Shown: piece after piece, positions 1 to 64,000 of the stretch
Position numbering within the stretch: the first letter of the stretch is position 1
Layout of the letters: every line of letters begins with the position of its first letter
Assembly: GCF_024700885.2 (NCBI RefSeq)
Contig: NZ_CP117016.1
Direction: 5' to 3' (one strand)
Length of the DNA: 64,000 nucleotides
Origin: Escherichia coli
GTDB taxonomy: Bacteria > Pseudomonadota > Gammaproteobacteria > Enterobacterales > Enterobacteriaceae
Made by a program: the position numbers and the translations under genes
The notes under the pieces: generated by a model
Database searches by the model: none
What the model was told of the DNA's origin: nothing
What the model saw: the letters and a program-made list of their open reading frames with translations, nothing else

Positions 1-20
1 TCAGGTATGGTGCTGGCCTG

Positions 21-1685
<1,665 letters not shown>

Positions 1686-1772
1686 TTAATATGTCAAAAG
1701 ATTGGCTATCGACGAACAGGCGAGGTAACGCTATGTTAACGGTGTAGCTATCAGAATACGGAAGGCGCGAAG

Positions 1773-2516
1773 ATGAAAAACACCGAACTGGAACAACTGA
1801 TTAACGAAAAACTGAACAGCGCGGCGATTAGTGATTACGCGCCGAATGGTTTGCAGGTGGAAGGCAAAGAGACGGTGCAAAAAATTGTTACCGGTGTCAC
1901 TGCCAGCCAGGCTTTGCTCGATGAGGCAGTGCGTCTGGGCGCGGATGCGGTCATTGTGCATCATGGCTACTTCTGGAAAGGCGAATCTCCGGTCATTCGC
2001 GGCATGAAGCGTAACCGTTTAAAAACGTTGCTGGCAAATGATATCAACCTGTATGGCTGGCATTTGCCGCTTGACGCACATCCTGAGCTGGGCAATAACG
2101 CACAGCTGGCGGCGTTACTGGGGATCACGGTCATGGGCGAAATTGAGTCGTTGGTGCCGTGGGGCGAACTGACCATGCCTGTGCCGGGACTGGAACTAGC
2201 CTCTTGGATTGAAGCGCGTCTGGGACGTAAGCCGTTATGGTGTGGCGATACCGGACCTGAGGTGGTCCAGCGCGTTGCCTGGTGCACGGGCGGCGGGCAA
2301 AGTTTTATCGATAGCGCCGCGCGTTTTGGCGTGGATGCTTTTATTACTGGCGAAGTTTCTGAACAGACCATTCATTCAGCCCGCGAGCAGGGATTGCATT
2401 TTTATGCTGCGGGTCACCATGCCACTGAACGTGGTGGTATTCGCGCGTTGAGCGAGTGGCTGAATGAAAATACCGATCTTGATGTGACCTTTATTGATAT
2501 TCCTAATCCTGCATAA
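1773..2516 (+). CDS. ybgI: NIF3-family metal-binding protein YbgI, 247 aa
   Basis: ORF length and sequence consistent with E. coli YbgI; position upstream of pxpBCA. Confidence 0.92.
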   Translation: MKNTELEQLINEKLNSAAISDYAPNGLQVEGKETVQKIVTGVTASQALLDEAVRLGADAVIVHHGYFWKGESPVIRGMKRNRLKTLLANDINLYGWHLPLDAHPELGNNAQLAALLGITVMGEIESLVPWGELTMPVPGLELASWIEARLGRKPLWCGDTGPEVVQRVAWCTGGGQSFIDSAARFGVDAFITGEVSEQTIHSAREQGLHFYAAGHHATERGGIRALSEWLNENTDLDVTFIDIPNPA

Positions 2517-2538
2517 CGAATAATCAGAGGGATCGAAA

Positions 2539-3195
2539 GTGCAACGAGCGCGTTGTTATCTGATAGGTGAAACGGCGGTAGTGCTGGAGCTGGAACCGCC
2601 GGTGACGCTGGCTAGCCAGAAACGGATCTGGCGACTGGCGCAGCGTCTGGTGGATATGCCGAATGTGGTTGAAGCCATTCCCGGCATGAACAATATCACG
2701 GTGATTTTACGTAATCCTGAGTCGCTGGCGCTGGATGCCATAGAGCGTTTGCAACGCTGGTGGGAGGAGAGCGAGGCGCTGGAGCCGGAGTCTCGCTTTA
2801 TTGAAATTCCGGTGGTTTACGGTGGCGCAGGCGGACCGGATCTGGCGGTGGTCGCGGCGCATTGTGGGTTGAGCGAAAAACAGGTTGTTGAATTGCACTC
2901 CTCCGTGGAATACGTGGTCTGGTTTTTAGGTTTTCAACCGGGCTTCCCGTATCTCGGGAGTTTGCCGGAACAACTACACACGCCACGGCGCGCTGAACCG
3001 CGCTTGCTCGTTCCGGCAGGTTCTGTCGGGATCGGCGGGCCGCAGACCGGTGTTTATCCGCTGGCAACGCCGGGTGGCTGGCAGTTGATTGGTCATACCT
3101 CACTCAGCCTGTTTGATCCGGCGCGTGACGAACCCATCTTATTACGTCCGGGAGACAGCGTGCGCTTTGTACCGCAGAAGGAGGGAGTATGCTGA
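2539..3195 (+). CDS. pxpB: 5-oxoprolinase subunit B (YbgJ), 218 aa
   Basis: ORF in ybgJKL operon arrangement; length matches K-12 PxpB. Confidence 0.9.
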
Positions 3196-4121
3196 AGATT
3201 ATTCGTGCGGGCATGTATACCACTGTGCAGGATGGCGGTCGTCACGGTTTTCGCCAGTCGGGTATCAGCCACTGCGGCGCACTGGATATGCCTGCGTTAC
3301 GCATTGCTAACCTGCTGGTGGGTAATGACGCCAATGCCCCCGCGCTGGAGATAACGCTCGGTCAGTTAACGGTAGAGTTCGAAACTGATGGTTGGTTTGC
3401 CCTGACGGGGGCAGGTTGCGAAGCGCGGCTGGATGATAATGCCGTCTGGACTGGCTGGCGCTTGCCGATGAAAGCAGGCCAGCGTTTAACGCTTAAACGC
3501 CCACAGCACGGGATGCGCAGTTATCTGGCGGTCGCGGGTGGTATTGATGTTCCGCCGGTAATGGGGTCATGCAGTACCGATCTCAAAGTGGGGATTGGCG
3601 GGCTGGAAGGCCGTTTACTGAAGGATGGTGACCGACTCCCGATGGGTAAATCGAAGCGTGATTTTATGGAAGCGCAGGGCGTTAAACAGCTGCTGTGGGG
3701 CAACCGCATTCGCGCCTTGCCGGGGCCGGAATATCATGAGTTCGATCGCGCCTCGCAGGATGCATTCTGGCGTTCGCCGTGGCAGCTTAGTCCGCAAAGT
3801 AACCGCATGGGCTATCGCTTACAGGGGCAAATTTTAAAACGCACCACCGATCGCGAACTGTTATCTCACGGTTTGTTGCCGGGTGTGGTGCAAGTGCCGC
3901 ATAACGGCCAGCCGATTGTGTTGATGAACGATGCGCAAACCACCGGTGGTTATCCGCGTATTGCCTGTATCATTGAGGCTGATATGTACCATCTGGCGCA
4001 AATTCCGCTCGGTCAGCCGATTCATTTTGTCCAGTGTTCACTGGAAGAGGCACTGAAAGCGCGGCAAGATCAACAACGTTATTTCGAACAATTAGCGTGG
4101 CGGCTGCACAATGAAAATTGA
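3189..4121 (+). CDS. pxpC: 5-oxoprolinase subunit C (YbgK), 310 aa
   Basis: Overlaps pxpB stop by 7 nt (translational coupling); length matches K-12 PxpC. Confidence 0.9.
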
Positions 4122-4845
4122 CCTGAACGCCGATCTGGGCGAAGGCTGCGCCAGCGACGCAGAGCTATTAACGCTGGTTTCCTCTGCCAATATTGCCTGT
4201 GGATTTCATGCAGGCGATGCGCAAATCATGCAGGCTTGCGTGCGTGAAGCAATAAAAAATGGTGTCGCGATTGGCGCTCACCCGAGTTTTCCCGACCGGG
4301 AAAATTTTGGTCGCAGTGCCATGCAGCTGCCGCCAGAAACCGTTTACGCCCAGACGCTGTATCAAATTGGCGCGCTGGCAGCGATTACCCGTGCGCAAGG
4401 GGGCGTAATGCGTCATGTCAAACCGCACGGCATGTTATACAACCAGGCGGCGAAAGAGGCACAACTGGCAGACGCCATCGCCAGAGCGGTATACGCTTGC
4501 GATCCGTCATTGATTCTCGTCGGGCTGGCGGGAAGCGAGCTGATTCGTGCAGGCAAGCGATATGGTCTGATAACGCGCGAGGAAGTGTTTGCCGATCGCG
4601 GTTATCAGGCTGACGGCTCGCTGGTGCCGCGAAGCCAGCCAGGCGCGTTGATTGAAAACGAAGAACAGGCGCTGGCGCAAACGTTGGAGATGGTGCAACA
4701 CGGCAGAGTCAAAAGTATCACCGGCGAATGGGCAACGGTCACGGCGCAAACGGTCTGCCTGCATGGCGATGGCGAGCACGCACTGGCATTCGCCCGCCGA
4801 CTACGCTCTACATTTGCCGAAAAGGGGATTGTTGTCGCAGCATAA
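4111..4845 (+). CDS. pxpA: 5-oxoprolinase subunit A (YbgL, LamB/YcsF family), 244 aa
   Basis: LamB/YcsF-like sequence; operon position after pxpC. Confidence 0.9.
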
Positions 4846-4880
4846 TCCCGCTTAATAAAGAATGAAAAAAGGATATCACC

Positions 4881-5672
4881 ATGCCTGAAGGCCCGGAGAT
4901 CCGCCGTGCAGCGGATAACCTGGAGGCGGCGATCAAAGGCAAACCACTAACTGATGTCTGGTTTGCCTTCCCGCAGTTAAAACCTTATCAATCACAACTT
5001 ATCGGTCAACACGTTAGCCATGTGGAAACGCGAGGTAAGGCGTTGTTAACTCATTTTTCCAACGGTTTAACGCTCTACAGCCATAATCAGCTTTACGGCG
5101 TCTGGCGCGTGGTTGAAACCGGCGAAGAGCCGCAGACCACGCGAGTATTGCGGGTAAAACTGCAAACGGCTGACAAAACCATTCTGCTTTATAGCGCCTC
5201 GGATATTGAGATGTTGACCCCGGAACAACTGACCACGCATCCGTTTTTACAACGCGTTGGCCCCGATGTGCTGGATCCGAATCTGACGCCGGAGGTGGTA
5301 AAGGAACGATTATTGTCGCCGCGCTTTCGTAACCGTCAGTTTGCTGGATTACTGCTCGATCAGGCGTTTCTGGCAGGACTTGGCAATTATTTGCGGGTGG
5401 AGATCCTCTGGCAGGTGGGGTTAACCGGCAATCATAAAGCGAAAGATCTCAGTGCGGCGCAACTGGATGCACTCGCACACGCGTTACTGGATATTCCTCG
5501 ACTTTCTTACGCTACGCGGGGGCAGGTGGATGAGAATAAACATCATGGGGCGTTGTTTCGCTTTAAGGTTTTTCATCGTGATGGCGAACCGTGTGAACGC
5601 TGTGGCAGCATCATTGAGAAAACCACGTTGTCCTCGCGCCCGTTTTACTGGTGTCCAGGCTGCCAACACTAG
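4881..5672 (+). CDS. nei: Endonuclease VIII (Fpg/Nei family DNA glycosylase), 263 aa
   Basis: N-terminal MPEGPEI motif typical of Fpg/Nei family; C-terminal zinc finger CxxC...CxxC; conserved position. Confidence 0.95.
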
Positions 5673-6715
5673 GCCGACCGCTTCGGCGCATAGGTTGAAA
5701 TAAACCGCGCAATGGCTGGCCCCGTCAGCAAAATACTGAACAGGCGCAGGGTTTGCATCGCCATAATAAGCGCCATATCGGCATTGCTCCCTGCGGCGAT
5801 GACCGCCACGGTATCAAGCCCGCCGGGGCTGGTGGCGAGGTAGGCAGTCATAAAATCAATATGCATAAACCGGGTCAGTCCCCACGCCATACCTGCACAA
5901 ATAGCCAGCAGAGCAAAAATCGACAGCAAGATTTGTGGCAGCGGGCGCAATGCCCGCAGTAAGATTTGCTTATCGAAACCAAGACCAATCCGCCAGCCAA
6001 TTGCCATATACGCCATCGCCAGCAGCCATTCCGGGAGTTCAATCGTGATGAGCTGACCAGACTGGAGCACTGCGCCCGCCAGCATCGGGATGAGCATCGT
6101 GCCGGAAGGAAGACGTAGCAAACATCCCGCCGTACCGGCAACGACCGCGAGCAAAATCGTAAGCAGGAGATTAATGCTCACTGGCGGGAACCAGACGATC
6201 TGCTGGTTAACCGCTTCAGCGTTATCGCCCAGCATCATGCGGGTGACCAGAACAGCGGCCCCCGCGACGAACAGCACTCGCAGATATTGCATAAACGCCA
6301 CCAGGCGAATATCTGCGCCGTAATCTTGCGCCATAGCGACCATTGCCGCCGCGCCGCCAGGAGAAGAACCCCAGGCACCGGTATTTCCAGGCAGTGAGCT
6401 ATAGCGCACCAGTAGCCACCCAACAATGGCGCTGGAAAGCAGCGTCACCAGTAAAATTGTAAGCACGATCGGCCAGTTGACGGCCAGCGTGGTGAGAATC
6501 GAACCAGTGAGGTTTTGCGCAATCATGCAGCCAAGAATGGCCTGGGCGGCGAGAAAAGCAGAGCGGGGAAGTTGCAGAGTAATTCCGCGCATACTAAAGA
6601 TGATCCCGGCGATCATCGGTCCAAGTAATAGCGCCGCCGGGAGATGTAATCCGAGGAAGCCAATAGAAAGGAGAAGTGAGAGCACACATAACATTCCCCA
6701 CTGCAAAACTGGCAT
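5669..6715 (-). CDS. abrB: AbrB-family membrane protein (putative regulator/transporter), 348 aa
   Basis: Hydrophobic multi-pass ORF; start placed at [10 protein letters not shown] (ORF-track start 26 codons further upstream is probably not used) to match the K-12 length. Confidence 0.85.
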
Positions 6716-6867
6716 CCTTCGCTCCCTCATTATTTTTTCTTTGGTGTATCGATACAGCATAAAGAAAGCCGGGCCAGGAAAAAATAACAGCAATCAAGGA
6801 AAAGGGGAAAATCAGCAATTTTCTGAAAGAGAGGCCCTTTACTGACTGCAAAGGGCATCATGATAAA

Positions 6868-7929
6868 TTAGTTATAGTTAATCTTAAAAAGCACCACTGT
6901 ATCGAAGGGACCCGCTTCGATGGGGGTGCCGGGAATGGACGAAAGTTCAGCCGTATAGGTTTTTTCGTAGATCAGCATATCGCTGGTGAAATCAGCATAT
7001 TCGCTGTATTTGTTGAAAGTATAGGGTGAAGAATTTTCATCCAGCAAACGTAGCTTCAGTCCATTACCAATCAGCAGTGCTTTATCCTCTTCAATCAATG
7101 TTTCTTCGGTATAAAACGAAGAGCTGACCTTAAATCCGTCGGTGCACTGGTCATTTTGTGATTTTGTCGTCTTAATACTGAATGTTTTCGACATTGTGTG
7201 GCGGCGAATATCCAGCAGGTTAAATTTACCAAAATCAATCACCTGTGTTTCTGGTGAAATAGAAAAATTGACGCTGCAATCCAGTACACGAATGTTTTCC
7301 AGACCAGTAATATGGTATTTCAGGTTTTGGGCGGTAGGGTCTTCGTTAACGCTACCGGCACCATCAAATTGCACGACGATGTAGTCGCTAAGCGTACTTT
7401 GATAATCATGCGGCGGTATTTCGCGAATCTTAACGTATAACCGCATACGAGCAAGAAAGGTTCGCGACATGTGAATATTAGCGGGGTCACCCGAGCATAT
7501 TTTGTTCTGCCAGCCCATCGCGATAATCTGCTCAGGGGTATAAATGTTAATGTTCTTACTGTCGATACACTGGTTGGTGTCGATGCGGCTTTTCCCCTGG
7601 TTGGCGTCATAATCAACGCCATTGTAAGTTACGCCGAGTTGATAATAGCGATCCTGCACCCCCGGGTAGGGGTTTACCCAGGCGTAGACATGCTCACTTT
7701 CAAAGTTGCCGTTGGTATTGTTGTCACAATAGACGGGAATTTTAATATCGTCAGATTCCCAAATCTTATCGCCGGGTTTGGCATTGCCTGGTACAGCAAA
7801 AGGTTGAATCACTTCTGATTTTTCTACCGAACCACCGGATGAACCAAAGTAGCAGTTCAGGGCAAGCGCAGACTTCAACGGCAGAAATACCAGACAGATG
7901 ACGAGCAACACTCCCTTGCCAGCACTCAT
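6868..7929 (-). CDS. ybgO: Putative fimbrial adhesin/minor subunit YbgO, about 353 aa
   Basis: Last gene of chaperone-usher operon; signal-peptide-like N-terminus; start placed at MSAGKG, a 4-nt overlap with the ybgP stop. Confidence 0.85.
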
Positions 7930-8657
7930 TTCTTCGCCTCCACTGCTTGTAAACGGCATTGTCCGCTGCAGTTGAGCGTCGTCATGCGTAACGCGCCGTA
8001 ATCATCCATATAACCGAGATAAAACTGCCTGCCGCTATAACTTCCGGTGTTTGTAATTACTGTACTAAAAGGCGCAACCATCACGGTTTTGAAGCCCGGG
8101 AGAATACCTTGCTCATTTCGTCCCAGGTAGGCGATTGTCAGGTAATAGCCGGTCGGGTTTTTTAAGTTAAGTTGATTGCCCTGCTGGCTGACTTGTAACT
8201 GTAGCTCGACTTTTTCTCCTGCTTTCTTGCGTAACGCGGACGGTCTCCAGAACACCTTGATACGACTCTGGATAGCGACTTGCAGAACGGCATGGTCGCT
8301 ATTTTTTTCCGGGGCGGGAGGAATTTCACGCATATTGTAGAAAAATAGCGTTTCGCGATCGCCCGGTAATTTTGTGGTCGAGGCTTGCTTTACTATCCGT
8401 ACCTGCGTTGTTGCTTTCGGTTCCAGACGTTGTATCGGTGGCAGGGCAACCAGAAGATCATCGCTTTTCTCCCCTTTTTCATTTTCGAGCCAGGAATAAG
8501 CGAGGTAGGGGAGTTTATCGCTACGATTATCCACTCGCAGGCTGGTGGCTTTATCATTAGCGTTAAACACAATGCGAGTGCGATCGGGTTGTAGCGCAGC
8601 GTAGCTGCACAGACTGGCAATCAACAACAAAAGGGGAAGTCCTTTCATAAATGTCAT
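7926..8657 (-). CDS. ybgP: Periplasmic fimbrial chaperone YbgP (PapD-like), 243 aa
   Basis: Size and signal peptide typical of PapD-family chaperones; sits between usher and adhesin genes. Confidence 0.88.
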
Positions 8658-8672
8658 TTTTCATTTCCTTAA

Positions 8673-11132
8673 TTAATGACAAGGTAAAATCAGGCGATTT
8701 GCGGTGTCTTCCATATGTTCAGGAAGATGGATCGAGCAACGCTGGCTATCACCCCAGACCACGGTAAATTGTTGATTTTCAGCGACTCCACTTAACCAGG
8801 CGTGTCCTTCCTCGCCAACCATCCCCACGCTAATGCCGCTATCCTCCTGGCGGATATCCGCACCGAGGGGAGGGAACTGACCGCTGGCGTTGCGAATGAT
8901 GACGTTAACGTCTTTACCGGAACGGGAAGCCAGCGATTTGTAACCTATCGCGCCTTCAATCCACGTTTCTTTGATAACGTTTTCTGCCACTGTTACGCCG
9001 TCGGGTAAATCATTCATGTTCACCGCCACGGTGGAAGGCTGATAACTGGAAATCAACGGCACCACCGCAATGCCAAAATGGTTGGTGTAGTCGAGATTGC
9101 CCTGAACCGGAATATCTGCCACGCCATCAGTACTGACCATCAGACGTGGTTCATTGGTGGAGCTGCGACGATGGAACGCCGCACCATATTGAGTTGCCGT
9201 GAAAGAACCGCTCCAGCTGCTGCTGACGGAACTGTAATCATTGGCGGCATAGGTACCAGAAATATCCCACTCACCCGCTGAACTCAGGTGCTGATAGTTA
9301 CCGCTCACCTGGGCTCCATTATCCGGACGGTCGGATTGCAGTCCGGTAGACATGCCCCAGCTATTACGTTCATCTAACGTATCATTCCACGACATGCGGT
9401 GCGTGGTGCTGTGACTACTGTTTTGCATGTCATAACCGACCCGCCCCCCGTTACCGAAGGGGAGCGAAATCGACAGGTAAATCTGATTGTCGCGATCTTT
9501 ATCTTCGTAATGGGTTGTATTGAATGACGTCGAGATCGAGATATCTCTCCAGTTACCAATATCAACATTAAAACCCGCCGTGATGTTGGCGGTCGTGGAG
9601 GCGTCTGCATTCCACCAGGTTTGATGCAGCAGGTTGGCGTACAGATTGAGGTTCAGTGGGGTAATCGGTTGCCCCACGGATAAGCTGATCGTCTGTTTTT
9701 CGTCCTGCGCATCGTTGTCGTTGTATTTGTGATCCAGATAGTTGGCGTAGCTGTGAAAATGACGATCTGAGAAGCGATAAGCGGCGAGCGAAATCGTGCT
9801 GTTAGTGGCATCCACTTGTTTGCTGTAATTAAAGCGGTAACTTAAGCCCCGCTCGTCCTGCTGAGTATCAAACTGACTACTGGCCCAGGTGACATCAAAC
9901 GACAATGCACCAAGCCAGAGCATATTTTGCCCGATACCCATTGCGGCAGAATGGTAGTCGTCACCCGAAATCAGCAGGCCGCCGTACAGTGAGGTATTTG
10001 ACAGCATCCCCCAGGAAACTTCATTGCTAAAAAAGGTTTCATTTTCAGTTTGATGAGACATAGATGTTCGCGGCTGACCGGCAGCAAGTTTATAGCGAAC
10101 CTGCCCCTGGCGCGTAAGGAAAGGCGTCGATGCTGCCGAAACCTGGAAATTGTTCACCCGACCATCTTCTTCCGTCACTTTGACATCCAACGTACCCTGG
10201 ACGGACTGATTAAGGTCATCAATGATAAACGGACCTGGTGGGACTTTTTTCTGGTAAATAACTCGCCCTGAGTGACTCACGGTGACGGTGGCGTTGGTTT
10301 GTGCAATGCCGCTGATTTGTGGGGCGTAGCCGCGTAGCTCCCACGGTAACATCCGATCGTCACTTGCCAGTGCCGCGCCGGTATAAGAAAAGCCGTCGAA
10401 AATATTGGAACTGAAATCCGTTTCACCAAGGGTTAATTTTGAACCTAATTGCGGTAATGGACGAAAAAGATAGGTGCGTGATATTTCGCCTGACTGTTCA
10501 TGGTTATCATCGCTATCGGTCTGATTCAATTGGTAATCACTGCGTAAACGCCATGCTCCCGCGTTAATTCCGGCTGTTCCATAGGCGTTCAGGTTAGTGC
10601 TGTTGCTACCATCCTGTGGGCGGTAGCTGCTGGCAAACAGGTTGTAGTCCATCAGGACGCCGGCGACACCTTCTTTCCATGTTGAGGGGGGAGTCCAGTT
10701 ATCTGAGTGCCACGCCAGCCAGGCTTGTGGAATAGTGATATTCAGTTGCTGGCTAGCCTGATCAAAAATGAAGAGAATTTCAGGCCGGGAGCTAAAATCG
10801 ACGCACTGGTTTAACCGTGGTAACGACTGACGAACTTCAGGTTTTAAACCAAATTTATCTACCAGTAAATCATTAATACACGGAATGGTTTGGTCACCGT
10901 TCTTTTTCCAGTCAATTTTTTGTCCGTTACTGATTTGGTTGTTATTCACCGCAACGCTAACAAAATATTCACCGGGAGCAATGCCCCCTTTTTCCTTTAA
11001 TAATGAAATATCAATGCGATCTCGCATCGATTTATCGAGGACATTCAGGTTGAATTCGACCGCCAATGCGGAAGGTATCGCCATGACCAGGCAGGATATA
11101 AAAGAGAGTCGATAAATATTCACGGTGTCCAT
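8673..11132 (-). CDS. ybgQ: Outer-membrane fimbrial usher YbgQ, about 819 aa
   Basis: Usher-sized ORF ending with the LILPCH-type C-terminus; start placed at MDTVNIYRLS (ORF track extends 14 codons upstream); exact start uncertain. Confidence 0.85.
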   Translation of the reverse strand: MDTVNIYRLSFISCLVMAIPSALAVEFNLNVLDKSMRDRIDISLLKEKGGIAPGEYFVSVAVNNNQISNGQKIDWKKNGDQTIPCINDLLVDKFGLKPEVRQSLPRLNQCVDFSSRPEILFIFDQASQQLNITIPQAWLAWHSDNWTPPSTWKEGVAGVLMDYNLFASSYRPQDGSNSTNLNAYGTAGINAGAWRLRSDYQLNQTDSDDNHEQSGEISRTYLFRPLPQLGSKLTLGETDFSSNIFDGFSYTGAALASDDRMLPWELRGYAPQISGIAQTNATVTVSHSGRVIYQKKVPPGPFIIDDLNQSVQGTLDVKVTEEDGRVNNFQVSAASTPFLTRQGQVRYKLAAGQPRTSMSHQTENETFFSNEVSWGMLSNTSLYGGLLISGDDYHSAAMGIGQNMLWLGALSFDVTWASSQFDTQQDERGLSYRFNYSKQVDATNSTISLAAYRFSDRHFHSYANYLDHKYNDNDAQDEKQTISLSVGQPITPLNLNLYANLLHQTWWNADASTTANITAGFNVDIGNWRDISISTSFNTTHYEDKDRDNQIYLSISLPFGNGGRVGYDMQNSSHSTTHRMSWNDTLDERNSWGMSTGLQSDRPDNGAQVSGNYQHLSSAGEWDISGTYAANDYSSVSSSWSGSFTATQYGAAFHRRSSTNEPRLMVSTDGVADIPVQGNLDYTNHFGIAVVPLISSYQPSTVAVNMNDLPDGVTVAENVIKETWIEGAIGYKSLASRSGKDVNVIIRNASGQFPPLGADIRQEDSGISVGMVGEEGHAWLSGVAENQQFTVVWGDSQRCSIHLPEHMEDTANRLILPCH

Positions 11133-11182
11133 ACCTGATAAATATTTGAAGAAAGGCGGCGATGACGCCGCCAAAGTGATAC

Positions 11183-11749
11183 TTATTTATAATCCAGTAC
11201 GTAGGTCGCATTCGCCGTAACTGCGCCTGGTGTTACGGGCGTAGCCTGATCAATTTGTTCCATCCACGCAAAGAAATTTAACGTTTGTTCGCTGGAGGTT
11301 GGTGCCAGGTCGATATCTGGAGTAGCGGTGCCTAAAACGATATTGCTTTGATCTTTATTCATTAAACGCACGCCGACACCGGTCGCTTCACCCGTGCTGG
11401 TGTTGTTGAGAATCGGATCTGCGCCGGTGGTTTTCGCTGAGCTTTCAAAGGTGACTGCAACTTTAGAAATCTTGCCGCCGGAACCGTTGTTGGAGTTTTC
11501 CAGATCGCAGTTGACTAAGCGCAGGTCGACAGCAACGGCATCGCTGTGATGCGACTGATTAATATGGCTGGTGGTCACCTGACCGAGTTCAACCTCTTTA
11601 TCAATATCATCCTGATGTATTTCACACGGTGCTTCAATAACTTCACCTTTAAAGTGAATTTCACCGGATCCTTCATCAGCCGCATAAACAGGTGCTGTGA
11701 ATAGCAGAGATATGGCCAGTGCGGCCAATGTTTTTTGTCCTTTAAACAT
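11183..11749 (-). CDS. ybgD: Fimbrial major subunit YbgD, 188 aa
   Basis: Fimbrial subunit-like ORF with signal peptide MFKGQKTLAALAISLLFTAPVYA; first gene of the operon. Confidence 0.88.
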   Translation of the reverse strand: MFKGQKTLAALAISLLFTAPVYAADEGSGEIHFKGEVIEAPCEIHQDDIDKEVELGQVTTSHINQSHHSDAVAVDLRLVNCDLENSNNGSGGKISKVAVTFESSAKTTGADPILNNTSTGEATGVGVRLMNKDQSNIVLGTATPDIDLAPTSSEQTLNFFAWMEQIDQATPVTPGAVTANATYVLDYK

Positions 11750-12074
11750 AGCTGAGTCCTTTAAATAATGAGATAGAGTGTTGCGAGGCAAGAATATATT
11801 AACTGACAGTTGAATGTATTTGGTTTTATTTAACAATATTAAAAATCTTGTTATATAAAGAATGGAATAATTGAGTGTATAAATTTATTGTTTAATGAGA
11901 TGAAAGATGGGGTGGGATGGATATGCATAATTTTCATTGGGTTAACAATGCTACCGGCAGGAAAGTATAAAAATAAACTTATCATTCTGCTCAGTATGTG
12001 ACTTGTCACATTTTTTCACCTTATTAATGGGTATTTGCATCTGGTTTAATTTTTACAATTTATTATGTTCAGCC

Positions 12075-12110
12075 ATATAAAAAAGAACCCGCTCTATTAA
12101 AGGCGGGTCC
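12075..12110 (-). terminator. Rho-independent terminator downstream of gltA
   Basis: On the minus strand a GC stem (CCCGC...GCGGG) is followed by a T-run (TTCTTTTTTAT) immediately after the gltA stop. Confidence 0.7.
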
Positions 12111-12138
12111 GGAAAGTAAACGGCTTAGCAATCAACCA

Positions 12139-13422
12139 TTAACGCTTGATATCGCTTTTAAAGTCGCGTTTTTCATATCCTGTATACAGTTGACGCGGAC
12201 GGGCAATCTTCATACCGTCACTGTGCATTTCGCTCCAGTGGGCGATCCAGCCAACGGTACGTGCCATAGCGAAGATCACGGTGAACATAGAAGACGGAAT
12301 ACCCATCGCTTTCAGGATGATACCAGAGTAGAAATCGACGTTCGGGTAGAGTTTCTTCTCGATAAAGTACGGGTCGTTCAGCGCGATGTTTTCCAGCTCC
12401 ATAGCCACTTCCAGCAGGTCATCTTTGGTACCCAGCTCTTTCAGCACTTCATGGCAGGTTTCACGCATTACGGTGGCGCGCGGGTCGTAATTTTTGTACA
12501 CGCGGTGCCCGAAGCCCATCAGGCGGAAAGAGTCATTTTTGTCTTTCGCACGACGAACAAATTCCGGAATGTGTTTAACGGAGCTGATTTCTTCCAGCAT
12601 TTTCAGCGCCGCTTCGTTAGCACCACCGTGCGCAGGTCCCCACAGTGAAGCAATACCTGCTGCGATACAGGCAAACGGGTTCGCACCCGAAGAGCCAGCG
12701 GTACGCACGGTGGAGGTAGAGGCGTTCTGTTCATGGTCAGCGTGCAGGATCAGAATACGGTCCATAGCACGTTCCAGAATCGGATTAACTTCATACGGTT
12801 CGCACGGCGTGGAGAACATCATATTCAGGAAGTTACCGGCGTAGGAGAGATCGTTGCGCGGGTAAACAAATGGCTGACCAATGGAATACTTGTAACACAT
12901 CGCGGCCATGGTCGGCATTTTCGACAGCAGGCGGAACGCGGCAATTTCACGGTGACGAGGATTGTTAACATCCAGCGAGTCGTGATAGAACGCTGCCAGC
13001 GCGCCGGTAATACCACACATGACTGCCATTGGATGCGAGTCGCGACGGAAAGCATGGAACAGACGGGTAATCTGCTCGTGGATCATGGTATGACGGGTCA
13101 CCGTAGTTTTAAATTCGTCATACTGTTCCTGAGTCGGTTTTTCACCATTCAGCAGGATGTAACAAACTTCCAGGTAGTTAGAATCGGTCGCCAGCTGATC
13201 GATCGGGAAACCGCGGTGCAGCAAAATACCTTCATCACCATCAATAAAAGTAATTTTAGATTCGCAGGATGCGGTTGAAGTGAAGCCAGGGTCAAAGGTG
13301 AACACACCTTTTGAACCGAGAGTACGGATATCAATAACATCTTGACCCAGCGTGCCTTTCAGCACATCCAGTTCAACAGCTGTGTCCCCGTTGAGGGTGA
13401 GTTTTGCTTTTGTATCAGCCAT
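12139..13422 (-). CDS. gltA: Citrate synthase, 427 aa
   Basis: Sequence [35 protein letters not shown] matches E. coli GltA; divergent from sdhCDAB. Confidence 0.97.
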
Positions 13423-14130
13423 TTAAGGTCTCCTTAGCGCCTTATTGCGTAAGACTGCCGGAACTTAAATTTGCCTTCGCACATCAACCTGGCTTTACCC
13501 GTTTGTTATTTGGCTCGCCGCTCTGTGAAAGAGGGGAAAACCTGGGTACAGAGCTCTGGGCGCTTGCAGGTAAAGGATCCATTGATGACGAATAAATGGC
13601 GAATCAAGTACTTAGCAATCCGAATTATTAAACTTGTCTACCACTAATAACTGTCCCGAATGAATTGGTCAATACTTCCACACTGTTACATAAGTTAATC
13701 TTAGGTGAAATACCGACTTCATAACTTTTACGCATTATATGCTTTTCCTGGTAATGTTTGTAACAACTTTGTTGAATGATTGTCAAATTAGATGATTAAA
13801 AATTAAATAAATGTTGTTATCGTGACCTGGATCACTGTTCAGGATAAAACCCGACAAACTATATGTAGGTTAATTGTAATGATTTTGTGAACGGCCTATA
13901 CTGCCGCCAGGTCTCCGGAACACCCTGCAATCCCGAGCCACCCAGCGTTGTAACGTGTCGTTTTCGCATCTGGAAGCAGTGTTTTGCATGACGCGCAGTT
14001 ATAGAAAGGACGCTGTCTGACCCGCAAGCAGACCGGAGGAAGGAAATCCCGACGTCTCCAGGTAACAGAAAGTTAACCTCTGTGCCCGTAGTCCCCAGGG
14101 AATAATAAGAACAGCATGTGGGCGTTATTC
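13423..14130. promoter_or_regulatory. gltA-sdhC divergent promoter/regulatory intergenic region
   Basis: About 700-bp AT-rich intergenic region between divergent gltA and sdhC; individual promoter and ArcA/CRP sites not mapped by eye. Confidence 0.6.
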
Positions 14131-14520
14131 ATGATAAGAAATGTGAAAAAACAAAGACCTGTTAATCTGGACCTACAGACCATCCGGTTCCCCATCACGG
14201 CGATAGCGTCCATTCTCCATCGCGTTTCCGGTGTGATCACCTTTGTTGCAGTGGGCATCCTGCTGTGGCTTCTGGGTACCAGCCTCTCTTCCCCTGAAGG
14301 TTTCGAGCAAGCTTCTGCGATTATGGGCAGCTTCTTCGTCAAATTTATCATGTGGGGCATCCTTACCGCTCTGGCGTATCACGTCGTCGTAGGTATTCGC
14401 CACATGATGATGGATTTTGGCTATCTGGAAGAAACATTCGAAGCGGGTAAACGCTCCGCCAAAATCTCCTTTGTTATTACTGTCGTGCTTTCACTTCTCG
14501 CAGGAGTCCTCGTATGGTAA
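14131..14520 (+). CDS. sdhC: Succinate dehydrogenase cytochrome b556 subunit, 129 aa
   Basis: Start placed at [16 protein letters not shown] to match K-12 SdhC; membrane-anchor hydrophobic profile. Confidence 0.93.
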
Positions 14521-14861
14521 GCAACGCCTCCGCATTAGGACGCAATGGCGTACATGATTTCATCCTCGTTCGCGCTACCGCTATCGTCCTGACGCTCTAC
14601 ATCATTTATATGGTCGGTTTTTTCGCTACCAGTGGCGAGCTGACATATGAAGTCTGGATCGGTTTCTTCGCCTCTGCGTTCACCAAAGTGTTCACCCTGC
14701 TGGCGCTGTTTTCTATCTTGATTCATGCCTGGATCGGCATGTGGCAGGTGTTGACCGACTACGTTAAACCGCTGGCCTTGCGCCTGATGCTGCAACTGGT
14801 GATTGTCGTTGCACTGGTGGTTTACGTGATTTATGGATTCGTTGTGGTGTGGGGTGTGTGA
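14514..14861 (+). CDS. sdhD: Succinate dehydrogenase hydrophobic membrane anchor, 115 aa
   Basis: Overlaps sdhC stop; length matches SdhD. Confidence 0.95.
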
Positions 14862-16627
14862 TGAAATTGCCAGTCAGAGAATTTGATGCAGTTGTGATTG
14901 GTGCCGGTGGCGCAGGTATGCGCGCGGCGCTGCAAATTTCCCAGAGCGGTCAGACCTGTGCGCTGCTCTCTAAAGTCTTCCCGACCCGTTCCCATACCGT
15001 TTCTGCGCAAGGCGGCATTACCGTTGCGCTGGGTAATACCCATGAAGATAACTGGGAATGGCATATGTACGATACCGTAAAAGGGTCGGACTATATCGGT
15101 GACCAGGACGCGATTGAATATATGTGTAAAACCGGGCCGGAAGCGATTCTGGAACTCGAACACATGGGCCTGCCGTTCTCGCGTCTTGATGATGGTCGTA
15201 TCTATCAACGTCCGTTTGGCGGTCAGTCGAAAAACTTCGGCGGCGAGCAGGCGGCACGCACTGCGGCGGCTGCTGACCGTACCGGTCACGCACTGTTGCA
15301 CACCCTTTATCAGCAGAACCTGAAAAACCATACAACCATTTTCTCCGAGTGGTATGCGCTGGATCTGGTGAAGAACCAGGATGGCGCAGTGGTCGGTTGT
15401 ACCGCATTGTGCATCGAAACTGGTGAAGTGGTTTATTTCAAAGCCCGCGCTACCGTGCTGGCGACTGGCGGGGCAGGGCGTATTTATCAGTCCACTACCA
15501 ACGCCCACATTAACACTGGCGACGGCGTCGGCATGGCTATCCGTGCAGGCGTACCAGTGCAGGATATGGAAATGTGGCAGTTCCACCCGACTGGTATTGC
15601 CGGTGCGGGCGTCCTGGTCACCGAAGGGTGCCGTGGTGAAGGCGGTTATCTGCTGAACAAACATGGCGAACGCTTTATGGAGCGTTATGCGCCGAACGCC
15701 AAAGACCTGGCGGGCCGTGACGTGGTGGCGCGTTCCATCATGATCGAAATCCGTGAAGGTCGCGGCTGTGATGGTCCGTGGGGGCCACACGCAAAACTGA
15801 AACTTGACCACCTGGGTAAAGAAGTTCTCGAATCCCGTCTGCCGGGTATTCTGGAACTCTCCCGTACCTTCGCTCACGTTGATCCGGTGAAAGAGCCGAT
15901 TCCGGTTATCCCAACCTGTCACTACATGATGGGCGGTATTCCGACCAAAGTGACCGGTCAGGCGCTGACGGTGAACGAGAAAGGCGAAGATGTGGTGGTT
16001 CCGGGGCTGTTTGCCGTTGGTGAAATCGCTTGTGTATCGGTACACGGCGCTAACCGTCTGGGCGGCAACTCGCTGCTGGACCTGGTGGTCTTTGGTCGTG
16101 CGGCAGGTCTGCATCTGCAAGAGTCTATCGCCGAGCAGGGCGCACTGCGCGATGCCAGCGAGTCTGATGTTGAAGCGTCTCTGGATCGTCTGAACCGCTG
16201 GAACAACAACCGTAACGGTGAAGATCCGGTGGCGATCCGTAAAGCGCTGCAAGAATGTATGCAGCATAACTTCTCGGTCTTCCGTGAAGGTGATGCGATG
16301 GCGAAAGGGCTTGAGCAGTTGAAAGTGATCCGCGAGCGTCTGAAAAATGCCCGTCTGGATGACACTTCCTGCGAGTTCAACACCCAGCGCGTTGAGTGCC
16401 TGGAACTGGATAACCTGATGGAAACGGCGTATGCAACGGCTGTTTCTGCCAACTTCCGTACCGAAAGCCGTGGCGCGCATAGCCGCTTCGACTTCCCGGA
16501 TCGTGATGATGAAAACTGGCTGTGCCACTCCCTGTATCTGCCAGAGTCGGAATCCATGACGCGCCGAAGCGTCAACATGGAACCGAAACTGCGCCCGGCA
16601 TTCCCGCCGAAGATTCGTACTTACTAA
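14861..16627 (+). CDS. sdhA: Succinate dehydrogenase flavoprotein subunit, 588 aa
   Basis: ATG at 14861 overlaps the sdhD stop (TGATG); [27 protein letters not shown]-binding N-terminus. Confidence 0.96.
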
Positions 16628-16642
16628 TGCGGAGACAGGAAA

Positions 16643-17359
16643 ATGAGACTCGAGTTTTCAATTTATCGCTATAACCCGGATGTTGATGATGCTCCGCGTA
16701 TGCAGGATTACACCCTGGAAGCGGAAGAAGGTCGTGACATGATGCTGCTGGATGCGCTTATCCAGCTGAAAGAGAAAGATCCCAGCCTGTCGTTCCGCCG
16801 CTCCTGCCGTGAAGGTGTGTGCGGTTCCGACGGTCTGAACATGAACGGCAAGAATGGTCTGGCCTGTATTACCCCGATTTCGGCACTCAACCAGCCAGGC
16901 AAGAAGATTGTGATTCGCCCGCTGCCAGGTTTACCGGTGATCCGCGATTTGGTGGTAGACATGGGACAATTCTATGCGCAATATGAGAAAATTAAGCCTT
17001 ACCTGTTGAATAATGGACAAAATCCGCCAGCTCGCGAGCATTTACAGATGCCAGAGCAGCGCGAAAAACTCGACGGGTTGTATGAATGTATTCTCTGCGC
17101 ATGTTGTTCAACCTCTTGTCCGTCTTTCTGGTGGAATCCCGATAAGTTTATCGGCCCGGCAGGCTTGTTAGCGGCATATCGTTTCCTGATCGATAGCCGT
17201 GATACCGAGACTGACAGTCGCCTCGACGGTTTGAGCGATGCATTCAGTGTATTCCGCTGTCACAGCATCATGAACTGCGTCAGTGTATGTCCGAAGGGGC
17301 TGAACCCGACGCGCGCCATCGGCCATATCAAGTCGATGTTGTTGCAACGTAATGCGTAA
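16643..17359 (+). CDS. sdhB: Succinate dehydrogenase iron-sulfur subunit, 238 aa
   Basis: Cys clusters for Fe-S centres; operon position. Confidence 0.96.
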   Translation: MRLEFSIYRYNPDVDDAPRMQDYTLEAEEGRDMMLLDALIQLKEKDPSLSFRRSCREGVCGSDGLNMNGKNGLACITPISALNQPGKKIVIRPLPGLPVIRDLVVDMGQFYAQYEKIKPYLLNNGQNPPAREHLQMPEQREKLDGLYECILCACCSTSCPSFWWNPDKFIGPAGLLAAYRFLIDSRDTETDSRLDGLSDAFSVFRCHSIMNCVSVCPKGLNPTRAIGHIKSMLLQRNA

Positions 17360-17559
17360 TTAAATGTTGATGCCGGGGAAATCCCCCGGCTATTCAGGAA
17401 ATCTTTAAAAACTGCCCCTGACACTAAGACAGTTTTTAAAGGTTCCTTCGCGAGCCACTACGTAGACAAGAGCTCGCAAGTGAACCCCGGCACGCACATC
17501 ACTGTGCGTGGTAGTATCCACGGCGAAGTAAGCATAAAAAAGATGCTTAAGGGATCACG

Positions 17560-20361
17560 ATGCAGAACAGCGCTTTGAAAGCCTGGTTGGACTCTTCTTA
17601 CCTCTCTGGCGCAAACCAGAGCTGGATAGAACAGCTCTATGAAGACTTCTTAACCGATCCTGACTCGGTTGACGCTAACTGGCGTTCGACGTTCCAGCAG
17701 TTACCTGGTACGGGAGTCAAACCGGATCAATTCCACTCTCAAACGCGTGAATATTTCCGCCGCCTGGCGAAAGACGCTTCACGTTACTCTTCAACGATCT
17801 CCGACCCTGACACCAATGTGAAGCAGGTTAAAGTCCTGCAGCTCATTAACGCATACCGCTTCCGTGGTCACCAGCATGCGAATCTCGATCCGCTGGGACT
17901 GTGGCAGCAAGATAAAGTGGCCGATCTGGATCCGTCTTTCCACGATCTGACCGAAGCAGACTTCCAGGAGACCTTCAACGTCGGTTCATTTGCCAGCGGC
18001 AAAGAAACCATGAAACTCGGCGAGCTGCTGGAAGCCCTCAAGCAAACCTACTGCGGCCCGATTGGTGCCGAGTATATGCATATTACCAGCACCGAAGAAA
18101 AACGCTGGATCCAACAGCGTATCGAGTCTGGTCGCGCGACTTTCAATAGCGAAGAGAAAAAACGCTTCTTAAGCGAACTGACCGCCGCTGAAGGCCTTGA
18201 ACGTTACCTCGGCGCAAAATTCCCTGGCGCAAAACGCTTCTCGCTGGAAGGCGGTGACGCGTTAATCCCGATGCTTAAAGAGATGATCCGCCACGCTGGC
18301 AACAGCGGCACCCGCGAAGTGGTTCTCGGGATGGCGCACCGTGGTCGTCTGAACGTGCTGGTGAACGTGCTGGGTAAAAAACCGCAAGACTTGTTCGACG
18401 AGTTTGCCGGTAAACATAAAGAACACCTCGGCACGGGCGACGTGAAATACCACATGGGCTTCTCGTCTGACTTCCAGACCGATGGCGGCCTGGTGCACCT
18501 GGCGCTGGCGTTTAACCCGTCTCACCTTGAGATTGTAAGCCCGGTCGTTATCGGTTCTGTTCGTGCCCGTCTGGACAGACTTGATGAGCCGAGCAGCAAC
18601 AAAGTGCTGCCAATCACCATTCATGGTGACGCCGCAGTGACCGGGCAGGGCGTGGTTCAGGAAACCCTGAACATGTCGAAAGCGCGTGGTTATGAAGTTG
18701 GCGGTACGGTACGTATCGTTATCAACAACCAGGTTGGCTTCACCACCTCTAACCCGCTGGATGCCCGTTCGACGCCGTACTGTACTGATATCGGTAAGAT
18801 GGTTCAGGCACCGATTTTCCACGTAAACGCGGATGATCCGGAAGCCGTTGCCTTTGTGACCCGTCTGGCGCTCGATTTCCGTAACACCTTTAAACGTGAT
18901 GTCTTCATCGACCTGGTGTGCTACCGCCGTCACGGCCACAACGAAGCCGACGAGCCGAGCGCAACCCAGCCGCTGATGTATCAGAAAATCAAAAAACATC
19001 CAACGCCGCGCAAAATCTACGCAGACAAGCTGGAGCAGGAAAAAGTGGCGACGCTGGAAGATGCCACCGAGATGGTTAACCTGTACCGCGATGCGCTGGA
19101 TGCTGGCGATTGCGTAGTGGCAGAGTGGCGTCCGATGAACATGCACTCTTTCACCTGGTCGCCGTATCTCAACCACGAATGGGACGAAGAGTACCCGAAC
19201 AAAGTTGAGATGAAGCGCCTGCAGGAACTGGCTAAACGCATCAGCACGGTGCCGGAAGCAGTTGAAATGCAGTCTCGCGTTGCCAAGATTTATGGCGATC
19301 GCCAGGCGATGGCAGCTGGTGAGAAACTGTTCGACTGGGGCGGCGCGGAAAACCTCGCTTACGCCACGCTGGTTGACGAAGGCATTCCGGTTCGCCTGTC
19401 GGGTGAAGACTCCGGTCGCGGTACCTTCTTCCACCGCCACGCGGTGATCCACAACCAGTCTAACGGTTCCACTTACACGCCGCTGCAACACATCCATAAC
19501 GGCCAGGGCGCGTTCCGTGTCTGGGACTCCGTACTGTCTGAAGAAGCCGTGCTGGCGTTTGAATACGGTTATGCCACCGCAGAACCACGCACTCTGACTA
19601 TCTGGGAAGCACAGTTCGGTGACTTCGCTAACGGTGCTCAGGTGGTTATCGACCAGTTCATCTCCTCTGGCGAGCAGAAATGGGGCCGGATGTGTGGTCT
19701 GGTGATGTTGCTGCCGCACGGTTACGAAGGGCAGGGACCGGAGCACTCCTCCGCGCGTCTGGAACGTTATCTGCAACTTTGCGCTGAGCAAAACATGCAG
19801 GTGTGCGTACCGTCTACCCCGGCACAGGTTTACCACATGCTGCGTCGTCAGGCGTTGCGCGGGATGCGTCGTCCACTGGTCGTGATGTCGCCGAAATCCC
19901 TGCTGCGTCATCCGCTGGCGGTATCCAGCCTCGAAGAACTGGCGAACGGCACCTTCCTGCCAGCCATCGGTGAAATCGACGAACTTGATCCGAAGGGCGT
20001 GAAGCGCGTAGTGATGTGTTCTGGTAAGGTTTATTACGACCTGCTGGAACAACGTCGTAAGAACAATCAACACGATGTCGCCATTGTGCGTATCGAGCAA
20101 CTCTACCCGTTCCCGCATAAAGCGATGCAGGAAGTGTTGCAGCAGTTTGCTCACGTCAAGGATTTTGTCTGGTGCCAGGAAGAGCCGCTCAACCAGGGCG
20201 CATGGTACTGCAGCCAGCATCATTTCCGTGAAGTGATTCCGTTTGGGGCTTCTCTGCGTTATGCAGGCCGCCCGGCCTCCGCCTCTCCGGCGGTAGGGTA
20301 TATGTCCGTTCACCAGAAACAGCAACAAGATCTGGTTAATGACGCGCTGAACGTCGAATAA
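17560..20361 (+). CDS. sucA: 2-oxoglutarate dehydrogenase E1 component, 933 aa
   Basis: Length and sequence match E. coli SucA. Confidence 0.97.
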
Positions 20362-20375
20362 ATAAAGGATACACA

Positions 20376-21593
20376 ATGAGTAGCGTAGATATTCTGGTCC
20401 CTGACCTGCCTGAATCCGTAGCCGATGCCACCGTCGCAACCTGGCATAAAAAACCCGGCGACGCAGTCGTACGTGATGAAGTGCTGGTAGAAATCGAAAC
20501 TGACAAAGTGGTACTGGAAGTACCGGCATCAGCAGACGGCATTCTGGATGCGGTTCTGGAAGATGAAGGTACAACGGTAACGTCTCGTCAGATCCTTGGT
20601 CGCCTGCGTGAAGGCAACAGCGCCGGTAAAGAAACCAGCGCCAAATCTGAAGAGAAAGCGTCCACTCCGGCGCAACGCCAGCAGGCGTCTCTGGAAGAGC
20701 AAAACAACGATGCGTTAAGCCCGGCGATCCGCCGACTCTTGGCTGAACACAACCTCGACGCCAGCGCCATTAAAGGCACCGGTGTGGGTGGTCGTCTGAC
20801 TCGTGAAGATGTGGAAAAACATCTGGCGAAAGCCCCGGCGAAAGAGTCTGCTCCGGCAGCGGCTGCTCCGGCGGCGCAACCGGCTCTGGCTGCACGTAGC
20901 GAAAAACGTGTGCCGATGACTCGCCTGCGTAAGCGTGTGGCAGAGCGTCTGCTTGAAGCGAAAAACTCCACCGCTATGCTGACCACGTTCAACGAAGTCA
21001 ACATGAAGCCGATTATGGATCTGCGTAAGCAGTACGGTGAAGCGTTTGAAAAACGTCACGGTATTCGTCTGGGCTTTATGTCCTTCTACGTGAAAGCGGT
21101 GGTTGAAGCCCTGAAACGTTACCCGGAAGTGAACGCGTCTATCGACGGCGATGATGTGGTTTACCACAACTATTTCGACGTCAGCATGGCGGTTTCTACG
21201 CCGCGCGGCCTGGTGACGCCGGTACTGCGTGATGTCGATACCCTAGGCATGGCAGACATCGAGAAGAAAATCAAAGAGCTGGCAGTTAAAGGCCGTGACG
21301 GCAAGCTGACGGTTGAAGATCTGACCGGTGGTAACTTCACCATCACCAACGGTGGTGTGTTCGGTTCCCTGATGTCTACGCCGATCATCAACCCGCCGCA
21401 GAGCGCAATTCTGGGTATGCACGCTATCAAAGATCGTCCGATGGCGGTGAATGGTCAGGTTGAGATCCTGCCGATGATGTACCTGGCGCTGTCCTACGAT
21501 CACCGTCTGATCGATGGTCGCGAATCCGTGGGCTTCCTGGTAACGATCAAAGAGTTGCTGGAAGATCCGACGCGTCTGCTGCTGGACGTGTAG
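20376..21593 (+). CDS. sucB: 2-oxoglutarate dehydrogenase E2 dihydrolipoyl succinyltransferase, 405 aa
   Basis: Lipoyl-domain N-terminus ([11 protein letters not shown]), Ala/Pro linker, catalytic C-terminus DHRLIDG. Confidence 0.97.
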
Positions 21594-21686
21594 TAGTTTA
21601 AGTTTCACCTGCACTGTAGACCGACGTGGATATGGTGTCGGTCTACGGTTTAAAAGATAACGATTACTGAAGGATGGACAGAACAC

Positions 21687-22853
21687 ATGAACTTACATGA
21701 ATATCAGGCAAAACAACTTTTTGCCCGCTATGGCTTACCAGCACCGGTGGGTTATGCCTGTACTACTCCGCGCGAAGCAGAAGAAGCCGCTTCAAAAATC
21801 GGTGCCGGTCCGTGGGTAGTGAAATGTCAGGTTCACGCTGGTGGCCGCGGTAAAGCGGGCGGTGTGAAAGTTGTAAACAGCAAAGAAGACATCCGTGCTT
21901 TTGCAGAAAACTGGCTGGGCAAGCGTCTGGTAACGTATCAAACAGATGCCAATGGCCAACCGGTTAACCAGATTCTGGTTGAAGCAGCGACCGATATCGC
22001 TAAAGAGCTGTATCTCGGTGCCGTTGTTGACCGTAGTTCCCGTCGTGTGGTCTTTATGGCCTCCACCGAAGGCGGCGTGGAAATCGAAAAAGTGGCGGAA
22101 GAAACTCCGCACCTGATCCACAAAGTTGCGCTTGATCCGCTGACTGGCCCGATGCCGTATCAGGGACGCGAGCTGGCGTTCAAACTGGGTCTGGAAGGTA
22201 AACTGGTTCAGCAGTTCACCAAAATCTTCATGGGCCTGGCGACCATTTTCCTGGAGCGCGACCTGGCGCTGATCGAAATCAACCCGCTGGTCATCACCAA
22301 ACAGGGCGATCTGATTTGCCTCGACGGCAAACTGGGCGCTGATGGCAACGCACTGTTCCGCCAGCCTGATCTGCGCGAAATGCGTGACCAGTCGCAGGAA
22401 GATCCACGTGAAGCACAGGCTGCACAGTGGGAACTGAACTACGTTGCGCTGGACGGTAACATCGGTTGTATGGTTAACGGCGCAGGTCTGGCGATGGGTA
22501 CGATGGACATCGTTAAACTGCACGGCGGCGAACCAGCTAACTTCCTTGACGTTGGCGGCGGCGCAACCAAAGAACGTGTAACCGAAGCGTTCAAAATCAT
22601 CCTCTCTGACGACAAAGTGAAAGCCGTTCTGGTTAACATCTTCGGCGGTATCGTTCGTTGCGACCTGATCGCTGACGGTATCATCGGCGCGGTAGCGGAA
22701 GTGGGTGTTAACGTACCGGTCGTGGTACGTCTGGAAGGTAACAACGCCGAACTCGGCGCGAAGAAACTGGCTGACAGCGGCCTGAATATTATTGCAGCAA
22801 AAGGTCTGACGGATGCAGCTCAGCAGGTTGTTGCCGCAGTGGAGGGGAAATAA
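21687..22853 (+). CDS. sucC: Succinyl-CoA synthetase beta subunit, 388 aa
   Basis: [21 protein letters not shown]-grasp N-terminus. Confidence 0.97.
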
Positions 22854-23722
22854 TGTCCATTTTAATTGATAAAAACACCAAGGTTATCTGCCAGGGCTTT
22901 ACCGGTAGCCAGGGGACTTTCCACTCTGAACAAGCCATTGCATACGGCACTAAAATGGTTGGCGGTGTAACCCCAGGTAAAGGCGGCACCACCCACCTCG
23001 GCCTGCCGGTGTTCAACACCGTGCGTGAAGCTGTTGCTGCTACTGGCGCTACCGCTTCTGTTATCTACGTACCAGCACCGTTCTGCAAAGACTCCATTCT
23101 GGAAGCTATCGATGCAGGCATCAAACTGATTATCACCATCACTGAAGGCATCCCGACGCTGGATATGCTGACCGTGAAGGTGAAACTGGATGAAGCGGGC
23201 GTTCGCATGATCGGCCCGAACTGCCCAGGCGTTATCACTCCGGGTGAATGCAAAATCGGTATCCAGCCTGGTCACATTCACAAACCGGGTAAAGTGGGTA
23301 TCGTTTCCCGTTCCGGTACACTGACCTATGAAGCGGTGAAACAGACCACGGATTACGGTTTCGGTCAGTCGACCTGTGTTGGTATCGGCGGCGACCCGAT
23401 CCCTGGCTCTAACTTTATCGACATCCTCGAAATGTTCGAAAAAGATCCGCAGACCGAAGCGATCGTGATGATCGGTGAGATCGGCGGTAGCGCTGAAGAA
23501 GAAGCGGCTGCGTACATCAAAGAGCACGTTACCAAGCCTGTTGTGGGTTACATCGCTGGTGTGACTGCGCCGAAAGGCAAACGTATGGGCCACGCGGGTG
23601 CCATCATTGCTGGTGGGAAAGGGACTGCGGATGAGAAATTCGCTGCTCTGGAAGCCGCAGGCGTGAAAACCGTTCGCAGCCTGGCGGATATCGGTGAAGC
23701 ACTGAAAACTGTTCTGAAATAA
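22853..23722 (+). CDS. sucD: Succinyl-CoA synthetase alpha subunit, 289 aa
   Basis: Start overlaps sucC stop (ATAATG); CoA-binding [24 protein letters not shown]. Confidence 0.97.
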
Positions 23723-23822
23723 ATATCTGTAATAAGAAATAGCCCTCGCCGCTTCCCTCTACAGGAATGGCGAAGGGTTGTCGGTTTCGACATGGTTGGC
23801 CATCGTATGATGGCCTTTTTTA
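23723..23822 (+). ncRNA. sdhX: Probable SdhX (RybD) 3'-UTR-derived sRNA of the sdh-suc transcript
   Basis: About 100 nt between the sucD stop and a strong intrinsic terminator; in E. coli this 3' UTR is known to give rise to SdhX; exact 5' end not determinable from sequence. Confidence 0.5.
23798..23822 (+). terminator. Rho-independent terminator of the sdh-suc operon
   Basis: Hairpin GGCCATCGTATGATGGCC followed by TTTTTT. Confidence 0.85.
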
Positions 23823-24387
23823 TGCCTTAAATGTTAACCACGGTCGAAATCTGACCGCTGGCTTGACTGCATGACCACAGCCACTGTGGATTGCCGCAAC
23901 CGACCGCAAGCCACGAATAAGAACGACGGCGAATTTCGAATCGTTACCTGATGCACTGGCTTCCCAGCGTTTGACCGTAGCGTTAAGTAAATCAACAAAA
24001 GCGATGTTCACCGCTTATCGTCAAGTCGTGCCATTTGTCAGCCAGGATCGGGTCTTTACCCCGGATATTGCAGCATCGCAAAAATTCTTAGAGGGATATG
24101 CTATAAATCAAAAATAAAATCTTTGTTGATTGTTTATCATAATATCCACAGATATGATAAATGATATCAATTTAATAATTTTCACTTAATGTGATTCCGG
24201 ATAATTCGAAAGGCGCTGTGCTTTTCGGATTATTATTATCTGATTAAGATATTTGTCACGCCAGGCTTACTGGGTTATAAATGTCAATCATGATTCTTAT
24301 AAATTATTTATTGCTGCTTTGGTTACCATTACTTCGTAATAAGTAATGTATTTTTGATGGTTTAAACTATTTTTAAGGGACGGCATT

Positions 24388-25293
24388 ATGCGAGGAAAAA
24401 TACCTAAAACGGAGCTGCTGGTGACTTTTGAGGTCGTCGCACGTCATGAAAGTTATACCAGAGCGGCAGAGGAGTTAGCGTTAACCCAAAGTGCAGTATT
24501 CAGACAAGTGAGTGCGCTGGAGGAATTTTTACATACTCCGTTATTTTCACACTCTAAAAAACGTATTTTTCTTAATGATGCAGGGAAGTATTACCTGGGG
24601 ATAGTAAAAGAAACATTAAATAAGCTGGAACGCGATACCAATACCATTATGACCTGGCAGCCTACGGTTCAGGTTATTGAACTTGCCGTGAATCCTACGT
24701 TTAGTACCCACTGGTTAATCCCAAATTTACATGAATTCACAAAGTTACATCCCGATATTATTGTTAATATTCATTCTTTAGCTAATAACGGCGATTTTCT
24801 TAATCGGGAGTACGATGCTGTCATTATGCGCGAAAATTTTTGCGCGCCCTGGGCGGAAGTAGAATATCTCTTTGAAGAGGAGATTTTGCCGGTATGCAGC
24901 GGCAGTTTGCTTGCAATGTCCGATCAAAAACTGTCAGTGGCAGAACTGCTTACAGAGTTACCACTTCTGCATCAAAGTACCCGTATTACTGGCTGGGAAG
25001 AGTGGTTTGCCTTATCTGGCGTTAGCAGTCCGCTGGTCAACAACGGACCACGTTTCGATTTGCTTTCAATGCTGATTGCCGCCGTGCGCTCGAATCTCGG
25101 CGTGGCGCTGTTACCTCGTTTCGCTATTCAACATGATTTGGATAGTGGCGATATGGTGATCCCCTGTGATGTGCCTATTCGTACCGGTAATCGTTTTATT
25201 ATGACGTGGCAGGAAGAGAAGTCTGACTCACCGCACTTGCAGCAATTTCGTGAATGGTTGCTGGCGAAATCGGTCGTACCGCAGGAGATGTAA
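24388..25293 (+). CDS. LysR-family transcriptional regulator, 301 aa
   Basis: N-terminal HTH (ELALTQSAVFRQVSALEEFL) and LysR substrate-binding-like C-terminal domain; convergent with the distal end of the methylaspartate operon. Confidence 0.85.
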   Translation: MRGKIPKTELLVTFEVVARHESYTRAAEELALTQSAVFRQVSALEEFLHTPLFSHSKKRIFLNDAGKYYLGIVKETLNKLERDTNTIMTWQPTVQVIELAVNPTFSTHWLIPNLHEFTKLHPDIIVNIHSLANNGDFLNREYDAVIMRENFCAPWAEVEYLFEEEILPVCSGSLLAMSDQKLSVAELLTELPLLHQSTRITGWEEWFALSGVSSPLVNNGPRFDLLSMLIAAVRSNLGVALLPRFAIQHDLDSGDMVIPCDVPIRTGNRFIMTWQEEKSDSPHLQQFREWLLAKSVVPQEM

Positions 25294-25326
25294 AACCTGC
25301 GCCTGGCGGGATGCCAGACGCAGTTA

Positions 25327-25929
25327 TTACCAGTCGATACCCGGCTGGGCCTGAATGCCGTTATCAAAAGCATGTTTGACGGGGCGGATTTCGCTTACCG
25401 TATCCGCCATTTTTAATATCTGACTGTGGCAACCGCGTCCGGTGACAATGACACTTTGTTGTGCCGGGCGGTTTTGCAGAGAAGCGATCACTTCTTCGGT
25501 GTCCAGATAATGGTAAGCCAGCATATAGGTCAGCTCATCAAGCACCACTAAGTCGTAACGCTTGTCAGCCAGCATCCGTTTGCTTTCCGACCAGACCTCT
25601 TTCGCCGCGTCGATATCCGCTTGCCGGTTCTGTGTCTCCCAGGTAAAACCGGTTCCCATAATATGAAACTCAACCCCCAGCGGCTGGAGAAGGTTGTATT
25701 CACCGTTGTCCCATTGCCCCTTGATGTACTGCGCAACCCCCACCGTTTTGCCATGACCCACCGCGCGCGTCACAGTACCAAACGCGGCAGTGGATTTCCC
25801 TTTGCCGTTGCCGGTGAAAACAATCAAGATCCCTTTTTTCTCTATCGCCGCCGCGACGCGCGTATCGACCTGTTCCTTCAATTTCTGCTGGCGCTGCACA
25901 TGCCGTTCAGTTGAAATTCGCGCTTCCAT
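25327..25929 (-). CDS. ATP:cob(I)alamin adenosyltransferase (CobA/BtuR family paralog), 200 aa
   Basis: Strong resemblance to E. coli BtuR as I recall it (IIVFTGNGKGKTTAAFG P-loop, VVLDELTY, VITGRG, SELRPVKHAF motifs); last gene of the minus-strand operon. Confidence 0.85.
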   Translation of the reverse strand: MEARISTERHVQRQQKLKEQVDTRVAAAIEKKGILIVFTGNGKGKSTAAFGTVTRAVGHGKTVGVAQYIKGQWDNGEYNLLQPLGVEFHIMGTGFTWETQNRQADIDAAKEVWSESKRMLADKRYDLVVLDELTYMLAYHYLDTEEVIASLQNRPAQQSVIVTGRGCHSQILKMADTVSEIRPVKHAFDNGIQAQPGIDW

Positions 25930-25938
25930 TCATTTTCC

Positions 25939-27591
25939 TTAATGTCCCGCAGGGCAACTGGCGCAGCGGTGTTGCTGCTCAAACTGACTAAAGAAATTAT
26001 TGCCTTTATCATCTACCAGGATGAATGCGGGTAAATTTTCCACTTCCATCATCCACACCGCTTCCATACCCAGCTCCGGGTATTCCAGGCAACGCAGACT
26101 TTTGACATATTCTTGCGCCAGTAACGCAGCTGCACCGCCAATACTTCCCAGATTGAAGCCGCCATGTTTGTGACAGGCATCGGTGACCTGCTGGCTGCGG
26201 TTACCTTTCGATAACATCACCAGACTGCCGCCAGCCGCCTGGAAGGTATCGACATAACCGTCCATTCGTCCACCCGTGGTTGGACCCAGTGAACCGCAGG
26301 CCATGTTCTCCGGTGTTTTCGCCGGGCCAGCGTAATAGACAATATGATGCTTCAGGTAATCCGGCATCGATTCGCCGCTATCCAGCCGCGCTTTTATTTT
26401 GGCATGGGCGATATCGCGCGCCACTACGATGGGACCACTTAACGACACGCGGGTGCCTACCGGTAATCTGGCGAGATCCTGCATCACGTCACGCAACGGA
26501 CGGTTTAGATCCAGCTGTACATGTTGCGCGTGATTTTCTTCCCGCAGTGAGGCTGGAATATATTGCCCCGGATTGTGTTCGAGTTTTTCCAGCCAGATAC
26601 CGTGTTTGTTAATTTTTGCTTTGATATTGCGATCGGCAGAACAGGAGAGCGCCATAGCTATCGGGCAAGAGCCACCGTGACGCGGCAGACGAATGACGCG
26701 AATATCATGAGCGAAATATTTACCCCCAAATTGCGCACCAATACCAAATTGCTGACTGGCGTTGAGCAACGCTTTTTCCAACTCAATATCACGGAATGCT
26801 TGTCCCTGCTCGTTTCCGCTGGTGGGCAAATTGTCGTAATATTTCGTTGAGGCCAGCTTGGCAACTTTTAAGGTTTGATCGGCTGAAAGCCCTCCGACGA
26901 CAAAGGCGATGTGATAAGGCGGGCAGGCAGCGGTGCCCAGCGATTTCATTTTTTCGATTAAAAATGCGGTCAGTTTTTCTGGTTGCAATAGGGATTTTGT
27001 TTCCTGATAAAGCGCGGCTTTATTGGCAGAGCCCCCCCCTTTATTAATACAGAGAAAATGGTACTCATCACCAGCGACGGCGCTGATATCAATCTGCGCC
27101 GGTAGATTGGTTTGCGTATTGACTTCGGTATACATATCCAGTGGCGCATTTTGTGAAAAGCGCAGATTATTTTCCTGAAAAGTGGTGTAAATGCCTTTGC
27201 TTAAGGCTTCGGCGTCGTTACCTCCGGTCCATATCTGTTGCCCTTTACTGGCAACAATAGTTGCGGTGCCGGTATCCTGACAGTTGGGTAATACCCCTTT
27301 TGCTGAGACTTCAGCATTACGTAATAACTGCAACGCAACGTATTTATCATTACTGCTGGCCTGCGGATCGTTAAGAATGCTGGCGACCTGTTGCAAATGA
27401 GCGGAACGTAAGAAAAAAGAGGCTTCATAAAATGCCTGCCGGGCAAGCAGCGTTAATGCTTCAGGAGCGATTTTTATCACTTCTTCGCCGTCTAATTCCG
27501 TTACTGTAATATGTTGATCGCTAATTAATGTATATTCTGTACCGTCTTTATTTTGTAGATACGGTTCTTGCCAGATAAATGGTTTGGACAT
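25939..27591 (-). CDS. fumD: Class I (FumA/FumB-like) fumarate hydratase family protein, probable mesaconase, 550 aa
   Basis: FumA-sized single polypeptide of the Fe-S hydro-lyase family; location in the glutamate mutase/methylaspartase cluster corresponds to the mesaconase/fumarase FumD described for E. coli O157:H7 (from memory). Confidence 0.8.
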
Positions 27592-27698
27592 ATTTCACTT
27601 TTCACCTTAAACGTTAGTGTTACTTAATTGCCGTCTAACTTCATGATCCGGCTTATAAAAATGCGTAGTCATTGGCTTCTGATTGCTTAAGATCCCCC

Positions 27699-28979
27699 TC
27701 AGGGCAGAGCAACGTTCGATTCATTGGGTTTTAATGCTTTACCCCGACAACCCTCGCCGAAATGTTCGCCTTCCCACCGACTCACCAACGCAGCGCCCAT
27801 TGCGTTGCTCATGACGTTTGTCGCGGAACGCCCCATATCAAGGAACGGATCAACGCCCATCAGCAAGATCAGCCCCGCTTCCGGAATATTGAACTGGTTG
27901 AGCGTGGCGGCGATAACCACCATTGAGGCGCGTGGTACGCCAGCCATTCCTTTCGAGGTCAACATCAGGATCAACAGCATGGTGATTTGCTCACCGATGG
28001 ATAAATGGATATTGCAGGCCTGGGCGATGAAAACTGTGGCGAAGGAGCAGTAGGCCATTGATCCAACGAGATTAAATGAGTAGCCAATGGGTAAGACAAA
28101 GCTGGCAATTTTGGGGGAAACGCCAAATTGCTCCAGTTTTTCAAGCGTTCCCGGAAAAGCAGCTTCAGAACTGGATGTGGTAAATGCCAGCAGGGCGGGT
28201 TCCGAAAGGGCACGGGTCAGGCGTCTGATGCAGGGGCCGACATAAACGATGGCCAGACCGATAAGCAGCACCCAAAGTAACAACATGGTGAAATAAAATT
28301 CACCCATAAAGATCCCGGCGCTCACCATAACTGCCAGTCCTCGTTCAGCAATCAATGCTGAAATAGCGGCGAATACGGTCAGGGGAGCGAAGAGCATGAC
28401 GTAGCCAGTGAGCTTTAACATGGCATGTGCCAGCGAATCTAAGGCGTGAACGATGGCGCTGCCTTTCTCACCAATCGCCGTCAGGCTACAGCCGAGGAAA
28501 ATTGAGAACACCACGATTTGCAAAATTTCATTGTGCGCCATGGCATCGACAATGCTGGTGGGGAAAGCATGCGAAATAAATACTTTTAGCGTAAAGGGTT
28601 CTGACGCGACCACTCCGGTGGTTTCGGCACCGTGTGCAACAAAATTAATTCCTGTGCCTGGCATGAAGAAATTTACCGTTATCAAGCCTAAGGCAATTGA
28701 CAGCAATGAGGCGCAAATAAATAAAAAGAGTGTTTTAGAAAAAATACGACCAAGGGCTTTGGCATCGCCCATTTTAGCAATACCTACCACCAGGGTAGAG
28801 ACCACTAACGGAGCGATAATCATTTTTATCAGTCGTAAGAAAATCGTCGTGAATATCGATATTTCTTGCGCATAGAGTTTTGCTGTTTCCGGTGAAGCAG
28901 TGTTATTGATCACTACGCCGATAATCATTCCAAGTACCAGCGCCAAAAGAATCATCGTGGTTAAACTTATTTTCTTCAT
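27699..28979 (-). CDS. Dicarboxylate/amino acid:cation symporter (DAACS, GltP/DctA-like) family transporter, about 426 aa
   Basis: Multi-pass hydrophobic ORF with the family-typical N-terminus; start placed at MKKISL (ATG at 28979), preceded by GGAGGA 7 nt upstream; the ORF-track start at 29000 is a GTG. Confidence 0.8.
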   Translation of the reverse strand: MKKISLTTMILLALVLGMIIGVVINNTASPETAKLYAQEISIFTTIFLRLIKMIIAPLVVSTLVVGIAKMGDAKALGRIFSKTLFLFICASLLSIALGLITVNFFMPGTGINFVAHGAETTGVVASEPFTLKVFISHAFPTSIVDAMAHNEILQIVVFSIFLGCSLTAIGEKGSAIVHALDSLAHAMLKLTGYVMLFAPLTVFAAISALIAERGLAVMVSAGIFMGEFYFTMLLLWVLLIGLAIVYVGPCIRRLTRALSEPALLAFTTSSSEAAFPGTLEKLEQFGVSPKIASFVLPIGYSFNLVGSMAYCSFATVFIAQACNIHLSIGEQITMLLILMLTSKGMAGVPRASMVVIAATLNQFNIPEAGLILLMGVDPFLDMGRSATNVMSNAMGAALVSRWEGEHFGEGCRGKALKPNESNVALP

Positions 28980-29139
28980 TTTTTCCTCCATCAGGTGCAC
29001 GGCGATAAATCAGAATCAGGAGAAGTAGATGCCCGAATAAAAATTCAGGCATCTACCTGCTATTACAACCTTACAAATAGCTGAAGTGTTGAACTGCAAT
29101 AAGTGACGGGATGTCAGTTGGCTAAAAGTGTTCGGATTT

Positions 29140-29457
29140 TTACAAATCGAAACTCATATTTAATAAAGGTGCATGTTGCTGTGCACCATAGACATCATTG
29201 TCACCTACATTCCCGGAGATAATATCTCGTGGCATGACGATTTTTACTGCGTTAGAAGGATCAAACCAGACAATACGATGAATAAAGTCAGGTTCAACAT
29301 GATATAAGCGCGCGATCAGTTCTGGGGTTAATTGCCCTGATGATTTAACTCGCTCATAGTTTTCTTTGGTTTTAAATAAAATATCTAAAACCAGTTCGTA
29401 AGGTCCGGCATTTTTCGAACGAATGACTTGCGCCAGTGAGACAATTGACTGTTTCAT
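29140..29457 (-). CDS. DUF4387-like small protein, 105 aa
   Basis: Small soluble ORF whose start overlaps the stop of the upstream DUF1446-like gene by 4 nt; family assignment from recollection of the DUF1446/DUF4387 pair. Confidence 0.6.
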   Translation of the reverse strand: MKQSIVSLAQVIRSKNAGPYELVLDILFKTKENYERVKSSGQLTPELIARLYHVEPDFIHRIVWFDPSNAVKIVMPRDIISGNVGDNDVYGAQQHAPLLNMSFDL

Positions 29458-30824
29458 GCCTGAACTCCTTCTGGCGTCACCTGTTCAATATGGAAATCAA
29501 AACGCAGAGCGTCGTTGGCTTCAATCAGGTGATATATGGAAAATTCGTATACCGGCCCGCCCTGAATATCAGAAGGGGAGAACGGGAATGCCAGGTTGCC
29601 TGCGGTAGCGATGCGGTTTTCATAGCCGTAGTGCAGCATAGTAGAGCGCACCAGCGAGCAAACGCTATTGGCAATATCCTGGGTCGGTGCAACTACATCA
29701 AGGACAATCCCCAGCTCATGCCCGGCAGTTTGCATCGGTTCATGGTCGCCCATCACCCCGTTTTTGCCGTACAGGTGGAAATTGATGCGAATGCTGTCAT
29801 CGTCGAGCGACAGGTTACGCGAAACGCTGGTTTTGACTTCATCGATGATTTTATCGATCCCGGCGATCATGATCGGGTCGCGCGTTCCGGCGATGGTCAG
29901 ACAGCGGAAGCCCACCCGTCGCGCACCTTCCAGTTTCAGGGCATACGGCGTTTCTTCATGCTTAGAACCGCTGACGTACACTTCGCCGTCATTGACCGCT
30001 TTAAATGTGCAGCCTTTCAGGTTCAACACGCCGCCAGGTCCTGGCAGGAAGTAGGGATCGGATTTCTCATACAGTGTGTGTGCAGCTGCTGACGTTTCGG
30101 TAAATTTACGCTTCGGATTAAATGTCTTCAGCGTAAAGCCGTTGTCATCAATGATGCCCATCGCACAGTCAGAGCCTGAGCCGGGCGTTGCGGCGATTGC
30201 CGCGCATTCAAGGATTTTCCCACAATGCAGCGCCAGACCTTCATCAAAGCCTTGCATGATCGGTAGCGCAGCAAAGCAGGCCGGGTCGTAAGCGCGCCCG
30301 CCCAGCACCACTTGCGCGCCTTCTTTCAGCGCCTGCTGGAAGGGTTCGATGCCCATTTGCGCGACGATATACGTACTTTCGTCAATCGCGTCGTGGGTTA
30401 ACGGCGGGACAAAATCCAGCGCCGTGATTTTGCCGTTATCCAGCGCCTGGTGGACGATGGCTTTGTCAACGTCTGCCGGGATCAGCGCCATCGAGAACGA
30501 GAGGTGCTCTTCCCGGGCAATCTCATGAATTATTTCTCGGCACCACTCCAGGTGTGGAGCGGCACCAGAACCGCCGGCCGTTCCGATCACCACCGGTATA
30601 TTATTTTGCACGCCTGCGGTGATCATATAGCGCAGATCGCGCTTGACCCCTGCGCGATCGGTAAACGGTTTGCCCGCCCCGAGGTAGTGGGGGCCAGGAT
30701 CGGAAGAGCCAGCATCAACGGCGATCAGATCGGGCGATTCTGCCATCGCTTTGCGGAAGCTCTCCTCCGGGAATCCATACCCGAGGATTGCCGTAGGCGA
30801 TAAGACTTTAAAAGAACGAGCCAT
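29454..30824 (-). CDS. AtuA-like (DUF1446) family protein, 456 aa
   Basis: About 450-aa soluble ORF resembling acyclic-terpene-utilisation AtuA-like proteins (my recollection); 3 nt downstream of the methylaspartase gene in the same operon. Confidence 0.6.
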   Translation of the reverse strand: MARSFKVLSPTAILGYGFPEESFRKAMAESPDLIAVDAGSSDPGPHYLGAGKPFTDRAGVKRDLRYMITAGVQNNIPVVIGTAGGSGAAPHLEWCREIIHEIAREEHLSFSMALIPADVDKAIVHQALDNGKITALDFVPPLTHDAIDESTYIVAQMGIEPFQQALKEGAQVVLGGRAYDPACFAALPIMQGFDEGLALHCGKILECAAIAATPGSGSDCAMGIIDDNGFTLKTFNPKRKFTETSAAAHTLYEKSDPYFLPGPGGVLNLKGCTFKAVNDGEVYVSGSKHEETPYALKLEGARRVGFRCLTIAGTRDPIMIAGIDKIIDEVKTSVSRNLSLDDDSIRINFHLYGKNGVMGDHEPMQTAGHELGIVLDVVAPTQDIANSVCSLVRSTMLHYGYENRIATAGNLAFPFSPSDIQGGPVYEFSIYHLIEANDALRFDFHIEQVTPEGVQA

Positions 30825-30827
30825 TTG

Positions 30828-32069
30828 TTAATCCTTAGCCTGCAACAGCGCGATAGTACGATTCATTTCGTTGAAGACGATATCGAGGCCTTCGTCAAAG
30901 CCCATCCCTGGCTTTACCAGCATACGCATAGGGCGAGCGGCAAGGGCGATGTGGACACAGGTGCGGGCACTGACATCAGTTTCATTGCAGGTGCCGCCCT
31001 GGTACGCTTCCATGCTGTGGCTATTGCAGTAAAGAACCGCATCGACGATGTTGTGAATACTGCCCAGATCCGGGGTTTTGATTTGCACCATGTGACAACT
31101 GGCGGCATCAGTAAAATCAACAATATCCTGGTAGGTGTTACACCATTCATCGGCCACAATTTTCACGCCGGAACCGAGGCGCGTCAGCTCTTTGGTAATC
31201 GCGGTCAGCAGGCGAATTTGATCGGGCTTGTTACCGGCATCGACCGGACCTTCAATGTAGAGCGGCAGGCCTTGCGCTTCTTTTTCCAGGCTGGCGATGT
31301 ATTGCGCACAGCGAAGCGGATCCATATCGAAGATCAGACCGATAGTGCCGTATACATCGATGTGCAGGGTAGGGTGGTAGCGTGCGCTGGTGCGCTTGCT
31401 CAGAATACGATCCGACAGCCAGCGGACATATTCGCGCAGTTTTTCACCTTTAAAGCCCAGTTTCTCTTCGACGTTATTAATCAGTGCATGGGGCAGCACG
31501 TCGATGCCCTTAAGGATCATCTTATCGACGGCGATATATCGATCGTCGCCGCTCTGACCAAATAATGGAATGGATTCCGCCACGCGTGGCAACTGCCATT
31601 CATCACAGACCACTTCAGTTTTCAGACGGCCGGTTGCCAGCGCGGTAGCATCAAGCAGCGCCTGTGATAATCCGTAGCGCACGGCGGTATGCAGCAAGTT
31701 GCCGTCAATACGCAATTTGTCGAAGAAACGGGCATTCGGCAGGAAAGCATCTACATCGCGGCCTACCAGTAATGGCTTGATATGGTCGTTGAGGAACGGA
31801 ATAAAGTGCTCTGCGAGGAACAGTGGATCGCGACCACCTGCCCCGGAATACTGTACGGCAGCACAGTCACCTACGGCGACCGCGCCGTTTTCCAGAATCA
31901 ACTGTACCGATACGCACTCCCCGGCCTGACGTACGGCGTTAAACCCCTGTGTTACTGGCTCCCCGGTATAAAAAAAGCCGTCGTGACCCGCTCCGTTTTT
32001 TATCGCCTGCTGGTCATCGAAATAGAATGAGGAGTAGCCAGCGGTGAACAGGGCCTGTTTTATTTTCAT
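30828..32069 (-). CDS. 3-methylaspartate ammonia-lyase (methylaspartase, enolase superfamily), 413 aa
   Basis: N-terminus MKIKQALFTAGYSSFYFDDQQAIKNGAGHDGFFYTGEPVT and length are typical of methylaspartase; start overlaps the glmE stop. Confidence 0.9.
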   Translation of the reverse strand: MKIKQALFTAGYSSFYFDDQQAIKNGAGHDGFFYTGEPVTQGFNAVRQAGECVSVQLILENGAVAVGDCAAVQYSGAGGRDPLFLAEHFIPFLNDHIKPLLVGRDVDAFLPNARFFDKLRIDGNLLHTAVRYGLSQALLDATALATGRLKTEVVCDEWQLPRVAESIPLFGQSGDDRYIAVDKMILKGIDVLPHALINNVEEKLGFKGEKLREYVRWLSDRILSKRTSARYHPTLHIDVYGTIGLIFDMDPLRCAQYIASLEKEAQGLPLYIEGPVDAGNKPDQIRLLTAITKELTRLGSGVKIVADEWCNTYQDIVDFTDAASCHMVQIKTPDLGSIHNIVDAVLYCNSHSMEAYQGGTCNETDVSARTCVHIALAARPMRMLVKPGMGFDEGLDIVFNEMNRTIALLQAKD

Positions 32070-33514
32070 TATGGTCTTCCTATTAATTTACTGTGGGATA
32101 CAGCATTGATGTCATCTACAACCATCTGGAATGTCGGTTGGCGTCCTTCAAAGCGTGCGCGTTCCGCAACGTAATCGTGGTGGAGGTCGAGAATATCTTT
32201 TGGCAATGGAACGGCTCCGGCTTCCAGTACGCGTATCGCGCCGGTGTTGTCACGGACCGGAAGAATTTTGCCCGCGTTGCAGGCGGCTGGCGCAAACGGC
32301 ACATCCAGTACGCCCGCTTCAAATGCCAGCACCGTACCGCGCGCAATATCACCATTACCCAGTTCGAACACTTTATTCAGTACCGCGCGAACCTCGCTCT
32401 TAATCAGTTCAATTTCCAGTTCAACCGCAGGGCAAGGCGGGAATTTCTGCTCGTTGACCATGTTGAGCATCTGGCGGGAGGCTTTCAGCCCCTGAATGTT
32501 GGCAGCGGCAGTCGGGATGCCCCAGGCTTCGTGCGGACTTTTGGTGATGACTTTGGTGGCACCAGACATCCCCGCGACGGCTGCACCCCAGGAGATAATG
32601 GCGAACGCTTTCGATTCGTCTTCCGGAAAGCCGCCCATCCACTGGTGAAACACGGTACTTAATTCATAGTCGGTATAGCCATAGCTCTGAAAGTATTCGT
32701 GTGCAAGTTCACGCAGAGACTGGATCGCCGCGACATCCTGCGTCAGGCTGCCGACCTGTCCATAACCAACGGTGATAGATTTCACACCCTGTTCCAGCGC
32801 CAGTAATCCTTCGATTATCGCGATAGAGTGCGAGATAAACGGCGGGATCAGCGTACCCGTTAGTGGGCCAAACGGTTCGCGGTTGATGCGGATCCCGTGT
32901 TCTTCATACATCCCCATTAAACGATCGCAGTACTGCCAGTCGCGGATCGATTTTTCCAGCGTTACGCGCTTGGCATACGGAATATTGTAGGAAATGCCGC
33001 CGCCTTCATAACTGGTAAAGCCGCTGGCCATCGAGATTTCAGCCAGCAGACGCGCATCTGGCGTGCCGTGGCGGATCTGTAGCGGTTTTTGCAAAGTTTC
33101 GGTGAGGCGACGGCAAGCTGCGACGCCGTGGTTAACTACCGGTAAACCGTTCAGTTTAGAGGTTCCGGCTTCGATGGATTTTTTAATCCCTACAGCCGCT
33201 TCTTCGTACCGATTCAGACGGGTATATGCATCGATGGTGCTCGGCAGCAGATCGCACTCTTCTTGTGGTGTTTTCAGTAGTTCGATGTGTTCGTCCATCA
33301 GCGCCACGCCTGCGCGCGGTTGGCTAAGAGTTTTACCTTCCTTGTCTGCTTTCAGCAGGGCAAGAGAGAAGCGTTTATGCTCAGGAATGGTTTGTTGGTA
33401 TTTAACGCCATCTTCAAAGTTTTCAACATCCTTGCCGGTTTCCCAGGTTTTCAGTACCTGTTGCCGCTCGGTCATGAATTCGTCATGGGTTAATTTCTTA
33501 TTTCGAAGTTCCAT
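32069..33514 (-). CDS. glmE: Glutamate mutase epsilon (catalytic, E) subunit, 481 aa
   Basis: Length and sequence consistent with methylaspartate mutase E chain; sits between glmL and the methylaspartase gene as in clostridial glmS-glmL-glmE clusters. Confidence 0.88.
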   Translation of the reverse strand: MELRNKKLTHDEFMTERQQVLKTWETGKDVENFEDGVKYQQTIPEHKRFSLALLKADKEGKTLSQPRAGVALMDEHIELLKTPQEECDLLPSTIDAYTRLNRYEEAAVGIKKSIEAGTSKLNGLPVVNHGVAACRRLTETLQKPLQIRHGTPDARLLAEISMASGFTSYEGGGISYNIPYAKRVTLEKSIRDWQYCDRLMGMYEEHGIRINREPFGPLTGTLIPPFISHSIAIIEGLLALEQGVKSITVGYGQVGSLTQDVAAIQSLRELAHEYFQSYGYTDYELSTVFHQWMGGFPEDESKAFAIISWGAAVAGMSGATKVITKSPHEAWGIPTAAANIQGLKASRQMLNMVNEQKFPPCPAVELEIELIKSEVRAVLNKVFELGNGDIARGTVLAFEAGVLDVPFAPAACNAGKILPVRDNTGAIRVLEAGAVPLPKDILDLHHDYVAERARFEGRQPTFQMVVDDINAVSHSKLIGRP

Positions 33515-33749
33515 TGATTGCAGCCTTAATTGTTATAGGGTTAAGCATTGAATACTGGTGCGCGCGGCGGCCAGTGGATCGACTCTGGCGACGTTTGCCA
33601 GCAGTGGTAATAGCCCCCGGGAATCGCGGTAATATTCAAATTCGGTCGGTAAGAGAATGCGTTTACCGTCGTCGTTTAACTCGCGGTATTTCAACCAGTG
33701 ATGCATATCGAACTGACTGGCACGCGAGAGCCATCCGCCGGAACCAACG

Positions 33750-33757
33750 ACTTTACG
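33750..33757. repeat. Target-site duplication (left copy) ACTTTACG
   Basis: 8-bp direct repeat immediately flanking the IS26 left inverted repeat. Confidence 0.85.
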
Positions 33758-34577
33758 GGCACTGTTGCAAATAGTCGGTGGTGATAAACTTATCATCCCC
33801 TTTTGCTGATGGAGCTGCACATGAACCCATTCAAAGGCCGGCATTTTCAGCGTGACATCATTCTGTGGGCCGTACGCTGGTACTGCAAATACGGCATCAG
33901 TTACCGTGAGCTGCAGGAGATGCTGGCTGAACGCGGAGTGAATGTCGATCACTCCACGATTTACCGCTGGGTTCAGCGTTATGCGCCTGAAATGGAAAAA
34001 CGGCTGCGCTGGTACTGGCGTAACCCTTCCGATCTTTGCCCGTGGCACATGGATGAAACCTACGTGAAGGTCAATGGCCGCTGGGCGTATCTGTACCGGG
34101 CCGTCGACAGCCGGGGCCGCACTGTCGATTTTTATCTCTCCTCCCGTCGTAACAGCAAAGCTGCATACCGGTTTCTGGGTAAAATCCTCAACAACGTGAA
34201 GAAGTGGCAGATCCCGCGATTCATCAACACGGATAAAGCGCCCGCCTATGGTCGCGCGCTTGCTCTGCTCAAACGCGAAGGCCGGTGCCCGTCTGACGTT
34301 GAACACCGACAGATTAAGTACCGGAACAACGTGATTGAATGCGATCATGGCAAACTGAAACGGATAATCGGCGCCACGCTGGGATTTAAATCCATGAAGA
34401 CGGCTTACGCCACCATCAAAGGTATTGAGGTGATGCGTGCACTACGCAAAGGCCAGGCCTCAGCATTTTATTATGGTGATCCCCTGGGCGAAATGCGCCT
34501 GGTAAGCAGAGTTTTTGAAATGTAAGGCCTTTGAATAAGACAAAAGGCTGCCTCATCGCTAACTTTGCAACAGTGCC
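33758..34577 (+). mobile_element. IS26 (IS6 family), complete 820-bp copy
   Basis: 14-bp terminal inverted repeats GGCACTGTTGCAAA (33758-33771) and TTTGCAACAGTGCC (34564-34577); internal transposase matches IS26 Tnp as I recall; flanked by 8-bp direct repeats. Confidence 0.93.
33821..34525 (+). CDS. tnpA: IS26 transposase Tnp26 (DDE), 234 aa
   Basis: MNPFKGRHFQRDIILWAVRWYCKYGISYRELQEMLAERGVNVDHSTIYRWVQRYAPEMEK is the canonical IS26 transposase N-terminus (from memory); start placed at the ATG 18 nt inside the ORF-track start. Confidence 0.93.
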   Translation: MNPFKGRHFQRDIILWAVRWYCKYGISYRELQEMLAERGVNVDHSTIYRWVQRYAPEMEKRLRWYWRNPSDLCPWHMDETYVKVNGRWAYLYRAVDSRGRTVDFYLSSRRNSKAAYRFLGKILNNVKKWQIPRFINTDKAPAYGRALALLKREGRCPSDVEHRQIKYRNNVIECDHGKLKRIIGATLGFKSMKTAYATIKGIEVMRALRKGQASAFYYGDPLGEMRLVSRVFEM

Positions 34578-34585
34578 ACTTTACG
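34578..34585. repeat. Target-site duplication (right copy) ACTTTACG
   Basis: 8-bp direct repeat immediately flanking the IS26 right inverted repeat. Confidence 0.85.
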
Positions 34586-35748
34586 CACGGTTGTCAGGTC
34601 ACGTCCCATCTGTAAATCGACATTGCCGACGCAGGTGCAGACCTCTTTTTTGGTGCCCGCATGTCTTTCGGTGGCATAACCCACACACAGTCCGGCCAGG
34701 ACGGTATCGAAATATTTTTCTTCTGCATTCGCGGGTAAGTAGTCGGGATGAGCGACTAGATGGCGGAGGTAATGATAAAAAGCGTCCAGCTGTGCGGGTT
34801 GCTGAGCAAAATTCACATTGACTAACTCTTTCGCACTTTCACCAACCACCATTGCCGAGACGCGCATTCCCAGATCGCCTTCCACCGTCCGTTTCACGAA
34901 GGGTTCCGGTACGCCGTGTAAAACGGTGTCGGGCGAGAGCGTGTTGGCACAGGCGGAATAGACATCGGTGGTTGCGCCACCCATGTCGATCAGCATGAAC
35001 TCTTTCCAGCTGTGATCGACGTTACTGATTGCCTTAACCAGTTCAAAGACCGTCCATGGTGTCGGCATTGGTTCTTCGCCTGTTTTATCAACAATGACAT
35101 CCAACCCTTTCCCTTTAACGATGCGTTTAAGGAATATGTCGCAGATAGCCTGGCGTGCAGCTAAAGGGTTCGGATGGTCAAGATCGGGCAGAACGTTGTC
35201 GACGATGGTCAGGTCTTTATGCCCGAGGATCTCCTGCACCTCGTCCTGAATATCCCGGTTTCCGGCATAAATAATGGCGCAGTCGAGTTTGGATTCTGCC
35301 AACACACGGGCGTTATTCAGTCCGTAGCTTTCTTCTCCGCCATCGGTGCCGCCGGTGAACAAGAGAATATCGGGCTGCGTTTCTTCCAGTGCCTGGATAT
35401 CACGGCGGTTCAGCTTGTAGGCGTAATATTGCGCAATTTTAGCACCCGCAGAGTGAGCGGTTACTTTCGCGGTTTCCAGGGTGATAGAAGGCACCAATCC
35501 CATTGCGGCAACCGCCAGCCCACCTTTGGCAGAGGAGGAATACTTCAATGCAACCTCACCACTGTTTAACAGGGGGAGGGCATTATCTACGTTTAACACC
35601 TGGTCCAGGCTGGAGAAAAACCCCTTCGCCAGATGATGGGTGGTGGTTGGGGTCAGAACGTGGTTAACCAACGTTAACGCGTCCCCCTCCCGGGTGAAGA
35701 GGGCTGCTTTGGTCCACGTCGAACCAATATCGACAGAGACGATTTGCA

Positions 35749-36198
35749 TCAGATTGCCTCTTCAAGAATGCGAGTATCAACGTCATGACGTTGGTTGATA
35801 TCGTGGGCCATCAGCTGACAAACATCTTCTAAGTCATGACTTGGGGAAAAGACGCGATCAAATCCCATCTCTTTGAACTTGGTTTCCACGTCAGCGAAGT
35901 CATGTTTTCCGACCACCAGGTTACCGCCCACATAGAGCAGGATGTTACCCAGCCCACGCTCGATGCAGCGTTCGCGCATGCCCAGACAATCGATATCGCC
36001 ATGCCCATAGATAGAGGAGACGACAATCGCGTCAGCACCAGTTTCAATGGCAGCATCAATATATTCGTCCTGGCTGACCATTACGCCCAGATTAATAACT
36101 CTGAAGTCATGGTTGCTAAAAACGCGGTCCAGAACTTTATTGCCTACTGCATGGCAGTCCGCGCCAATAACGCCAATCACAAGTGTTGCTTTCTTCAT
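35749..36198 (-). CDS. glmS: Glutamate mutase sigma (B12-binding, S) subunit, about 149 aa
   Basis: [24 protein letters not shown] contains the DxHxxG cobalamin-binding signature; start at ATG 36198 preceded by AGGA; stop overlaps the glmL start (ATGA). Confidence 0.88.
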
Positions 36199-36745
36199 GG
36201 GTAATCCTTTGTAAGACAGAGAGTAAAATAAGTTACACACGTCGTATTTATGGCCGCTCATAACGGCACAGGTTTAATATCACAGGAGTGTCTTTATCTG
36301 ACCGTAATGTTGCAATTGATCTATTTTCAAAATGTCTTTCGGGAAATGATTGTTTAAAGTGTGTTTTCAAATTCTCATTTTAATTCAGTGTGTTATGTCA
36401 ACTAATGTCATGAATGTTAAATTTTTAAAATTAACTTGATTTGATGTATTGAGATAATTGTGATCAACTTCTAATTTGCATTTTTGTGACGTGGCTTTAG
36501 CCATGAGTAAATACATTTCATAAAAGTTAAGTCGAATTTCACTGCAATTCATCTCTGCTTAATGTAAAAATAATGTTGAAAATAACAAATAATTAATGAT
36601 TCATGCGAATTATGACCTTTGTTAGCTCTTTTGATTTTTCGTAAAAAAGAAAAGTACATGAAGGTGCTACCAGTACGAGTAACGTTAATCAAAAGTTTTA
36701 TTACGTCTGGCAATAACGCAGGCCATTTTTCGCGACAGGAGGGAT

Positions 36746-37168
36746 TTAATCAGTATAATCCTCATACAATAGGTCAGGATTTACTGAACCGTTAACGGGG
36801 ATTTGGTGTTGAAATTTAGAAATGGCGGAGTCAATTAATGAAGACAATATCGGAAAAATGACAGTGTCAGAATTAATTTCAATTAATCCTTCTCGTTGTT
36901 GACCAAAAAAGATATTTATCTTGATTTCATTTGTACTACGGCAATCAATATGCAGTAATTTTTGATCGCTGAGATTTTCTGTTTCATAAATGTTTTTGGC
37001 GATAGTCGGATGTATTGATGCCAGACATCTGCTCAGATAAGCCAGATCCTTTAGGGAACACCCCGCTGAGTAGAGGATGTCAGAGAATTTTTGTGTGTCA
37101 ACTGTTGTCTCTGAAGCGTATGTTGCATTGACAGGAAGGGTGTTGAAAGAGATTTGAGATGGGATCAT
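36746..37168 (-). CDS. Hypothetical protein, 140 aa, no recognisable family
   Basis: ORF in a markedly AT-rich block; co-directional with and 80 bp downstream of the 314-aa orphan ORF; coding status unverified. Confidence 0.45.
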   Translation of the reverse strand: MIPSQISFNTLPVNATYASETTVDTQKFSDILYSAGCSLKDLAYLSRCLASIHPTIAKNIYETENLSDQKLLHIDCRSTNEIKINIFFGQQREGLIEINSDTVIFPILSSLIDSAISKFQHQIPVNGSVNPDLLYEDYTD

Positions 37169-37248
37169 TATTTAAATCTTTCCGTGAGTAATAAAAATTA
37201 ATCCCCGGGCATTGTTTAGCAATATTTGCCACAGGGAATATATAAAAA

Positions 37249-38193
37249 TTAAAGTATTTGATTGGCATCGGTTAACTGATCAATAACCAGTGCCAGATTG
37301 GTAAACATTTTGAAAAAGCGATACTGGCTCGGAATATCTCTTTCAAAGACGAAACATTCAATGTCATTGTTTGAAAAATAAAGGACTAGTGTTGCTGATT
37401 CGTCAGGAAAAATATGGAAATATATCTGGTTACCAGAAGGAGGATAGTCCAGATGAAGGGTATCTTTGCCCGTCACATACCTGTTGTGGTCGTGGATGCT
37501 GCGCTCACACTTCATCAGAGGTGTCATGATACTCATGTATTCATCTGATGTTAATATATTAAAATCACCATCCATTTTAAAGAAACGATAAAGTAACAGT
37601 ACATCCTCTTGCGTAACCGGTTCGTTTGTTTTTAGAGGGAAATAAGTGGGAACCAGAAGATGAGGTTCTAATCTATTTTGTTGAGCGCTATAACTAAATT
37701 TGAACATAAATTCCGGATCGCTCATTAATTGAGCGACATAATTATGCCTGGCTTCAAAAATTTTAACTTTTATCAGGTTAAATAAGTCTGTTTCGTTATC
37801 CTGTATTAAAAGACATTGGCCATAGCAGCCAGGCTTTTTTTCATTATAAGCAGAAACGGTTATTCTGTCAGGAGTGTCAACGTTATATCCAAAAGCCAGA
37901 TAGTGACCTTCCTCATCGAGATTTGTTTCCAGGTTATTTAAATTCATCACATGAAGTGTTTGCAATGCTGATTCAATGAGCTGTTGACTCTCTGAGGTAA
38001 ATGTTTCGCGCTGCGTTGTATAAAGTGTATCGATTCCAACGACTATCCGATGTGGGTCAAGGATGGCGGCAATCATCTTTATTACCTGCACAGTCATGGG
38101 TGATGTCATTGATTCTTTATCTGTTTTTAGAGGATCATTAGATGGCCAACCTGAGAAGCGATTGACAGCAGAACTGATATTATCAGGACTCAT
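37249..38193 (-). CDS. Hypothetical protein, 314 aa, no recognisable family
   Basis: Longest ORF in an AT-rich region with no competing frame; no signal peptide or transmembrane segment evident; no motif I can assign. Confidence 0.55.
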   Translation of the reverse strand: MSPDNISSAVNRFSGWPSNDPLKTDKESMTSPMTVQVIKMIAAILDPHRIVVGIDTLYTTQRETFTSESQQLIESALQTLHVMNLNNLETNLDEEGHYLAFGYNVDTPDRITVSAYNEKKPGCYGQCLLIQDNETDLFNLIKVKIFEARHNYVAQLMSDPEFMFKFSYSAQQNRLEPHLLVPTYFPLKTNEPVTQEDVLLLYRFFKMDGDFNILTSDEYMSIMTPLMKCERSIHDHNRYVTGKDTLHLDYPPSGNQIYFHIFPDESATLVLYFSNNDIECFVFERDIPSQYRFFKMFTNLALVIDQLTDANQIL

Positions 38194-38647
38194 AGCAGCA
38201 ACCTCATTGTAATCAAGCGAGGCGCTGAGCGTACTCGGCTATAGAAAAACTAACTTGCAAAAATCGCTCATTTTTCATTTATCAGGCGAAAGTGGTCTCT
38301 GTTCACTCAGAAACAATCACTCCCGCTAAGTCATACCTGTATCATCGATACATTTAAGTGATTATTACTAATGAAACAATAACATAACGGGCTTACGGCC
38401 GGTGCTCATAAACGCAACAATCAATTAACTTTGATAAAAATATGTTATGTAAAATAGCAACAAATTGGCTAATCTAATCAATTGGTATTATAAAAAGTGG
38501 ATAAGGCGGTTCTGTTAAATAAAACACTGGTTTTTTATCTATACCTTTTCATTGTAATAATTGTGTTGCATAAATATTTCACAATAAATTAACAATAAAA
38601 TTACCAATGATCTATGGTTTATACATAATTAACATATTTGGTTGGTT

Positions 38648-38661
38648 TTGATATAAATCAA
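38648..38661. promoter_or_regulatory. FNR-type site TTGATATAAATCAA in the cydA upstream region
   Basis: Perfect TTGAT-N4-ATCAA palindrome about 340 bp upstream of cydA; cydAB is known to be FNR/ArcA regulated. Confidence 0.55.
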
Positions 38662-38998
38662 TTTTTAATTCTTGAAAAAAATCTGCAAAACACGATAAAT
38701 TGTCGTAGATCAAATTGGTGAGATCGTGACAATTTCGCTATAAATTGATCACTGTCGAAAAATGCAAATTTGCTCAATAAAAACCTGTTTATTGTAAGGA
38801 TTTTGCGGCGTAATATAATTACGGGATCAATTTGGTTTATTCATTAACATATTTGTAACTTTTTTATCATTGTCTTTTCCTCTTTTGATGAAATGGCAAC
38901 GATAGAGGCGAGCAAATAATTTTGTATTGGGGCATGCGTGTGACCCTTTCTAACGGGGTTCACTCTCGGAGTCTTCATGCGATGAGCAAGGAGTCATG

Positions 38999-40567
38999 AT
39001 GTTAGATATAGTCGAACTGTCGCGCTTACAGTTTGCCTTGACCGCGATGTACCACTTCCTTTTTGTGCCACTGACGCTCGGTATGGCGTTCCTGCTGGCC
39101 ATTATGGAAACGGTCTACGTCCTTTCCGGCAAACAGATTTATAAAGATATGACCAAGTTCTGGGGCAAGTTGTTTGGTATCAACTTCGCTCTGGGTGTGG
39201 CTACCGGTCTGACCATGGAGTTCCAGTTCGGGACTAACTGGTCTTACTATTCCCACTATGTAGGGGATATCTTCGGTGCGCCGCTGGCAATCGAAGGTCT
39301 AATGGCCTTCTTCCTCGAATCCACCTTTGTAGGTCTGTTCTTCTTCGGTTGGGATCGTCTGGGTAAAGTTCAGCATATGTGTGTCACCTGGCTGGTGGCG
39401 CTCGGTTCAAACCTGTCCGCACTGTGGATTCTGGTTGCGAACGGCTGGATGCAAAACCCAATCGCGTCCGATTTCAACTTTGAAACTATGCGTATGGAGA
39501 TGGTGAGCTTCTCCGAGCTGGTGCTTAACCCGGTTGCTCAGGTGAAATTCGTTCACACTGTAGCGTCTGGTTATGTGACTGGCGCGATGTTCATCCTCGG
39601 TATCAGCGCATGGTATATGCTGAAAGGTCGTGACTTCGCCTTCGCTAAACGCTCCTTTGCTATCGCTGCCAGCTTCGGTATGGCTGCCGTTCTGTCTGTT
39701 ATTGTTCTGGGTGATGAATCTGGTTACGAAATGGGCGACGTGCAGAAAACCAAACTGGCTGCTATTGAAGCCGAGTGGGAAACGCAACCTGCGCCTGCTG
39801 CCTTTACTCTGTTCGGCATTCCTGATCAGGAAGAGGAGACGAACAAATTTGCGATCCAGATCCCTTACGCGCTGGGCATCATTGCAACGCGTTCCGTGGA
39901 TACTCCAGTTATCGGCCTGAAAGAACTGATGGTGCAGCATGAAGAACGCATTCGTAACGGGATGAAGGCGTACTCTCTGCTCGAGCAACTGCGTTCTGGT
40001 TCTACCGACCAGGCGGTTCGTGACCAGTTCAATAGCATGAAGAAAGACCTCGGTTACGGTCTGCTGCTGAAACGCTATACGCCAAACGTGGCTGATGCGA
40101 CTGAAGCGCAGATTCAACAGGCAACCAAAGACTCCATTCCGCGTGTAGCGCCGCTGTACTTCGCGTTCCGTATCATGGTGGCGTGTGGCTTCCTGCTGCT
40201 GGCAATCATCGCGCTCTCTTTCTGGAGTGTCATCCGCAACCGCATTGGCGAGAAAAAATGGCTGCTGCGCGCCGCGCTGTACGGTATTCCGCTGCCGTGG
40301 ATTGCTGTAGAAGCGGGCTGGTTTGTGGCTGAATATGGCCGCCAACCGTGGGCTATCGGTGAAGTGCTGCCGACAGCTGTGGCGAACTCGTCACTGACCG
40401 CAGGTGATCTCATCTTCTCAATGGTGCTGATTTGCGGCCTGTATACCCTGTTCCTGGTGGCAGAATTGTTCTTAATGTTTAAATTTGCACGCCTCGGCCC
40501 AAGCAGCCTGAAAACCGGTCGCTATCACTTTGAGCAGTCTTCCACGACTACTCAGCCGGCACGCTAA
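38999..40567 (+). CDS. cydA: Cytochrome bd-I ubiquinol oxidase subunit I, 522 aa
   Basis: [41 protein letters not shown] matches CydA; start at the second ATG. Confidence 0.96.
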
Positions 40568-40582
40568 GACAGGAGTCGTCAA

Positions 40583-41722
40583 ATGATCGATTATGAAGTA
40601 TTGCGTTTTATCTGGTGGCTGCTGGTTGGCGTTCTGCTGATTGGTTTTGCAGTCACTGACGGTTTCGACATGGGGGTGGGCATGCTCACCCGTTTCCTCG
40701 GTCGTAACGACACCGAGCGTCGAATTATGATTAACTCCATTGCACCACACTGGGACGGTAACCAGGTTTGGCTGATCACCGCAGGCGGCGCACTCTTTGC
40801 TGCCTGGCCGATGGTCTATGCCGCTGCGTTCTCCGGCTTCTATGTGGCGATGATCCTCGTGCTGGCGTCTTTGTTCTTCCGTCCGGTCGGTTTTGACTAC
40901 CGCTCCAAGATTGAAGAAACCCGCTGGCGTAACATGTGGGACTGGGGCATCTTCATTGGTAGCTTCGTTCCGCCGCTGGTGATTGGTGTAGCGTTCGGTA
41001 ACCTGTTGCAGGGCGTACCGTTCAACGTTGATGAATATCTGCGTCTGTACTACACCGGTAACTTCTTCCAGCTGCTTAACCCGTTCGGCCTGCTGGCAGG
41101 CGTGGTGAGCGTAGGGATGATCATTACTCAGGGCGCAACCTATCTGCAAATGCGTACCGTGGGCGAACTGCACCTGCGTACCCGTGCAACGGCTCAGGTG
41201 GCGGCACTGGTGACACTGGTCTGTTTCGCACTGGCTGGCGTATGGGTGATGTACGGTATCGATGGTTATGTTGTGAAATCAACAATGGATCATTACGCGG
41301 CATCTAACCCACTGAATAAAGAAGTGGTTCGTGAAGCTGGCGCATGGCTGGTTAACTTCAACAACACGCCGATTCTGTGGGCTATTCCGGCACTGGGTGT
41401 GGTTCTGCCGCTGCTGACCATCCTGACTGCACGTATGGATAAAGCCGCGTGGGCGTTTGTGTTCTCCTCCCTGACGCTGGCCTGCATCATCCTGACAGCC
41501 GGTATCGCAATGTTCCCGTTTGTGATGCCGTCCAGCACCATGATGAACGCAAGTCTGACAATGTGGGATGCAACTTCCAGCCAGCTGACACTTAACGTCA
41601 TGACCTGGGTTGCGGTGGTTCTGGTACCGATCATTCTGCTCTACACTGCCTGGTGTTACTGGAAAATGTTCGGTCGTATCACCAAAGAAGATATTGAACG
41701 TAACACCCACTCTCTGTACTAA
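40583..41722 (+). CDS. cydB: Cytochrome bd-I ubiquinol oxidase subunit II, 379 aa
   Basis: Membrane ORF following cydA; length matches CydB. Confidence 0.96.
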   Translation: MIDYEVLRFIWWLLVGVLLIGFAVTDGFDMGVGMLTRFLGRNDTERRIMINSIAPHWDGNQVWLITAGGALFAAWPMVYAAAFSGFYVAMILVLASLFFRPVGFDYRSKIEETRWRNMWDWGIFIGSFVPPLVIGVAFGNLLQGVPFNVDEYLRLYYTGNFFQLLNPFGLLAGVVSVGMIITQGATYLQMRTVGELHLRTRATAQVAALVTLVCFALAGVWVMYGIDGYVVKSTMDHYAASNPLNKEVVREAGAWLVNFNNTPILWAIPALGVVLPLLTILTARMDKAAWAFVFSSLTLACIILTAGIAMFPFVMPSSTMMNASLTMWDATSSQLTLNVMTWVAVVLVPIILLYTAWCYWKMFGRITKEDIERNTHSLY

Positions 41723-41736
41723 GTAAGGAGCTAAAA

Positions 41737-41850
41737 ATGTGGTATTTCGCATGGATTCTGGGAACGCTTCTTGCCTGTTCGTTTGGGGTAATCACTGCGC
41801 TGGCGCTTGAGCACGTCGAATCAGGCAAAGCCGGTCAAGAAGACATCTGA
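41737..41850 (+). CDS. cydX: Cytochrome bd-I accessory small protein CydX (YbgT), 37 aa
   Basis: ATG 41737 after GGAG; translation MWYFAWILGTLLACSFGVITALALEHVESGKAGQEDI; too short for the supplied ORF track. Confidence 0.88.
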   Translation: MWYFAWILGTLLACSFGVITALALEHVESGKAGQEDI

Positions 41851-42143
41851 TGAGTAAGATTATCGCAACCTTGTATGCGGTAATGGACAAGCGCCCCCTG
41901 CGGGCGCTTTCCTTCGTGATGGCGCTTCTGTTAGCAGGATGTATGTTTTGGGACCCATCTCGTTTTGCCGCGAAGACCAGTGAACTGGAAATCTGGCATG
42001 GTTTATTGCTGATGTGGGCCGTCTGTGCTGGTGTGATTCACGGCGTGGGCTTTCGTCCGCAGAAGGTTCTCTGGCAAGGGATTTTTTGCCCATTGCTTGC
42101 CGATATTGTTCTCATTGTCGGGCTGATTTTCTTCTTCTTTTAA
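41850..42143 (+). CDS. ybgE: Small membrane protein YbgE, 97 aa
   Basis: Start overlaps the cydX stop (TGATG); hydrophobic 97-aa ORF as in K-12. Confidence 0.88.
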   Translation: MSKIIATLYAVMDKRPLRALSFVMALLLAGCMFWDPSRFAAKTSELEIWHGLLLMWAVCAGVIHGVGFRPQKVLWQGIFCPLLADIVLIVGLIFFFF

Positions 42144-42165
42144 ATCAGAATTCTCTTTAAAAAAT

Positions 42166-42196
42166 TATGGGCCGCTCCAGGCCCATAAATTTTTAC
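42166..42196 (+). terminator. Rho-independent terminator after ybgE
   Basis: Hairpin TATGGGCC-GCTCCAG-GGCCCATA followed by a T-run. Confidence 0.75.
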
Positions 42197-42292
42197 GCTC
42201 CCTTAACTTGCCCTCATTCCCAAACCTCAATCGCGCGCGTATAGTAGCAGCGTTTAAAAGCTCTAACTTTTGTTGCATTACCGGGATGTAAA

Positions 42293-43386
<1,094 letters not shown>

Positions 43387-43389
43387 GCC

Positions 43390-43818
43390 ATGGCCAGAGC
43401 GCGTGGACGAGGTCGTCGCGATCTCAAGTCCGAAATCAACATTGTACCGTTGCTGGACGTACTGCTGGTGCTGTTGCTGATCTTTATGGCGACAGCGCCC
43501 ATTATCACCCAGAGCGTGGAGGTCGATCTGCCAGACGCTACTGAATCACAGGCGGTGAGCAGTAACGATAATCCGCCAGTGATTGTTGAAGTGTCTGGTA
43601 TTGGTCAGTACACCGTGGTGGTTGAGAAAGATCGCCTGGAGCGTTTACCACCAGAGCAGGTGGTGGCGGAAGTGTCCAGCCGTTTCAAGGCCAACCCGAA
43701 AACGGTCTTTCTGATCGGTGGCGCAAAAGATGTGCCTTACGATGAAATAATTAAAGCACTGAACTTGTTACATAGTGCGGGTGTGAAATCGGTTGGTTTA
43801 ATGACGCAGCCTATCTAA
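43390..43818 (+). CDS. tolR: Tol-Pal system protein TolR, 142 aa
   Basis: ExbD/TolR family; single N-terminal transmembrane segment. Confidence 0.96.
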   Translation: MARARGRGRRDLKSEINIVPLLDVLLVLLLIFMATAPIITQSVEVDLPDATESQAVSSNDNPPVIVEVSGIGQYTVVVEKDRLERLPPEQVVAEVSSRFKANPKTVFLIGGAKDVPYDEIIKALNLLHSAGVKSVGLMTQPI

Positions 43819-43882
43819 ACATCTGCGTTTCCCTTGCTTGAAAGAGAGCGGGTAACAGGCGAACAGTTTTTGGAAACCGAGA

Positions 43883-45148
43883 GTGTCAAAGGCAACCGAA
43901 CAAAACGACAAGCTCAAGCGGGCGATAATTATTTCAGCAGTGCTGCATGTCATCTTATTTGCGGCGCTGATCTGGAGTTCGTTCGATGAGAATATAGAAG
44001 CTTCAGCCGGAGGCGGCGGTGGTTCATCCATCGACGCTGTCATGGTTGATTCAGGTGCGGTAGTTGAGCAGTACAAACGCATGCAAAGCCAGGAATCAAG
44101 CGCGAAGCGTTCTGATGAGCAGCGCAAGATGAAGGAACAGCAGGCTGCTGAAGAACTGCGTGAGAAACAAGCGGCTGAACAGGAACGCCTGAAGCAACTT
44201 GAGAAAGAGCGGTTAGCTGCTCAGGAACAGAAAAAGCAGGCTGAAGAAGCCGCAAAACAGGCCGAGTTAAAGCAGAAGCAAGCGGAAGAAGCGGCAGCGA
44301 AAGCGGCGGCAGATGCTAAAGCGAAGGCCGAAGCGGATGCTAAAGCTGCGGAAGAAGCTGCGAAGAAAGCGGCTGCAGACGCGAAGAAAAAAGCAGAAGC
44401 AGAAGCCGCCAAAGCCGCAGCCGAAGCGCAGAAAAAAGCCGAGGCAGCCGCGGCGGCACTGAAGAAGAAAGCGGAAGCGGCAGAAGCAGCTGCAGCTGAA
44501 GCAAGAAAGAAAGCGGCAACTGAAGCTGCTGAAAAAGCCAAGGCAGAAGCTGAGAAGAAAGCGGCTGCTGAAAAGGCTGCAGCTGATAAGAAAGCGGCAG
44601 CAGAGAAAGCTGCAGCCGACAAAAAAGCAGCAGAAAAAGCGGCTGCTGAAAAGGCAGCTGCTGATAAGAAAGCAGCGGCAGAAAAAGCCGCCGCAGACAA
44701 AAAAGCGGCAGCGGCAAAAGCAGCAGCTGAAAAAGCCGCTGCAGCAAAAGCTGCCGCAGAGGCAGATGATATTTTCGGTGAGCTAAGCTCTGGTAAGAAT
44801 GCACCGAAAACGGGGGGAGGGGCGAAAGGGAACAATGCTTCGCCAGCCGGGAGTGGTAATACTAAAAACAATGGCGCATCAGGGGCCGATATCAATAACT
44901 ATGCCGGGCAGATTAAATCTGCTATCGAAAGTAAGTTCTATGACGCATCGTCCTATGCAGGCAAAACCTGTACGCTGCGCATAAAACTGGCACCCGATGG
45001 TATGTTACTGGATATCAAACCTGAAGGTGGCGATCCCGCACTTTGTCAGGCTGCGTTGGCAGCAGCTAAACTTGCGAAGATCCCGAAACCACCAAGCCAG
45101 GCAGTATATGAAGTGTTCAAAAACGCGCCATTGGACTTCAAACCGTAA
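43883..45148 (+). CDS. tolA: Tol-Pal system protein TolA, 421 aa
   Basis: N-terminal anchor, long Ala/Lys/Glu-rich helical domain II, C-terminal domain III. Confidence 0.96.
   Translation: MSKATEQNDKLKRAIIISAVLHVILFAALIWSSFDENIEASAGGGGGSSIDAVMVDSGAVVEQYKRMQSQESSAKRSDEQRKMKEQQAAEELREKQAAEQERLKQLEKERLAAQEQKKQAEEAAKQAELKQKQAEEAAAKAAADAKAKAEADAKAAEEAAKKAAADAKKKAEAEAAKAAAEAQKKAEAAAAALKKKAEAAEAAAAEARKKAATEAAEKAKAEAEKKAAAEKAAADKKAAAEKAAADKKAAEKAAAEKAAADKKAAAEKAAADKKAAAAKAAAEKAAAAKAAAEADDIFGELSSGKNAPKTGGGAKGNNASPAGSGNTKNNGASGADINNYAGQIKSAIESKFYDASSYAGKTCTLRIKLAPDGMLLDIKPEGGDPALCQAALAAAKLAKIPKPPSQAVYEVFKNAPLDFKP
44130..44760 (+). repeat. Imperfect tandem repeats encoding TolA domain II (A/K/E-rich helix)
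   Basis: Recurring DNA units such as gctgcagccgacaaaaaagcagc / gaaaaggcagctgctgataagaaagc visible by eye. Confidence 0.8.
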
Positions 45149-45280
45149 TCGCGATGTTGACTTTTCCGACGGTCAACATCAGGCACCGGTTGCCACGGGG
45201 TTCTGGTAGTTTTGTGTATTTTAGTTTGTTAACATTCTGCTAAATTATCGTGGGCCATCGGTCCAGATAAGGGAGATATG

Positions 45281-46573
45281 ATGAAGCAGGCATTACGAGT
45301 AGCATTTGGTTTTCTCATACTGTGGGCATCAGTTCTGCATGCTGAAGTCCGCATTGTGATCGACAGCGGTGTAGATTCCGGTCGTCCTATTGGTGTTGTT
45401 CCTTTCCAGTGGGCGGGTCCTGGTGCGGCACCTGAAGATATTGGCGGCATCGTTGCTGCTGACTTGCGTAACAGCGGTAAATTTAATCCGTTAGATCGCG
45501 CTCGTCTGCCACAGCAGCCGGGTAGTGCGCAGGAAGTACAACCAGCTGCATGGTCCGCACTGGGCATTGACGCTGTAGTTGTCGGTCAGGTCACTCCGAA
45601 TCCGGATGGTTCTTACAATGTTGCTTATCAACTTGTTGACACTGGCGGCGCACCGGGTACTGTACTTGCTCAGAACTCGTACAAAGTGAACAAGCAGTGG
45701 CTGCGTTATGCTGGTCATACCGCCAGTGATGAAGTGTTTGAAAAACTGACCGGCATTAAAGGTGCGTTCCGTACCCGTATTGCCTACGTTGTTCAGACCA
45801 ACGGCGGTCAGTTCCCGTATGAACTGCGCGTATCTGACTATGACGGTTACAACCAGTTTGTCGTTCACCGTTCACCGCAGCCGCTGATGTCTCCGGCGTG
45901 GTCACCAGACGGTTCTAAACTGGCTTATGTGACCTTCGAAAGCGGTCGTTCCGCGCTGGTCATCCAAACGCTGGCAAATGGCGCTGTACGTCAGGTGGCT
46001 TCATTCCCGCGTCACAACGGTGCACCTGCATTCTCGCCAGACGGCAGCAAACTGGCATTCGCCTTGTCGAAAACCGGTAGTCTGAACCTGTACGTAATGG
46101 ATTTGGCTTCTGGTCAGATCCGCCAGGTGACGGATGGTCGCAGTAACAATACCGAACCGACCTGGTTCCCGGACAGCCAGAACTTGGCATTTACTTCTGA
46201 CCAGGCCGGTCGTCCACAGGTTTATAAAGTGAATATCAACGGCGGTGCGGCACAACGTATTACCTGGGAAGGTTCGCAGAACCAGGATGCGGATGTCAGC
46301 AGCGACGGTAAATTTATGGTAATGGTCAGCTCCAATGGTGGGCAGCAGCACATTGCCAAACAAGATCTGGCAACGGGAGGCGTACAAGTTCTGTCGTCCA
46401 CGTTCCTGGATGAAACGCCAAGTCTGGCACCTAACGGCACTATGGTAATCTACAGCTCTTCTCAGGGGATGGGATCCGTGCTGAATTTGGTTTCTACAGA
46501 TGGGCGTTTCAAAGCGCGTCTTCCGGCAACTGATGGACAGGTCAAATTCCCTGCCTGGTCGCCGTATCTGTGA
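45281..46573 (+). CDS. tolB: Tol-Pal system periplasmic protein TolB, 430 aa
   Basis: Signal peptide [21 protein letters not shown] and beta-propeller repeats. Confidence 0.96.
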
Positions 46574-46583
46574 TAATAATTAA

Positions 46584-47129
<546 letters not shown>

Positions 47130-47138
47130 GAGAATTGC

Positions 47139-47930
47139 ATGAGCAGTAACTTCAGACATCAACTATTGAGTCTGTCGTTACTGGTTGGTATAGCGGCCCC
47201 CTGGGCCGCTTTTGCTCAGGCACCAATCAGTAGTGTCGGCTCAGGCTCGGTCGAAGACCGCGTCACTCAACTTGAGCGTATTTCAAATGCTCACAGCCAG
47301 CTTTTAACCCAACTCCAGCAACAACTCTCTGATAATCAATCCGATATTGATTCCCTGCGCGGTCAGATTCAGGAAAATCAGTATCAACTGAATCAGGTCG
47401 TGGAGCGGCAAAAGCAGATCCTGTTGCAGATCGACAGCCTCAGCAGCGGTGGTGCAGCGGCGCAATCAACCAGCGGTGATCAAAGCGGTGCGGCGACATC
47501 AACGACGCCGACAGCTGATGCTGGTACTGCGAATGCTGGCGCGCCGGTGAAAAGCGGCGATGCAAACACGGATTACAATGCAGCAATTGCGCTGGTGCAG
47601 GATAAATCCCGCCAGGATGACGCAATGGTGGCATTTCAGAATTTCATCAAAAATTACCCTGATTCAACTTACCTGCCAAACGCCAATTATTGGCTGGGTC
47701 AGTTAAACTACAACAAGGGTAAAAAAGATGATGCGGCGTATTATTTTGCTTCGGTAGTGAAAAACTATCCGAAGTCACCGAAGGCTGCAGATGCGATGTT
47801 TAAAGTCGGCGTCATCATGCAGGACAAAGGTGACACCGCAAAAGCGAAAGCCGTATACCAGCAGGTTATCAGTAAATACCCTGGTACTGATGGCGCTAAA
47901 CAGGCGCAAAAACGTCTGAACGCGATGTAA
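47139..47930 (+). CDS. cpoB: Cell division coordinator CpoB (YbgF), TPR protein, 263 aa
   Basis: Signal peptide, coiled-coil and TPR-like C-terminus; follows pal. Confidence 0.94.
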   Translation: MSSNFRHQLLSLSLLVGIAAPWAAFAQAPISSVGSGSVEDRVTQLERISNAHSQLLTQLQQQLSDNQSDIDSLRGQIQENQYQLNQVVERQKQILLQIDSLSSGGAAAQSTSGDQSGAATSTTPTADAGTANAGAPVKSGDANTDYNAAIALVQDKSRQDDAMVAFQNFIKNYPDSTYLPNANYWLGQLNYNKGKKDDAAYYFASVVKNYPKSPKAADAMFKVGVIMQDKGDTAKAKAVYQQVISKYPGTDGAKQAQKRLNAM

Positions 47931-48094
47931 TGCATAACACACGACCAGAAGTCGCATTATTTCTGGTCGTGTCGTGCGAATCATAAGCAGTTGAGTGATC
48001 TACATCGAAATTTTTGTTGCGCTCAAGTCTGAAATCAGTAATATATGCCGCCGTTGCCACGGGATATCAAACAAACCGAAAGCAACGAAAAAGT

Positions 48095-48170
48095 GGGTCG
48101 TTAGCTCAGTTGGTAGAGCAGTTGACTTTTAATCAATTGGTCGCAGGTTCGAATCCTGCACGACCCACCA
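48095..48170 (+). tRNA. lysT: tRNA-Lys (anticodon UUU)
   Basis: 76-nt GGGTCGTTAGCTCAGTTGGTAGAGCAGTTGACTTTTAATCAATTGGTCGCAGGTTCGAATCCTGCACGACCCACCA; anticodon loop CTTTTAA; encoded CCA. Confidence 0.97.
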
Positions 48171-48198
48171 ATCGCTAAGGTGGACGCGGTAGTAAAAC

Positions 48199-48270
48199 GT
48201 GAAGGATAACGTTGCGTCAGCAACGGCCCGAAGGGCGAGACGAAGTCGAGTCATCCTGCACGACCCACCA
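48199..48270 (+). repeat. Spacer repeat ending in a duplicated tRNA-Lys 3' end (copy 1)
   Basis: GTGAAGGATAACGTTGCGTCAGCAACGGCCCG...TCATCCTGCACGACCCACCA recurs at 48694-48763; the last 20 nt equal the tRNA-Lys acceptor/T-arm end. Confidence 0.8.
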
Positions 48271-48305
48271 CTAACCTAGTTAGTTGTAGTATCCAGCGTA
48301 GTATC

Positions 48306-48381
48306 GGGTGATTAGCTCAGCTGGGAGAGCACCTCCCTTACAAGGAGGGGGTCGGCGGTTCGATCCCGTCATCACCCACCA
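48306..48381 (+). tRNA. valT: tRNA-Val (anticodon UAC)
   Basis: 76-nt GGGTGATTAGCTCAGCTGGGAGAGCACCTCCCTTACAAGGAGGGGGTCGGCGGTTCGATCCCGTCATCACCCACCA; anticodon loop CTTACAA. Confidence 0.97.
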
Positions 48382-48383
48382 CC

Positions 48384-48459
48384 GGGTCGTTAGCTCAGTT
48401 GGTAGAGCAGTTGACTTTTAATCAATTGGTCGCAGGTTCGAATCCTGCACGACCCACCA
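48384..48459 (+). tRNA. lysW: tRNA-Lys (anticodon UUU)
   Basis: Identical 76-nt tRNA-Lys sequence. Confidence 0.97.
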
Positions 48460-48510
48460 CTAATTACGGTGGGTTCGGTGGAAGTAGTTTGTAGTATCCA
48501 GCGCAGTATC

Positions 48511-48586
48511 GGGTGATTAGCTCAGCTGGGAGAGCACCTCCCTTACAAGGAGGGGGTCGGCGGTTCGATCCCGTCATCACCCACCA
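48511..48586 (+). tRNA. valZ: tRNA-Val (anticodon UAC)
   Basis: Identical 76-nt tRNA-Val sequence. Confidence 0.97.
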
Positions 48587-48589
48587 CTC

Positions 48590-48665
48590 GGGTCGTTAGC
48601 TCAGTTGGTAGAGCAGTTGACTTTTAATCAATTGGTCGCAGGTTCGAATCCTGCACGACCCACCA
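48590..48665 (+). tRNA. lysY: tRNA-Lys (anticodon UUU)
   Basis: Identical 76-nt tRNA-Lys sequence. Confidence 0.97.
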
Positions 48666-48693
48666 ATTTTAACATCAAACTCAGATGTTAAGC

Positions 48694-48763
48694 GTGAAGG
48701 ATAACGTTGCGTCAGCAACGGCCCGTAGGGCGAGCGAAGCGAGTCATCCTGCACGACCCACCA
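48694..48763 (+). repeat. Spacer repeat ending in a duplicated tRNA-Lys 3' end (copy 2)
   Basis: Near-identical to 48199-48270. Confidence 0.8.
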
Positions 48764-48811
48764 ATTTTAAAGATTGGTTCCGAGTAGAAATCTTTCAGGT
48801 AACACCCGTAT

Positions 48812-48887
48812 GGGTCGTTAGCTCAGTTGGTAGAGCAGTTGACTTTTAATCAATTGGTCGCAGGTTCGAATCCTGCACGACCCACCA
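48812..48887 (+). tRNA. lysZ: tRNA-Lys (anticodon UUU)
   Basis: Identical 76-nt tRNA-Lys sequence. Confidence 0.97.
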
Positions 48888-48920
48888 TCCTGAATGATTA
48901 AAGCAGCATAATCCCGCAAG

Positions 48921-48996
48921 GGGTCGTTAGCTCAGTTGGTAGAGCAGTTGACTTTTAATCAATTGGTCGCAGGTTCGAATCCTGCACGACCCACCA
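48921..48996 (+). tRNA. lysQ: tRNA-Lys (anticodon UUU)
   Basis: Identical 76-nt tRNA-Lys sequence, followed by a terminator. Confidence 0.97.
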
Positions 48997-49004
48997 ATGT
49001 AAAA

Positions 49005-49027
49005 AAGCGCCCTAAAGGCGCTTTTTT
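49005..49027 (+). terminator. Rho-independent terminator of the tRNA operon
   Basis: AAGCGCCCTAAAGGCGCTT hairpin followed by TTTTT. Confidence 0.85.
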
Positions 49028-49273
49028 GCTATTCAGGCATCTCTCAATTTCAATTCTTAACCCAGATGACATACTCCGCGTTTGCTGCGTAAACAACTTT
49101 ACGTCGGAGAAATAAGACGCAAAGTGTGGCATTCGGCATCTCATACGTAATTCGAGTGACTTTTCCCCACCATTCGACTATCTTGTTTAGCATATAAAAC
49201 AAATTACACCGATAACAGCGAATATTACGCTCATGTCGGTTTTAACGTTAAGCCTGTAAAACGAGATGGTAAG

Positions 49274-50317
49274 ATGAGCGTGATGTTTGATCCAGACACG
49301 GCGATTTATCCTTTCCCCCCGAAGCCGACGCCGTTAAGCATTGATGAAAAAGCGTATTACCGCGAGAAGATAAAACGTCTGCTAAAAGAACGTAATGCGG
49401 TGATGGTTGCCCATTACTATACCGATCCCGAAATTCAACAACTGGCAGAAGAAACCGGTGGCTGTATTTCTGATTCTCTGGAAATGGCGCGCTTCGGTGC
49501 AAAGCATCCCGCTTCTACGTTGTTAGTCGCTGGGGTGAGATTTATGGGAGAAACCGCCAAAATTCTCAGTCCGGAAAAAACAATTCTGATGCCGACACTT
49601 CAGGCTGAATGTTCACTGGATCTCGGCTGCCCTGTTGAAGAATTTAACGCATTTTGCGATGCCCATCCCGATCGTACTGTCGTCGTCTACGCCAACACTT
49701 CTGCTGCGGTAAAAGCGCGCGCAGATTGGGTGGTAACTTCAAGCATTGCCGTCGAACTTATTGATCATCTGGATAGTTTGGGTGAAAAAATCATCTGGGC
49801 ACCTGACAAACATCTGGGGCGTTACGTGCAAAAACAGACGGACGCAGACATTTTATGCTGGCAGGGTGCCTGCATTGTGCATGATGAGTTTAAGACTCAG
49901 GCGTTAACCCGCTTGCAAGAAGAATACCCGGATGCTGCCATACTGGTGCATCCAGAATCACCGCAAGCTATTGTAGAGATGGCGGATGCGGTCGGTTCCA
50001 CCAGTCAACTGATCGCTGCTGCGAAAACATTGCCACATCAGCGACTTATCGTGGCAACCGATCGGGGTATTTTCTACAAAATGCAGCAGGCGGTGCCAGA
50101 TAAAGAGTTACTGGAAGCACCAACCGCGGGTGAGGGCGCAACCTGCCGCAGCTGCGCGCATTGTCCGTGGATGGCCATGAATGGCCTTCAGGCCATCGCA
50201 GAGGCATTAGAACAGGAAGGAAGCAATCACGAGGTTCATGTTGAGGAAAGGCTGCGAGAGAGGGCGCTGGTGCCGCTCAATCGTATGCTGGATTTTGCGG
50301 CTACACTACGTGGATAA
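49274..50317 (+). CDS. nadA: Quinolinate synthase A, 347 aa
   Basis: [37 protein letters not shown] matches NadA; Fe-S cysteines. Confidence 0.96.
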
Positions 50318-50354
50318 CGAATAATAAGGCGTAACGTTACGCTTTGGGGGAAAG

Positions 50355-51074
50355 ATGGATTTTTTTAGTGTGCAGAATATCCTGGTACATATACCAATAG
50401 GGGCAGGCGGTTATGATCTCTCATGGATCGAAGCGGTAGGCACGATCGCCGGGTTGCTGTGTATTGGCCTTGCCAGTCTGGAGAAGATCAGCAACTACTT
50501 CTTTGGCCTGATCAACGTCACCTTGTTTGGCATTATTTTCTTTCAGATTCAGCTGTATGCCAGCCTGCTATTACAGGTGTTTTTCTTTGCCGCGAATATT
50601 TACGGTTGGTATGCGTGGTCGCGACAAACCAGTCAGAACGAGGCGGAGTTGAAAATTCGCTGGTTGCCATTGCCGAAGGCGCTAAGCTGGTTGGCGGTTT
50701 GCGTTGTTTCGATTGGTCTGATGACGGTATTTATCAATCCGGTGTTTGCATTTTTGACCCGCGTGGCAGTCATGATCATGCAAGCATTAGGATTACAGGT
50801 TGTGATGCCTGAACTGCAACCGGACGCTTTCCCGTTCTGGGATTCATGCATGATGGTGTTATCTATCGTGGCAATGATTCTGATGACGCGTAAGTATGTG
50901 GAAAACTGGCTGTTGTGGGTGATTATTAACGTGATTAGCGTCGTTATTTTTGCACTTCAGGGCGTTTACGCCATGTCTCTGGAGTACATCATCCTGACCT
51001 TTATTGCCCTCAACGGCAGCCGGATGTGGATCAACAGCGCACGCGAAAGAGGTTCACGCGCGCTGTCCCATTAA
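50355..51074 (+). CDS. pnuC: Nicotinamide riboside transporter PnuC, 239 aa
   Basis: Multi-pass membrane ORF after nadA as in K-12. Confidence 0.95.
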
Positions 51075-52012
51075 TGGTGATGATGTGAATGGCCAGACAC
51101 CCCTTCATTCAGGTGGCAGTCTGGCCCATGACAAGGTTGATATTCCATCTGAATGGTGGCGTGCTCAATCTGATAGTGATCCATCAGGTAGTGTTGGATC
51201 TGATCTAACAAGGCATCGTGATCGTGTGGCGGGATCACCTGCACATGCAGCGTCATCACCGGCTTCTCGCCTACCATCCATACATGTACATGGTGCACAT
51301 TGCGGACTTCCGGGATTTCCCGGCACATACGACGCTTCAGTTCGGCGATATCCAGCGATACCGGTGCACCTTCAAGTAATTCATTCACGCTATCTTTCAA
51401 CAGTCGCCACGCGCTACGCAGAACCAGAAGCGACACCAGTATTGAGAGAATGGGGTCAGCAGGTGTCCAGCCGGTCCAGATAATAATCAACGCGGCAATA
51501 ATAGCCCCAACCGAACCCAGCAGGTCCCCGAGCACATGCAGTGCCGCTGCTCGCACGTTGAGGTTTTTCTCTTCGCTGCCGTGATGAAGTAACCAGAAAG
51601 AAAGTATATTTGCCAGCAGCCCAGCCACGGCAATTGCCATCATCATGCCGCCCTCGACCGGACGCGGAGTGCGGAAGCGTTCTATCGCCTCCCAGACAAT
51701 CAAAATAGTAATCACCACCAGGGCGATGGCATTCACAAACGCCGCGAGCGTGGTCAATCTTAGCCAACCGAAAGTGTGGCGAATGGTGGGAGGACGACGG
51801 GAAAATTGCACTGCGAGTAGGGCGAAAAGCAGGGCGGCAGTATCGGTCAACATATGACCCGCATCGGCCAGCAATGCCAGAGAACCGGAAAGAAAACCAC
51901 CAATGACTTCTACGAGCATAAACCCGGCAGTCACGCCGAAAGCATACAACAAGCGACGAGCATTATTATCTTCTGGCAGGTGTGAGGAAGTGTGTGAGTG
52001 TGAGTGCGCCAT
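51071..52012 (-). CDS. zitB: Zn(II)/H+ antiporter ZitB (cation diffusion facilitator), 313 aa
   Basis: CDF family with His-rich N- and C-termini ([11 protein letters not shown]...GHSHHHH); convergent 4-nt overlap with pnuC. Confidence 0.95.
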
Positions 52013-52125
52013 GACGAGTCATCCCTTAATTATTCTCACTTAACTTTATGACATCATACTGCTTTTAGAAGGGAAAAATTAAAAGGGAGAGACTCCGCTC
52101 TCCCATTATTGGCTATTTCGCAGGG

Positions 52126-52506
52126 TTACTGCGTGGTACCGTCGGTTTTGGTATCGACATCATTGTTGATGCCATCACCGGTTTGGACTTTTTTATTGAT
52201 ATCCGGGCAGCGACCATCTTTGCACATGGTGTTCTTGTGCTCTTCATCTTTGGTCATGCCGTCGTTGTTCATTGAAGAACCATCCGGATGCAGCATTGTG
52301 CCTCCAGAACCGGTATTTACCCCGTTATTGTCGACGTTATTTGGCGCGACATTTTCACGGGCGTCAGGGGCTACCTGGCCCGCATCAGCTGCGGCGTTTG
52401 CCTGGCCGTTATTGCTTTGCGCTCCGCTATCGGCTGCCAGTGCGGCACCGCTGGCAAGGCTTAGAGTGGCAGTCAAAAATAGTGTGGCCAGTTTTGTCAT
52501 TTTCAT
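52126..52506 (-). CDS. ybgS: Secreted glycine/asparagine-rich protein YbgS, 126 aa
   Basis: Signal peptide [24 protein letters not shown] followed by a low-complexity N/G/D-rich sequence. Confidence 0.9.
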
Positions 52507-52733
52507 AGGATGCTCCTGTTATGGTCGTTATGTCGGATAACCTCTTCCAACAGTGCATTTGCAGGTGAATATAAGGCAATGGTTTAAGATTTCAGCCAGG
52601 CAAAGATACCCAGCAGAGAATCTTGAAATAATTAACAAACAAAGGAGTTACAGTTAGAAATTGTAGGAGAGATCTCGTTTTTCGCGACAATCTGGCGTTT
52701 TTCTTGCTAATTCCAGGATTAATCCGTTCATAG

Positions 52734-52751
52734 TGTAAAACCCCGTTTACA
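52734..52751. promoter_or_regulatory. TyrR box TGTAAA-N6-TTTACA upstream of aroG
   Basis: TGTAAAACCCCGTTTACA palindrome about 70 bp upstream of the aroG start; aroG is a known TyrR target. Confidence 0.7.
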
Positions 52752-52821
52752 CATTCTGACGGAAGATATAGATTGGAAGTATTGCATTCACTAAGATAAG
52801 TATGGCAACACTGGAACAGAC

Positions 52822-53874
52822 ATGAATTATCAGAACGACGATTTACGCATCAAAGAAATCAAAGAGTTACTTCCTCCTGTCGCATTGCTGGAAAAATTCC
52901 CCGCTACTGAAAATGCCGCGAATACGGTCGCCCATGCCCGAAAAGCGATCCATAAGATCCTGAAAGGTAATGATGATCGCCTGTTGGTTGTGATTGGTCC
53001 GTGCTCAATTCATGATCCTGTCGCGGCTAAAGAGTATGCCACTCGCTTGCTGACGCTGCGTGAAGAGCTGCAAGATGAGCTGGAAATCGTGATGCGCGTC
53101 TATTTTGAAAAGCCGCGTACTACGGTAGGCTGGAAAGGGCTGATTAACGATCCGCATATGGATAACAGCTTCCAGATCAACGACGGTCTGCGTATTGCCC
53201 GAAAATTGCTGCTCGATATTAACGACAGCGGTCTGCCAGCGGCGGGTGAATTCCTGGATATGATCACCCCACAATATCTCGCTGACCTGATGAGCTGGGG
53301 CGCAATTGGCGCACGTACTACGGAATCGCAGGTGCACCGCGAACTGGCGTCTGGTCTTTCTTGCCCGGTAGGCTTCAAAAATGGCACTGATGGTACGATT
53401 AAAGTGGCTATCGATGCCATTAATGCCGCCGGTGCGCCGCACTGCTTCCTGTCCGTAACGAAATGGGGGCATTCGGCGATTGTGAATACCAGCGGTAACG
53501 GCGATTGCCATATCATTCTGCGCGGCGGTAAAGAGCCTAACTACAGCGCGAAGCACGTTGCTGAAGTGAAAGAAGGGCTGAACAAAGCAGGCCTGCCAGC
53601 ACAGGTGATGATCGATTTCAGCCATGCTAATTCGTCCAAACAATTCAAAAAGCAGATGGATGTTTGTGCTGACGTTTGCCAGCAGATTGCCGGTGGCGAA
53701 AAGGCCATTATTGGCGTGATGGTGGAAAGCCATCTGGTGGAAGGCAATCAGAGCCTCGAGAGCGGGGAGCCGCTGGCCTACGGAAAGAGCATCACTGATG
53801 CCTGCATCGGCTGGGAAGATACCGATGCTCTATTACGTCAACTGGCGAATGCAGTAAAAGCGCGTCGCGGGTAA
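52822..53874 (+). CDS. aroG: DAHP synthase, Phe-sensitive, 350 aa
   Basis: MNYQNDDLRIKEIKELLPPVALLEKFPATENAANTVAHARKAIHKILKG matches AroG. Confidence 0.96.
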   Translation: MNYQNDDLRIKEIKELLPPVALLEKFPATENAANTVAHARKAIHKILKGNDDRLLVVIGPCSIHDPVAAKEYATRLLTLREELQDELEIVMRVYFEKPRTTVGWKGLINDPHMDNSFQINDGLRIARKLLLDINDSGLPAAGEFLDMITPQYLADLMSWGAIGARTTESQVHRELASGLSCPVGFKNGTDGTIKVAIDAINAAGAPHCFLSVTKWGHSAIVNTSGNGDCHIILRGGKEPNYSAKHVAEVKEGLNKAGLPAQVMIDFSHANSSKQFKKQMDVCADVCQQIAGGEKAIIGVMVESHLVEGNQSLESGEPLAYGKSITDACIGWEDTDALLRQLANAVKARRG

Positions 53875-53884
53875 GGTTTAATTG

Positions 53885-53960
53885 TCGGATGCGCCGTCAG
53901 AGTGGCGTATCCGATGAATCACCGTAGCCCTGACAAGACGCGTAGCGTCGCATCAGGCAA
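53885..53960. repeat. REP-type extragenic palindromic element(s)
   Basis: CGGATGCGCCGTC...GACGCGTAGCGTCGCATCAGGC palindromic units typical of E. coli REP/BIME downstream of aroG. Confidence 0.7.
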
Positions 53961-54039
53961 TGTGCTCCATTGTTAGCAACGACAAACAAAAAAGCCGGCT
54001 CACTTGCAGTCGGCTTTCTCATTTTTAAGCGAATGACGT

Positions 54040-54792
54040 TTACTTCGCTTTACCCTGGTTCGCAACGGCCGCTGCTTTCGCCGCGATCTCGTCAGCATTA
54101 CCCAGATAATAGCGTTTCAACGGTTTGAAATTCTCGTCGAACTCATACACCAGTGGCACACCAGTCGGGATATTCAGCTCAAGAATCTCTTCTTCGCTCA
54201 TGTTATCGAGATATTTCACCAGCGCACGTAACGAGTTACCGTGTGCGGCGATGATTACGCGCTCACCGCTCTTCATACGCGGCAGAATGGTTTCATTCCA
54301 GTAAGGGATCACGCGGTCAATGGTCAGCGCCAGGCTTTCCGTCAGTGGCAGTTCTTTCTCGCTCAGCTTCGCGTAACGTGGATCGTGACCCGGATAACGC
54401 TCATCATCTTTAGTCAGTTCCGGCGGAGTCACTGCAAAACCACGACGCCACTGTTTTACCTGCTCGTCGCCATACTTTTCAGCAGTTTCTGCTTTGTTCA
54501 GACCCTGCAACGCACCGTAGTGACGTTCGTTCAGTTTCCAGGATTTCTCAACGGGCAGCCATGCCTGATCCAGTTCGTCCAGCACATTCCACAGGGTATG
54601 AATAGCGCGTTTCAGCACAGAGGTGTAAGCAAAGTCAAAGCTGTAACCTTCCTCTTTCAGCAGCTTACCTGCTGCTTTTGCTTCGCTTACGCCTTTCTCA
54701 GACAGATCCACGTCGTACCAACCGGTGAAACGGTTTTCTTTGTTCCACTGACTTTCGCCATGACGAACCAGAACCAGCTTAGTTACAGCCAT
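54040..54792 (-). CDS. gpmA: 2,3-bisphosphoglycerate-dependent phosphoglycerate mutase, 250 aa
   Basis: [25 protein letters not shown] with the catalytic RHGE motif; start at the internal ATG to match K-12. Confidence 0.95.
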
Positions 54793-54994
54793 ATACTTAC
54801 TCCTCAAATCATCTTTTAATGATAATAATTCTCATTATATTGCCGTGACGAAGCAACAGCAATGCTTACGCATAACCATAGCGAAAATAGTGTCGCAGTG
54901 TAAGGTTGTTGTGAATATTGAGTTGCAAATATGTCGGTGTTTGCTGGTGATTTGAACAATATGAGGATAAAGCCCTCATGACGAGGGCTTAACA

Positions 54995-56035
54995 TTACTG
55001 AGCAATAAACTGATATTCCGTCAGGCTGGAATACTCTTCGCCAGGACGCAGGAAGCAGTCTGGTTGCGGCCATTCAGGGTGGTTCGGGCTGTCCGGCAGA
55101 AATTCGCTTTCCAGAGCCAGCCCTTGCCAGTCGGCGTAAGGTTCGGTTCCCCGCGACGGTGTGCCGCCGAGGAAGTTGCCGGAGTAGAATTGCAGAGCCG
55201 GAGCGGTGGTGTAGACCTTCAGCTGCAATTTTTCATCTGCTGACCAGACATGCGCCGCCACTTTCTTGCCATCGCCTTTGGCCTGTAACAAGAACGCGTG
55301 ATCGTAACCTTTCACTTTGCGCTGATCGTCGTCGGCAAGAAACTCACTGGCGATGATTTTGGCGCTGCGGAAATCAAAAGACGTTCCGGCGACAGATTTC
55401 AGGCCGTCGTGCGGAATGCCGCCTTCATCAACCGGCAGATATTCGTCCGCCAGAATCTGCAACTTGTGATTGCGCACGTCAGACTGCTCGCCGTCAAGAT
55501 TGAAATAGACGTGATTAGTCATATTCACCGGGCAAGGTTTATCAACTGTGGCGCGATAAGTAATGGAGATACGGTTATCGTCGGTCAGACGATATTGCAC
55601 CGTCGCACCGAGATTACCCGGGAAGCCCTGATCGCCATCATCTGAACTCAGGGCAAACAGTACCTGACGATCATTCTGGTTCACAATCTGCCAGCGACGT
55701 TTGTCGAACCCTTCCGGGCCGCCGTGCAGCTGGTTAACGCCCTGACTTGGCGAAAGCGTCACGGTTTCACCGTCAAAGGTATAACGGCTATTGGCGATGC
55801 GGTTGGCATAACGACCAATAGAGGCCCCCAGAAACGCGGCCTGATCCTGATAGCATTCCGGGCTGGCACAGCCGAGCAGCGCCTCGCGGACGCTGCCATC
55901 GGAAAGCGGAATACGGGCTGAAAGTAAAGTCGCACCCCAGTCCATCAGCGTGACTACCATCCCTGCGTTGTTACGCAAAGTTAACAGTCGGTACGGCTGA
56001 CCATCGGGTGCCAGTGCGGGAGTTTCGTTCAGCAC
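54995..56035 (-). CDS. galM: Aldose 1-epimerase (galactose mutarotase), 346 aa
   Basis: Last gene of the gal operon; length matches GalM. Confidence 0.95.
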
Positions 56036-57177
56036 TGTCCTGCTCCTTGTGATGGTTTACAAACGTAAAAAGTCTCTTTAATACCTGTTTTTGCTTCATA
56101 TTGTTCAGCGACAGCTTGCTGTACTGCAGGCACCAGCTCTTCCGGGATCAGCGCGACGATACAGCCGCCAAATCCGCCGCCGGTCATGCGTACGCCACCT
56201 TTGTCGCCAATCACAGCTTTGACGATTTCTACCAGAGTGTCAATTTGCGACACGGTGATTTCGAAATCATCGCGCATAGAGGCATGAGACTCCGCCATCA
56301 ACTCGCCCATACGTTTCAGGTCGCCTTGCTCCAGCGCGTTGGCAGCTTCAACGGTGCGGGCGTTTTCAGTCAGGATATGACGCACGCGTTTCGCCACGAT
56401 TGGGTCCAGTTCATGCGCAACAGCGTTGAACTCTTCAATGGTGACATCGCGCAGGGCTGGCTGCTGGAAGAAACGCGCACCGGTTTCGCACTGTTCACGA
56501 CGGGTGTTGTATTCGCTGCCAACCAGGGTACGTTTGAAGTTACTGTTGATGATGACGACAGCCACACCTTTGGGCATGGAAACTGCTTTGGTCCCCAGTG
56601 AGCGGCAGTCAATCAGCAAGGCATGATCTTTCTTGCCGAGTGCGGAAATTAGCTGATCCATGATCCCGCAGTTACAGCCAACAAACTGGTTTTCTGCTTC
56701 CTGACCGTTAAGCGCGATTTGTGCGCCGTCCAGCGGCAGATGATAAAGCTGCTGCAATACGGTTCCGACCGCGACTTCCAGTGAAGCGGAAGAACTTAAC
56801 CCAGCACCCTGCGGCACATTGCCGCTGATCACCATGTCCACACCGCCGAAGCTGTTGTTACGCAGTTGCAGATGTTTCACCACGCCACGAACGTAGTTCG
56901 CCCATTGATAGTTTTCATGCGCGACAATGGGCGCATCGAGGGAAAACTCGTCGAGCTGATTTTCATAATCGGCTGCCATTACGCGAACTTTACGGTCATC
57001 GCGTGGCGCACAGCTGATCACGGTTTGATAATCAATCGCGCAGGGCAGAACGAAACCGTCGTTGTAGTCGGTGTGTTCACCAATCAAATTCACGCGGCCA
57101 GGCGCCTGAATGGTGTGAGTGGCAGGGTAGCCAAATGCGTTGGCAAACAGAGATTGTGTTTTTTCTTTCAGACTCAT
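56029..57177 (-). CDS. galK: Galactokinase, 382 aa
   Basis: GHMP kinase motifs ([15 protein letters not shown]); operon position. Confidence 0.96.
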
Positions 57178-57180
57178 TTC

Positions 57181-58227
57181 TTACACTCCGGATTCGCGAA
57201 AATGGATATCGCTGACTGCGCGCAAACGCTCTGCTGCCTGTTCTGCGGTCAGGTCTCGCTGGGTCTCTGCCAGCATTTCATAACCAACCATAAATTTACG
57301 TACGGTGGCGGAGCGCAACAGAGGCGGATAAAAGTGCGCGTGCAGCTGCCAGTGTTGATTCTCTTCGCCATTAAATGGCGCGCCGTGCCAGCCCATAGAG
57401 TAGGGGAAGGAGCACTGGAAGAGGTTGTCATAACGACTGGTCAGCTTTTTCAACGCCAGCGCCAAATCGCTGCGCTGGGCGTCGGTCAAATCGGTGATCC
57501 GCAAAACGTGGGCTTTGGGCAGCAGTAGCGTTTCGAACGGCCAGGCAGCCCAGTAAGGCACAACGGCTAACCAGTGTTCGGTTTCGACAACGGTACGGCT
57601 ACCGTCTGCCAGCTCGCGCTGAACATAATCCACCAGCATTGGCGATTTCTGCTCGGCAAAATATTCTTTTTGCAGGCGGTCTTCGCGCTCAGCTTCGTTA
57701 GGCAGGAAGCTATTTGCCCAAATCTGTCCGTGCGGATGCGGGTTAGAGCAGCCCATCGCCGCACCTTTGTTTTCAAAGACCTGCACCCATGGGTATGTTT
57801 TCCCCAGTTCTGCGGTTTGCTCCTGCCAGGTTTTGACGATTTCCGTCAATGCCGCAACGCTGAGTTCTGGCAACGTTTTACTGTGATCCGGTGAAAAGCA
57901 GATCACCCGGCTGGTACCGCGCGCGCTCTGGCAACGCATCAGCGGATCGTTGCTTTCTGGCGCATCTGGCGTGTCAGACATCAAGGCCGCAAAGTCATTA
58001 GTGAAAACGTAAGTCCCGGTGTAATCGGGGTTTTTATCGCCTGTCACCCGCACATTACCTGCGCAGAGGAAGCAATCTGGATCGTGCGCAGGTAACACCT
58101 GTTTGGCTGGCGTTTCCTGCGCCCCCTGCCAGGGGCGCTTAGCGCGGTGCGGTGAAACCAGAATCCATTGCCCGGTGAGCGGGTTGTAGCGGCGATGTGG
58201 ATGATCAACGGGATTAAATTGCGTCAT
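57181..58227 (-). CDS. galT: Galactose-1-phosphate uridylyltransferase, 348 aa
   Basis: HIT-like HPHGQ motif; operon position. Confidence 0.96.
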
Positions 58228-58236
58228 GGTCGTTCC

Positions 58237-59253
58237 TTAATCGGGATATCCCTGTGGATGGCGTGACTGCCAGTGCCAGGTGTCCTGCGCCATTTCATCG
58301 AGTGTGCGCGTCACGCGCCAGTTCAGTTCACGGTCGGCTTTGCTGGCGTCCGCCCAGTAGGCCGGAAGGTCGCCCTCGCGACGCGGTGCAAAATGATAGT
58401 TAACTGGTTTGCCGCAGGCTTTGCTGAAGGCATTAACCACGTCCAGCACGCTGCTGCCTACGCCAGCGCCGAGGTTGTAGATGTGTACGCCTGGCTTGTT
58501 CGCCAGTTTCTCCATCGCCACGACGTGACCGTCCGCCAGATCCATTACGTGGATGTAATCGCGTACGCCAGTACCGTCTTCGGTCGGATAATCGTTACCA
58601 AAAATCGCCAGCGAGTCGCGACGGCCTACAGCAACCTGGGCGATGTATGGCATCAGGTTATTCGGAATGCCTTGCGGATCTTCGCCCATATCGCCCGACG
58701 GATGTGCGCCAACCGGGTTGAAGTAGCGCAGCAGGGCAATGCTCCAGTCCGGCTGGGCTTTTTGCAGATCGGTGAGGATCTGTTCAACCATCAGTTTGCT
58801 TTTGCCGTAAGGGCTTTGCGGTGTGCCGGTCGGGAAGCTTTCAACGTATGGAATTTTGGGCTGATCGCCATAGACGGTGGCGGAGGAGCTAAAAATAAAG
58901 TTTTTGACGTTCGCGGCGCGCATGGCGCTAATCAGGCGCAGGGTGCCGTTAACATTGTTGTCGTAATATTCCAGCGGTTTTTGTACCGATTCGCCAACGG
59001 CTTTCAGCCCGGCGAAGTGGATCACAGTGTCGATAGCGTGATCGTGCAGGATCTCGGTCATCAACGCTTCGTTACGGATATCGCCTTCAACAAACGTTGG
59101 ATGTTTGCCGCCTAAACGCTCGATAACAGGCAGTACGCTGCGCTTACTGTTACAGAGGTTATCAAGAATGATGACATCATGACCGTTTTGCAGTAATTGC
59201 ACACAGGTATGACTTCCAATGTAACCGCTACCACCGGTAACCAGAACTCTCAT
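58237..59253 (-). CDS. galE: UDP-glucose 4-epimerase, 338 aa
   Basis: MRVLVTGGSGYIGSH Rossmann N-terminus; start at the internal ATG 59253 rather than the ORF-track start. Confidence 0.96.
   Translation of the reverse strand: MRVLVTGGSGYIGSHTCVQLLQNGHDVIILDNLCNSKRSVLPVIERLGGKHPTFVEGDIRNEALMTEILHDHAIDTVIHFAGLKAVGESVQKPLEYYDNNVNGTLRLISAMRAANVKNFIFSSSATVYGDQPKIPYVESFPTGTPQSPYGKSKLMVEQILTDLQKAQPDWSIALLRYFNPVGAHPSGDMGEDPQGIPNNLMPYIAQVAVGRRDSLAIFGNDYPTEDGTGVRDYIHVMDLADGHVVAMEKLANKPGVHIYNLGAGVGSSVLDVVNAFSKACGKPVNYHFAPRREGDLPAYWADASKADRELNWRVTRTLDEMAQDTWHWQSRHPQGYPD
59219..59234 (-). promoter_or_regulatory. gal internal operator OI (GalR/GalS site) inside galE
   Basis: Minus-strand GTGGTAGCGGTTACAT matches the OI operator as I recall it. 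Confidence 0.75.
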
Positions 59254-59331
59254 AATTCGCTCCATTAGGCTTATGGTATGAAATAACCATAGCATAACAA
59301 AGATGCGAAAAGTGTGACATGGAATAAATTA

Positions 59332-59347
59332 GTGGAATCGTTTACAC
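59332..59347 (-). promoter_or_regulatory. gal external operator OE (GalR/GalS site) upstream of galE
   Basis: Minus-strand GTGTAAACGATTCCAC matches the OE operator as I recall it; the gal P1/P2 -10 region lies between it and galE. Confidence 0.8.
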
Positions 59348-59513
59348 AAGAATTTAGCCGTTTTTTATGCGCGATTAAGTGATTATAAAACAGAGGGTTT
59401 ATGAATGATTGCGCTTTTTATCTGAAAAAAGTCGCGGTTTCATGCCTGCATGCGTCGAACCGTTGGCCGGAGAGGGCGTTTAGGCCGCCTCCGGTACAGT
59501 CAGCATTACCGAC

Positions 59514-60986
59514 TCAGTTTATTTTTGTCAGCGCATAGCGATAAAAGTCACCGTCCGGCACGAACTCAAGACGATGGGTAATACAGGCAGGCGCATCTTC
59601 AGCGTGGTGCGAAACAAACAACAATTGCGTTTCACCTTCGCTAATCAGCACATCAACAAAACGGCGGATAAGCTGGCGATTGAGTGGATCAAGCCCCTGT
59701 AGTGGTTCATCGAGAATAAGCAACGTCGGATGTTTCACCAGTGCGCGGACAATCAGCGCCAGACGCTGCTGTCCCCAGGAAAGACTATGGAAAGGAGCGT
59801 CAGCCGTGCGTTTATCAATGCCGAGAATATCCAGCCACTGCTGCACCAGCTTTTGCTGGCGATCCGAAACGGCCTGATAAATGCCAATCGAATCAAAATA
59901 ACCAGACAGGATCACATTACGCACGGTAGTGCTGACCCGGTAATCCAGATGCAAACTACTGCTGACGTAACCGATATGCTTTTTGATATCCCAGATGGTT
60001 TCGCCGCTGCCGCGACGTCGTCCGAAAAGCGTTAAATCGTTGCTGTAACCTTGCGGATGATCGCCAGTAATCAGGCTTAATAACGTCGATTTTCCCGCGC
60101 CATTTGGCCCGACAATTTGCCAGTGTTCGCCTGGATTCACCTGCCAGCTAAGGTTATTAAGAATGGGGCGATCGTTATAAGAAACCACGCCATTGTTCAG
60201 CACAATGCGCGGTTCGTTGGCGGGTAAGGCGTGACGTGCTGAAGGTTCATCCGGCTCCGGCAGTTGTACACCTTCAAGCTGTTCGCTATGCGCCAGTTGC
60301 GCAACGAGTGCTTGTTGGAGCAGTTCCTCTTTAGCGCCCGTTTCCGCTAACGTACAATCCGCCAGCACGCCAGCAAACTGGACAAATTCCGGGATCTCAT
60401 CGAAGCGATTGAGCACCAGTACCAGAGTAATACCGGACTGATGTAACGAGGCGAGTAGCTCAGCCAGCTGCTGACGTGAGGCAACATCCAGGCCATCGAA
60501 CGGCTCATCAAGAATCAACAAGTCAGGCTCCGACATCAGCGCCTGACACAGCAGGGTTTTTCGCGTCTCGCCAGTGGAAAGGTATTTAAAGCGTCGGTCG
60601 AGGAGGGCGGTAATACCGAACTGCTGCGCCAGTTGCATACAACGCGGTGCATCCTTTACTTCATCCTGAATGATTTCAGCCGTGGTACGCCCGGTGTCAT
60701 CTTCGCCAGGGCCGAGCATATCGGTGTTATTCCGCTGCCATTCGTCGCTGACGAGCTTTTGCAATTGCTCGAAGGAGAGACGAGTGATGTGGGAAAACTG
60801 GCTTTGCCGCTCACCTTTCAAAAGCGGAAGTTCCCCCGCCAGCGCGCGGGCCAGGGCCGATTTCCCGCTTCCATTCGAACCGACAAACGCCCAACTATCA
60901 CCCGCGTTTAACGTTAGCTGAGGCAATTGCAGCGTTTTTGTGTCGCTAAGACGAAACGTGCCTTGCAAAATTTGCAATGATGACAT
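59514..60986 (-). CDS. modF: ABC-family ATPase ModF (two ATP-binding domains), 490 aa
   Basis: Two Walker A motifs (GSNGSGKS, GPNGAGKS); start at MSSLQ to match K-12. Confidence 0.93.
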   Translation of the reverse strand: MSSLQILQGTFRLSDTKTLQLPQLTLNAGDSWAFVGSNGSGKSALARALAGELPLLKGERQSQFSHITRLSFEQLQKLVSDEWQRNNTDMLGPGEDDTGRTTAEIIQDEVKDAPRCMQLAQQFGITALLDRRFKYLSTGETRKTLLCQALMSEPDLLILDEPFDGLDVASRQQLAELLASLHQSGITLVLVLNRFDEIPEFVQFAGVLADCTLAETGAKEELLQQALVAQLAHSEQLEGVQLPEPDEPSARHALPANEPRIVLNNGVVSYNDRPILNNLSWQVNPGEHWQIVGPNGAGKSTLLSLITGDHPQGYSNDLTLFGRRRGSGETIWDIKKHIGYVSSSLHLDYRVSTTVRNVILSGYFDSIGIYQAVSDRQQKLVQQWLDILGIDKRTADAPFHSLSWGQQRLALIVRALVKHPTLLILDEPLQGLDPLNRQLIRRFVDVLISEGETQLLFVSHHAEDAPACITHRLEFVPDGDFYRYALTKIN

Positions 60987-61053
60987 TTTATATCCCATTT
61001 TGTGCAGCGATTACTGACAGGGATACGTGTTTCATAACAAATTGTCAACACGC

Positions 61054-61842
61054 TTAGCACAGCGTGGCGATAATCACGCTGTCGGCATTAAAGTAGGCCG
61101 TGACATTCTGTCCTTGCTGAAGAGAAGTCGCTTCATTTACCGGCACTGTGGCGCACAGTGTTTGCCCGTCGGGTAGCGCCATTAATACTTCGCACTGCTC
61201 TGCGCCGCGCTCAATATGACTAATAATACCCGGTAATTGGTTGTCGGCGTTTTGTGCGACCGCTTCGTCCTGAGTAATGCCTACCCACGGCGCTTTTAGT
61301 AATATCAACACTTCTTTGCCTTCATCCAGCCCCAGACGCGCGCCGCTTTGTGCGGTAATTGCGACTTTCAGGCGTGTTTTTCCGTCAGCCAGTAAGACAT
61401 CAACATGCTGTTGAACGTCATCATGATCGCGGGCGGTGATGGTGCCAAACCATTGGTTACGGGCGCTGGTTTGCAGTGAAAAACGTGAGATCGCGGCCAG
61501 CAGGCTGTTCAGCGGCAGGGCGTCATCGTCACTTAACACATCAAAGGCTTTTTGCTGGATTTGCGCCAGTAAGTCATAGAGCTGAATCAGTCGCTGACCA
61601 TAGCGGGTCAGTACTGCGCCGCCGCCACCTTTACCGCCTGTTGCGCGCTCGACCAGAATATGCTCACTTAACTGATTCATTTCGTTAATGGCATCCCAGG
61701 CGCTTTTATAGCTGATACCGGCATCTTTCGCTCCCTGGCTAATGGAACCGGAAAGCGCAATGTGTTTTAGTAGCGAAATGCGGCGCGGGTCGGCGAATAA
61801 TTTTTGTTGGAGCTTAAGGGTGAGAAGGATTTCGGCCTGCAT
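61054..61842 (-). CDS. modE: Molybdate-responsive transcriptional regulator ModE, 262 aa
   Basis: N-terminal HTH and C-terminal tandem Mop domains; adjacent and divergent to acrZ-modABC. Confidence 0.95.
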   Translation of the reverse strand: MQAEILLTLKLQQKLFADPRRISLLKHIALSGSISQGAKDAGISYKSAWDAINEMNQLSEHILVERATGGKGGGGAVLTRYGQRLIQLYDLLAQIQQKAFDVLSDDDALPLNSLLAAISRFSLQTSARNQWFGTITARDHDDVQQHVDVLLADGKTRLKVAITAQSGARLGLDEGKEVLILLKAPWVGITQDEAVAQNADNQLPGIISHIERGAEQCEVLMALPDGQTLCATVPVNEATSLQQGQNVTAYFNADSVIIATLC

Positions 61843-61952
61843 AACAATATCCTGGCAAAAGTCTTATTGTGACGGAAAACGGACGCCACGCAAAGCTGAC
61901 CGCACAAAAGGGGAGTGCTTTTCTGTGCTTAGCGGTTAGAATAGTCTCATGA

Positions 61953-62120
<168 letters not shown>

Positions 62121-62240
62121 TTCCCTGAATGCCCGCTTAGTCGGGCATTTCTTTTTCTCAACTTCCTGCTTTTCCTGCCGATATTTTTTCTCATCTACCT
62201 CACAAAGGTTAGCAATAACTGCTGGGAAAATTCTGAGTTA

Positions 62241-62272
62241 GCCGTTATATTGTCGCCTACATAACGTTACAT
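62241..62272 (+). promoter_or_regulatory. ModE operator / modA promoter region
   Basis: CGTTATATTGTCGCCTACATAACGTTACAT just upstream of modA corresponds to the ModE-protected modA operator as I recall it. Confidence 0.75.
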
Positions 62273-62285
62273 TAAGGGGTTACCA

Positions 62286-63059
62286 ATGGCTCGTAAATGG
62301 TTGAACTTGTTTGCCGGGGCGGCACTCTCTTTCGCTGTTGCTGGCAATGCACTGGCAGATGAAGGGAAAATCACGGTGTTCGCCGCCGCATCACTGACTA
62401 ACGCAATGCAGGACATTGCTACGCAGTATAAAAAAGAGAAAGGCGTGGATGTGGTTTCTTCTTTCGCTTCGTCATCTACTCTCGCCCGTCAGATTGAAGC
62501 GGGTGCGCCTGCGGATCTGTTTATTTCTGCCGATCAGAAATGGATGGATTATGCGGTTGATAAAAAAGCGATCGATACAGCTACGCGTCAGACACTGCTC
62601 GGCAATAGCCTGGTCGTTGTAGCACCGAAAGCCAGCGAGCAGAAAGATTTCACCATCGACAGCAAAACCAACTGGACTTCGCTGCTGAATGGCGGTCGTC
62701 TGGCGGTTGGCGATCCGGAACATGTTCCCGCTGGCATTTATGCAAAAGAAGCACTGCAAAAACTGGGCGCATGGGATACGCTCTCCCCGAAACTGGCTCC
62801 GGCGGAAGATGTTCGTGGCGCGCTGGCGTTGGTCGAACGCAATGAAGCGCCGCTGGGCATAGTTTACGGTTCTGACGCAGTTGCCAGCAAAGGGGTAAAA
62901 GTGGTCGCCACCTTCCCGGAAGATTCGCATAAAAAAGTGGAATACCCGGTTGCTGTTGTGGAAGGGCATAACAATGCGACAGTGAAAGCATTTTATGATT
63001 ATTTGAAAGGGCCGCAGGCTGCGGAAATCTTTAAACGTTACGGATTTACAACCAAGTAA
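62286..63059 (+). CDS. modA: Molybdate ABC transporter periplasmic binding protein, 257 aa
   Basis: Signal peptide MARKWLNLFAGAALSFAVAGNALA; operon position. Confidence 0.96.
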   Translation: MARKWLNLFAGAALSFAVAGNALADEGKITVFAAASLTNAMQDIATQYKKEKGVDVVSSFASSSTLARQIEAGAPADLFISADQKWMDYAVDKKAIDTATRQTLLGNSLVVVAPKASEQKDFTIDSKTNWTSLLNGGRLAVGDPEHVPAGIYAKEALQKLGAWDTLSPKLAPAEDVRGALALVERNEAPLGIVYGSDAVASKGVKVVATFPEDSHKKVEYPVAVVEGHNNATVKAFYDYLKGPQAAEIFKRYGFTTK

Positions 63060-63748
63060 TGATACTGACCGATCCAGAATGGCAGGCGGTTTTACTAAGC
63101 CTGAAAGTTTCTTCCCTGGCTGTGCTGTTTAGCCTGCCGTTTGGGATCTTTTTTGCCTGGTTACTGGTGCGTTGCACGTTTCCGGGCAAAGCTCTGCTCG
63201 ACAGCGTACTGCATCTACCGCTGGTGTTACCGCCCGTGGTCGTCGGTTACTTATTATTAGTTTCGATGGGACGGCGCGGATTTATCGGTGAACGTCTGTA
63301 TGACTGGTTTGGCATTACCTTCGCCTTTAGCTGGCGCGGCGCGGTTCTCGCTGCCGCCGTCATGTCGTTTCCGCTGATGGTGCGGGCAATTCGTCTGGCG
63401 CTGGAAGGTGTTGATATCAAACTGGAACAGGCCGCAAGAACACTGGGTGCCGGGCGCTGGCGCGTTTTCTTTACTATCACGTTACCGCTGACCTTACCGG
63501 GCATTATTGTTGGTACGGTACTGGCTTTTGCTCGTTCTCTCGGTGAGTTTGGTGCAACCATCACCTTTGTGTCGAACATTCCTGGTGAAACGCGAACCAT
63601 TCCTTCTGCCATGTATACCCTGATCCAGACCCCCGGCGGGGAAAGTGGCGCGGCGAGACTGTGCATTATTTCTATTGCACTGGCGATGATCTCCCTGTTG
63701 ATTTCAGAATGGCTGGCCAGAATCAGCCGTGAACGGGCGGGGCGCTAA
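63059..63748 (+). CDS. modB: Molybdate ABC transporter permease, 229 aa
   Basis: Membrane ORF overlapping the modA stop; ABC permease signature region. Confidence 0.96.
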
Positions 63749-63750
63749 TC

Positions 63751-64000
63751 ATGCTGGAACTGAATTTTTCCCAGACGTTGGGCAACCATTGCCTGACCAT
63801 TAATGAAACGCTGCCCGCCAATGGCATCACTGCTATCTTTGGCGTCTCCGGTGCCGGAAAAACTTCGCTGATTAACGCCATCAGTGGACTGACGCGCCCG
63901 CAAAAAGGGCGGATTGTCCTCAATGGGCGGGTACTAAATGATGCCGAAAAAGGTATCTGCCTGACGCCAGAAAAGCGTCGCGTTGGCTATGTTTTTCAGG
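63751..64000 (+). CDS. modC: Molybdate ABC transporter ATPase, 5' fragment (truncated by window end)
   Basis: ATG at 63751 right after the modB stop; Walker [10 protein letters not shown] in the translation; runs off the window. Confidence 0.92.

Follow-up and report, generated by a model that had tools for sequence, protein, structure and literature searches.

Alignment by blastn of the window, the whole 64,000-nucleotide stretch of Escherichia coli DNA analyzed here, with positions 763000-773500 of K-12 indicates that homology ends at 23825, the end of sdhX, and restarts at 38623, upstream of cydA. These two breaks delimit a 14.8-kb island at 23826-38622, which occupies the interval between sdhX and cydA where K-12 holds mngR-mngA-mngB, and the fumarase-like gene under study is accordingly island-borne, as a preliminary description of this DNA had proposed. 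The metabolic core of the island has a GC content of 47-56%, and its AT-rich ends (35-39% GC) comprise a LysR-type regulator gene on one side and, at the cydA end, two hypothetical genes at 36746-38193. These two hypothetical genes gave no significant match in Pfam, NCBIfam or PADLOC, and Rfam at the gathering threshold returned neither a cobalamin riboswitch nor any other RNA element in 23826-38622.

The core carries a row of minus-strand genes in the order glmS-glmL-glmE-mal-cmlA-cmlB-transporter-fumD-cobO, with the LysR-type gene on the plus strand, and this order agrees with Fig. 5 of Kronen and Berg (PMC4682846). The row begins with glmS at 35749-36198, encoding glutamate mutase S (Pfam B12-binding; a 450-nt glmS in strain 1190), followed by glmL, which is interrupted and is treated below, by glmE at 32069-33514, encoding glutamate (methylaspartate) mutase E (Pfam Met_asp_mut_E, E = 2.8e-213), and by mal at 30828-32069, encoding methylaspartate ammonia-lyase (Pfam MAAL_N, E = 1e-70; MAAL_C, E = 2e-116). 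All four genes lie on the strand of fumD and within 9 kb. Next come the genes for an AtuA-family (DUF1446) protein, the putative CmlA, at 29454-30824 (Pfam AtuA) and for a DUF4387 protein, the putative CmlB, at 29140-29457 (Pfam DUF4387), each with a counterpart chain in PDB entries 9ERQ and 9EVF. A GltP-like dicarboxylate/amino acid:cation symporter of the SDF family is encoded at 27699-28979 (Pfam SDF, E = 2.7e-102) and scores under the NCBIfam GltP and DctA cut-offs; its start at 28979 is taken from the 1281-nt annotated gene of strain 1190, and the longest open reading frame reaches 29000. Downstream of fumD (25939-27591), the row closes with cobO at 25327-25929, encoding an ATP:corrinoid adenosyltransferase (Pfam CobA_CobO_BtuR, E = 4.7e-64; cobO in strain 1190). 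A terminator-like hairpin of 11 pairs, eight of them G-C, lies on the minus strand at 25297-25323, just past the cobO stop codon and between the convergent cobO and LysR-type genes; it is a pattern match from a consensus scan. The LysR-type gene itself occupies 24388-25293 (Pfam HTH_1 and LysR_substrate; about 39% GC) and is labelled LTTR in Fig. 5 of PMC4682846.

The fumD gene is a single ATG-to-stop frame of 550 codons that fills 25939-27591 exactly on the minus strand; translation of the same interval on the plus strand gives many stops and no open frame. The open reading frame proposed earlier is thus real, and its strand, which had not been given, is the minus strand. Two Pfam domains cover nearly their whole profiles, Fumerase (PF05681; residues 50-325, E = 1e-74) and Fumerase_C (PF05683; residues 331-536, E = 1.6e-78), which excludes a chance open reading frame and places the protein inside the class I fumarase/Fe-S hydro-lyase family, membership on which the preliminary description had staked its reading. 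The ATG is preceded, at about 11 nt, by a Shine-Dalgarno-like AAGGTGA, and 9 nt separate the fumD stop from the start of cobO.

Comparison with characterized proteins identifies the gene product more closely. Its sequence is identical at 540 of 550 positions (98%), in a gap-free alignment, to ECs0757 of E. coli O157:H7 Sakai, the protein that Kronen and Berg cloned, purified anaerobically and named FumD in 2015 (PMC4682846, Table 2; PLoS One 10:e0145098), and shares 68% of its residues with FumA of K-12 and 67% with FumB. The ten differences from ECs0757 are Y11F, P76Q, T136S, I182V, V243I, A274V, N277E, S408P, D411E and V447I. Among NCBIfam models, the protein scores 1280.3 bits over positions 1-550 of the 550-position equivalog NF011921, above its cut-off of 1060, and falls short of the cut-offs of both the FumA equivalog NF011919 (929.8 against 1105 bits) and the FumB-type subfamily model NF011920 (923.5 against 1094 bits). 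These results bear out the earlier view of a third, FumD-like class I fumarase paralog and supply the alignment with FumA, FumB and characterized FumD that had been proposed as its check. The identification also means that the gene is already known: fumD was named and kinetically characterized in 2015 and has a dedicated NCBI model, and the finding is correct but ordinary.

That the gene might instead be a fumA or fumB allele that has diverged, or some other Fe-S hydro-lyase such as L-tartrate dehydratase, is a reading to which we give practically no weight. High scores against the FumA and FumB-type models (930 and 923 bits) speak for an allele, as does the RefSeq annotation of Sakai, which calls the gene 'fumA'; both scores, however, lie under the curated cut-offs, and the separate 550-position equivalog is passed. 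The loci also differ, as fumA adjoins fumC and manA, and fumB adjoins dcuB. A divergent fumA/fumB allele is rejected on the cut-offs, the 68% and 67% identities, the different loci and the presence of fumA and fumB in the genomes besides. L(+)-tartrate dehydratase (TtdAB) is likewise rejected on the NCBIfam equivalogs, with 45.3 bits against a cut-off of 365 for TtdA and 73.2 against 264 for TtdB, and the published activity of FumD on (S,S)-tartrate is negligible (PMC4682846).

To place these sequences on an active site, we aligned residues 18-536 of the window protein with the Leishmania major fumarate hydratase (LmFH; PDB 5L2R, E = 9e-209), which serves as structural reference for the class I enzymes. 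In LmFH, Cys133, Cys252 and Cys346 are the cluster ligands, Asp135, His334, Thr467, Thr468 and Arg471 are catalytic, and Gln134, Arg173, Gly216, Arg421 and Lys491 bind substrate (bioRxiv 10.1101/2022.09.03.506457). The window FumD keeps the three cluster cysteines as C104, C223 and C317, corresponding to LmFH C133, C252 and C346, and the ten active-site residues as Q105, D106, R144, G187, H305, R392, T438, T439, R442 and K462. All 13 residues are invariant across FumA, FumB, Sakai FumD and the window FumD, and the ten differences from ECs0757 all lie elsewhere. By homology, the cysteine-free fourth iron of the cluster would serve as a Lewis acid, coordinating the substrate through its C2 hydroxyl and carboxylate. 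A Thr438/Arg pair as base and an Asp106/His305 pair as acid are predicted to add water reversibly, in the anti sense, to the double bond.

Around this invariant set, the alignment reveals 133 positions at which the two FumDs carry one residue and FumA and FumB together another. Thirteen of the 133 lie at most four residues from an active-site residue, including N103, A314, L315, G440 and S461; G440 is Ala in both FumA and FumB and stands two positions after T438/T439. A few such FumD-specific residues near the catalytic ones may set substrate preference by making room for the C2 methyl group, and the five named are among the candidates.

To determine how widely the gene occurs, we searched complete E. 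coli genomes and found fumD in 1121 of 5426 (21%), which makes it an accessory gene. The 1122 matching records divide into 31 at 99% DNA identity or above and 1091 at 95-99%, so that the window allele belongs to a minority lineage; among the matches listed, about 20 complete E. coli genomes carry DNA 100% identical to it, annotated as 'class I fumarate hydratase'. A fumA/fumB match, by comparison, is present in 5425 of 5426 complete genomes at a median of two places per genome, the window itself ending short of the fumA and fumB loci. FumA and FumB are thus core in E. coli and fumD is an extra paralog beside them, both as previously described. Of the 1135 genomes with any part of the 10-kb operon, 1117 have it in one contiguous stretch, and the Sakai counterpart at the same site is ECs_0757.

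The catalytic properties of the island enzyme can be approached through ECs0757. The Sakai enzyme is oxygen-labile, being inactive when purified aerobically, and acts on mesaconate with a Vmax of 292 U/mg, a Km of 0.15 mM and a kcat/Km of 2e6 M-1 s-1, on fumarate with 671 U/mg, 0.9 mM and 7.5e5 M-1 s-1, and on (S,S)-tartrate with 0.13 U/mg, 2.6 mM and 50 M-1 s-1 (PMC4682846). Its kcat/Km for mesaconate is therefore about 2.7-fold higher than that for fumarate; the bias is reversed in FumA and FumB, which with mesaconate reach 4% and 19%, respectively, of their efficiency with fumarate (PMC4682846). Relative to FumA and FumB, FumD has a fumarate Km that is poorer by 4- to 10-fold and a mesaconate kcat/Km that is better by 3- to 8-fold (PMC4682846). 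Against a mesaconase role stand the small size of the preference, 2- to 3-fold, and the ability of FumA and FumB to hydrate mesaconate too (PMC4682846).

By analogy with the enzymology of this 98%-identical protein, the window FumD would form (S)-citramalate from mesaconate with about 2.7 times the efficiency of (S)-malate formation from fumarate and would have to be handled without oxygen, expectations that belong to an explanation we hold, as a whole, with high confidence. The view that substrate preference cannot be read from the sequence has to this extent been overtaken by the 2015 kinetics, obtained on a protein whose ten substitutions relative to the window FumD spare every known active-site residue. 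The alignment with FumA and FumB and the fumarate and mesaconate assays, all proposed alongside that view, were likewise published in 2015, for the 98%-identical ECs0757 rather than for the window allele.

These kinetics can also be read the other way, with FumD mainly a spare fumarase for anaerobic C4-dicarboxylate metabolism and mesaconate hydration a side activity. FumD is a good fumarase in vitro (671 U/mg, 7.5e5 M-1 s-1) with a mesaconate bias of less than 3-fold (PMC4682846), every fumarase catalytic residue is conserved in it, and the island adjoins the sdh-suc TCA operons. Yet with fumA and fumB in 5425 of 5426 genomes there is no gap for a spare fumarase to fill, and fumD is linked to glmSLE-mal, both in the operon that is contiguous in 1117 of 1135 carriers and in the work of Kronen and Berg, who found it co-localized with the glutamate mutase and mal genes in all cases (PMC4682846). 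The kinetics themselves favor mesaconate, with a fumarate Km worse than those of FumA and FumB (PMC4682846), and we regard the spare-fumarase role as very improbable. For the O157:H7 strain, no conditions were found in which the cluster is expressed, nor was methylaspartase activity or growth on glutamate observed (PMC4682846), so that the in vivo role of FumD rests on gene clustering together with in vitro kinetics.

In the preferred reading, which we consider very probable, the gene is fumD, encoding a third class I (homodimeric, oxygen-labile [4Fe-4S]) fumarase that leans toward mesaconate and would catalyze the third step of an island-borne, B12-dependent glutamate route. The preliminary description had positioned the gene at the mesaconase step, and its location within the glmSLE-mal cluster agrees with this, although fumD does not directly follow mal, as cmlA, cmlB and the transporter gene intervene. 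Gene order on the one strand suggests the following scheme. Glutamate would be converted to 3-methylaspartate by GlmS/GlmE, helped by GlmL and with the adenosylcobalamin cofactor provided by CobO; Mal would then eliminate ammonia from 3-methylaspartate to give mesaconate, which FumD would hydrate to (S)-citramalate. In the fourth step, CmlAB would consume this product of FumD, cleaving (S)-citramalate to pyruvate and acetate. The SDF-family transporter and the LysR-type regulator would accompany the glutamate route.

The assignment of the fourth step addresses a gap in the published scheme, as Kronen and Berg did not find the consumer of (S)-citramalate (PMC4682846). The AtuA-family protein aligns over all 456 residues with chain A of PDB 9ERQ/9EVF (E = 1e-292; 421 of 456 identical), and residues 1-104 of the DUF4387 protein align with chain B (E = 5e-57). 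As deposited, the two chains bear the names 'Citramalate lyase, subunit A (cmlA)' and 'subunit B (cmlB)', and the methods of a preprint describe Raoultella planticola Cml, expressed from a cmlAB construct, as cleaving citramalate to pyruvate and acetate (bioRxiv 10.64898/2026.01.16.699985). A literature search on the cluster and on DUF1446/DUF4387 found no primary report on CmlAB. If these PDB molecule names and the methods of that one preprint are a correct guide, the AtuA-family and DUF4387 genes encode the citramalate lyase subunits CmlA and CmlB, and the island would encode every step of a B12-dependent route by which glutamate yields pyruvate, acetate and ammonia, a capacity that could be relevant to gut colonization by its carriers. 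For FumD itself little is at stake, and the island context is worth slightly more.

FumD, CmlAB and the SDF transporter could also form a self-sufficient module that imports mesaconate or citramalate from outside the cell and converts it to pyruvate and acetate. We think it improbable that either such a role for FumD, independent of glutamate mutase, or the related idea that a few residues set its preference for mesaconate is correct. A mutase-independent module, if it exists, would still be useful to the window strain despite the insertion in glmL described next.

Between glmS and glmE, the glmL gene is split by an 820-bp IS26 at 33758-34577, which separates glmE through fumD from the genes presumed to lie nearest the promoter. 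The transposase is encoded on the plus strand and is thus antisense to the operon. The element ends in perfect 14-bp terminal inverted repeats, GGCACTGTTGCAAA, is flanked by an 8-bp direct repeat, ACTTTACG, at 33750-33757 and 34578-34585 that represents the target duplication, and matches sequences annotated 'IS6-like element IS26 family transposase'. The 5' part of glmL, which encodes a MutL-type accessory protein, remains on the minus strand at 34578-35749 (Pfam MutL and open reading frame scan) and is cut after about codon 390 of 462; its Pfam MutL match covers profile positions 1-383 of 450 only, and its frame runs six codons into IS26 before stopping at 34559. The last approximately 70 codons form a detached minus-strand fragment at 33533-33757, identical to the 3' end of glmL in strain 1190. 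In that strain glmL is intact (1389 nt) and lacks IS26, and the region is otherwise 99.97% identical to the window. The junction of IS26 and glmL was found in none of the 5426 complete E. coli genomes when at least 80% coverage of window positions 33400-34900 was required. The insertion in glmL may make the pathway inoperative in the window strain.

The insertion is expected to affect transcription as well as glmL. A consensus scan, which is weak evidence, found no promoter-like site on the minus strand at the left end of IS26 or upstream of fumD. Nor does the IS26 end that faces glmE show a credible hybrid promoter directed outward: the hexamers 16-18 nt beyond its TTGCAA are GTTGGT, TTGGTT and TGGTTC, none of them a credible -10 element. 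Given that the element is antisense, that the glmL frame stops after six codons inside it, that about 1 kb of RNA without translation would precede glmE and that no credible outward promoter is visible, polarity of IS26 on the genes from glmE through fumD is likely. While fumD itself is intact, IS26 probably impairs both its transcription and the supply of substrate to its product in the window strain.

Taken further, fumD in the window strain would be a silent passenger, with IS26 stopping or starving transcription from glmE to cobO and crippling upkeep of the mutase, so that FumD would lack both expression and substrate in a cluster that is starting to decay. The element sits with its target duplication inside glmL, 7 kb upstream of fumD in the row, and the approximately 1 kb of untranslated antisense element and glmL fragment ahead of the glmE ATG would favor Rho-dependent polarity. 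The scan for promoter-like sites at the left end of IS26 and upstream of fumD points in the same direction, TTGGTT at 17-nt spacing being a poor -10 element, as does the absence of the junction from all 5426 complete genomes. Against decay, the other genes of the row are full length and the region is 99.97% identical to that of the intact strain 1190, from which it follows that the insertion is recent and that no other gene has decayed. GlmL, moreover, is an accessory protein and not a catalytic subunit of the mutase (PMC4682846, Fig. 4 legend), and internal promoters are possible in the intergenic gaps ahead of fumD (107 nt) and of the transporter gene (about 160 nt). We judge the silencing of fumD in the window strain to be unlikely on balance but a real possibility, and one that is compatible with the main explanation of FumD as the island mesaconase. 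The glmL insertion is a strain-level lesion whose interest is local, apart from the use it would have as a natural polar mutant.

Among known systems, the closest is the FumD of E. coli O157:H7 (ECs0757 / ECATCC700728_0849), with which the window protein shares its length of 550 residues, its neighbors and gene order, the sucD-cydA site and the NCBIfam equivalog; the window allele differs in its ten substitutions, its minority lineage and the IS26 in the glmL of its operon. FumA and FumB have in common with FumD a fused two-domain layout, the three cluster cysteines, the active-site residues and a C-terminal CxxC, and differ from it in their opposite substrate bias, their other loci and their status as core rather than accessory genes. 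The L. major fumarate hydratase (5L2R) has the same 13 cluster and active-site residues as FumD, but is a eukaryotic enzyme known as a fumarase, with an N-terminal extension and without the C-terminal CxxC tail.

The clostridial mesaconase MesA/MesB, whose operon position the preliminary description had assigned to FumD, catalyzes the same reaction in the same pathway role, belongs to the Fe-S hydro-lyase superfamily and clusters with glmS, mutL, glmE and mal (PMC4682846). Clustering with the mutase and mal genes is indeed shared, but FumD, separated from mal by three genes, is not the positional equivalent of MesAB, and its architecture differs: MesA and MesB are split alpha and beta subunits on another branch of the tree (PMC4682846), whereas FumD is a single fused chain, with both domains in one open reading frame, and is not a member of that group. 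The clusters differ again at the step that would follow hydration, as the clostridial clusters contain genes for a CitDEF-type citramalate lyase (PMC4682846) and the E. coli island carries the putative cmlAB in its place.

The island that carries fumD, the gene for a class I mesaconase/fumarase, occupies window 23826-38622, between the sRNA gene sdhX and cydA, at the position held by mngR-mngA-mngB in K-12; the island and mngR-mngA-mngB are alternative cassettes of one locus. On the side facing cydA, the island contains two AT-rich hypothetical genes on the minus strand (35-38% GC), encoding products of 140 aa (window 36746-37168) and 314 aa (window 37249-38193), neither of which gave a significant match in Pfam, NCBIfam or PADLOC. 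Both are also present in E. coli O157:H7 Sakai (ECs_0766 and ECs_0767) and in the near-identical strain 1190. The gene for the LysR regulator (window 24388-25293), whose targets are presumably the island enzymes, has a GC content of ~39% and is far more AT-rich than the genes for those enzymes. The 2015 study of FumD did not find conditions for expression of the cluster (Kronen & Berg, PMC4682846), and we speculate that xenogeneic silencing might link this failure to the high AT content of the LysR gene and of the opposite end of the island.

The operon is further marked by an IS26 element that interrupts glmL 7 kb upstream of fumD. The element, of 820 bp with 14-bp inverted repeats, lies antisense to the operon and spans window 33750-34585 together with its 8-bp target duplication, ACTTTACG. 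No IS26 end motif occurs in the window outside this insertion, and the IS26/glmL junction was found in none of the 5426 complete E. coli genomes in our collection. Within the same collection, one of the 1122 places matching fumD, and one of the 1137 matching the operon query, is on a plasmid rather than the chromosome.

The C-terminus of FumD contains a CxxC motif (C543, C546; residues 541-550 correspond to window 25939-25968) that is common to FumD, FumA and FumB. Both cysteines fall outside the stretch that can be aligned to the Leishmania major fumarate hydratase structure (5L2R), and they are distinct from the three cluster ligands.

Beyond the island, a tRNA array at window 48095-48996 comprises five tRNA-Lys(UUU) and two tRNA-Val(UAC) genes, overlapped by two Rfam RtT matches, with a CpoB/ybgF thermometer match at window 47030-47168. 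Six tRNAs (four Lys, two Val) are annotated at this site in Sakai, so that copy number differs from the window.

Within the operon, the AtuA-family/DUF1446 and DUF4387 genes (window 29140-30824, minus strand) overlap by 4 nt. They are named 'AtuA family' and 'DUF4387' in the current RefSeq annotation and '3-methylaspartate ammonia-lyase' and 'acyl-CoA synthetase' in Sakai, and NCBIfam holds a model for neither. Their products match the chains of PDB 9ERQ/9EVF, which the depositors named as the citramalate lyase subunits CmlA and CmlB, with the AtuA-family/DUF1446 product sharing 92% identity with the CmlA chain.

Follow-up and report, generated by a model that had tools for sequence, protein, structure and literature searches.

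The window, a 64,000-nt stretch of Escherichia coli DNA (contig NZ_CP117016.1), contains an E. coli accessory island that is placed between sucD and cydA by the annotation of strain 1190. In order along the minus strand, the island carries glmS, glmL, glmE, mal, an AtuA-family gene, a DUF4387 gene, an SDF-type transporter gene, fumD and cobO, beyond which a LysR regulator gene runs in the converging direction (Table 1). Pfam scans of the ORFs in the window agree with the RefSeq gene assignments, and the RefSeq product name of the transporter in strain 1190 is dicarboxylate/amino acid:cation symporter. The present analysis concerns the transporter, its translation start, its relatives and its probable role in the cluster.

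Table 1. Genes and sequence features at the transporter locus (window coordinates)
Feature	Position	Strand	Basis and remarks
LysR-family regulator	24388..25293	+	RefSeq and Pfam; convergent with the cluster end
cobO, ATP:corrinoid adenosyltransferase	25327..25929	-	RefSeq and Pfam; last cluster gene
fumD, class I fumarase/mesaconase	25939..27591	-	Pfam Fumerase and Fumerase_C; starts 107 nt past the transporter stop
Transporter CDS, DAACS/SDF	27699..28979	-	ATG start, 426 aa plus stop; RefSeq WP_000724196.1
Seven in-frame codons, GTG to AAA	28980..29000	-	Added by the longest-ORF rule
Shine-Dalgarno core GGAGG	28985..28989	-	5 nt ahead of ATG 28979
15-bp perfect stem-loop	29024..29057	-	RNA fold of the 160-nt gap, z = -2.5
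DUF4387 protein	29140..29457	-	Pfam DUF4387, 134 bits; 4-nt overlap with the AtuA gene
AtuA-family (DUF1446) protein	29454..30824	-	Pfam AtuA, 72.5 bits; position kept in five loci
Methylaspartate ammonia-lyase	30828..32069	-	ORF scan and RefSeq
Methylaspartate/glutamate mutase subunit E	32069..33514	-	ORF scan and RefSeq
glmL, mutase accessory protein, MutL family	33533..35749	-	Pfam MutL split over two ORFs; IS26-interrupted
IS26, 820 bp, inside glmL	33758..34577	+	Inverted repeats GGCACTGTTGCAAA / TTTGCAACAGTGCC
glmS, methylaspartate/glutamate mutase subunit S	35749..36198	-	RefSeq from strain 1190; first cluster gene

Gene content and conservation of the cluster

The gene order in the window, fumD and the transporter included, is that of the methylaspartate cluster described by Kronen & Berg (2015, PLoS One; PMC4682846), the difference being that the source strain carries a private IS26 in glmL. 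The same study characterised FumD as a mesaconase and drew the transporter in its Fig. 5 as "GltP, glutamate transporter", a label given without an assay (PMC4682846). Methylaspartate ammonia-lyase activity was not detected in their O157:H7 strain under the conditions tested (PMC4682846), which makes the physiological role of the cluster itself tentative. In O157 Sakai, fumD is ECs0757; literature searches on the Sakai genes ECs0755-0761 and on DUF4387/DUF1446 returned nothing relevant beyond Kronen & Berg, and no paper was found that names the Sakai locus tags adjacent to fumD. In a paper of 2024 on competitive exclusion in Salmonella, the enzymes occur only as entries of a list.

The 1.6-kb region with the transporter occurs in 1,123 of 5,426 complete E. 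coli genomes, and many E. coli chromosomes match it with 100% identity. Five loci, those of E. coli, Salmonella and Klebsiella and two more, share one cluster order in several flanking contexts. The cluster is found on the cydA side in the first three, whereas L007, which is a divergent E. coli lineage, and L008 have it elsewhere. The LysR gene also accompanies the cluster in loci L005 (Klebsiella) to L008, and in Klebsiella a glutaminase gene immediately follows the transporter. The initial annotation had assigned the transporter to an operon, and the same-strand cluster, with the position of the transporter kept in Klebsiella, Salmonella and the two other loci, agrees with that assignment. 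Four more distant relatives (P0121, P0126, P0128 and P0148; 42-57% identity) are not adjacent to glutamate mutase genes and add nothing to the evidence on substrate. Since relatives at 56% identity or less are unlinked to the cluster, the evidence from gene context comes only from orthologues of at least 82% identity.

The IS26 copy in glmL lies between two copies of ACTTTACG (33750-33757 and 34578-34585), which form an 8-bp target duplication. Aligned with the intact locus of strain 1190, glmL has 828 bases more in the window, and the transposase of the element matches DDE_Tnp_IS240 with 164 bits. The glmL::IS26 junction was found in none of the 5,426 complete E. coli genomes. GlmL is truncated in the source strain by this private insertion, and a polar effect of the element may reduce expression of the downstream genes, the transporter included.

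The transporter is set off from its neighbors by gaps of 160 nt (after the DUF4387 gene) and 107 nt (before fumD). A sigma-70 scan of the 160-nt gap found no coding-strand promoter ahead of the transporter, and a search of 23500-39500 against Rfam (E <= 1) gave no match, hence no detectable riboswitch related to cobalamin or glutamate. The stem-loop in the same gap lacks a canonical U-tract and was flagged weakly as terminator-like. Other E. coli lineages retain its stem, with changes in the loop and one G-U change, and the hairpin possibly serves mRNA stability or partial attenuation.

Translation start of the transporter

The ORF scan returned 27699..29000 on the minus strand, a frame of 433 aa with a GTG start, whose 5' end reads GTG (29000) CAC CTG ATG (28991) GAG GAA AAA ATG (28979) AAG AAA. 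The initial annotation had reported this ORF, its GTG and the in-frame ATG seven codons further on, all of which agree with the sequence, and had proposed that the protein is seven residues shorter than the ORF. The start ambiguity that it described arises from the longest-ORF rule and is no open problem, and a second in-frame ATG, at 28991, had been overlooked.

Several lines of evidence agree on the shorter protein. RefSeq WP_000724196.1 (426 aa) maps to 28979-27699 by way of the strain 1190 annotation, and in all, four E. coli lineages, O157:H7 among them, have a RefSeq CDS that opens with ATG 28979. Among 120 homologue cluster representatives at 82-99% identity, drawn from E. coli, Shigella, Salmonella, Klebsiella, Citrobacter and Enterobacter, the N-terminus is MKKI in 118. 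This short, Lys-rich N-terminus, M-KK-x-x-L, also aligns with the N-termini of GltP and DctA. A GGAGGA motif at 28989-28984 stands 4 nt from ATG 28979 (5 nt after GGAGG), so the Shine-Dalgarno sequence claimed earlier is present, and the 7-nt spacing given for it is not. Pairing with the 3' end of 16S rRNA has a duplex energy of -9.3 kcal/mol for this ATG, which is among the best ~1% of random 20-mers drawn from the window. The GGAG is kept at an equal position, together with the ATG, in all four orthologous loci.

Initiation further upstream, at GTG 29000 (433 aa) or ATG 28991 (430 aa), is highly improbable. The two codons lie in frame and, like ATG 28979, are conserved in all four E. coli lineages that were compared. 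The start region hardly varies among these lineages, however, so that variation within E. coli says nothing about the start. Neither codon has a Shine-Dalgarno match, the 20 nt 5' of each giving +0.6 kcal/mol. In three of the four orthologous loci (L005 from Klebsiella, L007 and L008) the frame 5' of the ATG reaches a stop after 4-9 codons and is free of ATG, GTG and TTG, so that the extension is missing or stop-closed there; it shows no conservation as a coding stretch in the orthologous loci. The equivalent of ATG 28991 is in frame in the main E. coli lineage only, because of a 1-nt length difference from the orthologous loci, and it is the downstream ATG that RefSeq and nearly all representatives use. 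This comparative and ribosome-binding evidence places the translation start at ATG 28979, and 28980..29000 is most likely a 5' UTR holding the ribosome-binding site. As this start is already in RefSeq, the correction restates an existing annotation.

Family membership and phylogenetic placement

Pfam PF00375 (SDF) matches residues 6-402 of the transporter over profile positions 1-387 of 387, its full length, with 343.2 bits against a cut-off of 27.9 (E = 2.5e-102). Sequence matches in the PDB include the reconstructed ancestor AncInt (9bgz), GltPh, GltTk, EAAT1-3 and ASCT1/2; those to AncInt, GltPh, GltTk and the EAATs have E-values of 1e-54 to 1e-69. Judged by these matches, membership of the DAACS/SDF family (TC 2.A.23), at which the initial annotation had arrived by resemblance, is confirmed, and the fold match to GltPh is certain.

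The highest NCBIfam score, 312 bits, came from the DctA model NF002461, whose cut-off is 513; a further DctA model (NF009587; 274 bits, cut-off 570), the GltP equivalog (NF008440; 300.3 bits, cut-off 638) and the SstT equivalog (NF010151; 67 bits, cut-off 308) were likewise not reached. The references DctA (b3528), GltP (b4077) and SstT (b3089) were taken from the E. coli K-12 genome record. Identity to the transporter is 38.9% for GltP over 422 aligned positions, 36.6% for DctA, 22.1% for SstT and 31.9% for GltPh. By these scores and identities, the transporter is orthologous to none of GltP, DctA and SstT. A Ser/Thr carrier of the SstT type is rejected, given 67 bits against 308 and 22% identity. 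Placement in a Ser/Thr clade, which the initial annotation had named as an outcome contrary to its proposal, did not occur; SstT is the most distant of the references and, although of the same superfamily, lacks R397.

Phylogeny was inferred by neighbor joining (NJ) with 100 bootstraps. The alignment comprised the query, five orthologues, DctA, GltP, SstT, GltPh, 9bgz and the full-length proteins from the best 150 of 14,688 matches in a 50%-identity library. The cluster-linked enterobacterial orthologues form one group with a bootstrap of 100. This group is nested in a set of about 60 sequences in which Arg357 in the tip of hairpin HP2 (P-R-A-S), together with D394-M395-x-R397, is nearly universal (residue positions follow GltPh numbering throughout). 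Outside the Arg357 set are the DctA clade (S394-E395, G357) and the GltP group (G357, Q318), in which GltP clusters with P0157 and P0191, while SstT is the outgroup. The transporter thus fell outside all three of the clades against which its placement had been proposed as a check, with the deeper nodes weakly supported (below 50% to 61%), so that it is chiefly the signature residues that carry the clade assignment. All NCBIfam cut-offs were likewise missed by ten members of the Arg357 set. On signature residues and tree together, the transporter is best assigned to a large DAACS clade with Arg357 that has no curated model among the NCBIfam models tested. For this clade, no characterised member and no transport assay of any member was found.

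Residue states and selection

The substrate-binding part of the protein is conserved. TM8 reads LDMGRSATN and keeps D394, R397 and N401, as do the archaeal Na+:aspartate symporters GltPh and GltTk and AncInt, all of which can be aligned with the transporter from end to end. In the alignment to GltPh, the serine-rich motif of HP1 is present and reads TSSSEAA. In DAACS members, R397 binds the side-chain carboxylate and D394 the amino group of the substrate (PMC12668577). Against the Na+ sites of GltPh and GltTk, the transporter has Ala for T92, Leu for M311, Val for D312 and Asn for D405, and R276 of HP1 is absent. The proton-coupled clade ExtH (Reddy et al. 2025) has the signature [A/L/I/V/M/F]92, L311 and N405 (PMC12668577), and all of these states are present in the transporter as A92, L311 and N405. 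The sodium signature is [S/T]92-93, N310, [M/S]311, [D/E]312 and [D/E]405 (PMC12668577); the residues of the transporter at 92, 311, 312 and 405 (A, L, V and N) depart from this GltPh-type pattern.

E. coli GltP, a glutamate/aspartate:H+ symporter, belongs to the same Pfam family and length class and shares with the transporter D394-M395-x-R397, N401, Ser at position 314 (T314 in GltPh numbering), L311, N405 and the GYSFNL and SKG motifs. The transporter differs from it in V312 (Asp in GltP), R357 (Gly) and C318 (Gln), in its NJ clade, and in being an accessory gene in a catabolic cluster. E. coli DctA, a C4-dicarboxylate/orotate:H+ symporter, has the same proton-type signature at 92, 311 and 405, but reads S394-E395 and T-G-S-G in the HP2 tip where the transporter reads D394-M395 and P-R-A-S. 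Both GltP and DctA keep D312, which is a Na1/Na3 ligand in GltPh.

In TM7, the family motif N-M/L-D-G-T/S (NMDGT) with its conserved Asp312 is replaced by N-L-V-G-S, and in the HP2 tip the motif G-V-P-R-A-S has Arg for G357. NLVGS, GVPRAS and LDMGRSATN are each found in 118 to 120 of the 120 representatives, and Val312 in 119. With dN/dS at 0.04-0.05 against the orthologues (synonymous sites being saturated), a pseudogene or decaying gene is rejected, and the near-fixation of V312 and R357 under strong purifying selection marks them as functional states rather than decay. Of the aligned sequences with Arg357, 25 of 61 have a non-acidic residue 312, against 7 of 42 among those lacking Arg357; these are raw counts that ignore phylogeny. 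The Na+ symporter SstT (Ser/Thr) has Ala312, a precedent within the family, and several representatives also lack the aspartate; its absence is a variant state within DAACS and no ground for exclusion.

Proposed function and alternatives

We propose that the gene encodes a proton-coupled, elevator-type L-glutamate importer feeding glutamate mutase, a reading to which we assign a probability of about 0.6. The analysis establishes the family, the start site, the conserved synteny, the purifying selection and the residue states; substrate identity, transport direction and coupling ion are what we infer. The product would be an inner-membrane carrier of 426 residues, translated from ATG 28979 and, by homology, a trimer of the elevator type with its substrate site between the HP1/HP2 hairpins and TM7/TM8. 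It would import an acidic amino acid, physiologically L-glutamate, and so supply the co-encoded B12-dependent pathway, in which glutamate mutase GlmSE (with GlmL) converts glutamate to 3-methylaspartate, methylaspartate ammonia-lyase converts this to mesaconate, and FumD yields (S)-citramalate. Conservation of D394, R397 and N401 favours an acidic amino acid (glutamate, aspartate or methylaspartate) over dicarboxylates and Ser/Thr, and A92, L311 and N405 make proton coupling the default prediction, with coupling to protons rather than sodium most likely. Glutamate is the input of the pathway; no other input would require glmS, glmL and glmE, or cobO, which serves the cofactor. V312 and R357 differ from GltP, so coupling and specificity could differ from those of GltP as well.

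The binding-site residues cannot tell glutamate from aspartate or 3-methylaspartate, and either of the latter could be the physiological substrate, although we consider this unlikely. D394, R397 and N401 suit any alpha-amino dicarboxylic acid, a methylaspartate ammonia-lyase is encoded three genes upstream, and many DAACS members, such as GltPh, prefer aspartate. Set against this, the cluster opens with glutamate mutase genes and includes the B12 accessory genes glmL and cobO of this enzyme, which only glutamate as the input calls for, and in Klebsiella the gene that adjoins the transporter is for a glutaminase, a glutamate-making enzyme. 3-Methylaspartate is not known as a common environmental nutrient, which also counts against it as the substrate. 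The initial annotation had listed glutamate and methylaspartate as possible imports and mesaconate as a possible export; the binding-site residues favour the amino acids, and mesaconate export is argued against. A DctA-like carrier that exports or imports mesaconate or citramalate could draw on the nominally DctA subfamily as the source of the top NCBIfam score, and on the suggestion that the end-product of the cluster may be excreted (discussed by Kronen & Berg, PMC4682846). That score is far below its cut-off, however, and the members of the DctA clade all have Ser394-Glu395 and Gly357, so that the transporter, with Asp394-Met395 and Arg357, lies outside it. As D394 is the determinant for amino acids over dicarboxylates, such a carrier is very unlikely here.

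The other question is coupling. DAACS members can act as cation-independent exchangers, and putatively uncoupled members often adjoin amino-acid-metabolising enzymes (PMC12668577), as the transporter does. A facilitator or exchanger of acidic amino acids that is uncoupled from cations, driven not by a proton gradient but by the immediate use of glutamate in the mutase reaction or by its exchange for an amino-acid product of the pathway, would also suit the Val at position 312 in every cluster-linked orthologue and the raw counts of non-acidic residues at this position in sequences with and without Arg357. All three proton-coupling residues are nevertheless present, whereas the uncoupled clade lacks this signature (PMC12668577), and SstT, annotated as a Na+ symporter in spite of its Ala312, shows that loss of Asp312 alone does not imply uncoupling. 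We regard uncoupled transport as unlikely for these reasons. A wider version of the idea, quite unlikely in our judgement, is that the Arg357 clade as a whole, in which the NMDGT aspartate is often missing, might be cation-uncoupled or unconventionally coupled and that its member in this cluster would act as a facilitator or exchanger of metabolically trapped glutamate for the mutase pathway. If true, it would offer a natural case of the "uncoupled transporter paired with enzyme" idea (PMC12668577). The proton-coupled glutamate importer remains the reading that we prefer.

Conclusions

The transporter gene is an ordinary, annotated accessory gene whose cluster and presumed role were published in 2015. 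What is added here is that, by its sequence, it belongs to an Arg357 DAACS lineage in which Val replaces the NMDGT aspartate, and that it is no orthologue of GltP. The published name "GltP" is thus a guess at function, given to a separate DAACS lineage with 39% identity to GltP. This has little importance beyond annotation hygiene. About one in five E. coli genomes, those of O157:H7 and O55:H7 strains among them, has the B12-dependent glutamate pathway. The substrate and coupling ion of the transporter would be of interest to any study of why those E. coli carry the pathway.

Architecture of the cluster and neighboring features

Coordinates of features in the window and in the Klebsiella locus L005
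Feature	Location	Strand	Context
AtuA-family (DUF1446) gene and DUF4387 gene	window 29140-30824	minus	
Perfect stem-loop, 15 bp	window 29024-29057	minus	160-nt gap upstream of the transporter
IS26 copy, 820 bp	window 33758-34577		inside glmL
Target duplication of IS26	window 33750-33757 and 34578-34585		glmL
glmL ORFs left by IS26	window 34559-35749 and 33533-34348		
ORFs of 140 aa and 314 aa	window 36746-37168 and 37249-38193	minus	between cydA and glmS
Glutaminase gene	L005 10383-11384		inserted between transporter and fumD

The glmL gene of the window is broken into two ORFs by an IS26 copy. This insertion is a private event and is probably recent, because not one of 5,426 complete E. coli genomes shares the exact glmL/IS26 junction. 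The insertion has likely inactivated this strain's pathway.

In all versions of the cluster examined, an AtuA-family gene and a DUF4387 gene, which overlap by 4 nt in the window, lie between the methylaspartate ammonia-lyase and transporter genes. We found no literature on this gene pair. The stem-loop preceding the transporter lacks a canonical U-tract, and its stem is kept across E. coli lineages, with differences falling mostly in the loop. RefSeq lists both ORFs preceding glmS as hypothetical proteins; neither has a Pfam match, and neither appears at the corresponding place in the loci from Klebsiella and Salmonella.

Relatives of the transporter

Alignment of representative DAACS proteins (P0121-P0270) revealed a large bacterial group that carries an arginine at the tip of HP2 (P-R-A-S, not P-G-A-G) and in which V, T, C, I or A often takes the place of the aspartate in the NMDGT motif. 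NCBIfam cut-offs were reached by none of the 10 members of this group tested.

Variants of the cluster in other loci

In Klebsiella, the glutaminase gene within the cluster suggests that glutamine is an additional feed for the pathway. Two further loci, L007 and L008, hold variants of the whole cluster at other chromosomal sites; in one of the two, fimbrial usher genes lie close to the cluster, as do genes for FecCD/ABC transporters. Their transporters are 82-84% identical to the query, and their LysR regulator is located upstream of glmS in divergent orientation. Synonymous sites are saturated between these variants and the window copy, which points to L007 and L008 being old, independent acquisitions of the cluster.

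Follow-up and report, generated by a model that had tools for sequence, protein, structure and literature searches.

Two adjacent genes at positions 29,140 to 30,824 of the Escherichia coli DNA analyzed here (a stretch of 64,000 nucleotides, called the window below) very probably encode CmlA and CmlB, the subunits of a heteromeric, CoA- and acyl-carrier-protein-independent (S)-citramalate lyase that would catalyze the final reaction of the methylaspartate pathway, for which the same operon codes. Three points are established for this pair: it is orthologous to an enzyme of solved structure, that enzyme is a heteromer, and the gene order is conserved; it is also established that the solved orthologue binds citramalate or pyruvate along with an adenine nucleotide. 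What the DUF1446 plus DUF4387 pair does is already known, through PDB entries 9ERQ and 9EVF and a 2026 preprint, and it is Pfam, NCBIfam and RefSeq that lag behind.

The gene pair and its operon

The genes of the operon all lie on the minus strand, in the order glmS, glmL, glmE, mal, cmlA, cmlB, a GltP/DctA-type symporter gene, fumD and cobA, and the cluster is located between sucD and cydA on the E. coli chromosome. The features, in window coordinates, are as follows.

35749-36198, minus strand: glmS, glutamate mutase subunit S, B12-binding (NF002612/TIGR01501, E=2e-75; start according to the RefSeq annotation of an identical locus)
34578-35749, minus strand: 5' part of glmL, a truncated mutase accessory protein (the TIGR01319 match covers only profile positions 1-386 of 456)
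33758-34577, plus strand: IS26, 820 bp, which interrupts the operon and is not part of the enzyme system (its database matches carry the annotation IS26 family transposase)
33533-33757, minus strand: 3' fragment of glmL, separated from the rest of the gene by IS26 (same sequence as the 3' end of the intact glmL of strain 1190)
32069-33514, minus strand: glmE, glutamate (methylaspartate) mutase subunit E (TIGR01503, E=2e-259)
30828-32069, minus strand: mal, methylaspartate ammonia-lyase, 413 aa (TIGR01502 equivalog, E=2.9e-163)
29454-30824, minus strand: cmlA, probable citramalate lyase large subunit (456-aa ORF; Pfam AtuA/DUF1446)
29140-29457, minus strand: cmlB, probable citramalate lyase small subunit (105-aa ORF; DUF4387; 84.6% identical to chain B of PDB 9ERQ/9EVF)
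27699-28979, minus strand: gltP/dctA-like dicarboxylate/amino acid:cation symporter gene (NF002461/NF008440, E about 1e-90, under the equivalog cut-offs; RefSeq annotation)
25939-27591, minus strand: fumD, class I fumarase/mesaconase, which would supply (S)-citramalate (NF011921 equivalog, 1280 bits)
25327-25929, minus strand: cobA/cobO, corrinoid adenosyltransferase (NF004637/TIGR00708)
25297-25323, minus strand: terminator-like hairpin 3' of cobA, the probable operon end (11-bp stem with 8 GC pairs; top site of the scan; a consensus match only)
24388-25293, plus strand: divergent LysR-type regulator gene beyond the cobA hairpin (ORF; RefSeq annotation)

A reading made earlier from the sequence alone had described ORFs of 456 and 105 aa, overlapping by ATGA and beginning 3 nt after the methylaspartase gene; these coordinates were confirmed, the minus strand being the one detail omitted. 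The overlap occupies positions 29454-29457, where ATGA on the minus strand combines the TGA stop of cmlA with the ATG start of cmlB, and the 3-nt gap lies between the mal stop (30828-30830) and the cmlA ATG (30824-30822). Shine-Dalgarno-like sequences, AAGGA for cmlA and GAAGGAG for cmlB, are each found 7 nt 5' of the ATG. Given this overlap and the strength of the Shine-Dalgarno sequences, CmlA and CmlB would be expected to be made in roughly equimolar amounts by coupled translation. The flanking assignments of the sequence-only reading were also correct, with methylaspartase upstream (TIGR01502, E=3e-163) and a DctA/GltP-type symporter downstream.

The membership in the DUF1446/AtuA and DUF4387 families that it had proposed was borne out by profile searches. 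CmlA matches Pfam AtuA/DUF1446 (PF07287, E=6.3e-19, 68 bits) over residues 63-393 only, and CmlB matches DUF4387 (PF14330, E=2.9e-39) over residues 6-101, while an NCBIfam profile search returned no model matching CmlA or CmlB. The RefSeq names are "acyclic terpene utilization AtuA family protein" for CmlA and "DUF4387 domain-containing protein" for CmlB. Both are real genes rather than chance ORFs, as homologues 57-92% identical are found across about ten phyla. Within the species, several complete E. coli genomes are 100% identical over the 2-kb stretch around the pair, which occurs in 1125 of 5426; the methylaspartate cluster is carried by about a fifth of complete E. coli genomes, O157:H7 among them. 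FumD of E. coli O157:H7 has been characterized as a mesaconase (Kronen & Berg 2015, PMC4682846).

At the cobA end of the cluster, a LysR-type gene is the neighbor in 21 of the 22 enterobacterial loci with sufficient flank. A promoter scan of the operon gave fewer sites than shuffled sequence, and no promoter is claimed. As for the hypothetical ORFs upstream, the 314-aa ORF had no Pfam match, and neither ORF was matched by PADLOC.

Orthology to a citramalate lyase of known structure

A PDB sequence search returned one full-length match for each protein, namely chain A (for CmlA) and chain B (for CmlB) of 9ERQ and 9EVF, entries released in October 2025. The depositors named these chains "Citramalate lyase, subunit A (cmlA)" and "subunit B (cmlB)", beside the old AtuA and DUF4387 names. 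CmlA aligns with chain A over 456 of 456 residues at 92.3% identity (421/456, E=1e-292), and CmlB with chain B over 104 of 105 residues at 84.6% identity (88/104, E=5e-57). The solved proteins and the window pair have the same lengths (456 + 105 aa), gene order and predicted fold, and differ by only 35 substitutions in CmlA and 16 in CmlB; none of these 51 falls at the 158 + 17 family-invariant positions. The predicted structure of CmlA agrees with the large-subunit fold in 9ERQ and 9EVF; a Foldseek search of the PDB with CmlA found no relative at E<0.001 except 9EVF, and no solved structure beyond these two entries is similar to the protein as a whole. Chain A is 100% identical to a protein of Klebsiella michiganensis DSM 25444, and the K. 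michiganensis locus (L002) has the gene order mal-cmlA-cmlB-gltP-fumD-cobA, as in the window, whose operon differs in carrying IS26 in glmL.

Both PDB entries hold A and B chains, and the enzyme is therefore a heteromer. The ligands are AMPPNP and citramalate in 9ERQ, and ADP and pyruvate in 9EVF. Functional evidence comes from a 2026 preprint (10.64898/2026.01.16.699985), in which cmlAB of Raoultella planticola served in vivo to turn citramalate, itself derived from mesaconate, into pyruvate and acetate. In that work, an acetyl-CoA auxotroph required the cmlAB plasmid to grow on mesaconate, label reached acetyl-CoA, and cmlAB worked in a heterologous host without glutamate mutase. A literature search turned up the 2015 FumD paper (PMC4682846) and this preprint but no primary biochemical paper on CmlAB, so that the assignment draws on the depositor names and titles together with this one preprint in which the enzyme is used.

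These results bear directly on the functions that had been suggested for the pair. Of the several guesses in the sequence-only reading, action on citramalate was the right one, the orthologue in 9ERQ and 9EVF being named citramalate lyase and having citramalate and pyruvate bound. Action on mesaconate, metabolite repair and enzyme maturation gained no support from an orthologue crystallized with citramalate or pyruvate. Its description of a family of unknown function is outdated, given a heteromer 92% and 85% identical that is named citramalate lyase CmlA/CmlB in the PDB and the use of cmlAB in the 2026 preprint. Assignment to a known enzyme family with a known substrate, which it had named as the outcome that would speak against it, came through the PDB but not through Pfam, NCBIfam or RefSeq, which keep the old names.

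More generally, the pair might act elsewhere in the pathway, as an alternative mesaconate or methylaspartate enzyme, in metabolite repair, or in maturation or reactivation of glutamate mutase. The fixed place after mal is compatible with such a role, as is the legacy name "3-methylaspartate ammonia-lyase" on some homologues (P0002, P0060, P0072). However, the same operon contains dedicated Mal, FumD and GlmL genes, the solved orthologue was crystallized with citramalate and pyruvate rather than with mesaconate or methylaspartate, and cmlAB is functional in a host that lacks glutamate mutase (10.64898/2026.01.16.699985). Furthermore, Kronen and Berg called the "3-methylaspartate ammonia-lyase" label unexplained (PMC4682846). 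A role elsewhere in the pathway is very improbable and has already been largely refuted.

The Pfam and RefSeq name "acyclic terpene utilization AtuA family" raises the different idea that the pair acts on HIHG-CoA or HMG-CoA instead of citramalate. AtuA has been tentatively assigned as an HIHG-CoA:acetate lyase (PMC4847356), formally the same chemistry in that acetate is released from a tertiary 3-hydroxy acid; no demonstration with the AtuA protein itself was found in the literature. AtuA and CmlAB share the Pfam families PF07287 and PF14330, but AtuA proper has both parts fused in one polypeptide of about 600-615 aa (615 aa in Thauera), is encoded in atu clusters and has a CoA ester as substrate, and the fused homologues are only about 35-41% identical to CmlA. 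For a protein of 456 aa, the Pfam match covers only part of the sequence and scores low (residues 63-393, 68 bits), the operon contains no atu genes such as that for geranyl-CoA carboxylase, and the orthologue binds its ligands, citramalate and pyruvate, as free acids. An identity as AtuA in the strict sense was rejected, the window having two separate genes, for 456 and 105 aa, whose neighbors are glm, mal, fumD, gltP and cobA, with no geranyl-CoA carboxylase gene among them. An AtuA-type substrate for the window pair is exceedingly unlikely.

Conservation of the locus

The gene neighborhood was surveyed with one genome per species, giving 80 loci with CmlA homologues at 57-92% identity. These loci come from Proteobacteria, Riflebacteria, Aminicenantes/Acidobacteriota, Spirochaetes, Lentisphaerae, Bacillota, Chloroflexi, Planctomycetes and Myxococcota. 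Genes were called by tblastn with the window proteins and with E. coli CitCDEFXG, and the denominators below are the loci with sufficient flank. The conserved two-gene pair seen by the sequence-only reading holds without exception, cmlB following directly 3' of cmlA in 77 of 77 loci. The junction is a 4-nt overlap in 40 of 78 loci, and the spacing lies between -10 and +30 nt in 73 of 78. The pathway role that had been argued from fixed position is likewise upheld: mal lies directly 5' of cmlA in 67 of 72 loci, glmE is nearby in 58 of 64 and glmS in 56 of 64, and a FumD-like gene is nearby in 38 of 62. In the alignment of 27 CmlA sequences, 158 columns are invariant.

Five long-flank loci without mal (three from Shewanella, one each from Accumulibacter and Desulfospira) have neighbors that are uninformative on function. 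Around these mal-less loci are found hrpA, a protease gene, fadE, RND efflux genes, malQ and a histidine kinase gene. The whole family comprises 2388 clusters at 50% identity (E<=1e-3). Homologues at 40-44% identity keep the gene pair, lack the mal linkage and have uninformative neighbors, and all 17 homologues of at least 560 aa, one of them fungal, have a DUF4387 (CmlB-like) domain fused C-terminally to the DUF1446 (CmlA-like) part. Most of the approximately 2,400 DUF1446 plus DUF4387 clusters, from bacteria and fungi, occur in contexts unrelated to glutamate. Because distant homologues lose the mal linkage, transfer of function is safe only among the orthologues linked to mal, a group that clearly includes the window proteins.

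Relationship to other citramalate-cleaving enzymes

The citramalate lyase of Clostridium tetanomorphum (Buckel & Bobi 1976, as cited in PMC4682846) is, like the citrate lyase of E. coli, an enzyme of the CitDEF type with CitC/X/G, and it catalyzes the same overall reaction as CmlAB, (S)-citramalate to pyruvate and acetate. In clostridia, genes of the CitDEF type are found alongside mal, glm and the mesaconase genes, and their product likewise acts at the end of the pathway (PMC4682846). There is, however, no sequence or fold relationship between the two enzymes: the CitDEF type has three subunits, including an acyl-carrier subunit with a phosphoribosyl-dephospho-CoA prosthetic group, and depends on activating enzymes. 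E. coli citrate lyase does not cleave citramalate (PMC4682846). An identity of the window pair as a CitDEF-type lyase was rejected on the basis of tblastn over the 80 loci and NCBIfam, there being no CitD/E/F homology and no CitC/X/G nearby. Within 10 kb on either side of cmlA, tblastn detected CitD, CitE or CitF at 0 of 80 loci, and none of the E. coli CitC/D/E/F/X/G queries gave a match at any of them. Since CitDEF-type genes are missing from the cmlAB loci and yet present in the clostridial clusters (PMC4682846), the two enzymes behave as alternative, non-homologous solutions for one pathway step, and CmlAB is a non-homologous replacement of the clostridial lyase.

A third route, by succinyl-CoA:citramalate CoA-transferase and citramalyl-CoA lyase, also converts citramalate to pyruvate and a C2 unit (PMC4682846), but it needs CoA activation, yields acetyl-CoA and uses enzymes unrelated to CmlAB. 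These enzymes are absent from most enterobacteria (PMC4682846). Membership in the isocitrate lyase/PEP mutase superfamily, which includes CoA-independent C-C lyases such as dimethylmalate lyase, was also considered and rejected, as CmlA does not have the TIM-barrel fold.

Predicted pathway and mechanism

In the pathway that the operon would encode, GlmSE, supported by B12, GlmL and CobA, would turn glutamate into methylaspartate, from which Mal would form mesaconate; FumD would then make (S)-citramalate from mesaconate, and CmlAB would cleave citramalate to pyruvate and acetate. Cleavage of acetate from a free carboxylic acid is chemically hard, and the classical lyases use a thioester. CmlAB requires no CoA, acyl-carrier subunit or CitC/X/G activating enzymes, and the bound nucleotide would presumably take part in catalysis. 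The most plausible route is that ATP would phosphorylate the C4 carboxylate of citramalate, with the acyl phosphate standing in for the thioester of the classical lyases; the acyl phosphate would then permit a retro-Claisen cleavage to pyruvate and either acetyl phosphate or acetate. Release of acetyl phosphate is argued against by the preprint, which names free acetate as the product and in which Acs is up-regulated in evolved strains (10.64898/2026.01.16.699985). Net hydrolysis of ATP is disfavored by reasoning from the energetics of a fermentation pathway. The AtuA reaction proposed in the literature (PMC4847356), in which acetate is likewise released from a tertiary 3-hydroxy acid, would fit a chemistry common to the family.

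The structure model of CmlA has three parts, with an N-terminal alpha/beta domain of approximately residues 1-215 followed by a beta-rich middle part. Residues 42-53 have the lowest model confidence and lie inside an invariant run (D37, G39, S40, D42-P45, Y47-G49, G51 and K52), a pattern that a mobile active-site lid would give. Further invariant residues of CmlA include H91, H200, K203, E206 and C207. In CmlB, the 17 invariant and mostly polar residues occur in RSKN (13-16) and DxYGAQQHxP (88-97), and their character suggests an active-site role for CmlB, not one as a mere scaffold.

A broader and more speculative proposal, which we consider rather unlikely, is that CmlAB represents, as its first member, a mechanistically new class of C-C lyases. 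On a remotely kinase-like domain, the leaving carboxymethyl group would be turned transiently by ATP into an acyl phosphate. Acetate might then leave as acetyl phosphate, conserving the ATP, or the phosphate might return to ADP, making ATP a catalytic cofactor, and such a release of acetate from tertiary 3-hydroxy acids would also be the chemistry of AtuA and of the approximately 2,400 DUF1446 plus DUF4387 clusters.

An IS26 insertion upstream of the pair

The claim of the sequence-only reading that the pair is embedded in a methylaspartate operon stands as far as gene order is concerned, but the operon is not intact, as IS26 (33758-34577) breaks glmL upstream. At the ends of the element are perfect 14-bp inverted repeats (GGCACTGTTGCAAA), and the 8-bp direct repeat (ACTTTACG) on either side of it represents the target duplication; it carries its transposase ORF at 33803-34525 and is oriented opposite to the operon. 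The intact glmL of strain 1190 encodes 462 aa. The IS26/glmL junction is found in 0 of 5426 complete E. coli genomes, and the insertion is therefore a recent, private event.

Because IS26 interrupts glmL upstream, expression of the operon in the strain from which the window comes appears doubtful. It is quite possible, though short of an even chance, that the genes are indeed cmlAB but that IS26 stops or strongly lowers transcription of glmE-mal-cmlAB-gltP-fumD-cobA, leaving the pair with no in vivo role here. Consistent with such silencing are the 820-bp element itself, with its 8-bp target duplication within glmL and its orientation against the operon, and the private nature of the junction. 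In addition, Kronen and Berg found no conditions for expression of the cluster in E. coli, and even an intact cluster was not inducible in E. coli ATCC 700728 (PMC4682846). On the other side, every downstream ORF is intact, with 100% identity over 2 kb to IS-free strains, and cmlA and cmlB show no decay. Outward hybrid promoters can arise at the ends of IS26, which also speaks against silencing.

Significance

A DUF1446 gene downstream of mal was already drawn for enterobacteria and Dictyoglomus in 2015 (Kronen & Berg, PMC4682846). Any novelty in the proposed new lyase class is limited to whatever the depositors of 9ERQ and 9EVF have yet to describe. The labels "AtuA family" and "DUF4387" persist in RefSeq, Pfam and NCBIfam, and some records have "methylaspartate ammonia-lyase"; as a result of these outdated labels on cmlAB, the final step is overlooked when the pathway is reconstructed and in metagenome studies. 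The adenine nucleotide in the CmlAB crystals is the remaining point of mechanistic interest, and an enzyme that needs neither CoA nor an acyl carrier is already in use in synthetic pathways. For the enterobacteria themselves, no classical citramalate lyase activity was detectable in organisms with the cluster, no citramalate lyase activity was found for the citrate lyase, isocitrate lyase or methylisocitrate lyase of E. coli, and the fate of citramalate was left open (PMC4682846). CmlAB fills this gap, and its assignment closes the question raised in 2015 as to what becomes of (S)-citramalate in those enterobacteria whose genomes contain the glutamate mutase/methylaspartase cluster.

Insertion of IS26 into glmL

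In the window, glmL of the methylaspartate operon is interrupted by an insertion sequence:

33758-34577, opposite to the operon direction: IS26, 820 bp, interrupting glmL

The ends of the element are perfect 14-bp terminal inverted repeats, and it is flanked by an 8-bp target-site duplication (ACTTTACG), with the repeats at 33750-33757 and 34578-34585. The IS26-glmL junction was found in none of the 5426 complete E. coli genomes searched, which makes the insertion a private and probably recent event. The insertion may silence glmE-mal-cmlAB-gltP-fumD-cobA.

Two hypothetical ORFs lie between glmS and cydA:

36746-37168, minus strand: 140-aa ORF, RefSeq "hypothetical protein"
37249-38193, minus strand: 314-aa ORF, RefSeq "hypothetical protein"

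PADLOC returned no match for either ORF, and a Pfam scan, run on the 314-aa ORF only, gave no significant match. Both ORFs likewise accompany the methylaspartate island in strain 1190, an E. coli with an intact glmL.

The CmlA protein and its relatives

The AlphaFold model of CmlA, the 456-aa member of the citramalate lyase pair, falls below a pLDDT of 50 only at residues 42-53 (window positions ~30666-30701, minus strand). This segment lies within an invariant run (D42 P43 G44 P45 Y47 L48 G49 G51 K52), and the combination of low pLDDT with invariance is the pattern that would be expected for a mobile catalytic lid.

The name "3-methylaspartate ammonia-lyase" still stands on some public records of CmlA homologues (P0002, P0060 and P0072), a mislabel already pointed out in 2015 by Kronen and Berg (PMC4682846). 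No current name in Pfam, NCBIfam or RefSeq reflects the citramalate lyase function.

Pairs of cmlAB genes with 57-67% identity also occur in Shewanella (loci L060, L072 and L076), Accumulibacter (L029) and Desulfospira (L064), where mal, glm and fumD are all absent within 10 kb and the surrounding genes have unrelated roles in housekeeping or efflux.

A metagenome model of colorectal cancer (PMC8748837) ranks a Bacteroidetes DUF1446 orthologous group among its most predictive functions, and places methylaspartate mutase and methylaspartase features there too. This ranking fits a joint scoring of the whole pathway, including the CmlAB lyase, in gut metagenomes.

A fused homologue was found in a fungal assembly (GCA_004117975.1):

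L086 7001-9630: fused DUF1446+DUF4387 gene, 608 aa, intron-containing

An acetate kinase gene (PF00871) lies ~7 kb from the fused gene, in this one case only; its proximity would be of interest should the family make acetyl phosphate.

Follow-up and report, generated by a model that had tools for sequence, protein, structure and literature searches.

The 64,000-nucleotide stretch of Escherichia coli DNA analysed here (the window) carries, within the sucD-cydA island, a methylaspartate (glutamate mutase) gene cluster on the minus strand, in which an IS26 element lies inside glmL (Table 1). The glmS, glmE, mal and fumD genes are full length and all score above their equivalog cut-offs. The genes from glmE through mal and atuA to the DUF4387 gene are closely packed, with stops and starts that overlap or are separated by gaps of 3 nt at most. 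The leader of the cluster contains neither a B12 riboswitch nor any other Rfam element at gathering score, and no RfaH ops element, a suppressor of polarity; an ops-like 11/12 match inside glmS is at chance level.

Table 1. Features of the methylaspartate cluster and of its IS26 insertion, in the order of cluster transcription (positions in the window).
Feature	Coordinates	Strand	Remarks
Leader and promoter region, AT-rich	36199..36745	-	32-38% GC; untouched by IS26
glmS, methylaspartate mutase subunit S	35749..36198	-	intact; upstream of IS26
glmL, truncated	34559..35749	-	391 native residues + ALLQS + stop; TIGR01319 positions 1-386 of 456
Target-site duplication ACTTTACG, 8 bp, right copy	34578..34585		single copy at the empty site of relatives
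IS26, complete, 820 bp	33758..34577	+	inverted repeats; 100% identity to annotated copies
IRR, GGCACTGTTGCAAA	34564..34577	-	exact repeat match
tnpA (Tnp26), 234 aa	33821..34525	+	NF033587, 275.6 bits
IRL, GGCACTGTTGCAAA	33758..33771	+	includes palindromic TTGCAA 33765-33770, the outward -35
Target-site duplication ACTTTACG, 8 bp, left copy	33750..33757		single copy at the empty site of relatives
TTGGTT, -10 position at 17-nt spacer	33742..33747 (read 33747->33742)	-	not usable; -2.2 bits
glmL 3' fragment, orphan, residues 389-462	33533..33757	-	TIGR01319 positions 384-456, 121.9 bits
glmE, methylaspartate mutase subunit E	32069..33514	-	intact; first gene downstream of IS26; L83P
mal, methylaspartate ammonia-lyase	30828..32069	-	start overlaps glmE stop
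AtuA-family (DUF1446) gene	29454..30824	-	
DUF4387 gene	29140..29457	-	last of the tightly packed genes
RNA hairpin, strong, in the DUF4387-transporter gap	29022..29058	-	-24.5 kcal/mol, z = -5.8
Dicarboxylate/amino acid:cation symporter gene (GltP/DctA-like)	27699..28979	-	
fumD, class I fumarase/mesaconase	25939..27591	-	profile match; PMC4682846
cobO, corrinoid adenosyltransferase	25327..25929	-	
Intrinsic terminator, cluster end	25297..25323	-	-22.7 kcal/mol
LysR-type regulator gene	24388..25293	+	convergent with the cluster

The sequence GGCACTGTTGCAAA occurs exactly twice, against a chance expectation of 0.05, and the two copies form perfect 14-bp inverted repeats that delimit the 820-bp element. 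Over these 820 bp it is 100% identical to copies annotated as IS26 on more than 5,000 plasmids. Most of its length is covered by a single DDE transposase ORF, tnpA, which scores far above the cut-off of 125 of NF033587, the IS6 transposase model. Length, inverted repeats, DDE transposase, 8-bp direct repeats and reference identity all agree with IS26. The presence and coordinates of IS26 given in the initial annotation are borne out by the exact inverted repeats, the NF033587 match, the target duplication and the empty site in relatives; the element is also, as claimed there, antisense to the glm operon, since tnpA lies on the plus strand and the glm genes on the minus strand.

A search of 5,426 complete E. 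coli genomes did not find the insertion in any, and its junction 41-mer gave 0 matches in metagenome contigs. The nearest genome, that of MLI114, has an empty site and 1 SNP in 28 kb, so the insertion is very recent. In strain 1190, with 6 SNPs in 24.9 kb, the exact site is likewise empty and ACTTTACG is present once, and the flanks of the element are collinear with both strains, as in a simple insertion. On present knowledge of IS26, the element would have arrived by formation of a replicative cointegrate with a replicon that bore IS26; RecA-dependent resolution of the cointegrate would then have left one IS26 copy with the 8-bp duplication. Of the 1,135 genomes in which the cluster was found, 1,121 have an unbroken block from glmS to mal, so that disruptions big enough to break the block are rare, small frameshifts being invisible to a contiguity count.

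IS26 splits glmL at codon 391, and the truncation removes 71 C-terminal residues of GlmL (TIGR01319 positions 387-456). The lost part is conserved, judging from the orphan fragment, which still scores 121.9 bits over 73 residues. Against NF040745 the truncated GlmL scores 458 bits, below the cut-off of 475. By analogy with the diol dehydratase reactivase, GlmL is presumed to be the reactivating chaperone of the B12-dependent glutamate mutase (PMC4682846); sequence search returned no solved GlmL structure. From the sequence, this truncation is itself the main lesion, which the initial annotation underplayed, and with or without polarity it would be expected to impair the pathway.

Reading outward on the minus strand, CAGTGCC comes after the -35 TTGCAA (33770->33765), with the flank CGTAAAGTCGTTGGTTCC next. 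The hexamer at a 17-nt spacer, TTGGTT, has 2/6 matches to the -10 and no A at position 2, while spacers of 16 and 18 nt give GTTGGT (-4.5 bits) and TGGTTC (-8.4 bits). The -35 of an IS26 hybrid promoter is thus present, but a -10-like hexamer of the TAnnnT class is missing at 16-18 nt. In a 5'RACE-validated IS26 hybrid promoter, TTGCAA is followed after 17 nt by CATAAT (PMC11156391). By hand calculation with the same PWM, CATAAT scores about +5 bits, and the left end totals ~1.9 bits vs ~9 bits for TTGCAA-17-CATAAT; this PWM is rough, and scans of this kind miss activator-dependent promoters. As no -10 stands in the flank at the spacing that TTGCAA requires, the IS26 left end forms no hybrid promoter at the sequence level, and the earlier description of the flank as reading about TTGGTT, a poor -10, 16-18 bp after TTGCAA was accurate.

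The promoter prediction on the minus strand that the initial annotation had proposed yielded nothing credible across 33480-34620, where the best PWM candidates are at chance, and a consensus promoter scan of minus strand 32900-36700 returned none. The PWM scan comprised ~5,700 position-and-spacer combinations on the minus strand of IS26 and the glmL 3' fragment; its best internal candidate, TTCGCC-16-TAAAAT (7.9 bits), was rejected, as about one such match is expected by chance. A cryptic promoter in IS26 or the glmL 3' fragment could nevertheless drive glmE and the downstream genes apart from native regulation, which would amount to decoupling or activation rather than silencing. The IS26 left end does contain an extended -10-like TGATAAGTT at 33795->33787, the target duplication forms a TAAAGT 2 nt outside IS26, and the relative IS257 has a left-end outward promoter (PMC7986276). 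None of the candidates, however, has an acceptable -35 or spacing: TAAAGT lies only 9 nt from TTGCAA, with CCGACT as the -35 at the correct distance, and was rejected. The candidates score 5-8 bits, a level reached by about one random position per kilobase in this window, and the consensus scan was empty; moreover, a review of the IS6 family cites an outward promoter for IS257 only, and for IS26 only hybrid promoters (PMC7986276). We therefore consider a cryptic promoter very improbable. More speculative, and credited with only the slenderest of chances, is an undescribed weak outward antisense promoter at the IS26 left end, for example at TGATAAGTT, that would uncouple glmE-mal-atuA-like-DUF4387 from a silent native promoter; if true, an amino-acid fermentation module that is normally cryptic would be constitutively on at a low level, not silenced. 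With no hybrid or credible internal promoter found, glmE expression is expected to depend on read-through across IS26, as had been proposed.

On a read-through transcript, ribosomes would halt at the premature glmL stop (34561-34559), 19 nt into IS26, and the next well-placed start is the glmE ATG at 33514, 1,045 nt on. The RNA between them would be naked antisense-IS RNA with C>G-skewed stretches, and two bubbles were identified, at 34025-33829 (length 120 window positions, area 776) and at 33732-33514 (length 142 window positions, area 959). Both exceed the sizes (>78 bp or >700) above which C>G bubbles always gave Rho termination in vitro, a criterion that is predictive only (PMC6144790). 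Rho-dependent polarity sets in when translation is uncoupled, and antisense RNA that is not translated is among the usual substrates of Rho (PMC12360218). The premature stop, the 1,045 untranslated nucleotides and the two large bubbles make Rho-dependent polarity on glmE-mal-atuA-like-DUF4387 likely: Rho would probably end most transcripts before glmE and lower the expression of these genes. Silencing is likely to be partial, since the read-through path has no strong intrinsic terminator (best hairpin ~ -11 kcal/mol vs -22.7 for the operon's own terminator), and with C/G ratios of 1.1-1.7 the skew is moderate, so that a sizeable share of transcripts may get as far as glmE. A literature search found nothing direct on measurements of antisense-IS26 polarity.

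The same features bear on the alternative that antisense IS26 is crossed mostly unterminated, with glmE and the downstream genes near wild-type and the loss of full-length GlmL as the sole defect. This would fit the moderate skew and the lack, along the minus strand of IS26, of any hairpin convincing as an intrinsic terminator, and glmE has a ribosome-binding site of its own, with an AAGG Shine-Dalgarno sequence. The glmL frame is also open, antisense through IS26, from 34443 to the native stop, because tnpA codons 1-207 are free of TTA, CTA and TCA (P ~0.02), and translation begun there would shield the RNA. However, the 1,045 nt contain no credible translated ORF; a 271-aa ORF (33533-34348) in which antisense IS26 and the GlmL C-terminus share one frame begins at an ATG (34348) without a Shine-Dalgarno sequence and was treated as chance. 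Together with the two bubbles above the in vitro size and the suitability of untranslated antisense RNA for Rho, this makes efficient read-through unlikely.

The initial annotation had treated all downstream genes as a single transcript, which is unsafe. A 160-bp AT-rich gap separates the DUF4387 gene from transporter-fumD-cobO, and the hairpin within it (Table 1) may be a transcription-unit boundary or an attenuator. As this strong hairpin intervenes, a polar effect on the transporter, fumD and cobO is doubtful.

The further proposal that the pathway is cryptic in this strain is indistinguishable from baseline, as neither expression of the intact cluster nor methylaspartase activity was seen in O157:H7 ATCC 700728 in any condition tried (PMC4682846). 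A literature search on cluster expression in E. coli found nothing direct on this point. The insertion may accordingly have been a neutral hit in a cluster already silent or impaired in the lineage, whether through AT-rich promoter silencing, dependence on some inducing signal or the earlier L83P in GlmE, a reading compatible at the molecular level with GlmL truncation and Rho polarity. Besides the unexpressed O157:H7 cluster, the low GC content of the leader and upstream region (31-39%) agrees with it, as does the L83P allele, which is common to this strain and IS-free MLI114, is absent from the other 759 genomes matched, and replaces a Leu conserved in Clostridium GlmE. The substitution thus predates the insertion, and decay after insertion is ruled out as its origin. 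Its effect on GlmE is putative, and an AlphaFold model of GlmE from a 6-sequence alignment had a pLDDT of 33.5, too low to place residue 83. On the other hand, the contiguity of glmS to mal in nearly all carriers speaks for a functional cluster maintained by selection in nature, and earlier work cited in PMC4682846 describes methylaspartase activity as widespread among enterobacteria. A neutral hit is possible, but we hold it to be somewhat unlikely.

Taken together, these results favor an explanation that we rate as reasonably probable: a canonical IS26, inserted very recently into glmL, has truncated GlmL, as the sequence shows, and would impose Rho polarity on glmE-mal-atuA-DUF4387, with no compensating promoter supplied by IS26 at the sequence level. 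In this strain the glutamate -> methylaspartate -> mesaconate branch most likely does not function, and the event is an ordinary insertional knock-out that involves no new mechanism. The main use of the finding is in strain annotation, where a probably non-functional glutamate mutase/methylaspartate branch matters for metabolic modelling or phenotype prediction; beyond this strain it matters little. MLI114 and the IS26 strain do form a natural near-isogenic pair, which could serve to measure antisense IS26 polarity and to seek inducing conditions for a poorly understood cluster.

Classical polar insertions are those of IS1, IS2 and others in gal and lac. The locus described here resembles them in having an IS in a promoter-proximal gene, a premature stop and a long untranslated stretch, and also in its predicted Rho sites before tightly coupled downstream genes (principle: PMC12360218); it differs in that polarity here is predicted from the sequence, for an IS26 in antisense orientation. 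IS26 hybrid promoters, such as that of IS26/In37 for aac(6')-Ib-cr and blaOXA-1 and others for aphA7, blaSHV-2a and blaKPC, use the same element and the same outward -35 TTGCAA, which lies 7 nt from the end of the element (PMC11156391, PMC7986276), but they have a resident -10 (CATAAT/TATAAT) 17 nt downstream and a mapped start, where the present locus has TTGGTT. A metabolic parallel is IS5075 in ureC of Klebsiella pneumoniae, likewise a strain-specific IS in a metabolic operon that inactivates one gene, with downstream polarity suspected (PMC8269217). There, loss of the urease phenotype was demonstrated and the insertion recurs in many genomes, whereas the IS26 insertion has no counterpart in 5,426 genomes and is known from its sequence. 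The cluster itself has the gene content shown by Kronen & Berg (2015, their Fig. 5) for E. coli O157:H7 and other Enterobacteriaceae, namely glmS-glmL-glmE-mal-DUF1446/AtuA-DUF4387-gltP-fumD-cobA/cobO and a LysR regulator. Gene order and the sucD-cydA position are the same as in IS-free E. coli 1190 and MLI114, the O157:H7 locus compared spanning the transporter gene to cydA only. What sets the present cluster apart from that of Kronen & Berg is a glmL split by IS26 and a GlmE with the rare L83P.

The 24.4-36.2 kb region of this stretch of E. coli chromosome is an accessory island, flanked by sucD on one side and cydA on the other, and houses the gene cluster of the methylaspartate (mesaconate) pathway, a route of glutamate fermentation. 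Its gene content is the same as that of the cluster described in E. coli O157:H7 (Kronen & Berg, PMC4682846), and the cluster is present in 1,135 of 5,426 genomes (21%).

Features of the methylaspartate cluster and C>G bubbles on the read-through path
Feature	Coordinates	Strand	Basis or value
glmS	35749-36198	-	family assignment
glmL	between glmS and glmE	-	interrupted by IS26
glmE	32069-33514	-	family assignment
mal, methylaspartate ammonia-lyase	30828-32069	-	family assignment
AtuA/DUF1446-family gene	29454-30824	-	family assignment
DUF4387 gene	29140-29457	-	family assignment
GltP/DctA-like symporter gene	27699-28979	-	family assignment
fumD, class I fumarase/mesaconase	25939-27591	-	family assignment
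cobO	25327-25929	-	family assignment
Strong terminator at cluster end	25323-25297	-	-22.7 kcal/mol
LysR-type regulator gene	24388-25293		convergent with cluster
C>G bubble	34561-34409	-	length 76 window positions, area 505 % x bp
C>G bubble	34025-33829	-	length 120 window positions, area 776 % x bp
C>G bubble	33732-33514	-	length 142 window positions, area 959 % x bp

The element that interrupts glmL is a canonical IS26. Its inverted repeat GGCACTGTTGCAAA has exactly two occurrences, at 33758-33771 (+) and 34564-34577 (-), against a chance expectation of 0.05; the element measures 820 bp from end to end, shows 100% identity to IS26 copies carried by over 5,000 plasmids and encodes a transposase of 234 aa (33821-34525, + strand). 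An 8-bp direct repeat, ACTTTACG, lies on both sides (33750-33757 and 34578-34585). IS26 moves via cointegrate formation, and after RecA-dependent resolution one copy flanked by new direct repeats stays behind (PMC7986276). With its transposase on the plus strand and the glm genes on the minus strand, the element is antisense to the operon and inside glmL, as the initial annotation had described.

An exact empty site of 873 bp (1,701 - 820 - 8) is found in many of the 5,426 genomes, and IS26 occupies this site in none of these complete E. coli genomes. Apart from the insertion, the strain differs from strain 1190 by 6 SNPs in 24.9 kb and from MLI114 (human stool, Mali) by a single SNP in 28 kb. 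Because close relatives carry the empty site, no complete genome shares the insertion and the junction 41-mer has no match in a metagenome scan, these comparisons point to a very recent, strain-specific insertion, with no sign of adjacent rearrangement. The only nucleotide difference from 1190 inside the cluster, at position 33267 (codon 33266-33268, -), changes Leu83 of GlmE to proline; five other E. coli lineages, as well as Clostridium GlmE (6h9e_B), have the leucine. Among 760 matched genomes, the identical 61-mer with the proline allele occurs in one, MLI114; since this relative is free of IS26, L83P predates the insertion, which rules out its reading as decay after the event. A structure model of GlmE from a 6-sequence alignment reached a pLDDT of only 33.5, too low for use.

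In 1,121 of the 1,135 carrier genomes the glmS-to-mal block is unbroken, a count to which small frameshifts are invisible, and disruptions large enough to break the block are therefore rare. At one of 1,137 places the block is plasmid-borne rather than chromosomal. In E. coli O145 RM9872 (locus positions 1-1249 and 2713-4100), the methylaspartase gene and glmL are both annotated as frameshifted pseudogenes, reflecting either a further inactivation that arose independently or errors of assembly.

IS26 and the target duplication together add 828 bp, exactly 276 codons, which preserves the glmL frame across the insertion; within IS26, however, this frame meets stops at 34561, 34555, 34462 and 34444. 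The truncated protein consists of 391 native residues followed by ALLQS-stop, with residues 392-462 lost. Against the GlmL family model, the orphan 3' fragment still reaches 121.9 bits over a match of 73 residues, and the deleted part is thus conserved; the truncated protein, at 458 bits, falls below the GlmL equivalog cut-off of 475. By analogy with diol dehydratase reactivase, GlmL/MutL is seen as a chaperone that reactivates glutamate mutase (PMC4682846); a sequence search returned no solved homologue. We infer that the truncation inactivates GlmL, and this truncation, unweighed in the initial annotation, is the primary lesion. The only long open reading frame between the premature stop and glmE is an antisense frame of 271 codons (ATG 34348 to 33533, -) without a Shine-Dalgarno sequence, which runs through IS26 and, because the insertion and duplication amount to a whole number of codons, continues in frame into the glmL tail. 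It is open because tnpA codons 1-207 are devoid of TTA, CTA and TCA (P about 0.02), which is probably a matter of chance.

The ends of IS26 carry an outward, palindromic -35 hexamer, TTGCAA, 7 nt from the IS tip. In a 5'RACE-validated IS26 hybrid promoter, CATAAT lies 17 nt downstream of TTGCAA (PMC11156391). Outward from the left end, the minus strand reads TTGCAA-CAGTGCC|CGTAAAGTCGTTGGTTCC, and the hexamers at spacings of 16, 17 and 18 nt (GTTGGT, TTGGTT and TGGTTC), all lacking A at position 2, score -4.5, -2.2 and -8.4 bits with a simple, rough position weight matrix (PWM); CATAAT scores about +5 bits by hand calculation with the same matrix. The target sequence gives rise to a TAAAGT, which was rejected as a -10: it is only 9 nt from TTGCAA, and the correctly spaced -35 (CCGACT) is poor. 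A consensus scan of the minus strand over 32900-36700 found no sigma-70-like site, and the best PWM matches between 34620 and 33480, at 5-8 bits, are about chance level for the number of positions. These scans bear out the earlier proposal that IS26 provides no obvious outward promoter, and the flanking sequence indicates that a hybrid promoter is absent there. Outward transcription might instead start at an extended -10-like sequence within the left end (TGATAAGTT, 33795-33787, -), as outward promoters are known for the IS26 relative IS257; this has a low probability, given that the sequence has no recognisable -35 and that the IS6-family review describes only hybrid promoters for IS26 (PMC7986276).

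With a hybrid promoter absent, expression of glmE would depend on read-through across IS26. The first well-positioned start beyond the premature stop is that of glmE itself (ATG 33514, with an AAGG Shine-Dalgarno sequence), 1,045 nt downstream. No strong intrinsic terminator lies on this path; the best candidate, at about 34546, is a hairpin (about -11 kcal/mol) with CUUUUGUCUU behind it, against -22.7 kcal/mol for the operon's own. C>G bubbles were defined following Nadiras et al. with a 78-nt window; in that study Rho-dependent termination occurred in vitro on all templates whose bubble exceeded 78 bp in length or 700 in area (PMC6144790). Of the three notable bubbles in the exposed RNA (see table), the two nearer to glmE are above these values. 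Uncoupled translation exposes Rho sites and silences downstream operon genes (PMC12360218). The untranslated 1,045 nt, the bubbles and the absence of an RfaH ops element from the leader make Rho-dependent polarity on glmE likely, though probably incomplete. Near-matches to ops, of which the window has 8 against 3.3 expected, occur at about chance frequency; an 11/12 match (GGCGGTAACCTG) lies inside glmS at 35917-35928 (-).

In the proposed sequence of events, the glmL stop inside IS26 would leave RNA exposed, Rho would terminate transcription, and less glmE, mal, atuA-like and DUF4387 product would be made; polarity should extend to the last three because the start of each overlaps the stop of the gene before it or lies directly next to it. 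The predicted downstream silencing is thus likely for these four genes, but cannot be assumed for the symporter, fumD and cobO, whose co-transcription with glmS-DUF4387 is not assured. The 160-bp DUF4387-symporter gap (about 40% GC) contains a hairpin (29022-29058, -; 16-bp stem, -24.5 kcal/mol, z = -5.8) that matches the cluster-end terminator in stability but has no clean U-tract; as a terminator, attenuator or stabiliser, it could split the cluster into two units. A second gap, of 107 nt, precedes fumD.

For the intact cluster of O157:H7 ATCC 700728, no expressing condition was found, and methylaspartase was below 0.1 mU/mg (Kronen & Berg, PMC4682846). Given this and the AT-rich leader (31-39% GC, as in the region upstream), only an inducing condition could tell a pathway cryptic in this strain, as earlier suggested, from the baseline. 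The 31-39% GC stretch spans 36000-39000 in general, has the look of horizontally acquired DNA and is likely to be targeted by nucleoid-protein silencing. Two hypothetical genes without a Pfam match (140 and 314 aa; 36746-38193, -) lie in it, in the interval from the glm leader to cydA. Translational coupling links the AtuA/DUF1446 and DUF4387 genes (29140-30824, -) to the methylaspartase gene. Kronen & Berg (PMC4682846) point to the lack of a detected citramalate lyase activity that would settle the fate of citramalate in E. coli, and the pair is a candidate worth examining in this respect. Elsewhere, 47030-48993 (+) holds a CpoB/ybgF thermometer, two RtT elements and an array of seven tRNA genes, for which strain 1190 has the annotations tRNA-Lys and tRNA-Val; these are ordinary features, as in other E. 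coli.

The main value of these observations is for annotation of the strain, which together with MLI114 forms a natural near-isogenic pair for measuring IS26 polarity. Taken together, the insertion is an ordinary knock-out of glmL by a canonical IS26, with Rho-dependent polarity probably acting on the four genes that follow, and nothing in it departs from known biology.

Follow-up and report, generated by a model that had tools for sequence, protein, structure and literature searches.

Why is glmL, which lies between glmS and glmE on the same strand, split by an insertion sequence in this Escherichia coli, and what has the interruption done to the pathway encoded by the operon? We analysed a stretch of 64,000 nucleotides (hereafter, the window) and compared it with strains 1190 and MLI114, in which glmL is likewise annotated between the two mutase genes. 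An earlier note, made from the letters alone, had described a simple IS26 insertion with a target duplication. The best overall explanation, which we hold with high confidence, is a recent and private insertion of a canonical IS26 in glmL, by way of cointegrate formation and resolution, with predicted loss of GlmL function and probable polarity on the genes that follow. The features on which this explanation rests are listed in Table 1.

Table 1. Features of the insertion and of the interrupted operon, with their positions in the 64-kb window.
Feature	Position	Strand	Evidence
AtuA-family (DUF1446) gene, downstream of mal	29454..30824	-	PF07287; annotation of 1190 and MLI114
mal, methylaspartate ammonia-lyase, downstream, in a tightly packed string	30828..32069	-	TIGR01502, 543.7 bits
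glmE, methylaspartate mutase subunit E, P83 allele	32069..33514	-	TIGR01503, 860.9 bits
Orphan glmL 3' fragment, codons 392-462 and stop	33533..33748	-	100% identical to the intact allele
Target-site duplication, left copy, 8 bp, ACTTTACG	33750..33757	.	Single copy at empty sites
IS26, complete, 820 bp	33758..34577	+	100% identity to annotated IS26 copies
tnp26, 234-aa DDE transposase	33821..34525	+	NF033587, IS6 family
Target-site duplication, right copy, 8 bp, ACTTTACG	34578..34585	.	Sequence
Truncated glmL, 391 native codons, 5 IS-encoded codons (ALLQS) and a TAG inside IRR, 396 aa	34559..35749	-	ORF and profile
glmS, methylaspartate (glutamate) mutase subunit S, intact, upstream of the insertion	35749..36198	-	NF002612, 251.9 bits; annotated in 1190

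The inserted element is IS26 itself and shows no difference from known copies. Over its 820 bp it matches annotated IS26 copies in at least 5,000 plasmids with 100% identity, and the same 820-bp sequence is found in 3,384 of the 5,426 complete E. coli genomes (62%). Its ends, IRL (GGCACTGTTGCAAA, positions 33758-33771) and IRR (TTTGCAACAGTGCC, positions 34564-34577), are perfect 14-bp inverted repeats, since all 14 bases of IRL equal those of the reverse complement of IRR (14/14). The product of tnp26 scores 275.6 bits against the NCBIfam model of IS6 family transposases (NF033587, cutoff 125). The catalytic residues D78, D138 and E173 were all found (they become D82, D142 and E177 if one counts from the upstream in-frame ATG at 33809), and residue 184 is G, the standard allele. 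The complete element with inverted repeats and an intact transposase, as first described, was thus reproduced in its coordinates, its repeats and its ORF. The operon is on the minus strand, and tnp26 is antiparallel to it. In the whole window, IS26 ends occur only as this one IRL and this one IRR.

The same octamer stands on both sides of the element. An 8-bp match at fixed positions would arise by chance with a probability of 1.5e-5, a figure that is irrelevant here because the occupied site could be compared with its empty form. Strains 1190 and MLI114 (from human stool, Mali) have the empty site with a single ACTTTACG, which bears out the direct repeat of the earlier note. Alignment of the window to strain 1190 yields two blocks free of gaps (1-33757 and 34578-64000), whose overlap in the reference is exactly 8 bp; window and strain are collinear, with 6 SNPs in 63 kb, apart from 828 inserted bases. 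The comparison with MLI114 shows 1 SNP in 41.7 kb. This sole difference is in the sucB-sucC intergenic region, at position 21633, which is T in the window and G in both MLI114 and strain 1190. The IS26 and one target octamer, 828 bp in total, are the sole structural difference in the 64 kb.

These comparisons bear on how the element came to be there. An array of IS26 pseudo-compound transposons or translocatable units was considered and rejected, as there are one IRL and one IRR in 64 kb and no extra DNA relative to 1190 and MLI114. More generally, one IS26 with 828 bp as the sole difference and no other IS26 end excludes, at the 64-kb scale, a composite transposon, an inversion or deletion junction and an intramolecular transposition. 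The latter process does exist and yields deletions or inversions, according to the part of PMC7986276 that deals with it, and one could propose that our copy arose by intramolecular replicative transposition of another chromosomal copy, or that it marks a recombination or rearrangement junction. Yet such events part the halves of the target duplication or delete a flank. Here, the same 8 bp are found on both sides of one copy, both flanks are gap-free and collinear with two relatives over 42-63 kb, and the window holds no second IS26 end, which makes this origin extremely improbable. We give as little credence to an assembly artefact, i.e. to the misplacement of a repeat-resolved IS26 copy. 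IS26 is multi-copy in most carriers (a median of 6 places per carrier genome) and such repeats are hard for short-read assembly, but misplacement would not give a precise 8-bp local duplication, exact IS termini and a difference of exactly 828 bp from the empty site.

The earlier note had argued for a single transposition event as opposed to a composite transposon or a recombination junction. The second half of this claim stands, because collinearity excludes both structures. The word 'single' is too simple, since a cointegrate and its resolution are needed. IS6/IS26 elements form cointegrates that contain two copies of both the IS and the 8-bp target (PMC7986276, section 20; PMC4196232). A lone IS with new direct repeats is obtained, in the cases treated in that section and in PMC4196232, only after resolution of the cointegrate, which is recA-dependent in those studied. 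As IS26 moves by cointegrates, a lone copy with a duplication implies a copy-in cointegrate that was later resolved. In the sequence of events that we propose, Tnp26 would first have joined the chromosome to an IS26-bearing plasmid or translocatable unit in a copy-in (replicative) cointegrate, with the IS26 and the 8-bp target doubled. Recombination between the directly repeated IS26 copies would then have ejected the donor, leaving one IS26 with its duplication.

The nature of the donor leaves room for a variant of this scheme. The lone IS26 could be the remnant of an IS26-bounded pseudo-compound transposon or translocatable unit, carrying for example a resistance gene, from which the passenger and one IS were lost. 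The loss of the central segment and of one IS26 leaves a lone IS26 with the original 8-bp repeats, as indicated in section 21 of PMC7986276 and in the plasmid table of PMC4196232. The variant is in fact a sub-case of the best explanation, with a translocatable unit as donor instead of a plasmid. However, the locus bears no trace of passenger DNA, and the outcome would be the same as that of the resolution of a plasmid cointegrate. We regard such a remnant as possible, if rather doubtful.

The element lies between codons 391 and 392 of glmL. In-silico removal of the 828 bp gives a continuous ORF of 462 aa. The intact gene of strain 1190 has 1,389 bp and encodes a protein of this length (WP_001167709.1), and MLI114 encodes the same protein. 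We scored the products against the models of the GlmL/MutL family (methylaspartate mutase accessory protein; NF040745, TIGR01319, PF13941), for which the curated equivalog cutoff is 475 bits. The restored ORF reaches 510.7 bits and matches positions 2-457 of the 459 in the profile, while the present 396-aa product is under the cutoff, with 458 bits over positions 2-390 of 459. The orphan 3' fragment has 121.9 bits over positions 384-456. These 121.9 bits over 73 profile positions indicate that the family conserves the C-terminus that was lost here. From this we infer that the loss of 71 conserved C-terminal residues inactivates GlmL. The proposal that excision rejoins the gene in frame is therefore borne out by an ORF that passes the GlmL cutoff, and re-translation agrees with the product that had been predicted, i.e. 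391 native residues followed by ALLQS and 71 codons cut off. The restored protein had also been likened to clostridial GlmL/MutL. Its length of 462 aa is right, but the proper comparator is E. coli's own glmL (WP_001167709.1). We suggest that glmL be annotated in this strain as a pseudogene interrupted by IS26.

One further ORF overlaps the interruption. It spans 33533-34348 on the minus strand (271 aa), starts at an ATG within IS26, runs antisense to tnp26 and continues in frame into the glmL 3' fragment. We do not regard it as a gene, since it lacks an upstream Shine-Dalgarno sequence and is an open frame of purely mechanical origin; it is probably unexpressed.

Some points speak against a firm prediction of the functional loss. 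Glutamate mutase activity can be reconstituted with GlmS and GlmE alone. A structure search found no solved structure of any GlmL relative, and the solved complexes that it found for the mutase bear the names glutamate mutase or epsilon subunit only. The description of GlmL as a reactivating chaperone is an analogy to diol dehydratase reactivase, made in PMC4682846 through its reference 46.

The operon itself is an already described accessory cluster on the E. coli chromosome. Many E. coli chromosomes match the flank at 34578-36300 with 100% identity, and their annotation names glmL and glmS there. The longest glmS ORF (35749-36261, minus strand) has 170 aa, and the start annotated in the relatives gives 149 aa (35749-36198) with a full match to the GlmS profile. 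The glmS stop overlaps the start of glmL (ATG at 35749). On the other side, glmE is the nearest gene downstream of the insertion, its start being 18 nt past the glmL stop. Beyond the AtuA-family gene, the annotations of 1190 and MLI114 give DUF4387, a dicarboxylate/amino acid symporter, a class I fumarase (fumD) and cobO. In strain 1190, sucABCD and a gene for a LysR-type regulator flank one end of the cluster, and cydAB-tolQRA the other. We found the cluster in 1,135 of the 5,426 complete E. coli genomes (21%), and in 1,130 of these 1,135 carriers at least 80% of the glmL 5' part and glmS is covered. It is the cluster for the conversion of glutamate to mesaconate and citramalate that has been reported in E. 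coli O157:H7 and in 26.5% of E. coli strains (Kronen & Berg 2015, PMC4682846).

Two other parts of the window deserve a brief description. Between glmS and cydA there are two AT-rich hypothetical genes on the minus strand (36746-37168 and 37249-38193) encoding 140 and 314 aa. Their region has 36% GC against 51% in the window; neither protein has a recorded Pfam hit or a match in NCBIfam or PADLOC, and the 314-aa protein differs from that of strain 1190 by N133D. The pair has the appearance of a small islet, acquired horizontally and joined to the glm cluster. Seven tRNA genes (Lys, Val) at about 48090-49000 give rise to internal BLAST repeat matches; they have the same annotation in 1190 and MLI114 and are ordinary.

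The insertion may affect more than glmL. From the premature stop to the glmE start codon the untranslated RNA would be 1,045 nt long, of which about 800 nt are antisense to IS26. The inverted repeat carries an outward -35 hexamer, TTGCAA, for which the best -10 match at a spacing of 16-18 nt is 2/6 in either flank, and a consensus scan found no promoter directed from IS26 toward glmE. We thus rejected a hybrid outward promoter that would rescue glmE, as there is no usable -10 in either flank and none in the consensus scan. The same scan found no terminator-like site on the operon strand inside IS26. The composition of the untranslated stretch, used as a proxy for Rho loading, is unremarkable (C/G of about 1.0-1.3). 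In E. coli, about 1 kb of untranslated RNA upstream of a gene usually causes polarity. With some 1 kb of untranslated RNA, largely antisense to the IS, ahead of glmE and no outward promoter in the IS, the expression of glmE, mal and the following genes is probably reduced by polarity, on these general grounds. Together, the loss of GlmL and the probable polarity imply that the B12-dependent glutamate mutase pathway is probably impaired in this strain.

One may ask if the insertion could instead be silent for the pathway, with GlmL dispensable and read-through of IS26 keeping glmE and mal expressed. This is compatible with the lack of a terminator-like site on the operon strand within IS26, with the weak Rho-loading proxy, and with a role of GlmL that is known by analogy only. 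Against it, glmL is intact in essentially all carriers (judged by the coverage of at least 80% of its 5' part and glmS in 1,130/1,135), the lost C-terminus is conserved, and it is general knowledge that 1 kb or so of untranslated RNA is usually polar in E. coli. We therefore consider a silent insertion unlikely. Under the preferred reading, i.e. loss of GlmL with probable polarity, the strain is predicted to be impaired in the conversion of glutamate to mesaconate and citramalate, which has little import beyond strain-level annotation.

The gene next to the insertion also carries an unusual allele. One of the 6 SNPs relative to strain 1190, at position 33267 (glmE codon 83), is non-synonymous and changes L83 to P. 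Of 761 matching records (760 genomes), all except one have L at residue 83 of GlmE, and so does the Clostridium cochlearium enzyme at the position that aligns with it. We considered if this change could be decay that followed the insertion and rejected the idea, because MLI114 and an ENA metagenome scaffold combine GlmE P83 with an uninterrupted glmL. Its presence beside an intact glmL elsewhere indicates a lineage polymorphism older than the IS26 insertion. The exact P83 GlmE protein is found in 129 blocks of a large gene-position index.

How recent, and how widespread, is the insertion? A 400-bp junction is covered by none of the 5,426 complete E. coli genomes. The exact 396-aa product has no record in an index of 153 billion gene positions, a weak negative, given that contigs assembled from short reads end at IS26 copies. 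Neither 1190 nor MLI114 differs from the window in the sequence of the orphan glmL 3' fragment. The insertion is very recent and, as far as public data show, strain-private, because only 1 SNP in 41.7 kb separates the window from MLI114 and no junction is shared. The earlier note had suggested a recent event from the undecayed state of the 3' fragment; this fragment is indeed 100% identical to the intact allele, and near-identical relatives have the empty site.

The note had also taken the chromosomal IS26 as a hint of past contact with an IS26-bearing replicon. This is true but nearly trivial, because IS26 is present in 3,384 of the 5,426 complete genomes and 15% of its copies are chromosomal (3,537 chromosomal places versus 20,105 on plasmids in complete E. 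coli genomes). A literature search for IS26 together with glmL or glutamate mutase found nothing. The finding is thus correct but ordinary: the element, the operon and the disruption of genes by IS are all known, and only the site is new.

Could the insertion have a wider meaning? A resident IS26 raises the frequency of cointegrates 60-fold in the experiments described in PMC4196232. By extension, the lone copy would be a preferred chromosomal target for the later integration of resistance units by the targeted conservative activity of Tnp26. It is tempting to go further and see in the insertion a selected loss of the B12-dependent glutamate mutase pathway, or the first step of the capture of resistance genes by the chromosome. 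We think that either is highly improbable. There are no resistance genes and no second IS26 within the window, and no recurrent disruption of the glmL locus was found in other genomes. The practical uses are more modest. The exact junction marks the clone and could serve in typing, and, should the isolate be multidrug-resistant, the potential docking site for IS26-borne resistance units deserves attention. With MLI114, the source strain makes up a natural near-isogenic pair in which the contributions of GlmL and of a poorly understood enterobacterial pathway could be studied.

It is useful to place this locus among the systems that it resembles. The lone IS26 copy with an 8-bp duplication described for R388::IS26 in PMC4196232 is like the copy in the window, with 820 bp, GGCACTGTTGCAAA inverted repeats and a 234-aa DDE transposase. 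With respect to known IS26 copies, only the insertion site differs, i.e. the chromosomal glmL with ACTTTACG as target, and none of the 5,426 complete genomes has an insertion there. In the cases of activation by hybrid promoters listed in section 9 of PMC7986276 (aphA7, blaSHV-2a, blaKPC), the outward -35 is the TTGCAA also present in the inverted repeat of the window. In contrast to those cases, the insertion in glmL lacks a usable -10 and is disruptive, not activating. Finally, the cluster of O157:H7 and other enterobacteria (glmS-mutL/glmL-glmE-mal-DUF1446-...-gltP-fumD-cobA; PMC4682846) and that of the window have the same genes in the same order, between sucABCD and cydAB and with a LysR-type regulator adjoining. 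The two differ in that the glmL of the window is split by IS26 and its glmE has the minority allele P83.

Follow-up and report, generated by a model that had tools for sequence, protein, structure and literature searches.

LysR-type regulators follow an interrupted dyad rule, T-N11-A, and their control regions classically comprise a recognition site near −65 and an activation site near −35 within a block of ~50 bp. Among them, GcvA controls gcvTHP and gcvB in E. coli; its sites have a CTAAT core, and distal GcvA and CRP sites are found at gcv. FNR sites are inverted repeats of the form TTGAT-N4-ATCAA, and CRP usually activates from positions between −41.5 and about −93.5.

The methylaspartate-pathway cluster of E. 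coli O157:H7 and other Enterobacteriaceae was described by Kronen and Berg in 2015 (PMC4682846), who drew a putative LysR regulator in their Fig. 5, could find no condition giving expression of the cluster in E. coli O157:H7 and describe no promoter, operator or regulation for it. In the literature searched, we found nothing on the regulation of the cluster, including any transcription start, footprint or expression of the locus. The cluster is carried by O157:H7 and by many opportunistic enterobacteria, and the conserved promoter and operator reported here upstream of glmS are new to what is known of it. Together they make up a control region of a conventional type that had not been characterised before.

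Compared with the systems above, this region is closest to those of GcvA and other LysR-type regulators. It has a T-N11-A dyad within a ~45-bp block that reaches the −35 region, a weak promoter of the sort that needs an activator and, in the same cluster, a regulator that matches GcvA best by both family and structure. Extra conserved sites ~190–270 bp upstream, at a fixed distance, may be likened to the distal sites at gcv. Unlike GcvA sites, the glm operator is unrelated in sequence to the CTAAT core and, unlike the LysR classics, its best dyad is centred at about −43 and not at −65. The divergent layout typical of LysR genes is also missing in E. coli, where the regulator gene occupies the opposite end of the cluster and converges with cobO.

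Genomic context and conservation of the glmS upstream region

The window analysed here is a 64,000-nt segment of an E. coli chromosome in which sucD precedes a LysR-type regulator gene (24388–25293, plus strand), followed on the minus strand by cobO, fumD, gltP, DUF4387, AtuA, methylaspartate ammonia-lyase, glmE, glmL and glmS. The last of these genes, encoding a B12-binding domain (35749–36198, minus strand), is bordered by the gap studied here (36199–36745). Next upstream come an orphan ORF (36746–37168, minus strand), a second orphan ORF (37249–38193, minus strand) and, beyond both, cydA (plus strand, from 38996). The gap is upstream of glmS because glmS is on the minus strand; as the operon runs right to left, the words "upstream" and "leader" require the strand to be named. 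Neither orphan ORF had any match in Pfam, NCBIfam, PADLOC or PHROGs. Of 5426 complete E. coli genomes, 1135 (about one fifth) carry the methylaspartate cluster, and RefSeq annotation places no feature within the gap in any of those 1135.

The gap measures 547 bp at 32.0% G+C, the glm operon and the whole window each being at 51%, so that the preliminary description of this locus was accurate in speaking of about 550 bp of AT-rich, non-coding DNA before glmS. In this window glmL is split by IS26. The insertion breaks the operon here, so that for the genes beyond it the question of regulation does not arise; however it is controlled, the part of the operon past glmS is probably non-functional in this window.

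To place the gap in a comparative setting, 80 loci encoding GlmS relatives were collected and their cydA-to-glmS intervals compared, about 50 enterobacterial glm loci being compared overall. The upstream regions of 28 species were aligned (alignment A1, mean column identity 47%), and a second, ungapped alignment was anchored on the motif described below, with a consensus drawn from 35 loci. Outside Escherichia most of the gap has no homologue, and what is kept amounts to ~30–45 bp around 36311–36354 together with the last ~35 bp before the ATG. Among five diverse E. coli alleles, variable sites make up 18.7% of 36500–36745 and 21.4% of 36355–36499, as against 1.3% (1 of 75) of the operator and promoter stretch at 36280–36354 and 2.5% of 36199–36279; the distal 36355–36745 thus evolves fast (19–21% variable) in comparison with the proximal 155 bp (1–2.5%). 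The outermost AT-rich DNA (36500–36745, minus strand) is Escherichia-specific: Klebsiella, Citrobacter and Salmonella have nothing homologous to it, E. whittamii shares only 36563–36604 of it, and it arrived with or beside the orphan-gene insertion, not being conserved beyond the genus. Footprinting across genera in this way parts a functional core of ~155 bp from ~390 bp of drifting AT-rich DNA.

A conserved candidate operator block upstream of glmS

The core of the candidate operator is an 18-mer, TGAAAATAGATCAATTGC (36312–36329, minus strand), which overlaps the first four bases of the predicted −35 hexamer. It is exact in 36 of the 37 close loci (GlmS at least 82% identical), the single exception having its last base changed, and these loci come from Escherichia, Klebsiella, Citrobacter, Salmonella, Enterobacter, Lelliottia, Pluralibacter, Buttiauxella and Pseudescherichia. 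With up to three mismatches the 18-mer is also matched in Budvicia, Yersinia and two further enterobacteria; the search gave no match outside Enterobacterales. It is present once in the window, and further copies of the operator were found neither elsewhere in the window nor, in E. coli, before gltP, fumD or the regulator gene.

Inside the 18-mer, and forming its core, is a dyad of the T-N11-A type, TTGA-N7-TCAA (36316–36330), which adjoins the −35 hexamer and is centred at about −43 relative to the predicted start. This dyad is TTGATCTATTTTCAA on the plus strand, one of two near-palindromes picked out by eye in the preliminary description, the other being TGTGATCAACTTC (36459–36471); both are indeed present at these positions and both fall in blocks that are conserved in the cross-species alignments. 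A T(G/C)A-N7-TCA form of the dyad is retained in all eight of the LysR-positive contexts inspected. The left half reads CTGAC or CTGAT in Yersinia, TTCAG in ENT03 and Yokenella, and CTTAC in Morganella, which has no such regulator nearby and in which the dyad is degenerate. In the motif-anchored consensus of 35 loci, the whole conserved block extends over 36308–36353 (minus strand), or about −73 to −28 from a start that is itself predicted, and holds a second, weaker dyad, TCnTTT..AAnGA, centred at about −62 (about 36335–36349), the proximal dyad being the stronger. Not one site of the block varies among the five diverse E. coli alleles. The significance of the motif stems solely from this conservation across species and not from any single sequence.

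A predicted weak promoter and a short 5′ UTR

A position-weight matrix scan in anchored coordinates over 32 species returned a sole position-conserved promoter-like arrangement, TTGC(A/T/C)(A/T)-17 bp-(G/C)A(C/A)ACT, with a mean score of 5.9 at that position and at most 1.45 at all others. In the window it corresponds to a predicted −35 hexamer TTGCAA (36310–36315, minus strand), of which the TTG is invariant, and to a predicted −10 hexamer GACACT (36287–36292, minus strand) exactly 17 bp further on. The TTG of the −35 element, A−11 and T−7 do not vary in A1, and the TTGCAA-17-GACACT spacing, which is within the 16–18 bp of sigma70 promoters, is the same in all lineages examined. When anchored on ATCAATTG, the promoters of Yersinia, Hafnia, Budvicia and Morganella read TTGTnn-17-CACATT, and that of ENT03 and Yokenella reads TTGCAG-17-CATATT. 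The E. coli promoter agrees with the sigma70 consensus at 7 of 12 positions, a poor match that explains why a simple promoter scan missed it, finding no minus-strand promoter within the gap, and that is typical of an activator-dependent promoter. Cross-species comparison, with the −35/17-bp/−10 arrangement at a fixed position in the 32 close species and the same spacing in distant lineages, supports the presence in the gap of the operon's own weak sigma70-like promoter, as the preliminary description had expected. A sigma54 promoter with TTGC as its −12 element was considered and rejected, no GG being found 10–12 nt upstream.

Conservation and geometry are direct observations; from the position of the −10 element we infer a transcription start near A36280. 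This would give a 5′ UTR of ~82 nt (36199–36280, minus strand), which ends in a conserved ribosome-binding region with the Shine-Dalgarno sequence AAGGA (36205–36209, minus strand). The "long leader" of the preliminary description overstates what is transcribed, with only ~82 nt predicted to be transcribed and the distal 36355–36745 being fast-evolving DNA. An alternative −10 element, TATTAA (36274–36279), would move the start ~13 nt downstream and is not conserved in distant lineages. The predicted 5′ UTR also contains a small hairpin, GCCG..CGGC (36253–36267), whose stem is retained and whose loop is variable within Escherichia; folding z-scores are weak (mean −0.8), and per-species folding recovers the hairpin in many species but not in all.

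Association with a GcvA-like LysR-type regulator

The cluster encodes a single regulator, the LysR-type protein at its far end, which has the Pfam domains HTH_1 and LysR_substrate, the GcvA subfamily as its best NCBIfam match and GcvA (8y6u) as its closest solved structure. Orthologues are linked to the cluster in 8 of the 9 contexts inspected, at 58–86% identity to the E. coli protein (55–86% over all orthologue pairs compared). Regulator and cluster lie between sucD and cydA in E. coli, K. oxytoca, C. youngae and P. vulneris, and beside cob genes in Lelliottia, Buttiauxella and Y. frederiksenii; in Enterobacter sp. ENT03 the cluster is joined to B12-uptake genes. In two of these contexts, ENT03 (orthologue 58% identical) and Y. 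frederiksenii, the regulator gene is divergent from the operon. ENT03 carries two copies of the module formed by a 30-bp operator and TTGCnn-17-(−10), one at the divergent promoter and the other before glmS. Its two operator copies match at 25 of 30 positions, ungapped, the best of 200 shuffles reaching 22.

The ninth context is Morganella, where no regulator, fumD or cobO is found within 10 kb. There ATCAATTGT-17-CACATT is retained, but the dyad's left arm has decayed to TTA. As ATCAATTG and the promoter survive there with no regulator nearby, conservation may partly reflect the promoter itself or another protein. Morganella is also the one regulator-negative context behind the co-occurrence argument.

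The co-occurrence of operator and regulator gene is observed, and we infer both the binding protein and the direction of regulation: the cluster's LysR regulator is the most likely operator-binding activator, by an association that is correlative and confounded by shared ancestry. This cluster-encoded protein, which the preliminary description had missed, fits the evidence best. Counting against a LysR model are the position of the strongest dyad, at about −43 where a classical site would be near −65, and the lack of a second operator copy before the E. coli regulator gene or elsewhere in the cluster.

CRP-like and other conserved elements further upstream

The near-palindrome TGTGATCAACTTC is contained in a CRP-like site, AATTGTGATCAACTTCTAATTT (36456–36477), which is conserved across genera and agrees with the CRP consensus at 16 of 22 positions and at 8 of 10 core positions, one half being perfect. 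It is centred at about −186.5 from the predicted start, outside the class I and class II positions, and matches of this quality occur at chance level in a single sequence (24 matches to TGTGA-N6-TCACA with at most two mismatches, 26.9 expected). The likeness to CRP sites put forward in the preliminary description is favoured by the conserved TGTGA half and its conserved distance, and weakened by a location ~187 bp upstream and by this chance-level frequency. Across loci, this second conserved block, AAATAAGAnnnnGATCACAAA, agrees with the CRP consensus at 13–16 of 22 positions in most cases and at 11–12 in the Pseudescherichia group; the TCACA/TGTGA half and its distance to the 18-mer (within ~2 bp) are conserved, whereas the ~120 bp between them are not. 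A further CRP-like element is seen at about −267.5 in Klebsiella, Citrobacter and Salmonella. In the Yersinia group, TATGA-N6-ATCACA lies at about −220 to −255, and in ENT03 and Yokenella a perfect TGTGA-N6-TCACA lies at about −231. As judged from these alignments, a far-upstream CRP-like element is a recurrent feature that lies outside the usual activation distances.

Between this site and the operator there is one more conserved block, AAC....TGAT (36384–36394, minus strand), at about −107 from the predicted start. Its TG (36386–36387) is invariant in A1, and its position is fixed within ~2 bp.

Weighing of alternative explanations

The resemblance of TTGATCTATTTTCAA to an FNR site, already noted in the preliminary description, would make the dyad a class II FNR site at about −42.5, with anaerobic activation and CRP as co-activator. 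Such a reading has the attraction that the right half, ATCAA, is a perfect and invariant FNR half-site, that the dyad adjoins the −35 hexamer as at FNR class II promoters, and that anaerobic, CRP-assisted control would suit a glutamate fermentation that depends on B12 and involves an oxygen-sensitive class I fumarase (PMC4682846). The two half-sites, however, are 7 bp apart (TTGAAAATAGATCAA), one base wider than TTGA-N6-TCAA; read as a 14-mer, the dyad has mismatches at 3 of 10 core positions, including the critical G. The mis-spaced left half is itself invariant among the close loci and is not FNR-like in Yersinia (CTGAC) or ENT03 (TTCAG). A scan for TTGAT-N4-ATCAA with at most two mismatches gave 47 matches against 34 expected, and picked up a perfect FNR site in the control region of cydA (38648–38661), yet the dyad at 36316–36330 was not among them. 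Its centre at about −43, compared with −41.5 for FNR class II sites, is reckoned from a predicted start. The enzymes, moreover, were not induced by anaerobic growth in O157 (PMC4682846). Since the extra spacer base is invariant and the left half differs in other lineages, FNR is rejected as the primary reading, and we consider it very unlikely. As to the motif scans proposed in the preliminary description, the sigma70 matrix did find the conserved promoter, whereas FNR and CRP matches were no more frequent than chance in the single sequence, where such look-alikes are uninformative.

It is also unlikely, though less so, that the operator is bound by a protein from outside the cluster, be it IHF, Fis, ArgR, H-NS or an unlinked specific regulator. 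The retention of ATCAATTG and the promoter in Morganella would agree with this, as would the lack of an autoregulatory operator copy in E. coli, and the operator seems partly to resemble the core of IHF sites (ATCAA-N4-TT) as well as the high-affinity motif of H-NS. Even so, an IHF site was rejected, as the consensus WATCAANNNNTTR is matched neither in E. coli (GATCAATTGCAAC) nor in other lineages; nucleoid proteins rarely force base-by-base invariance over 18 bp; and the duplication of the operator beside the divergent regulator gene of ENT03 points to a pathway-specific factor. Highly improbable, in our judgement, is transcription from further upstream, whether by read-through from the orphan genes, which the preliminary description had raised, or from an Escherichia-specific promoter, the block then acting in an RNA leader or as a roadblock operator. 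There is no terminator-like site after the orphan ORF, TTGACA-19-GAGAAT (36401–36371) scores highest as a promoter when the E. coli gap is taken as a single sequence, and Yersinia-type clusters have the block 175–290 bp from the ATG, so that long leaders do exist. But Klebsiella, Citrobacter, Salmonella and E. whittamii have an intact promoter block and no orphan genes, and the TTGACA element is likewise absent outside Escherichia, where the block is conserved; the promoter thus predates the orphan-gene insertion, and read-through is not required. The conserved TTG-17-nAnAyT geometry is, in addition, a promoter signature at the level of DNA. An RNA-level element is unsupported: Rfam searches of the gap at E-values up to 10 gave chance-level matches only, with no riboswitch or leader family, 14 related loci had no Rfam match at the gathering score, and RNAalifold on the predicted 5′ UTR (−0.24 kcal/mol) found no conserved structure, compensatory pairs or covariation.

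Proposed control of the glm operon

We give roughly even confidence to an ancestral, activator-dependent promoter whose operator is bound by the cluster's GcvA-like LysR regulator. According to this proposal, sigma70 polymerase would use the weak minus-strand promoter (−35 at 36315–36310, 17-bp spacer, −10 at 36292–36287) and start near 36280, serving the operon glmS-glmL-glmE-mal-...-fumD-cobO. The LysR regulator would bind the ~45-bp operator (about −73 to −28), with TGAAAATAGATCAATTGC at its core, and together with a co-inducer would recruit or reposition polymerase at the poor −35 and −10 elements, the operon staying silent in default of its action. The CRP-like site (~187 bp upstream) and the TG block (~107 bp upstream) would probably add catabolite or architectural control, and the remainder of the gap would be a fast-evolving AT-rich spacer of the type coated by H-NS. 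Silencing of the 32% G+C gap by H-NS is plausible and would fit the lack of laboratory expression.

More speculatively, and with considerable doubt, the operator, the TG block and the CRP-like sites, set at constant spacing along ~190–270 bp of otherwise drifting DNA, could form a looped nucleoprotein switch in the manner of GcvA. It would hold the cryptic, B12-dependent operon for glutamate fermentation off until a gut-specific metabolite is sensed by the LysR regulator. Were this true, identification of the ligand would reveal the condition in which the methylaspartate pathway is used by O157:H7 and its relatives. Now that a promoter and an invariant operator have been defined and a candidate regulator named, what switches the cluster on becomes a directly testable matter.

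Two minor observations concern sequences elsewhere in these genomes. In Buttiauxella, Lelliottia and Morganella, sequences in the cbiA-pduX gaps resemble the operator; by a rough estimate they are within chance, and they were set aside. Before the regulator gene of Klebsiella, Citrobacter and Lelliottia there is a block, AATCATGGnnnGGATCAATGAC, possibly autoregulatory, which has just AATAGATCAAT in common with the operator, at a different spacing.

Insertions in and around the glm operon

Within the methylaspartate-pathway (glm) operon of the window, glmL (33533-35749, minus strand) is split by an 820 bp copy of IS26 (33758-34577), which contains an IS6/IS240-type transposase ORF (33803-34525), ends in the terminal repeats GGCACTGTTGCAAA and is flanked by an 8-bp target duplication, ACTTTACG. 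A search of 5,426 complete E. coli genomes found none with this exact IS26-glmL junction. The presence of IS26 in glmL means that, in the strain considered here, the operon is probably inactivated or the insertion polar.

Two orphan ORFs, both on the minus strand, lie between cydA and glmS: ORF 1 (36746-37168, 140 aa) and ORF 2 (37249-38193, 314 aa). The pair has a G+C content of 37%, and searches of Pfam, NCBIfam, PADLOC and PHROGs returned no match for either. They are carried by E. coli and in part by Escherichia sp. MOD1-EC7003 and are missing from E. whittamii, Klebsiella, Citrobacter and Salmonella; this distribution shows that they were inserted into the interval separating the cydA control region from the glmS promoter. 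On the cydA side, the conserved upstream region holds a perfect FNR consensus, TTGATATAAATCAA (38648-38661), and two weaker matches (38700-38713 and 38745-38758), which together served as an internal positive control of the FNR pattern search.

Promoter-like and predicted leader elements of glmS

Upstream of the operator, the conserved block preceding glmS, the promoter-like element TTGACA-19-GAGAAT (36371-36401, minus strand) has the top single-sequence score within the glmS upstream gap; it is specific to Escherichia, with no conservation outside the genus. A small GCCG-loop-CGGC hairpin (36253-36267, minus strand) is located approximately 13-28 nt into the predicted glmS 5′ UTR, and within Escherichia its loop varies while the stem is retained. 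Many other genera present an unrelated hairpin at the equivalent position, but folding z-scores are weak (mean -0.8). In Citrobacter amalonaticus S646, the predicted 5′ UTR contains an insert of roughly 110 bp of additional G+C-rich DNA; operator and ATG are 241 bp apart there, compared with ~130 bp otherwise.

The LysR regulator gene region and candidate additional targets

The gap between sucD and the gene for the LysR regulator, the proposed operator binder, is non-coding and unusually long (665 bp, 23723-24387) and includes a TGAT-N7-ATCA dyad at about 24155-24169. At ~115 bp ahead of the regulator ATG, Klebsiella, Citrobacter and Lelliottia have in common a block, AATCATGG(nnn)GGATCAATGAC (comparison loci L083, ~20830-20850, L086 and L087), that overlaps the predicted -35 ATGACA and is not conserved in E. 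coli. In K. oxytoca, this block and the glmS operator share the 11-mer AATAGATCAAT. The block may be an autoregulatory site of the LysR regulator.

A variant glm cluster is found in Enterobacter sp. ENT03 (L089, 2169-8161) and in loci L052 and L053, where the LysR regulator is divergent and precedes a set of B12-uptake-like genes (FecCD permease, ABC ATPase, TonB-dependent receptor and BtuF-like binding protein), which are fused ahead of glmS; in ENT03 the operator-promoter module occurs twice (3184-3213 and 8049-8078). Yersinia frederiksenii (L093, 3496-6888) harbors a divergent LysR-fumD-cobO unit, regulator first, whose gap before fumD (5754-5967) carries ACAATTGAT, with a palindromic CAATTG core. 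This motif overlaps the predicted -35 (TTGATT-16-AATAAT) and may represent a second target of the LysR regulator.
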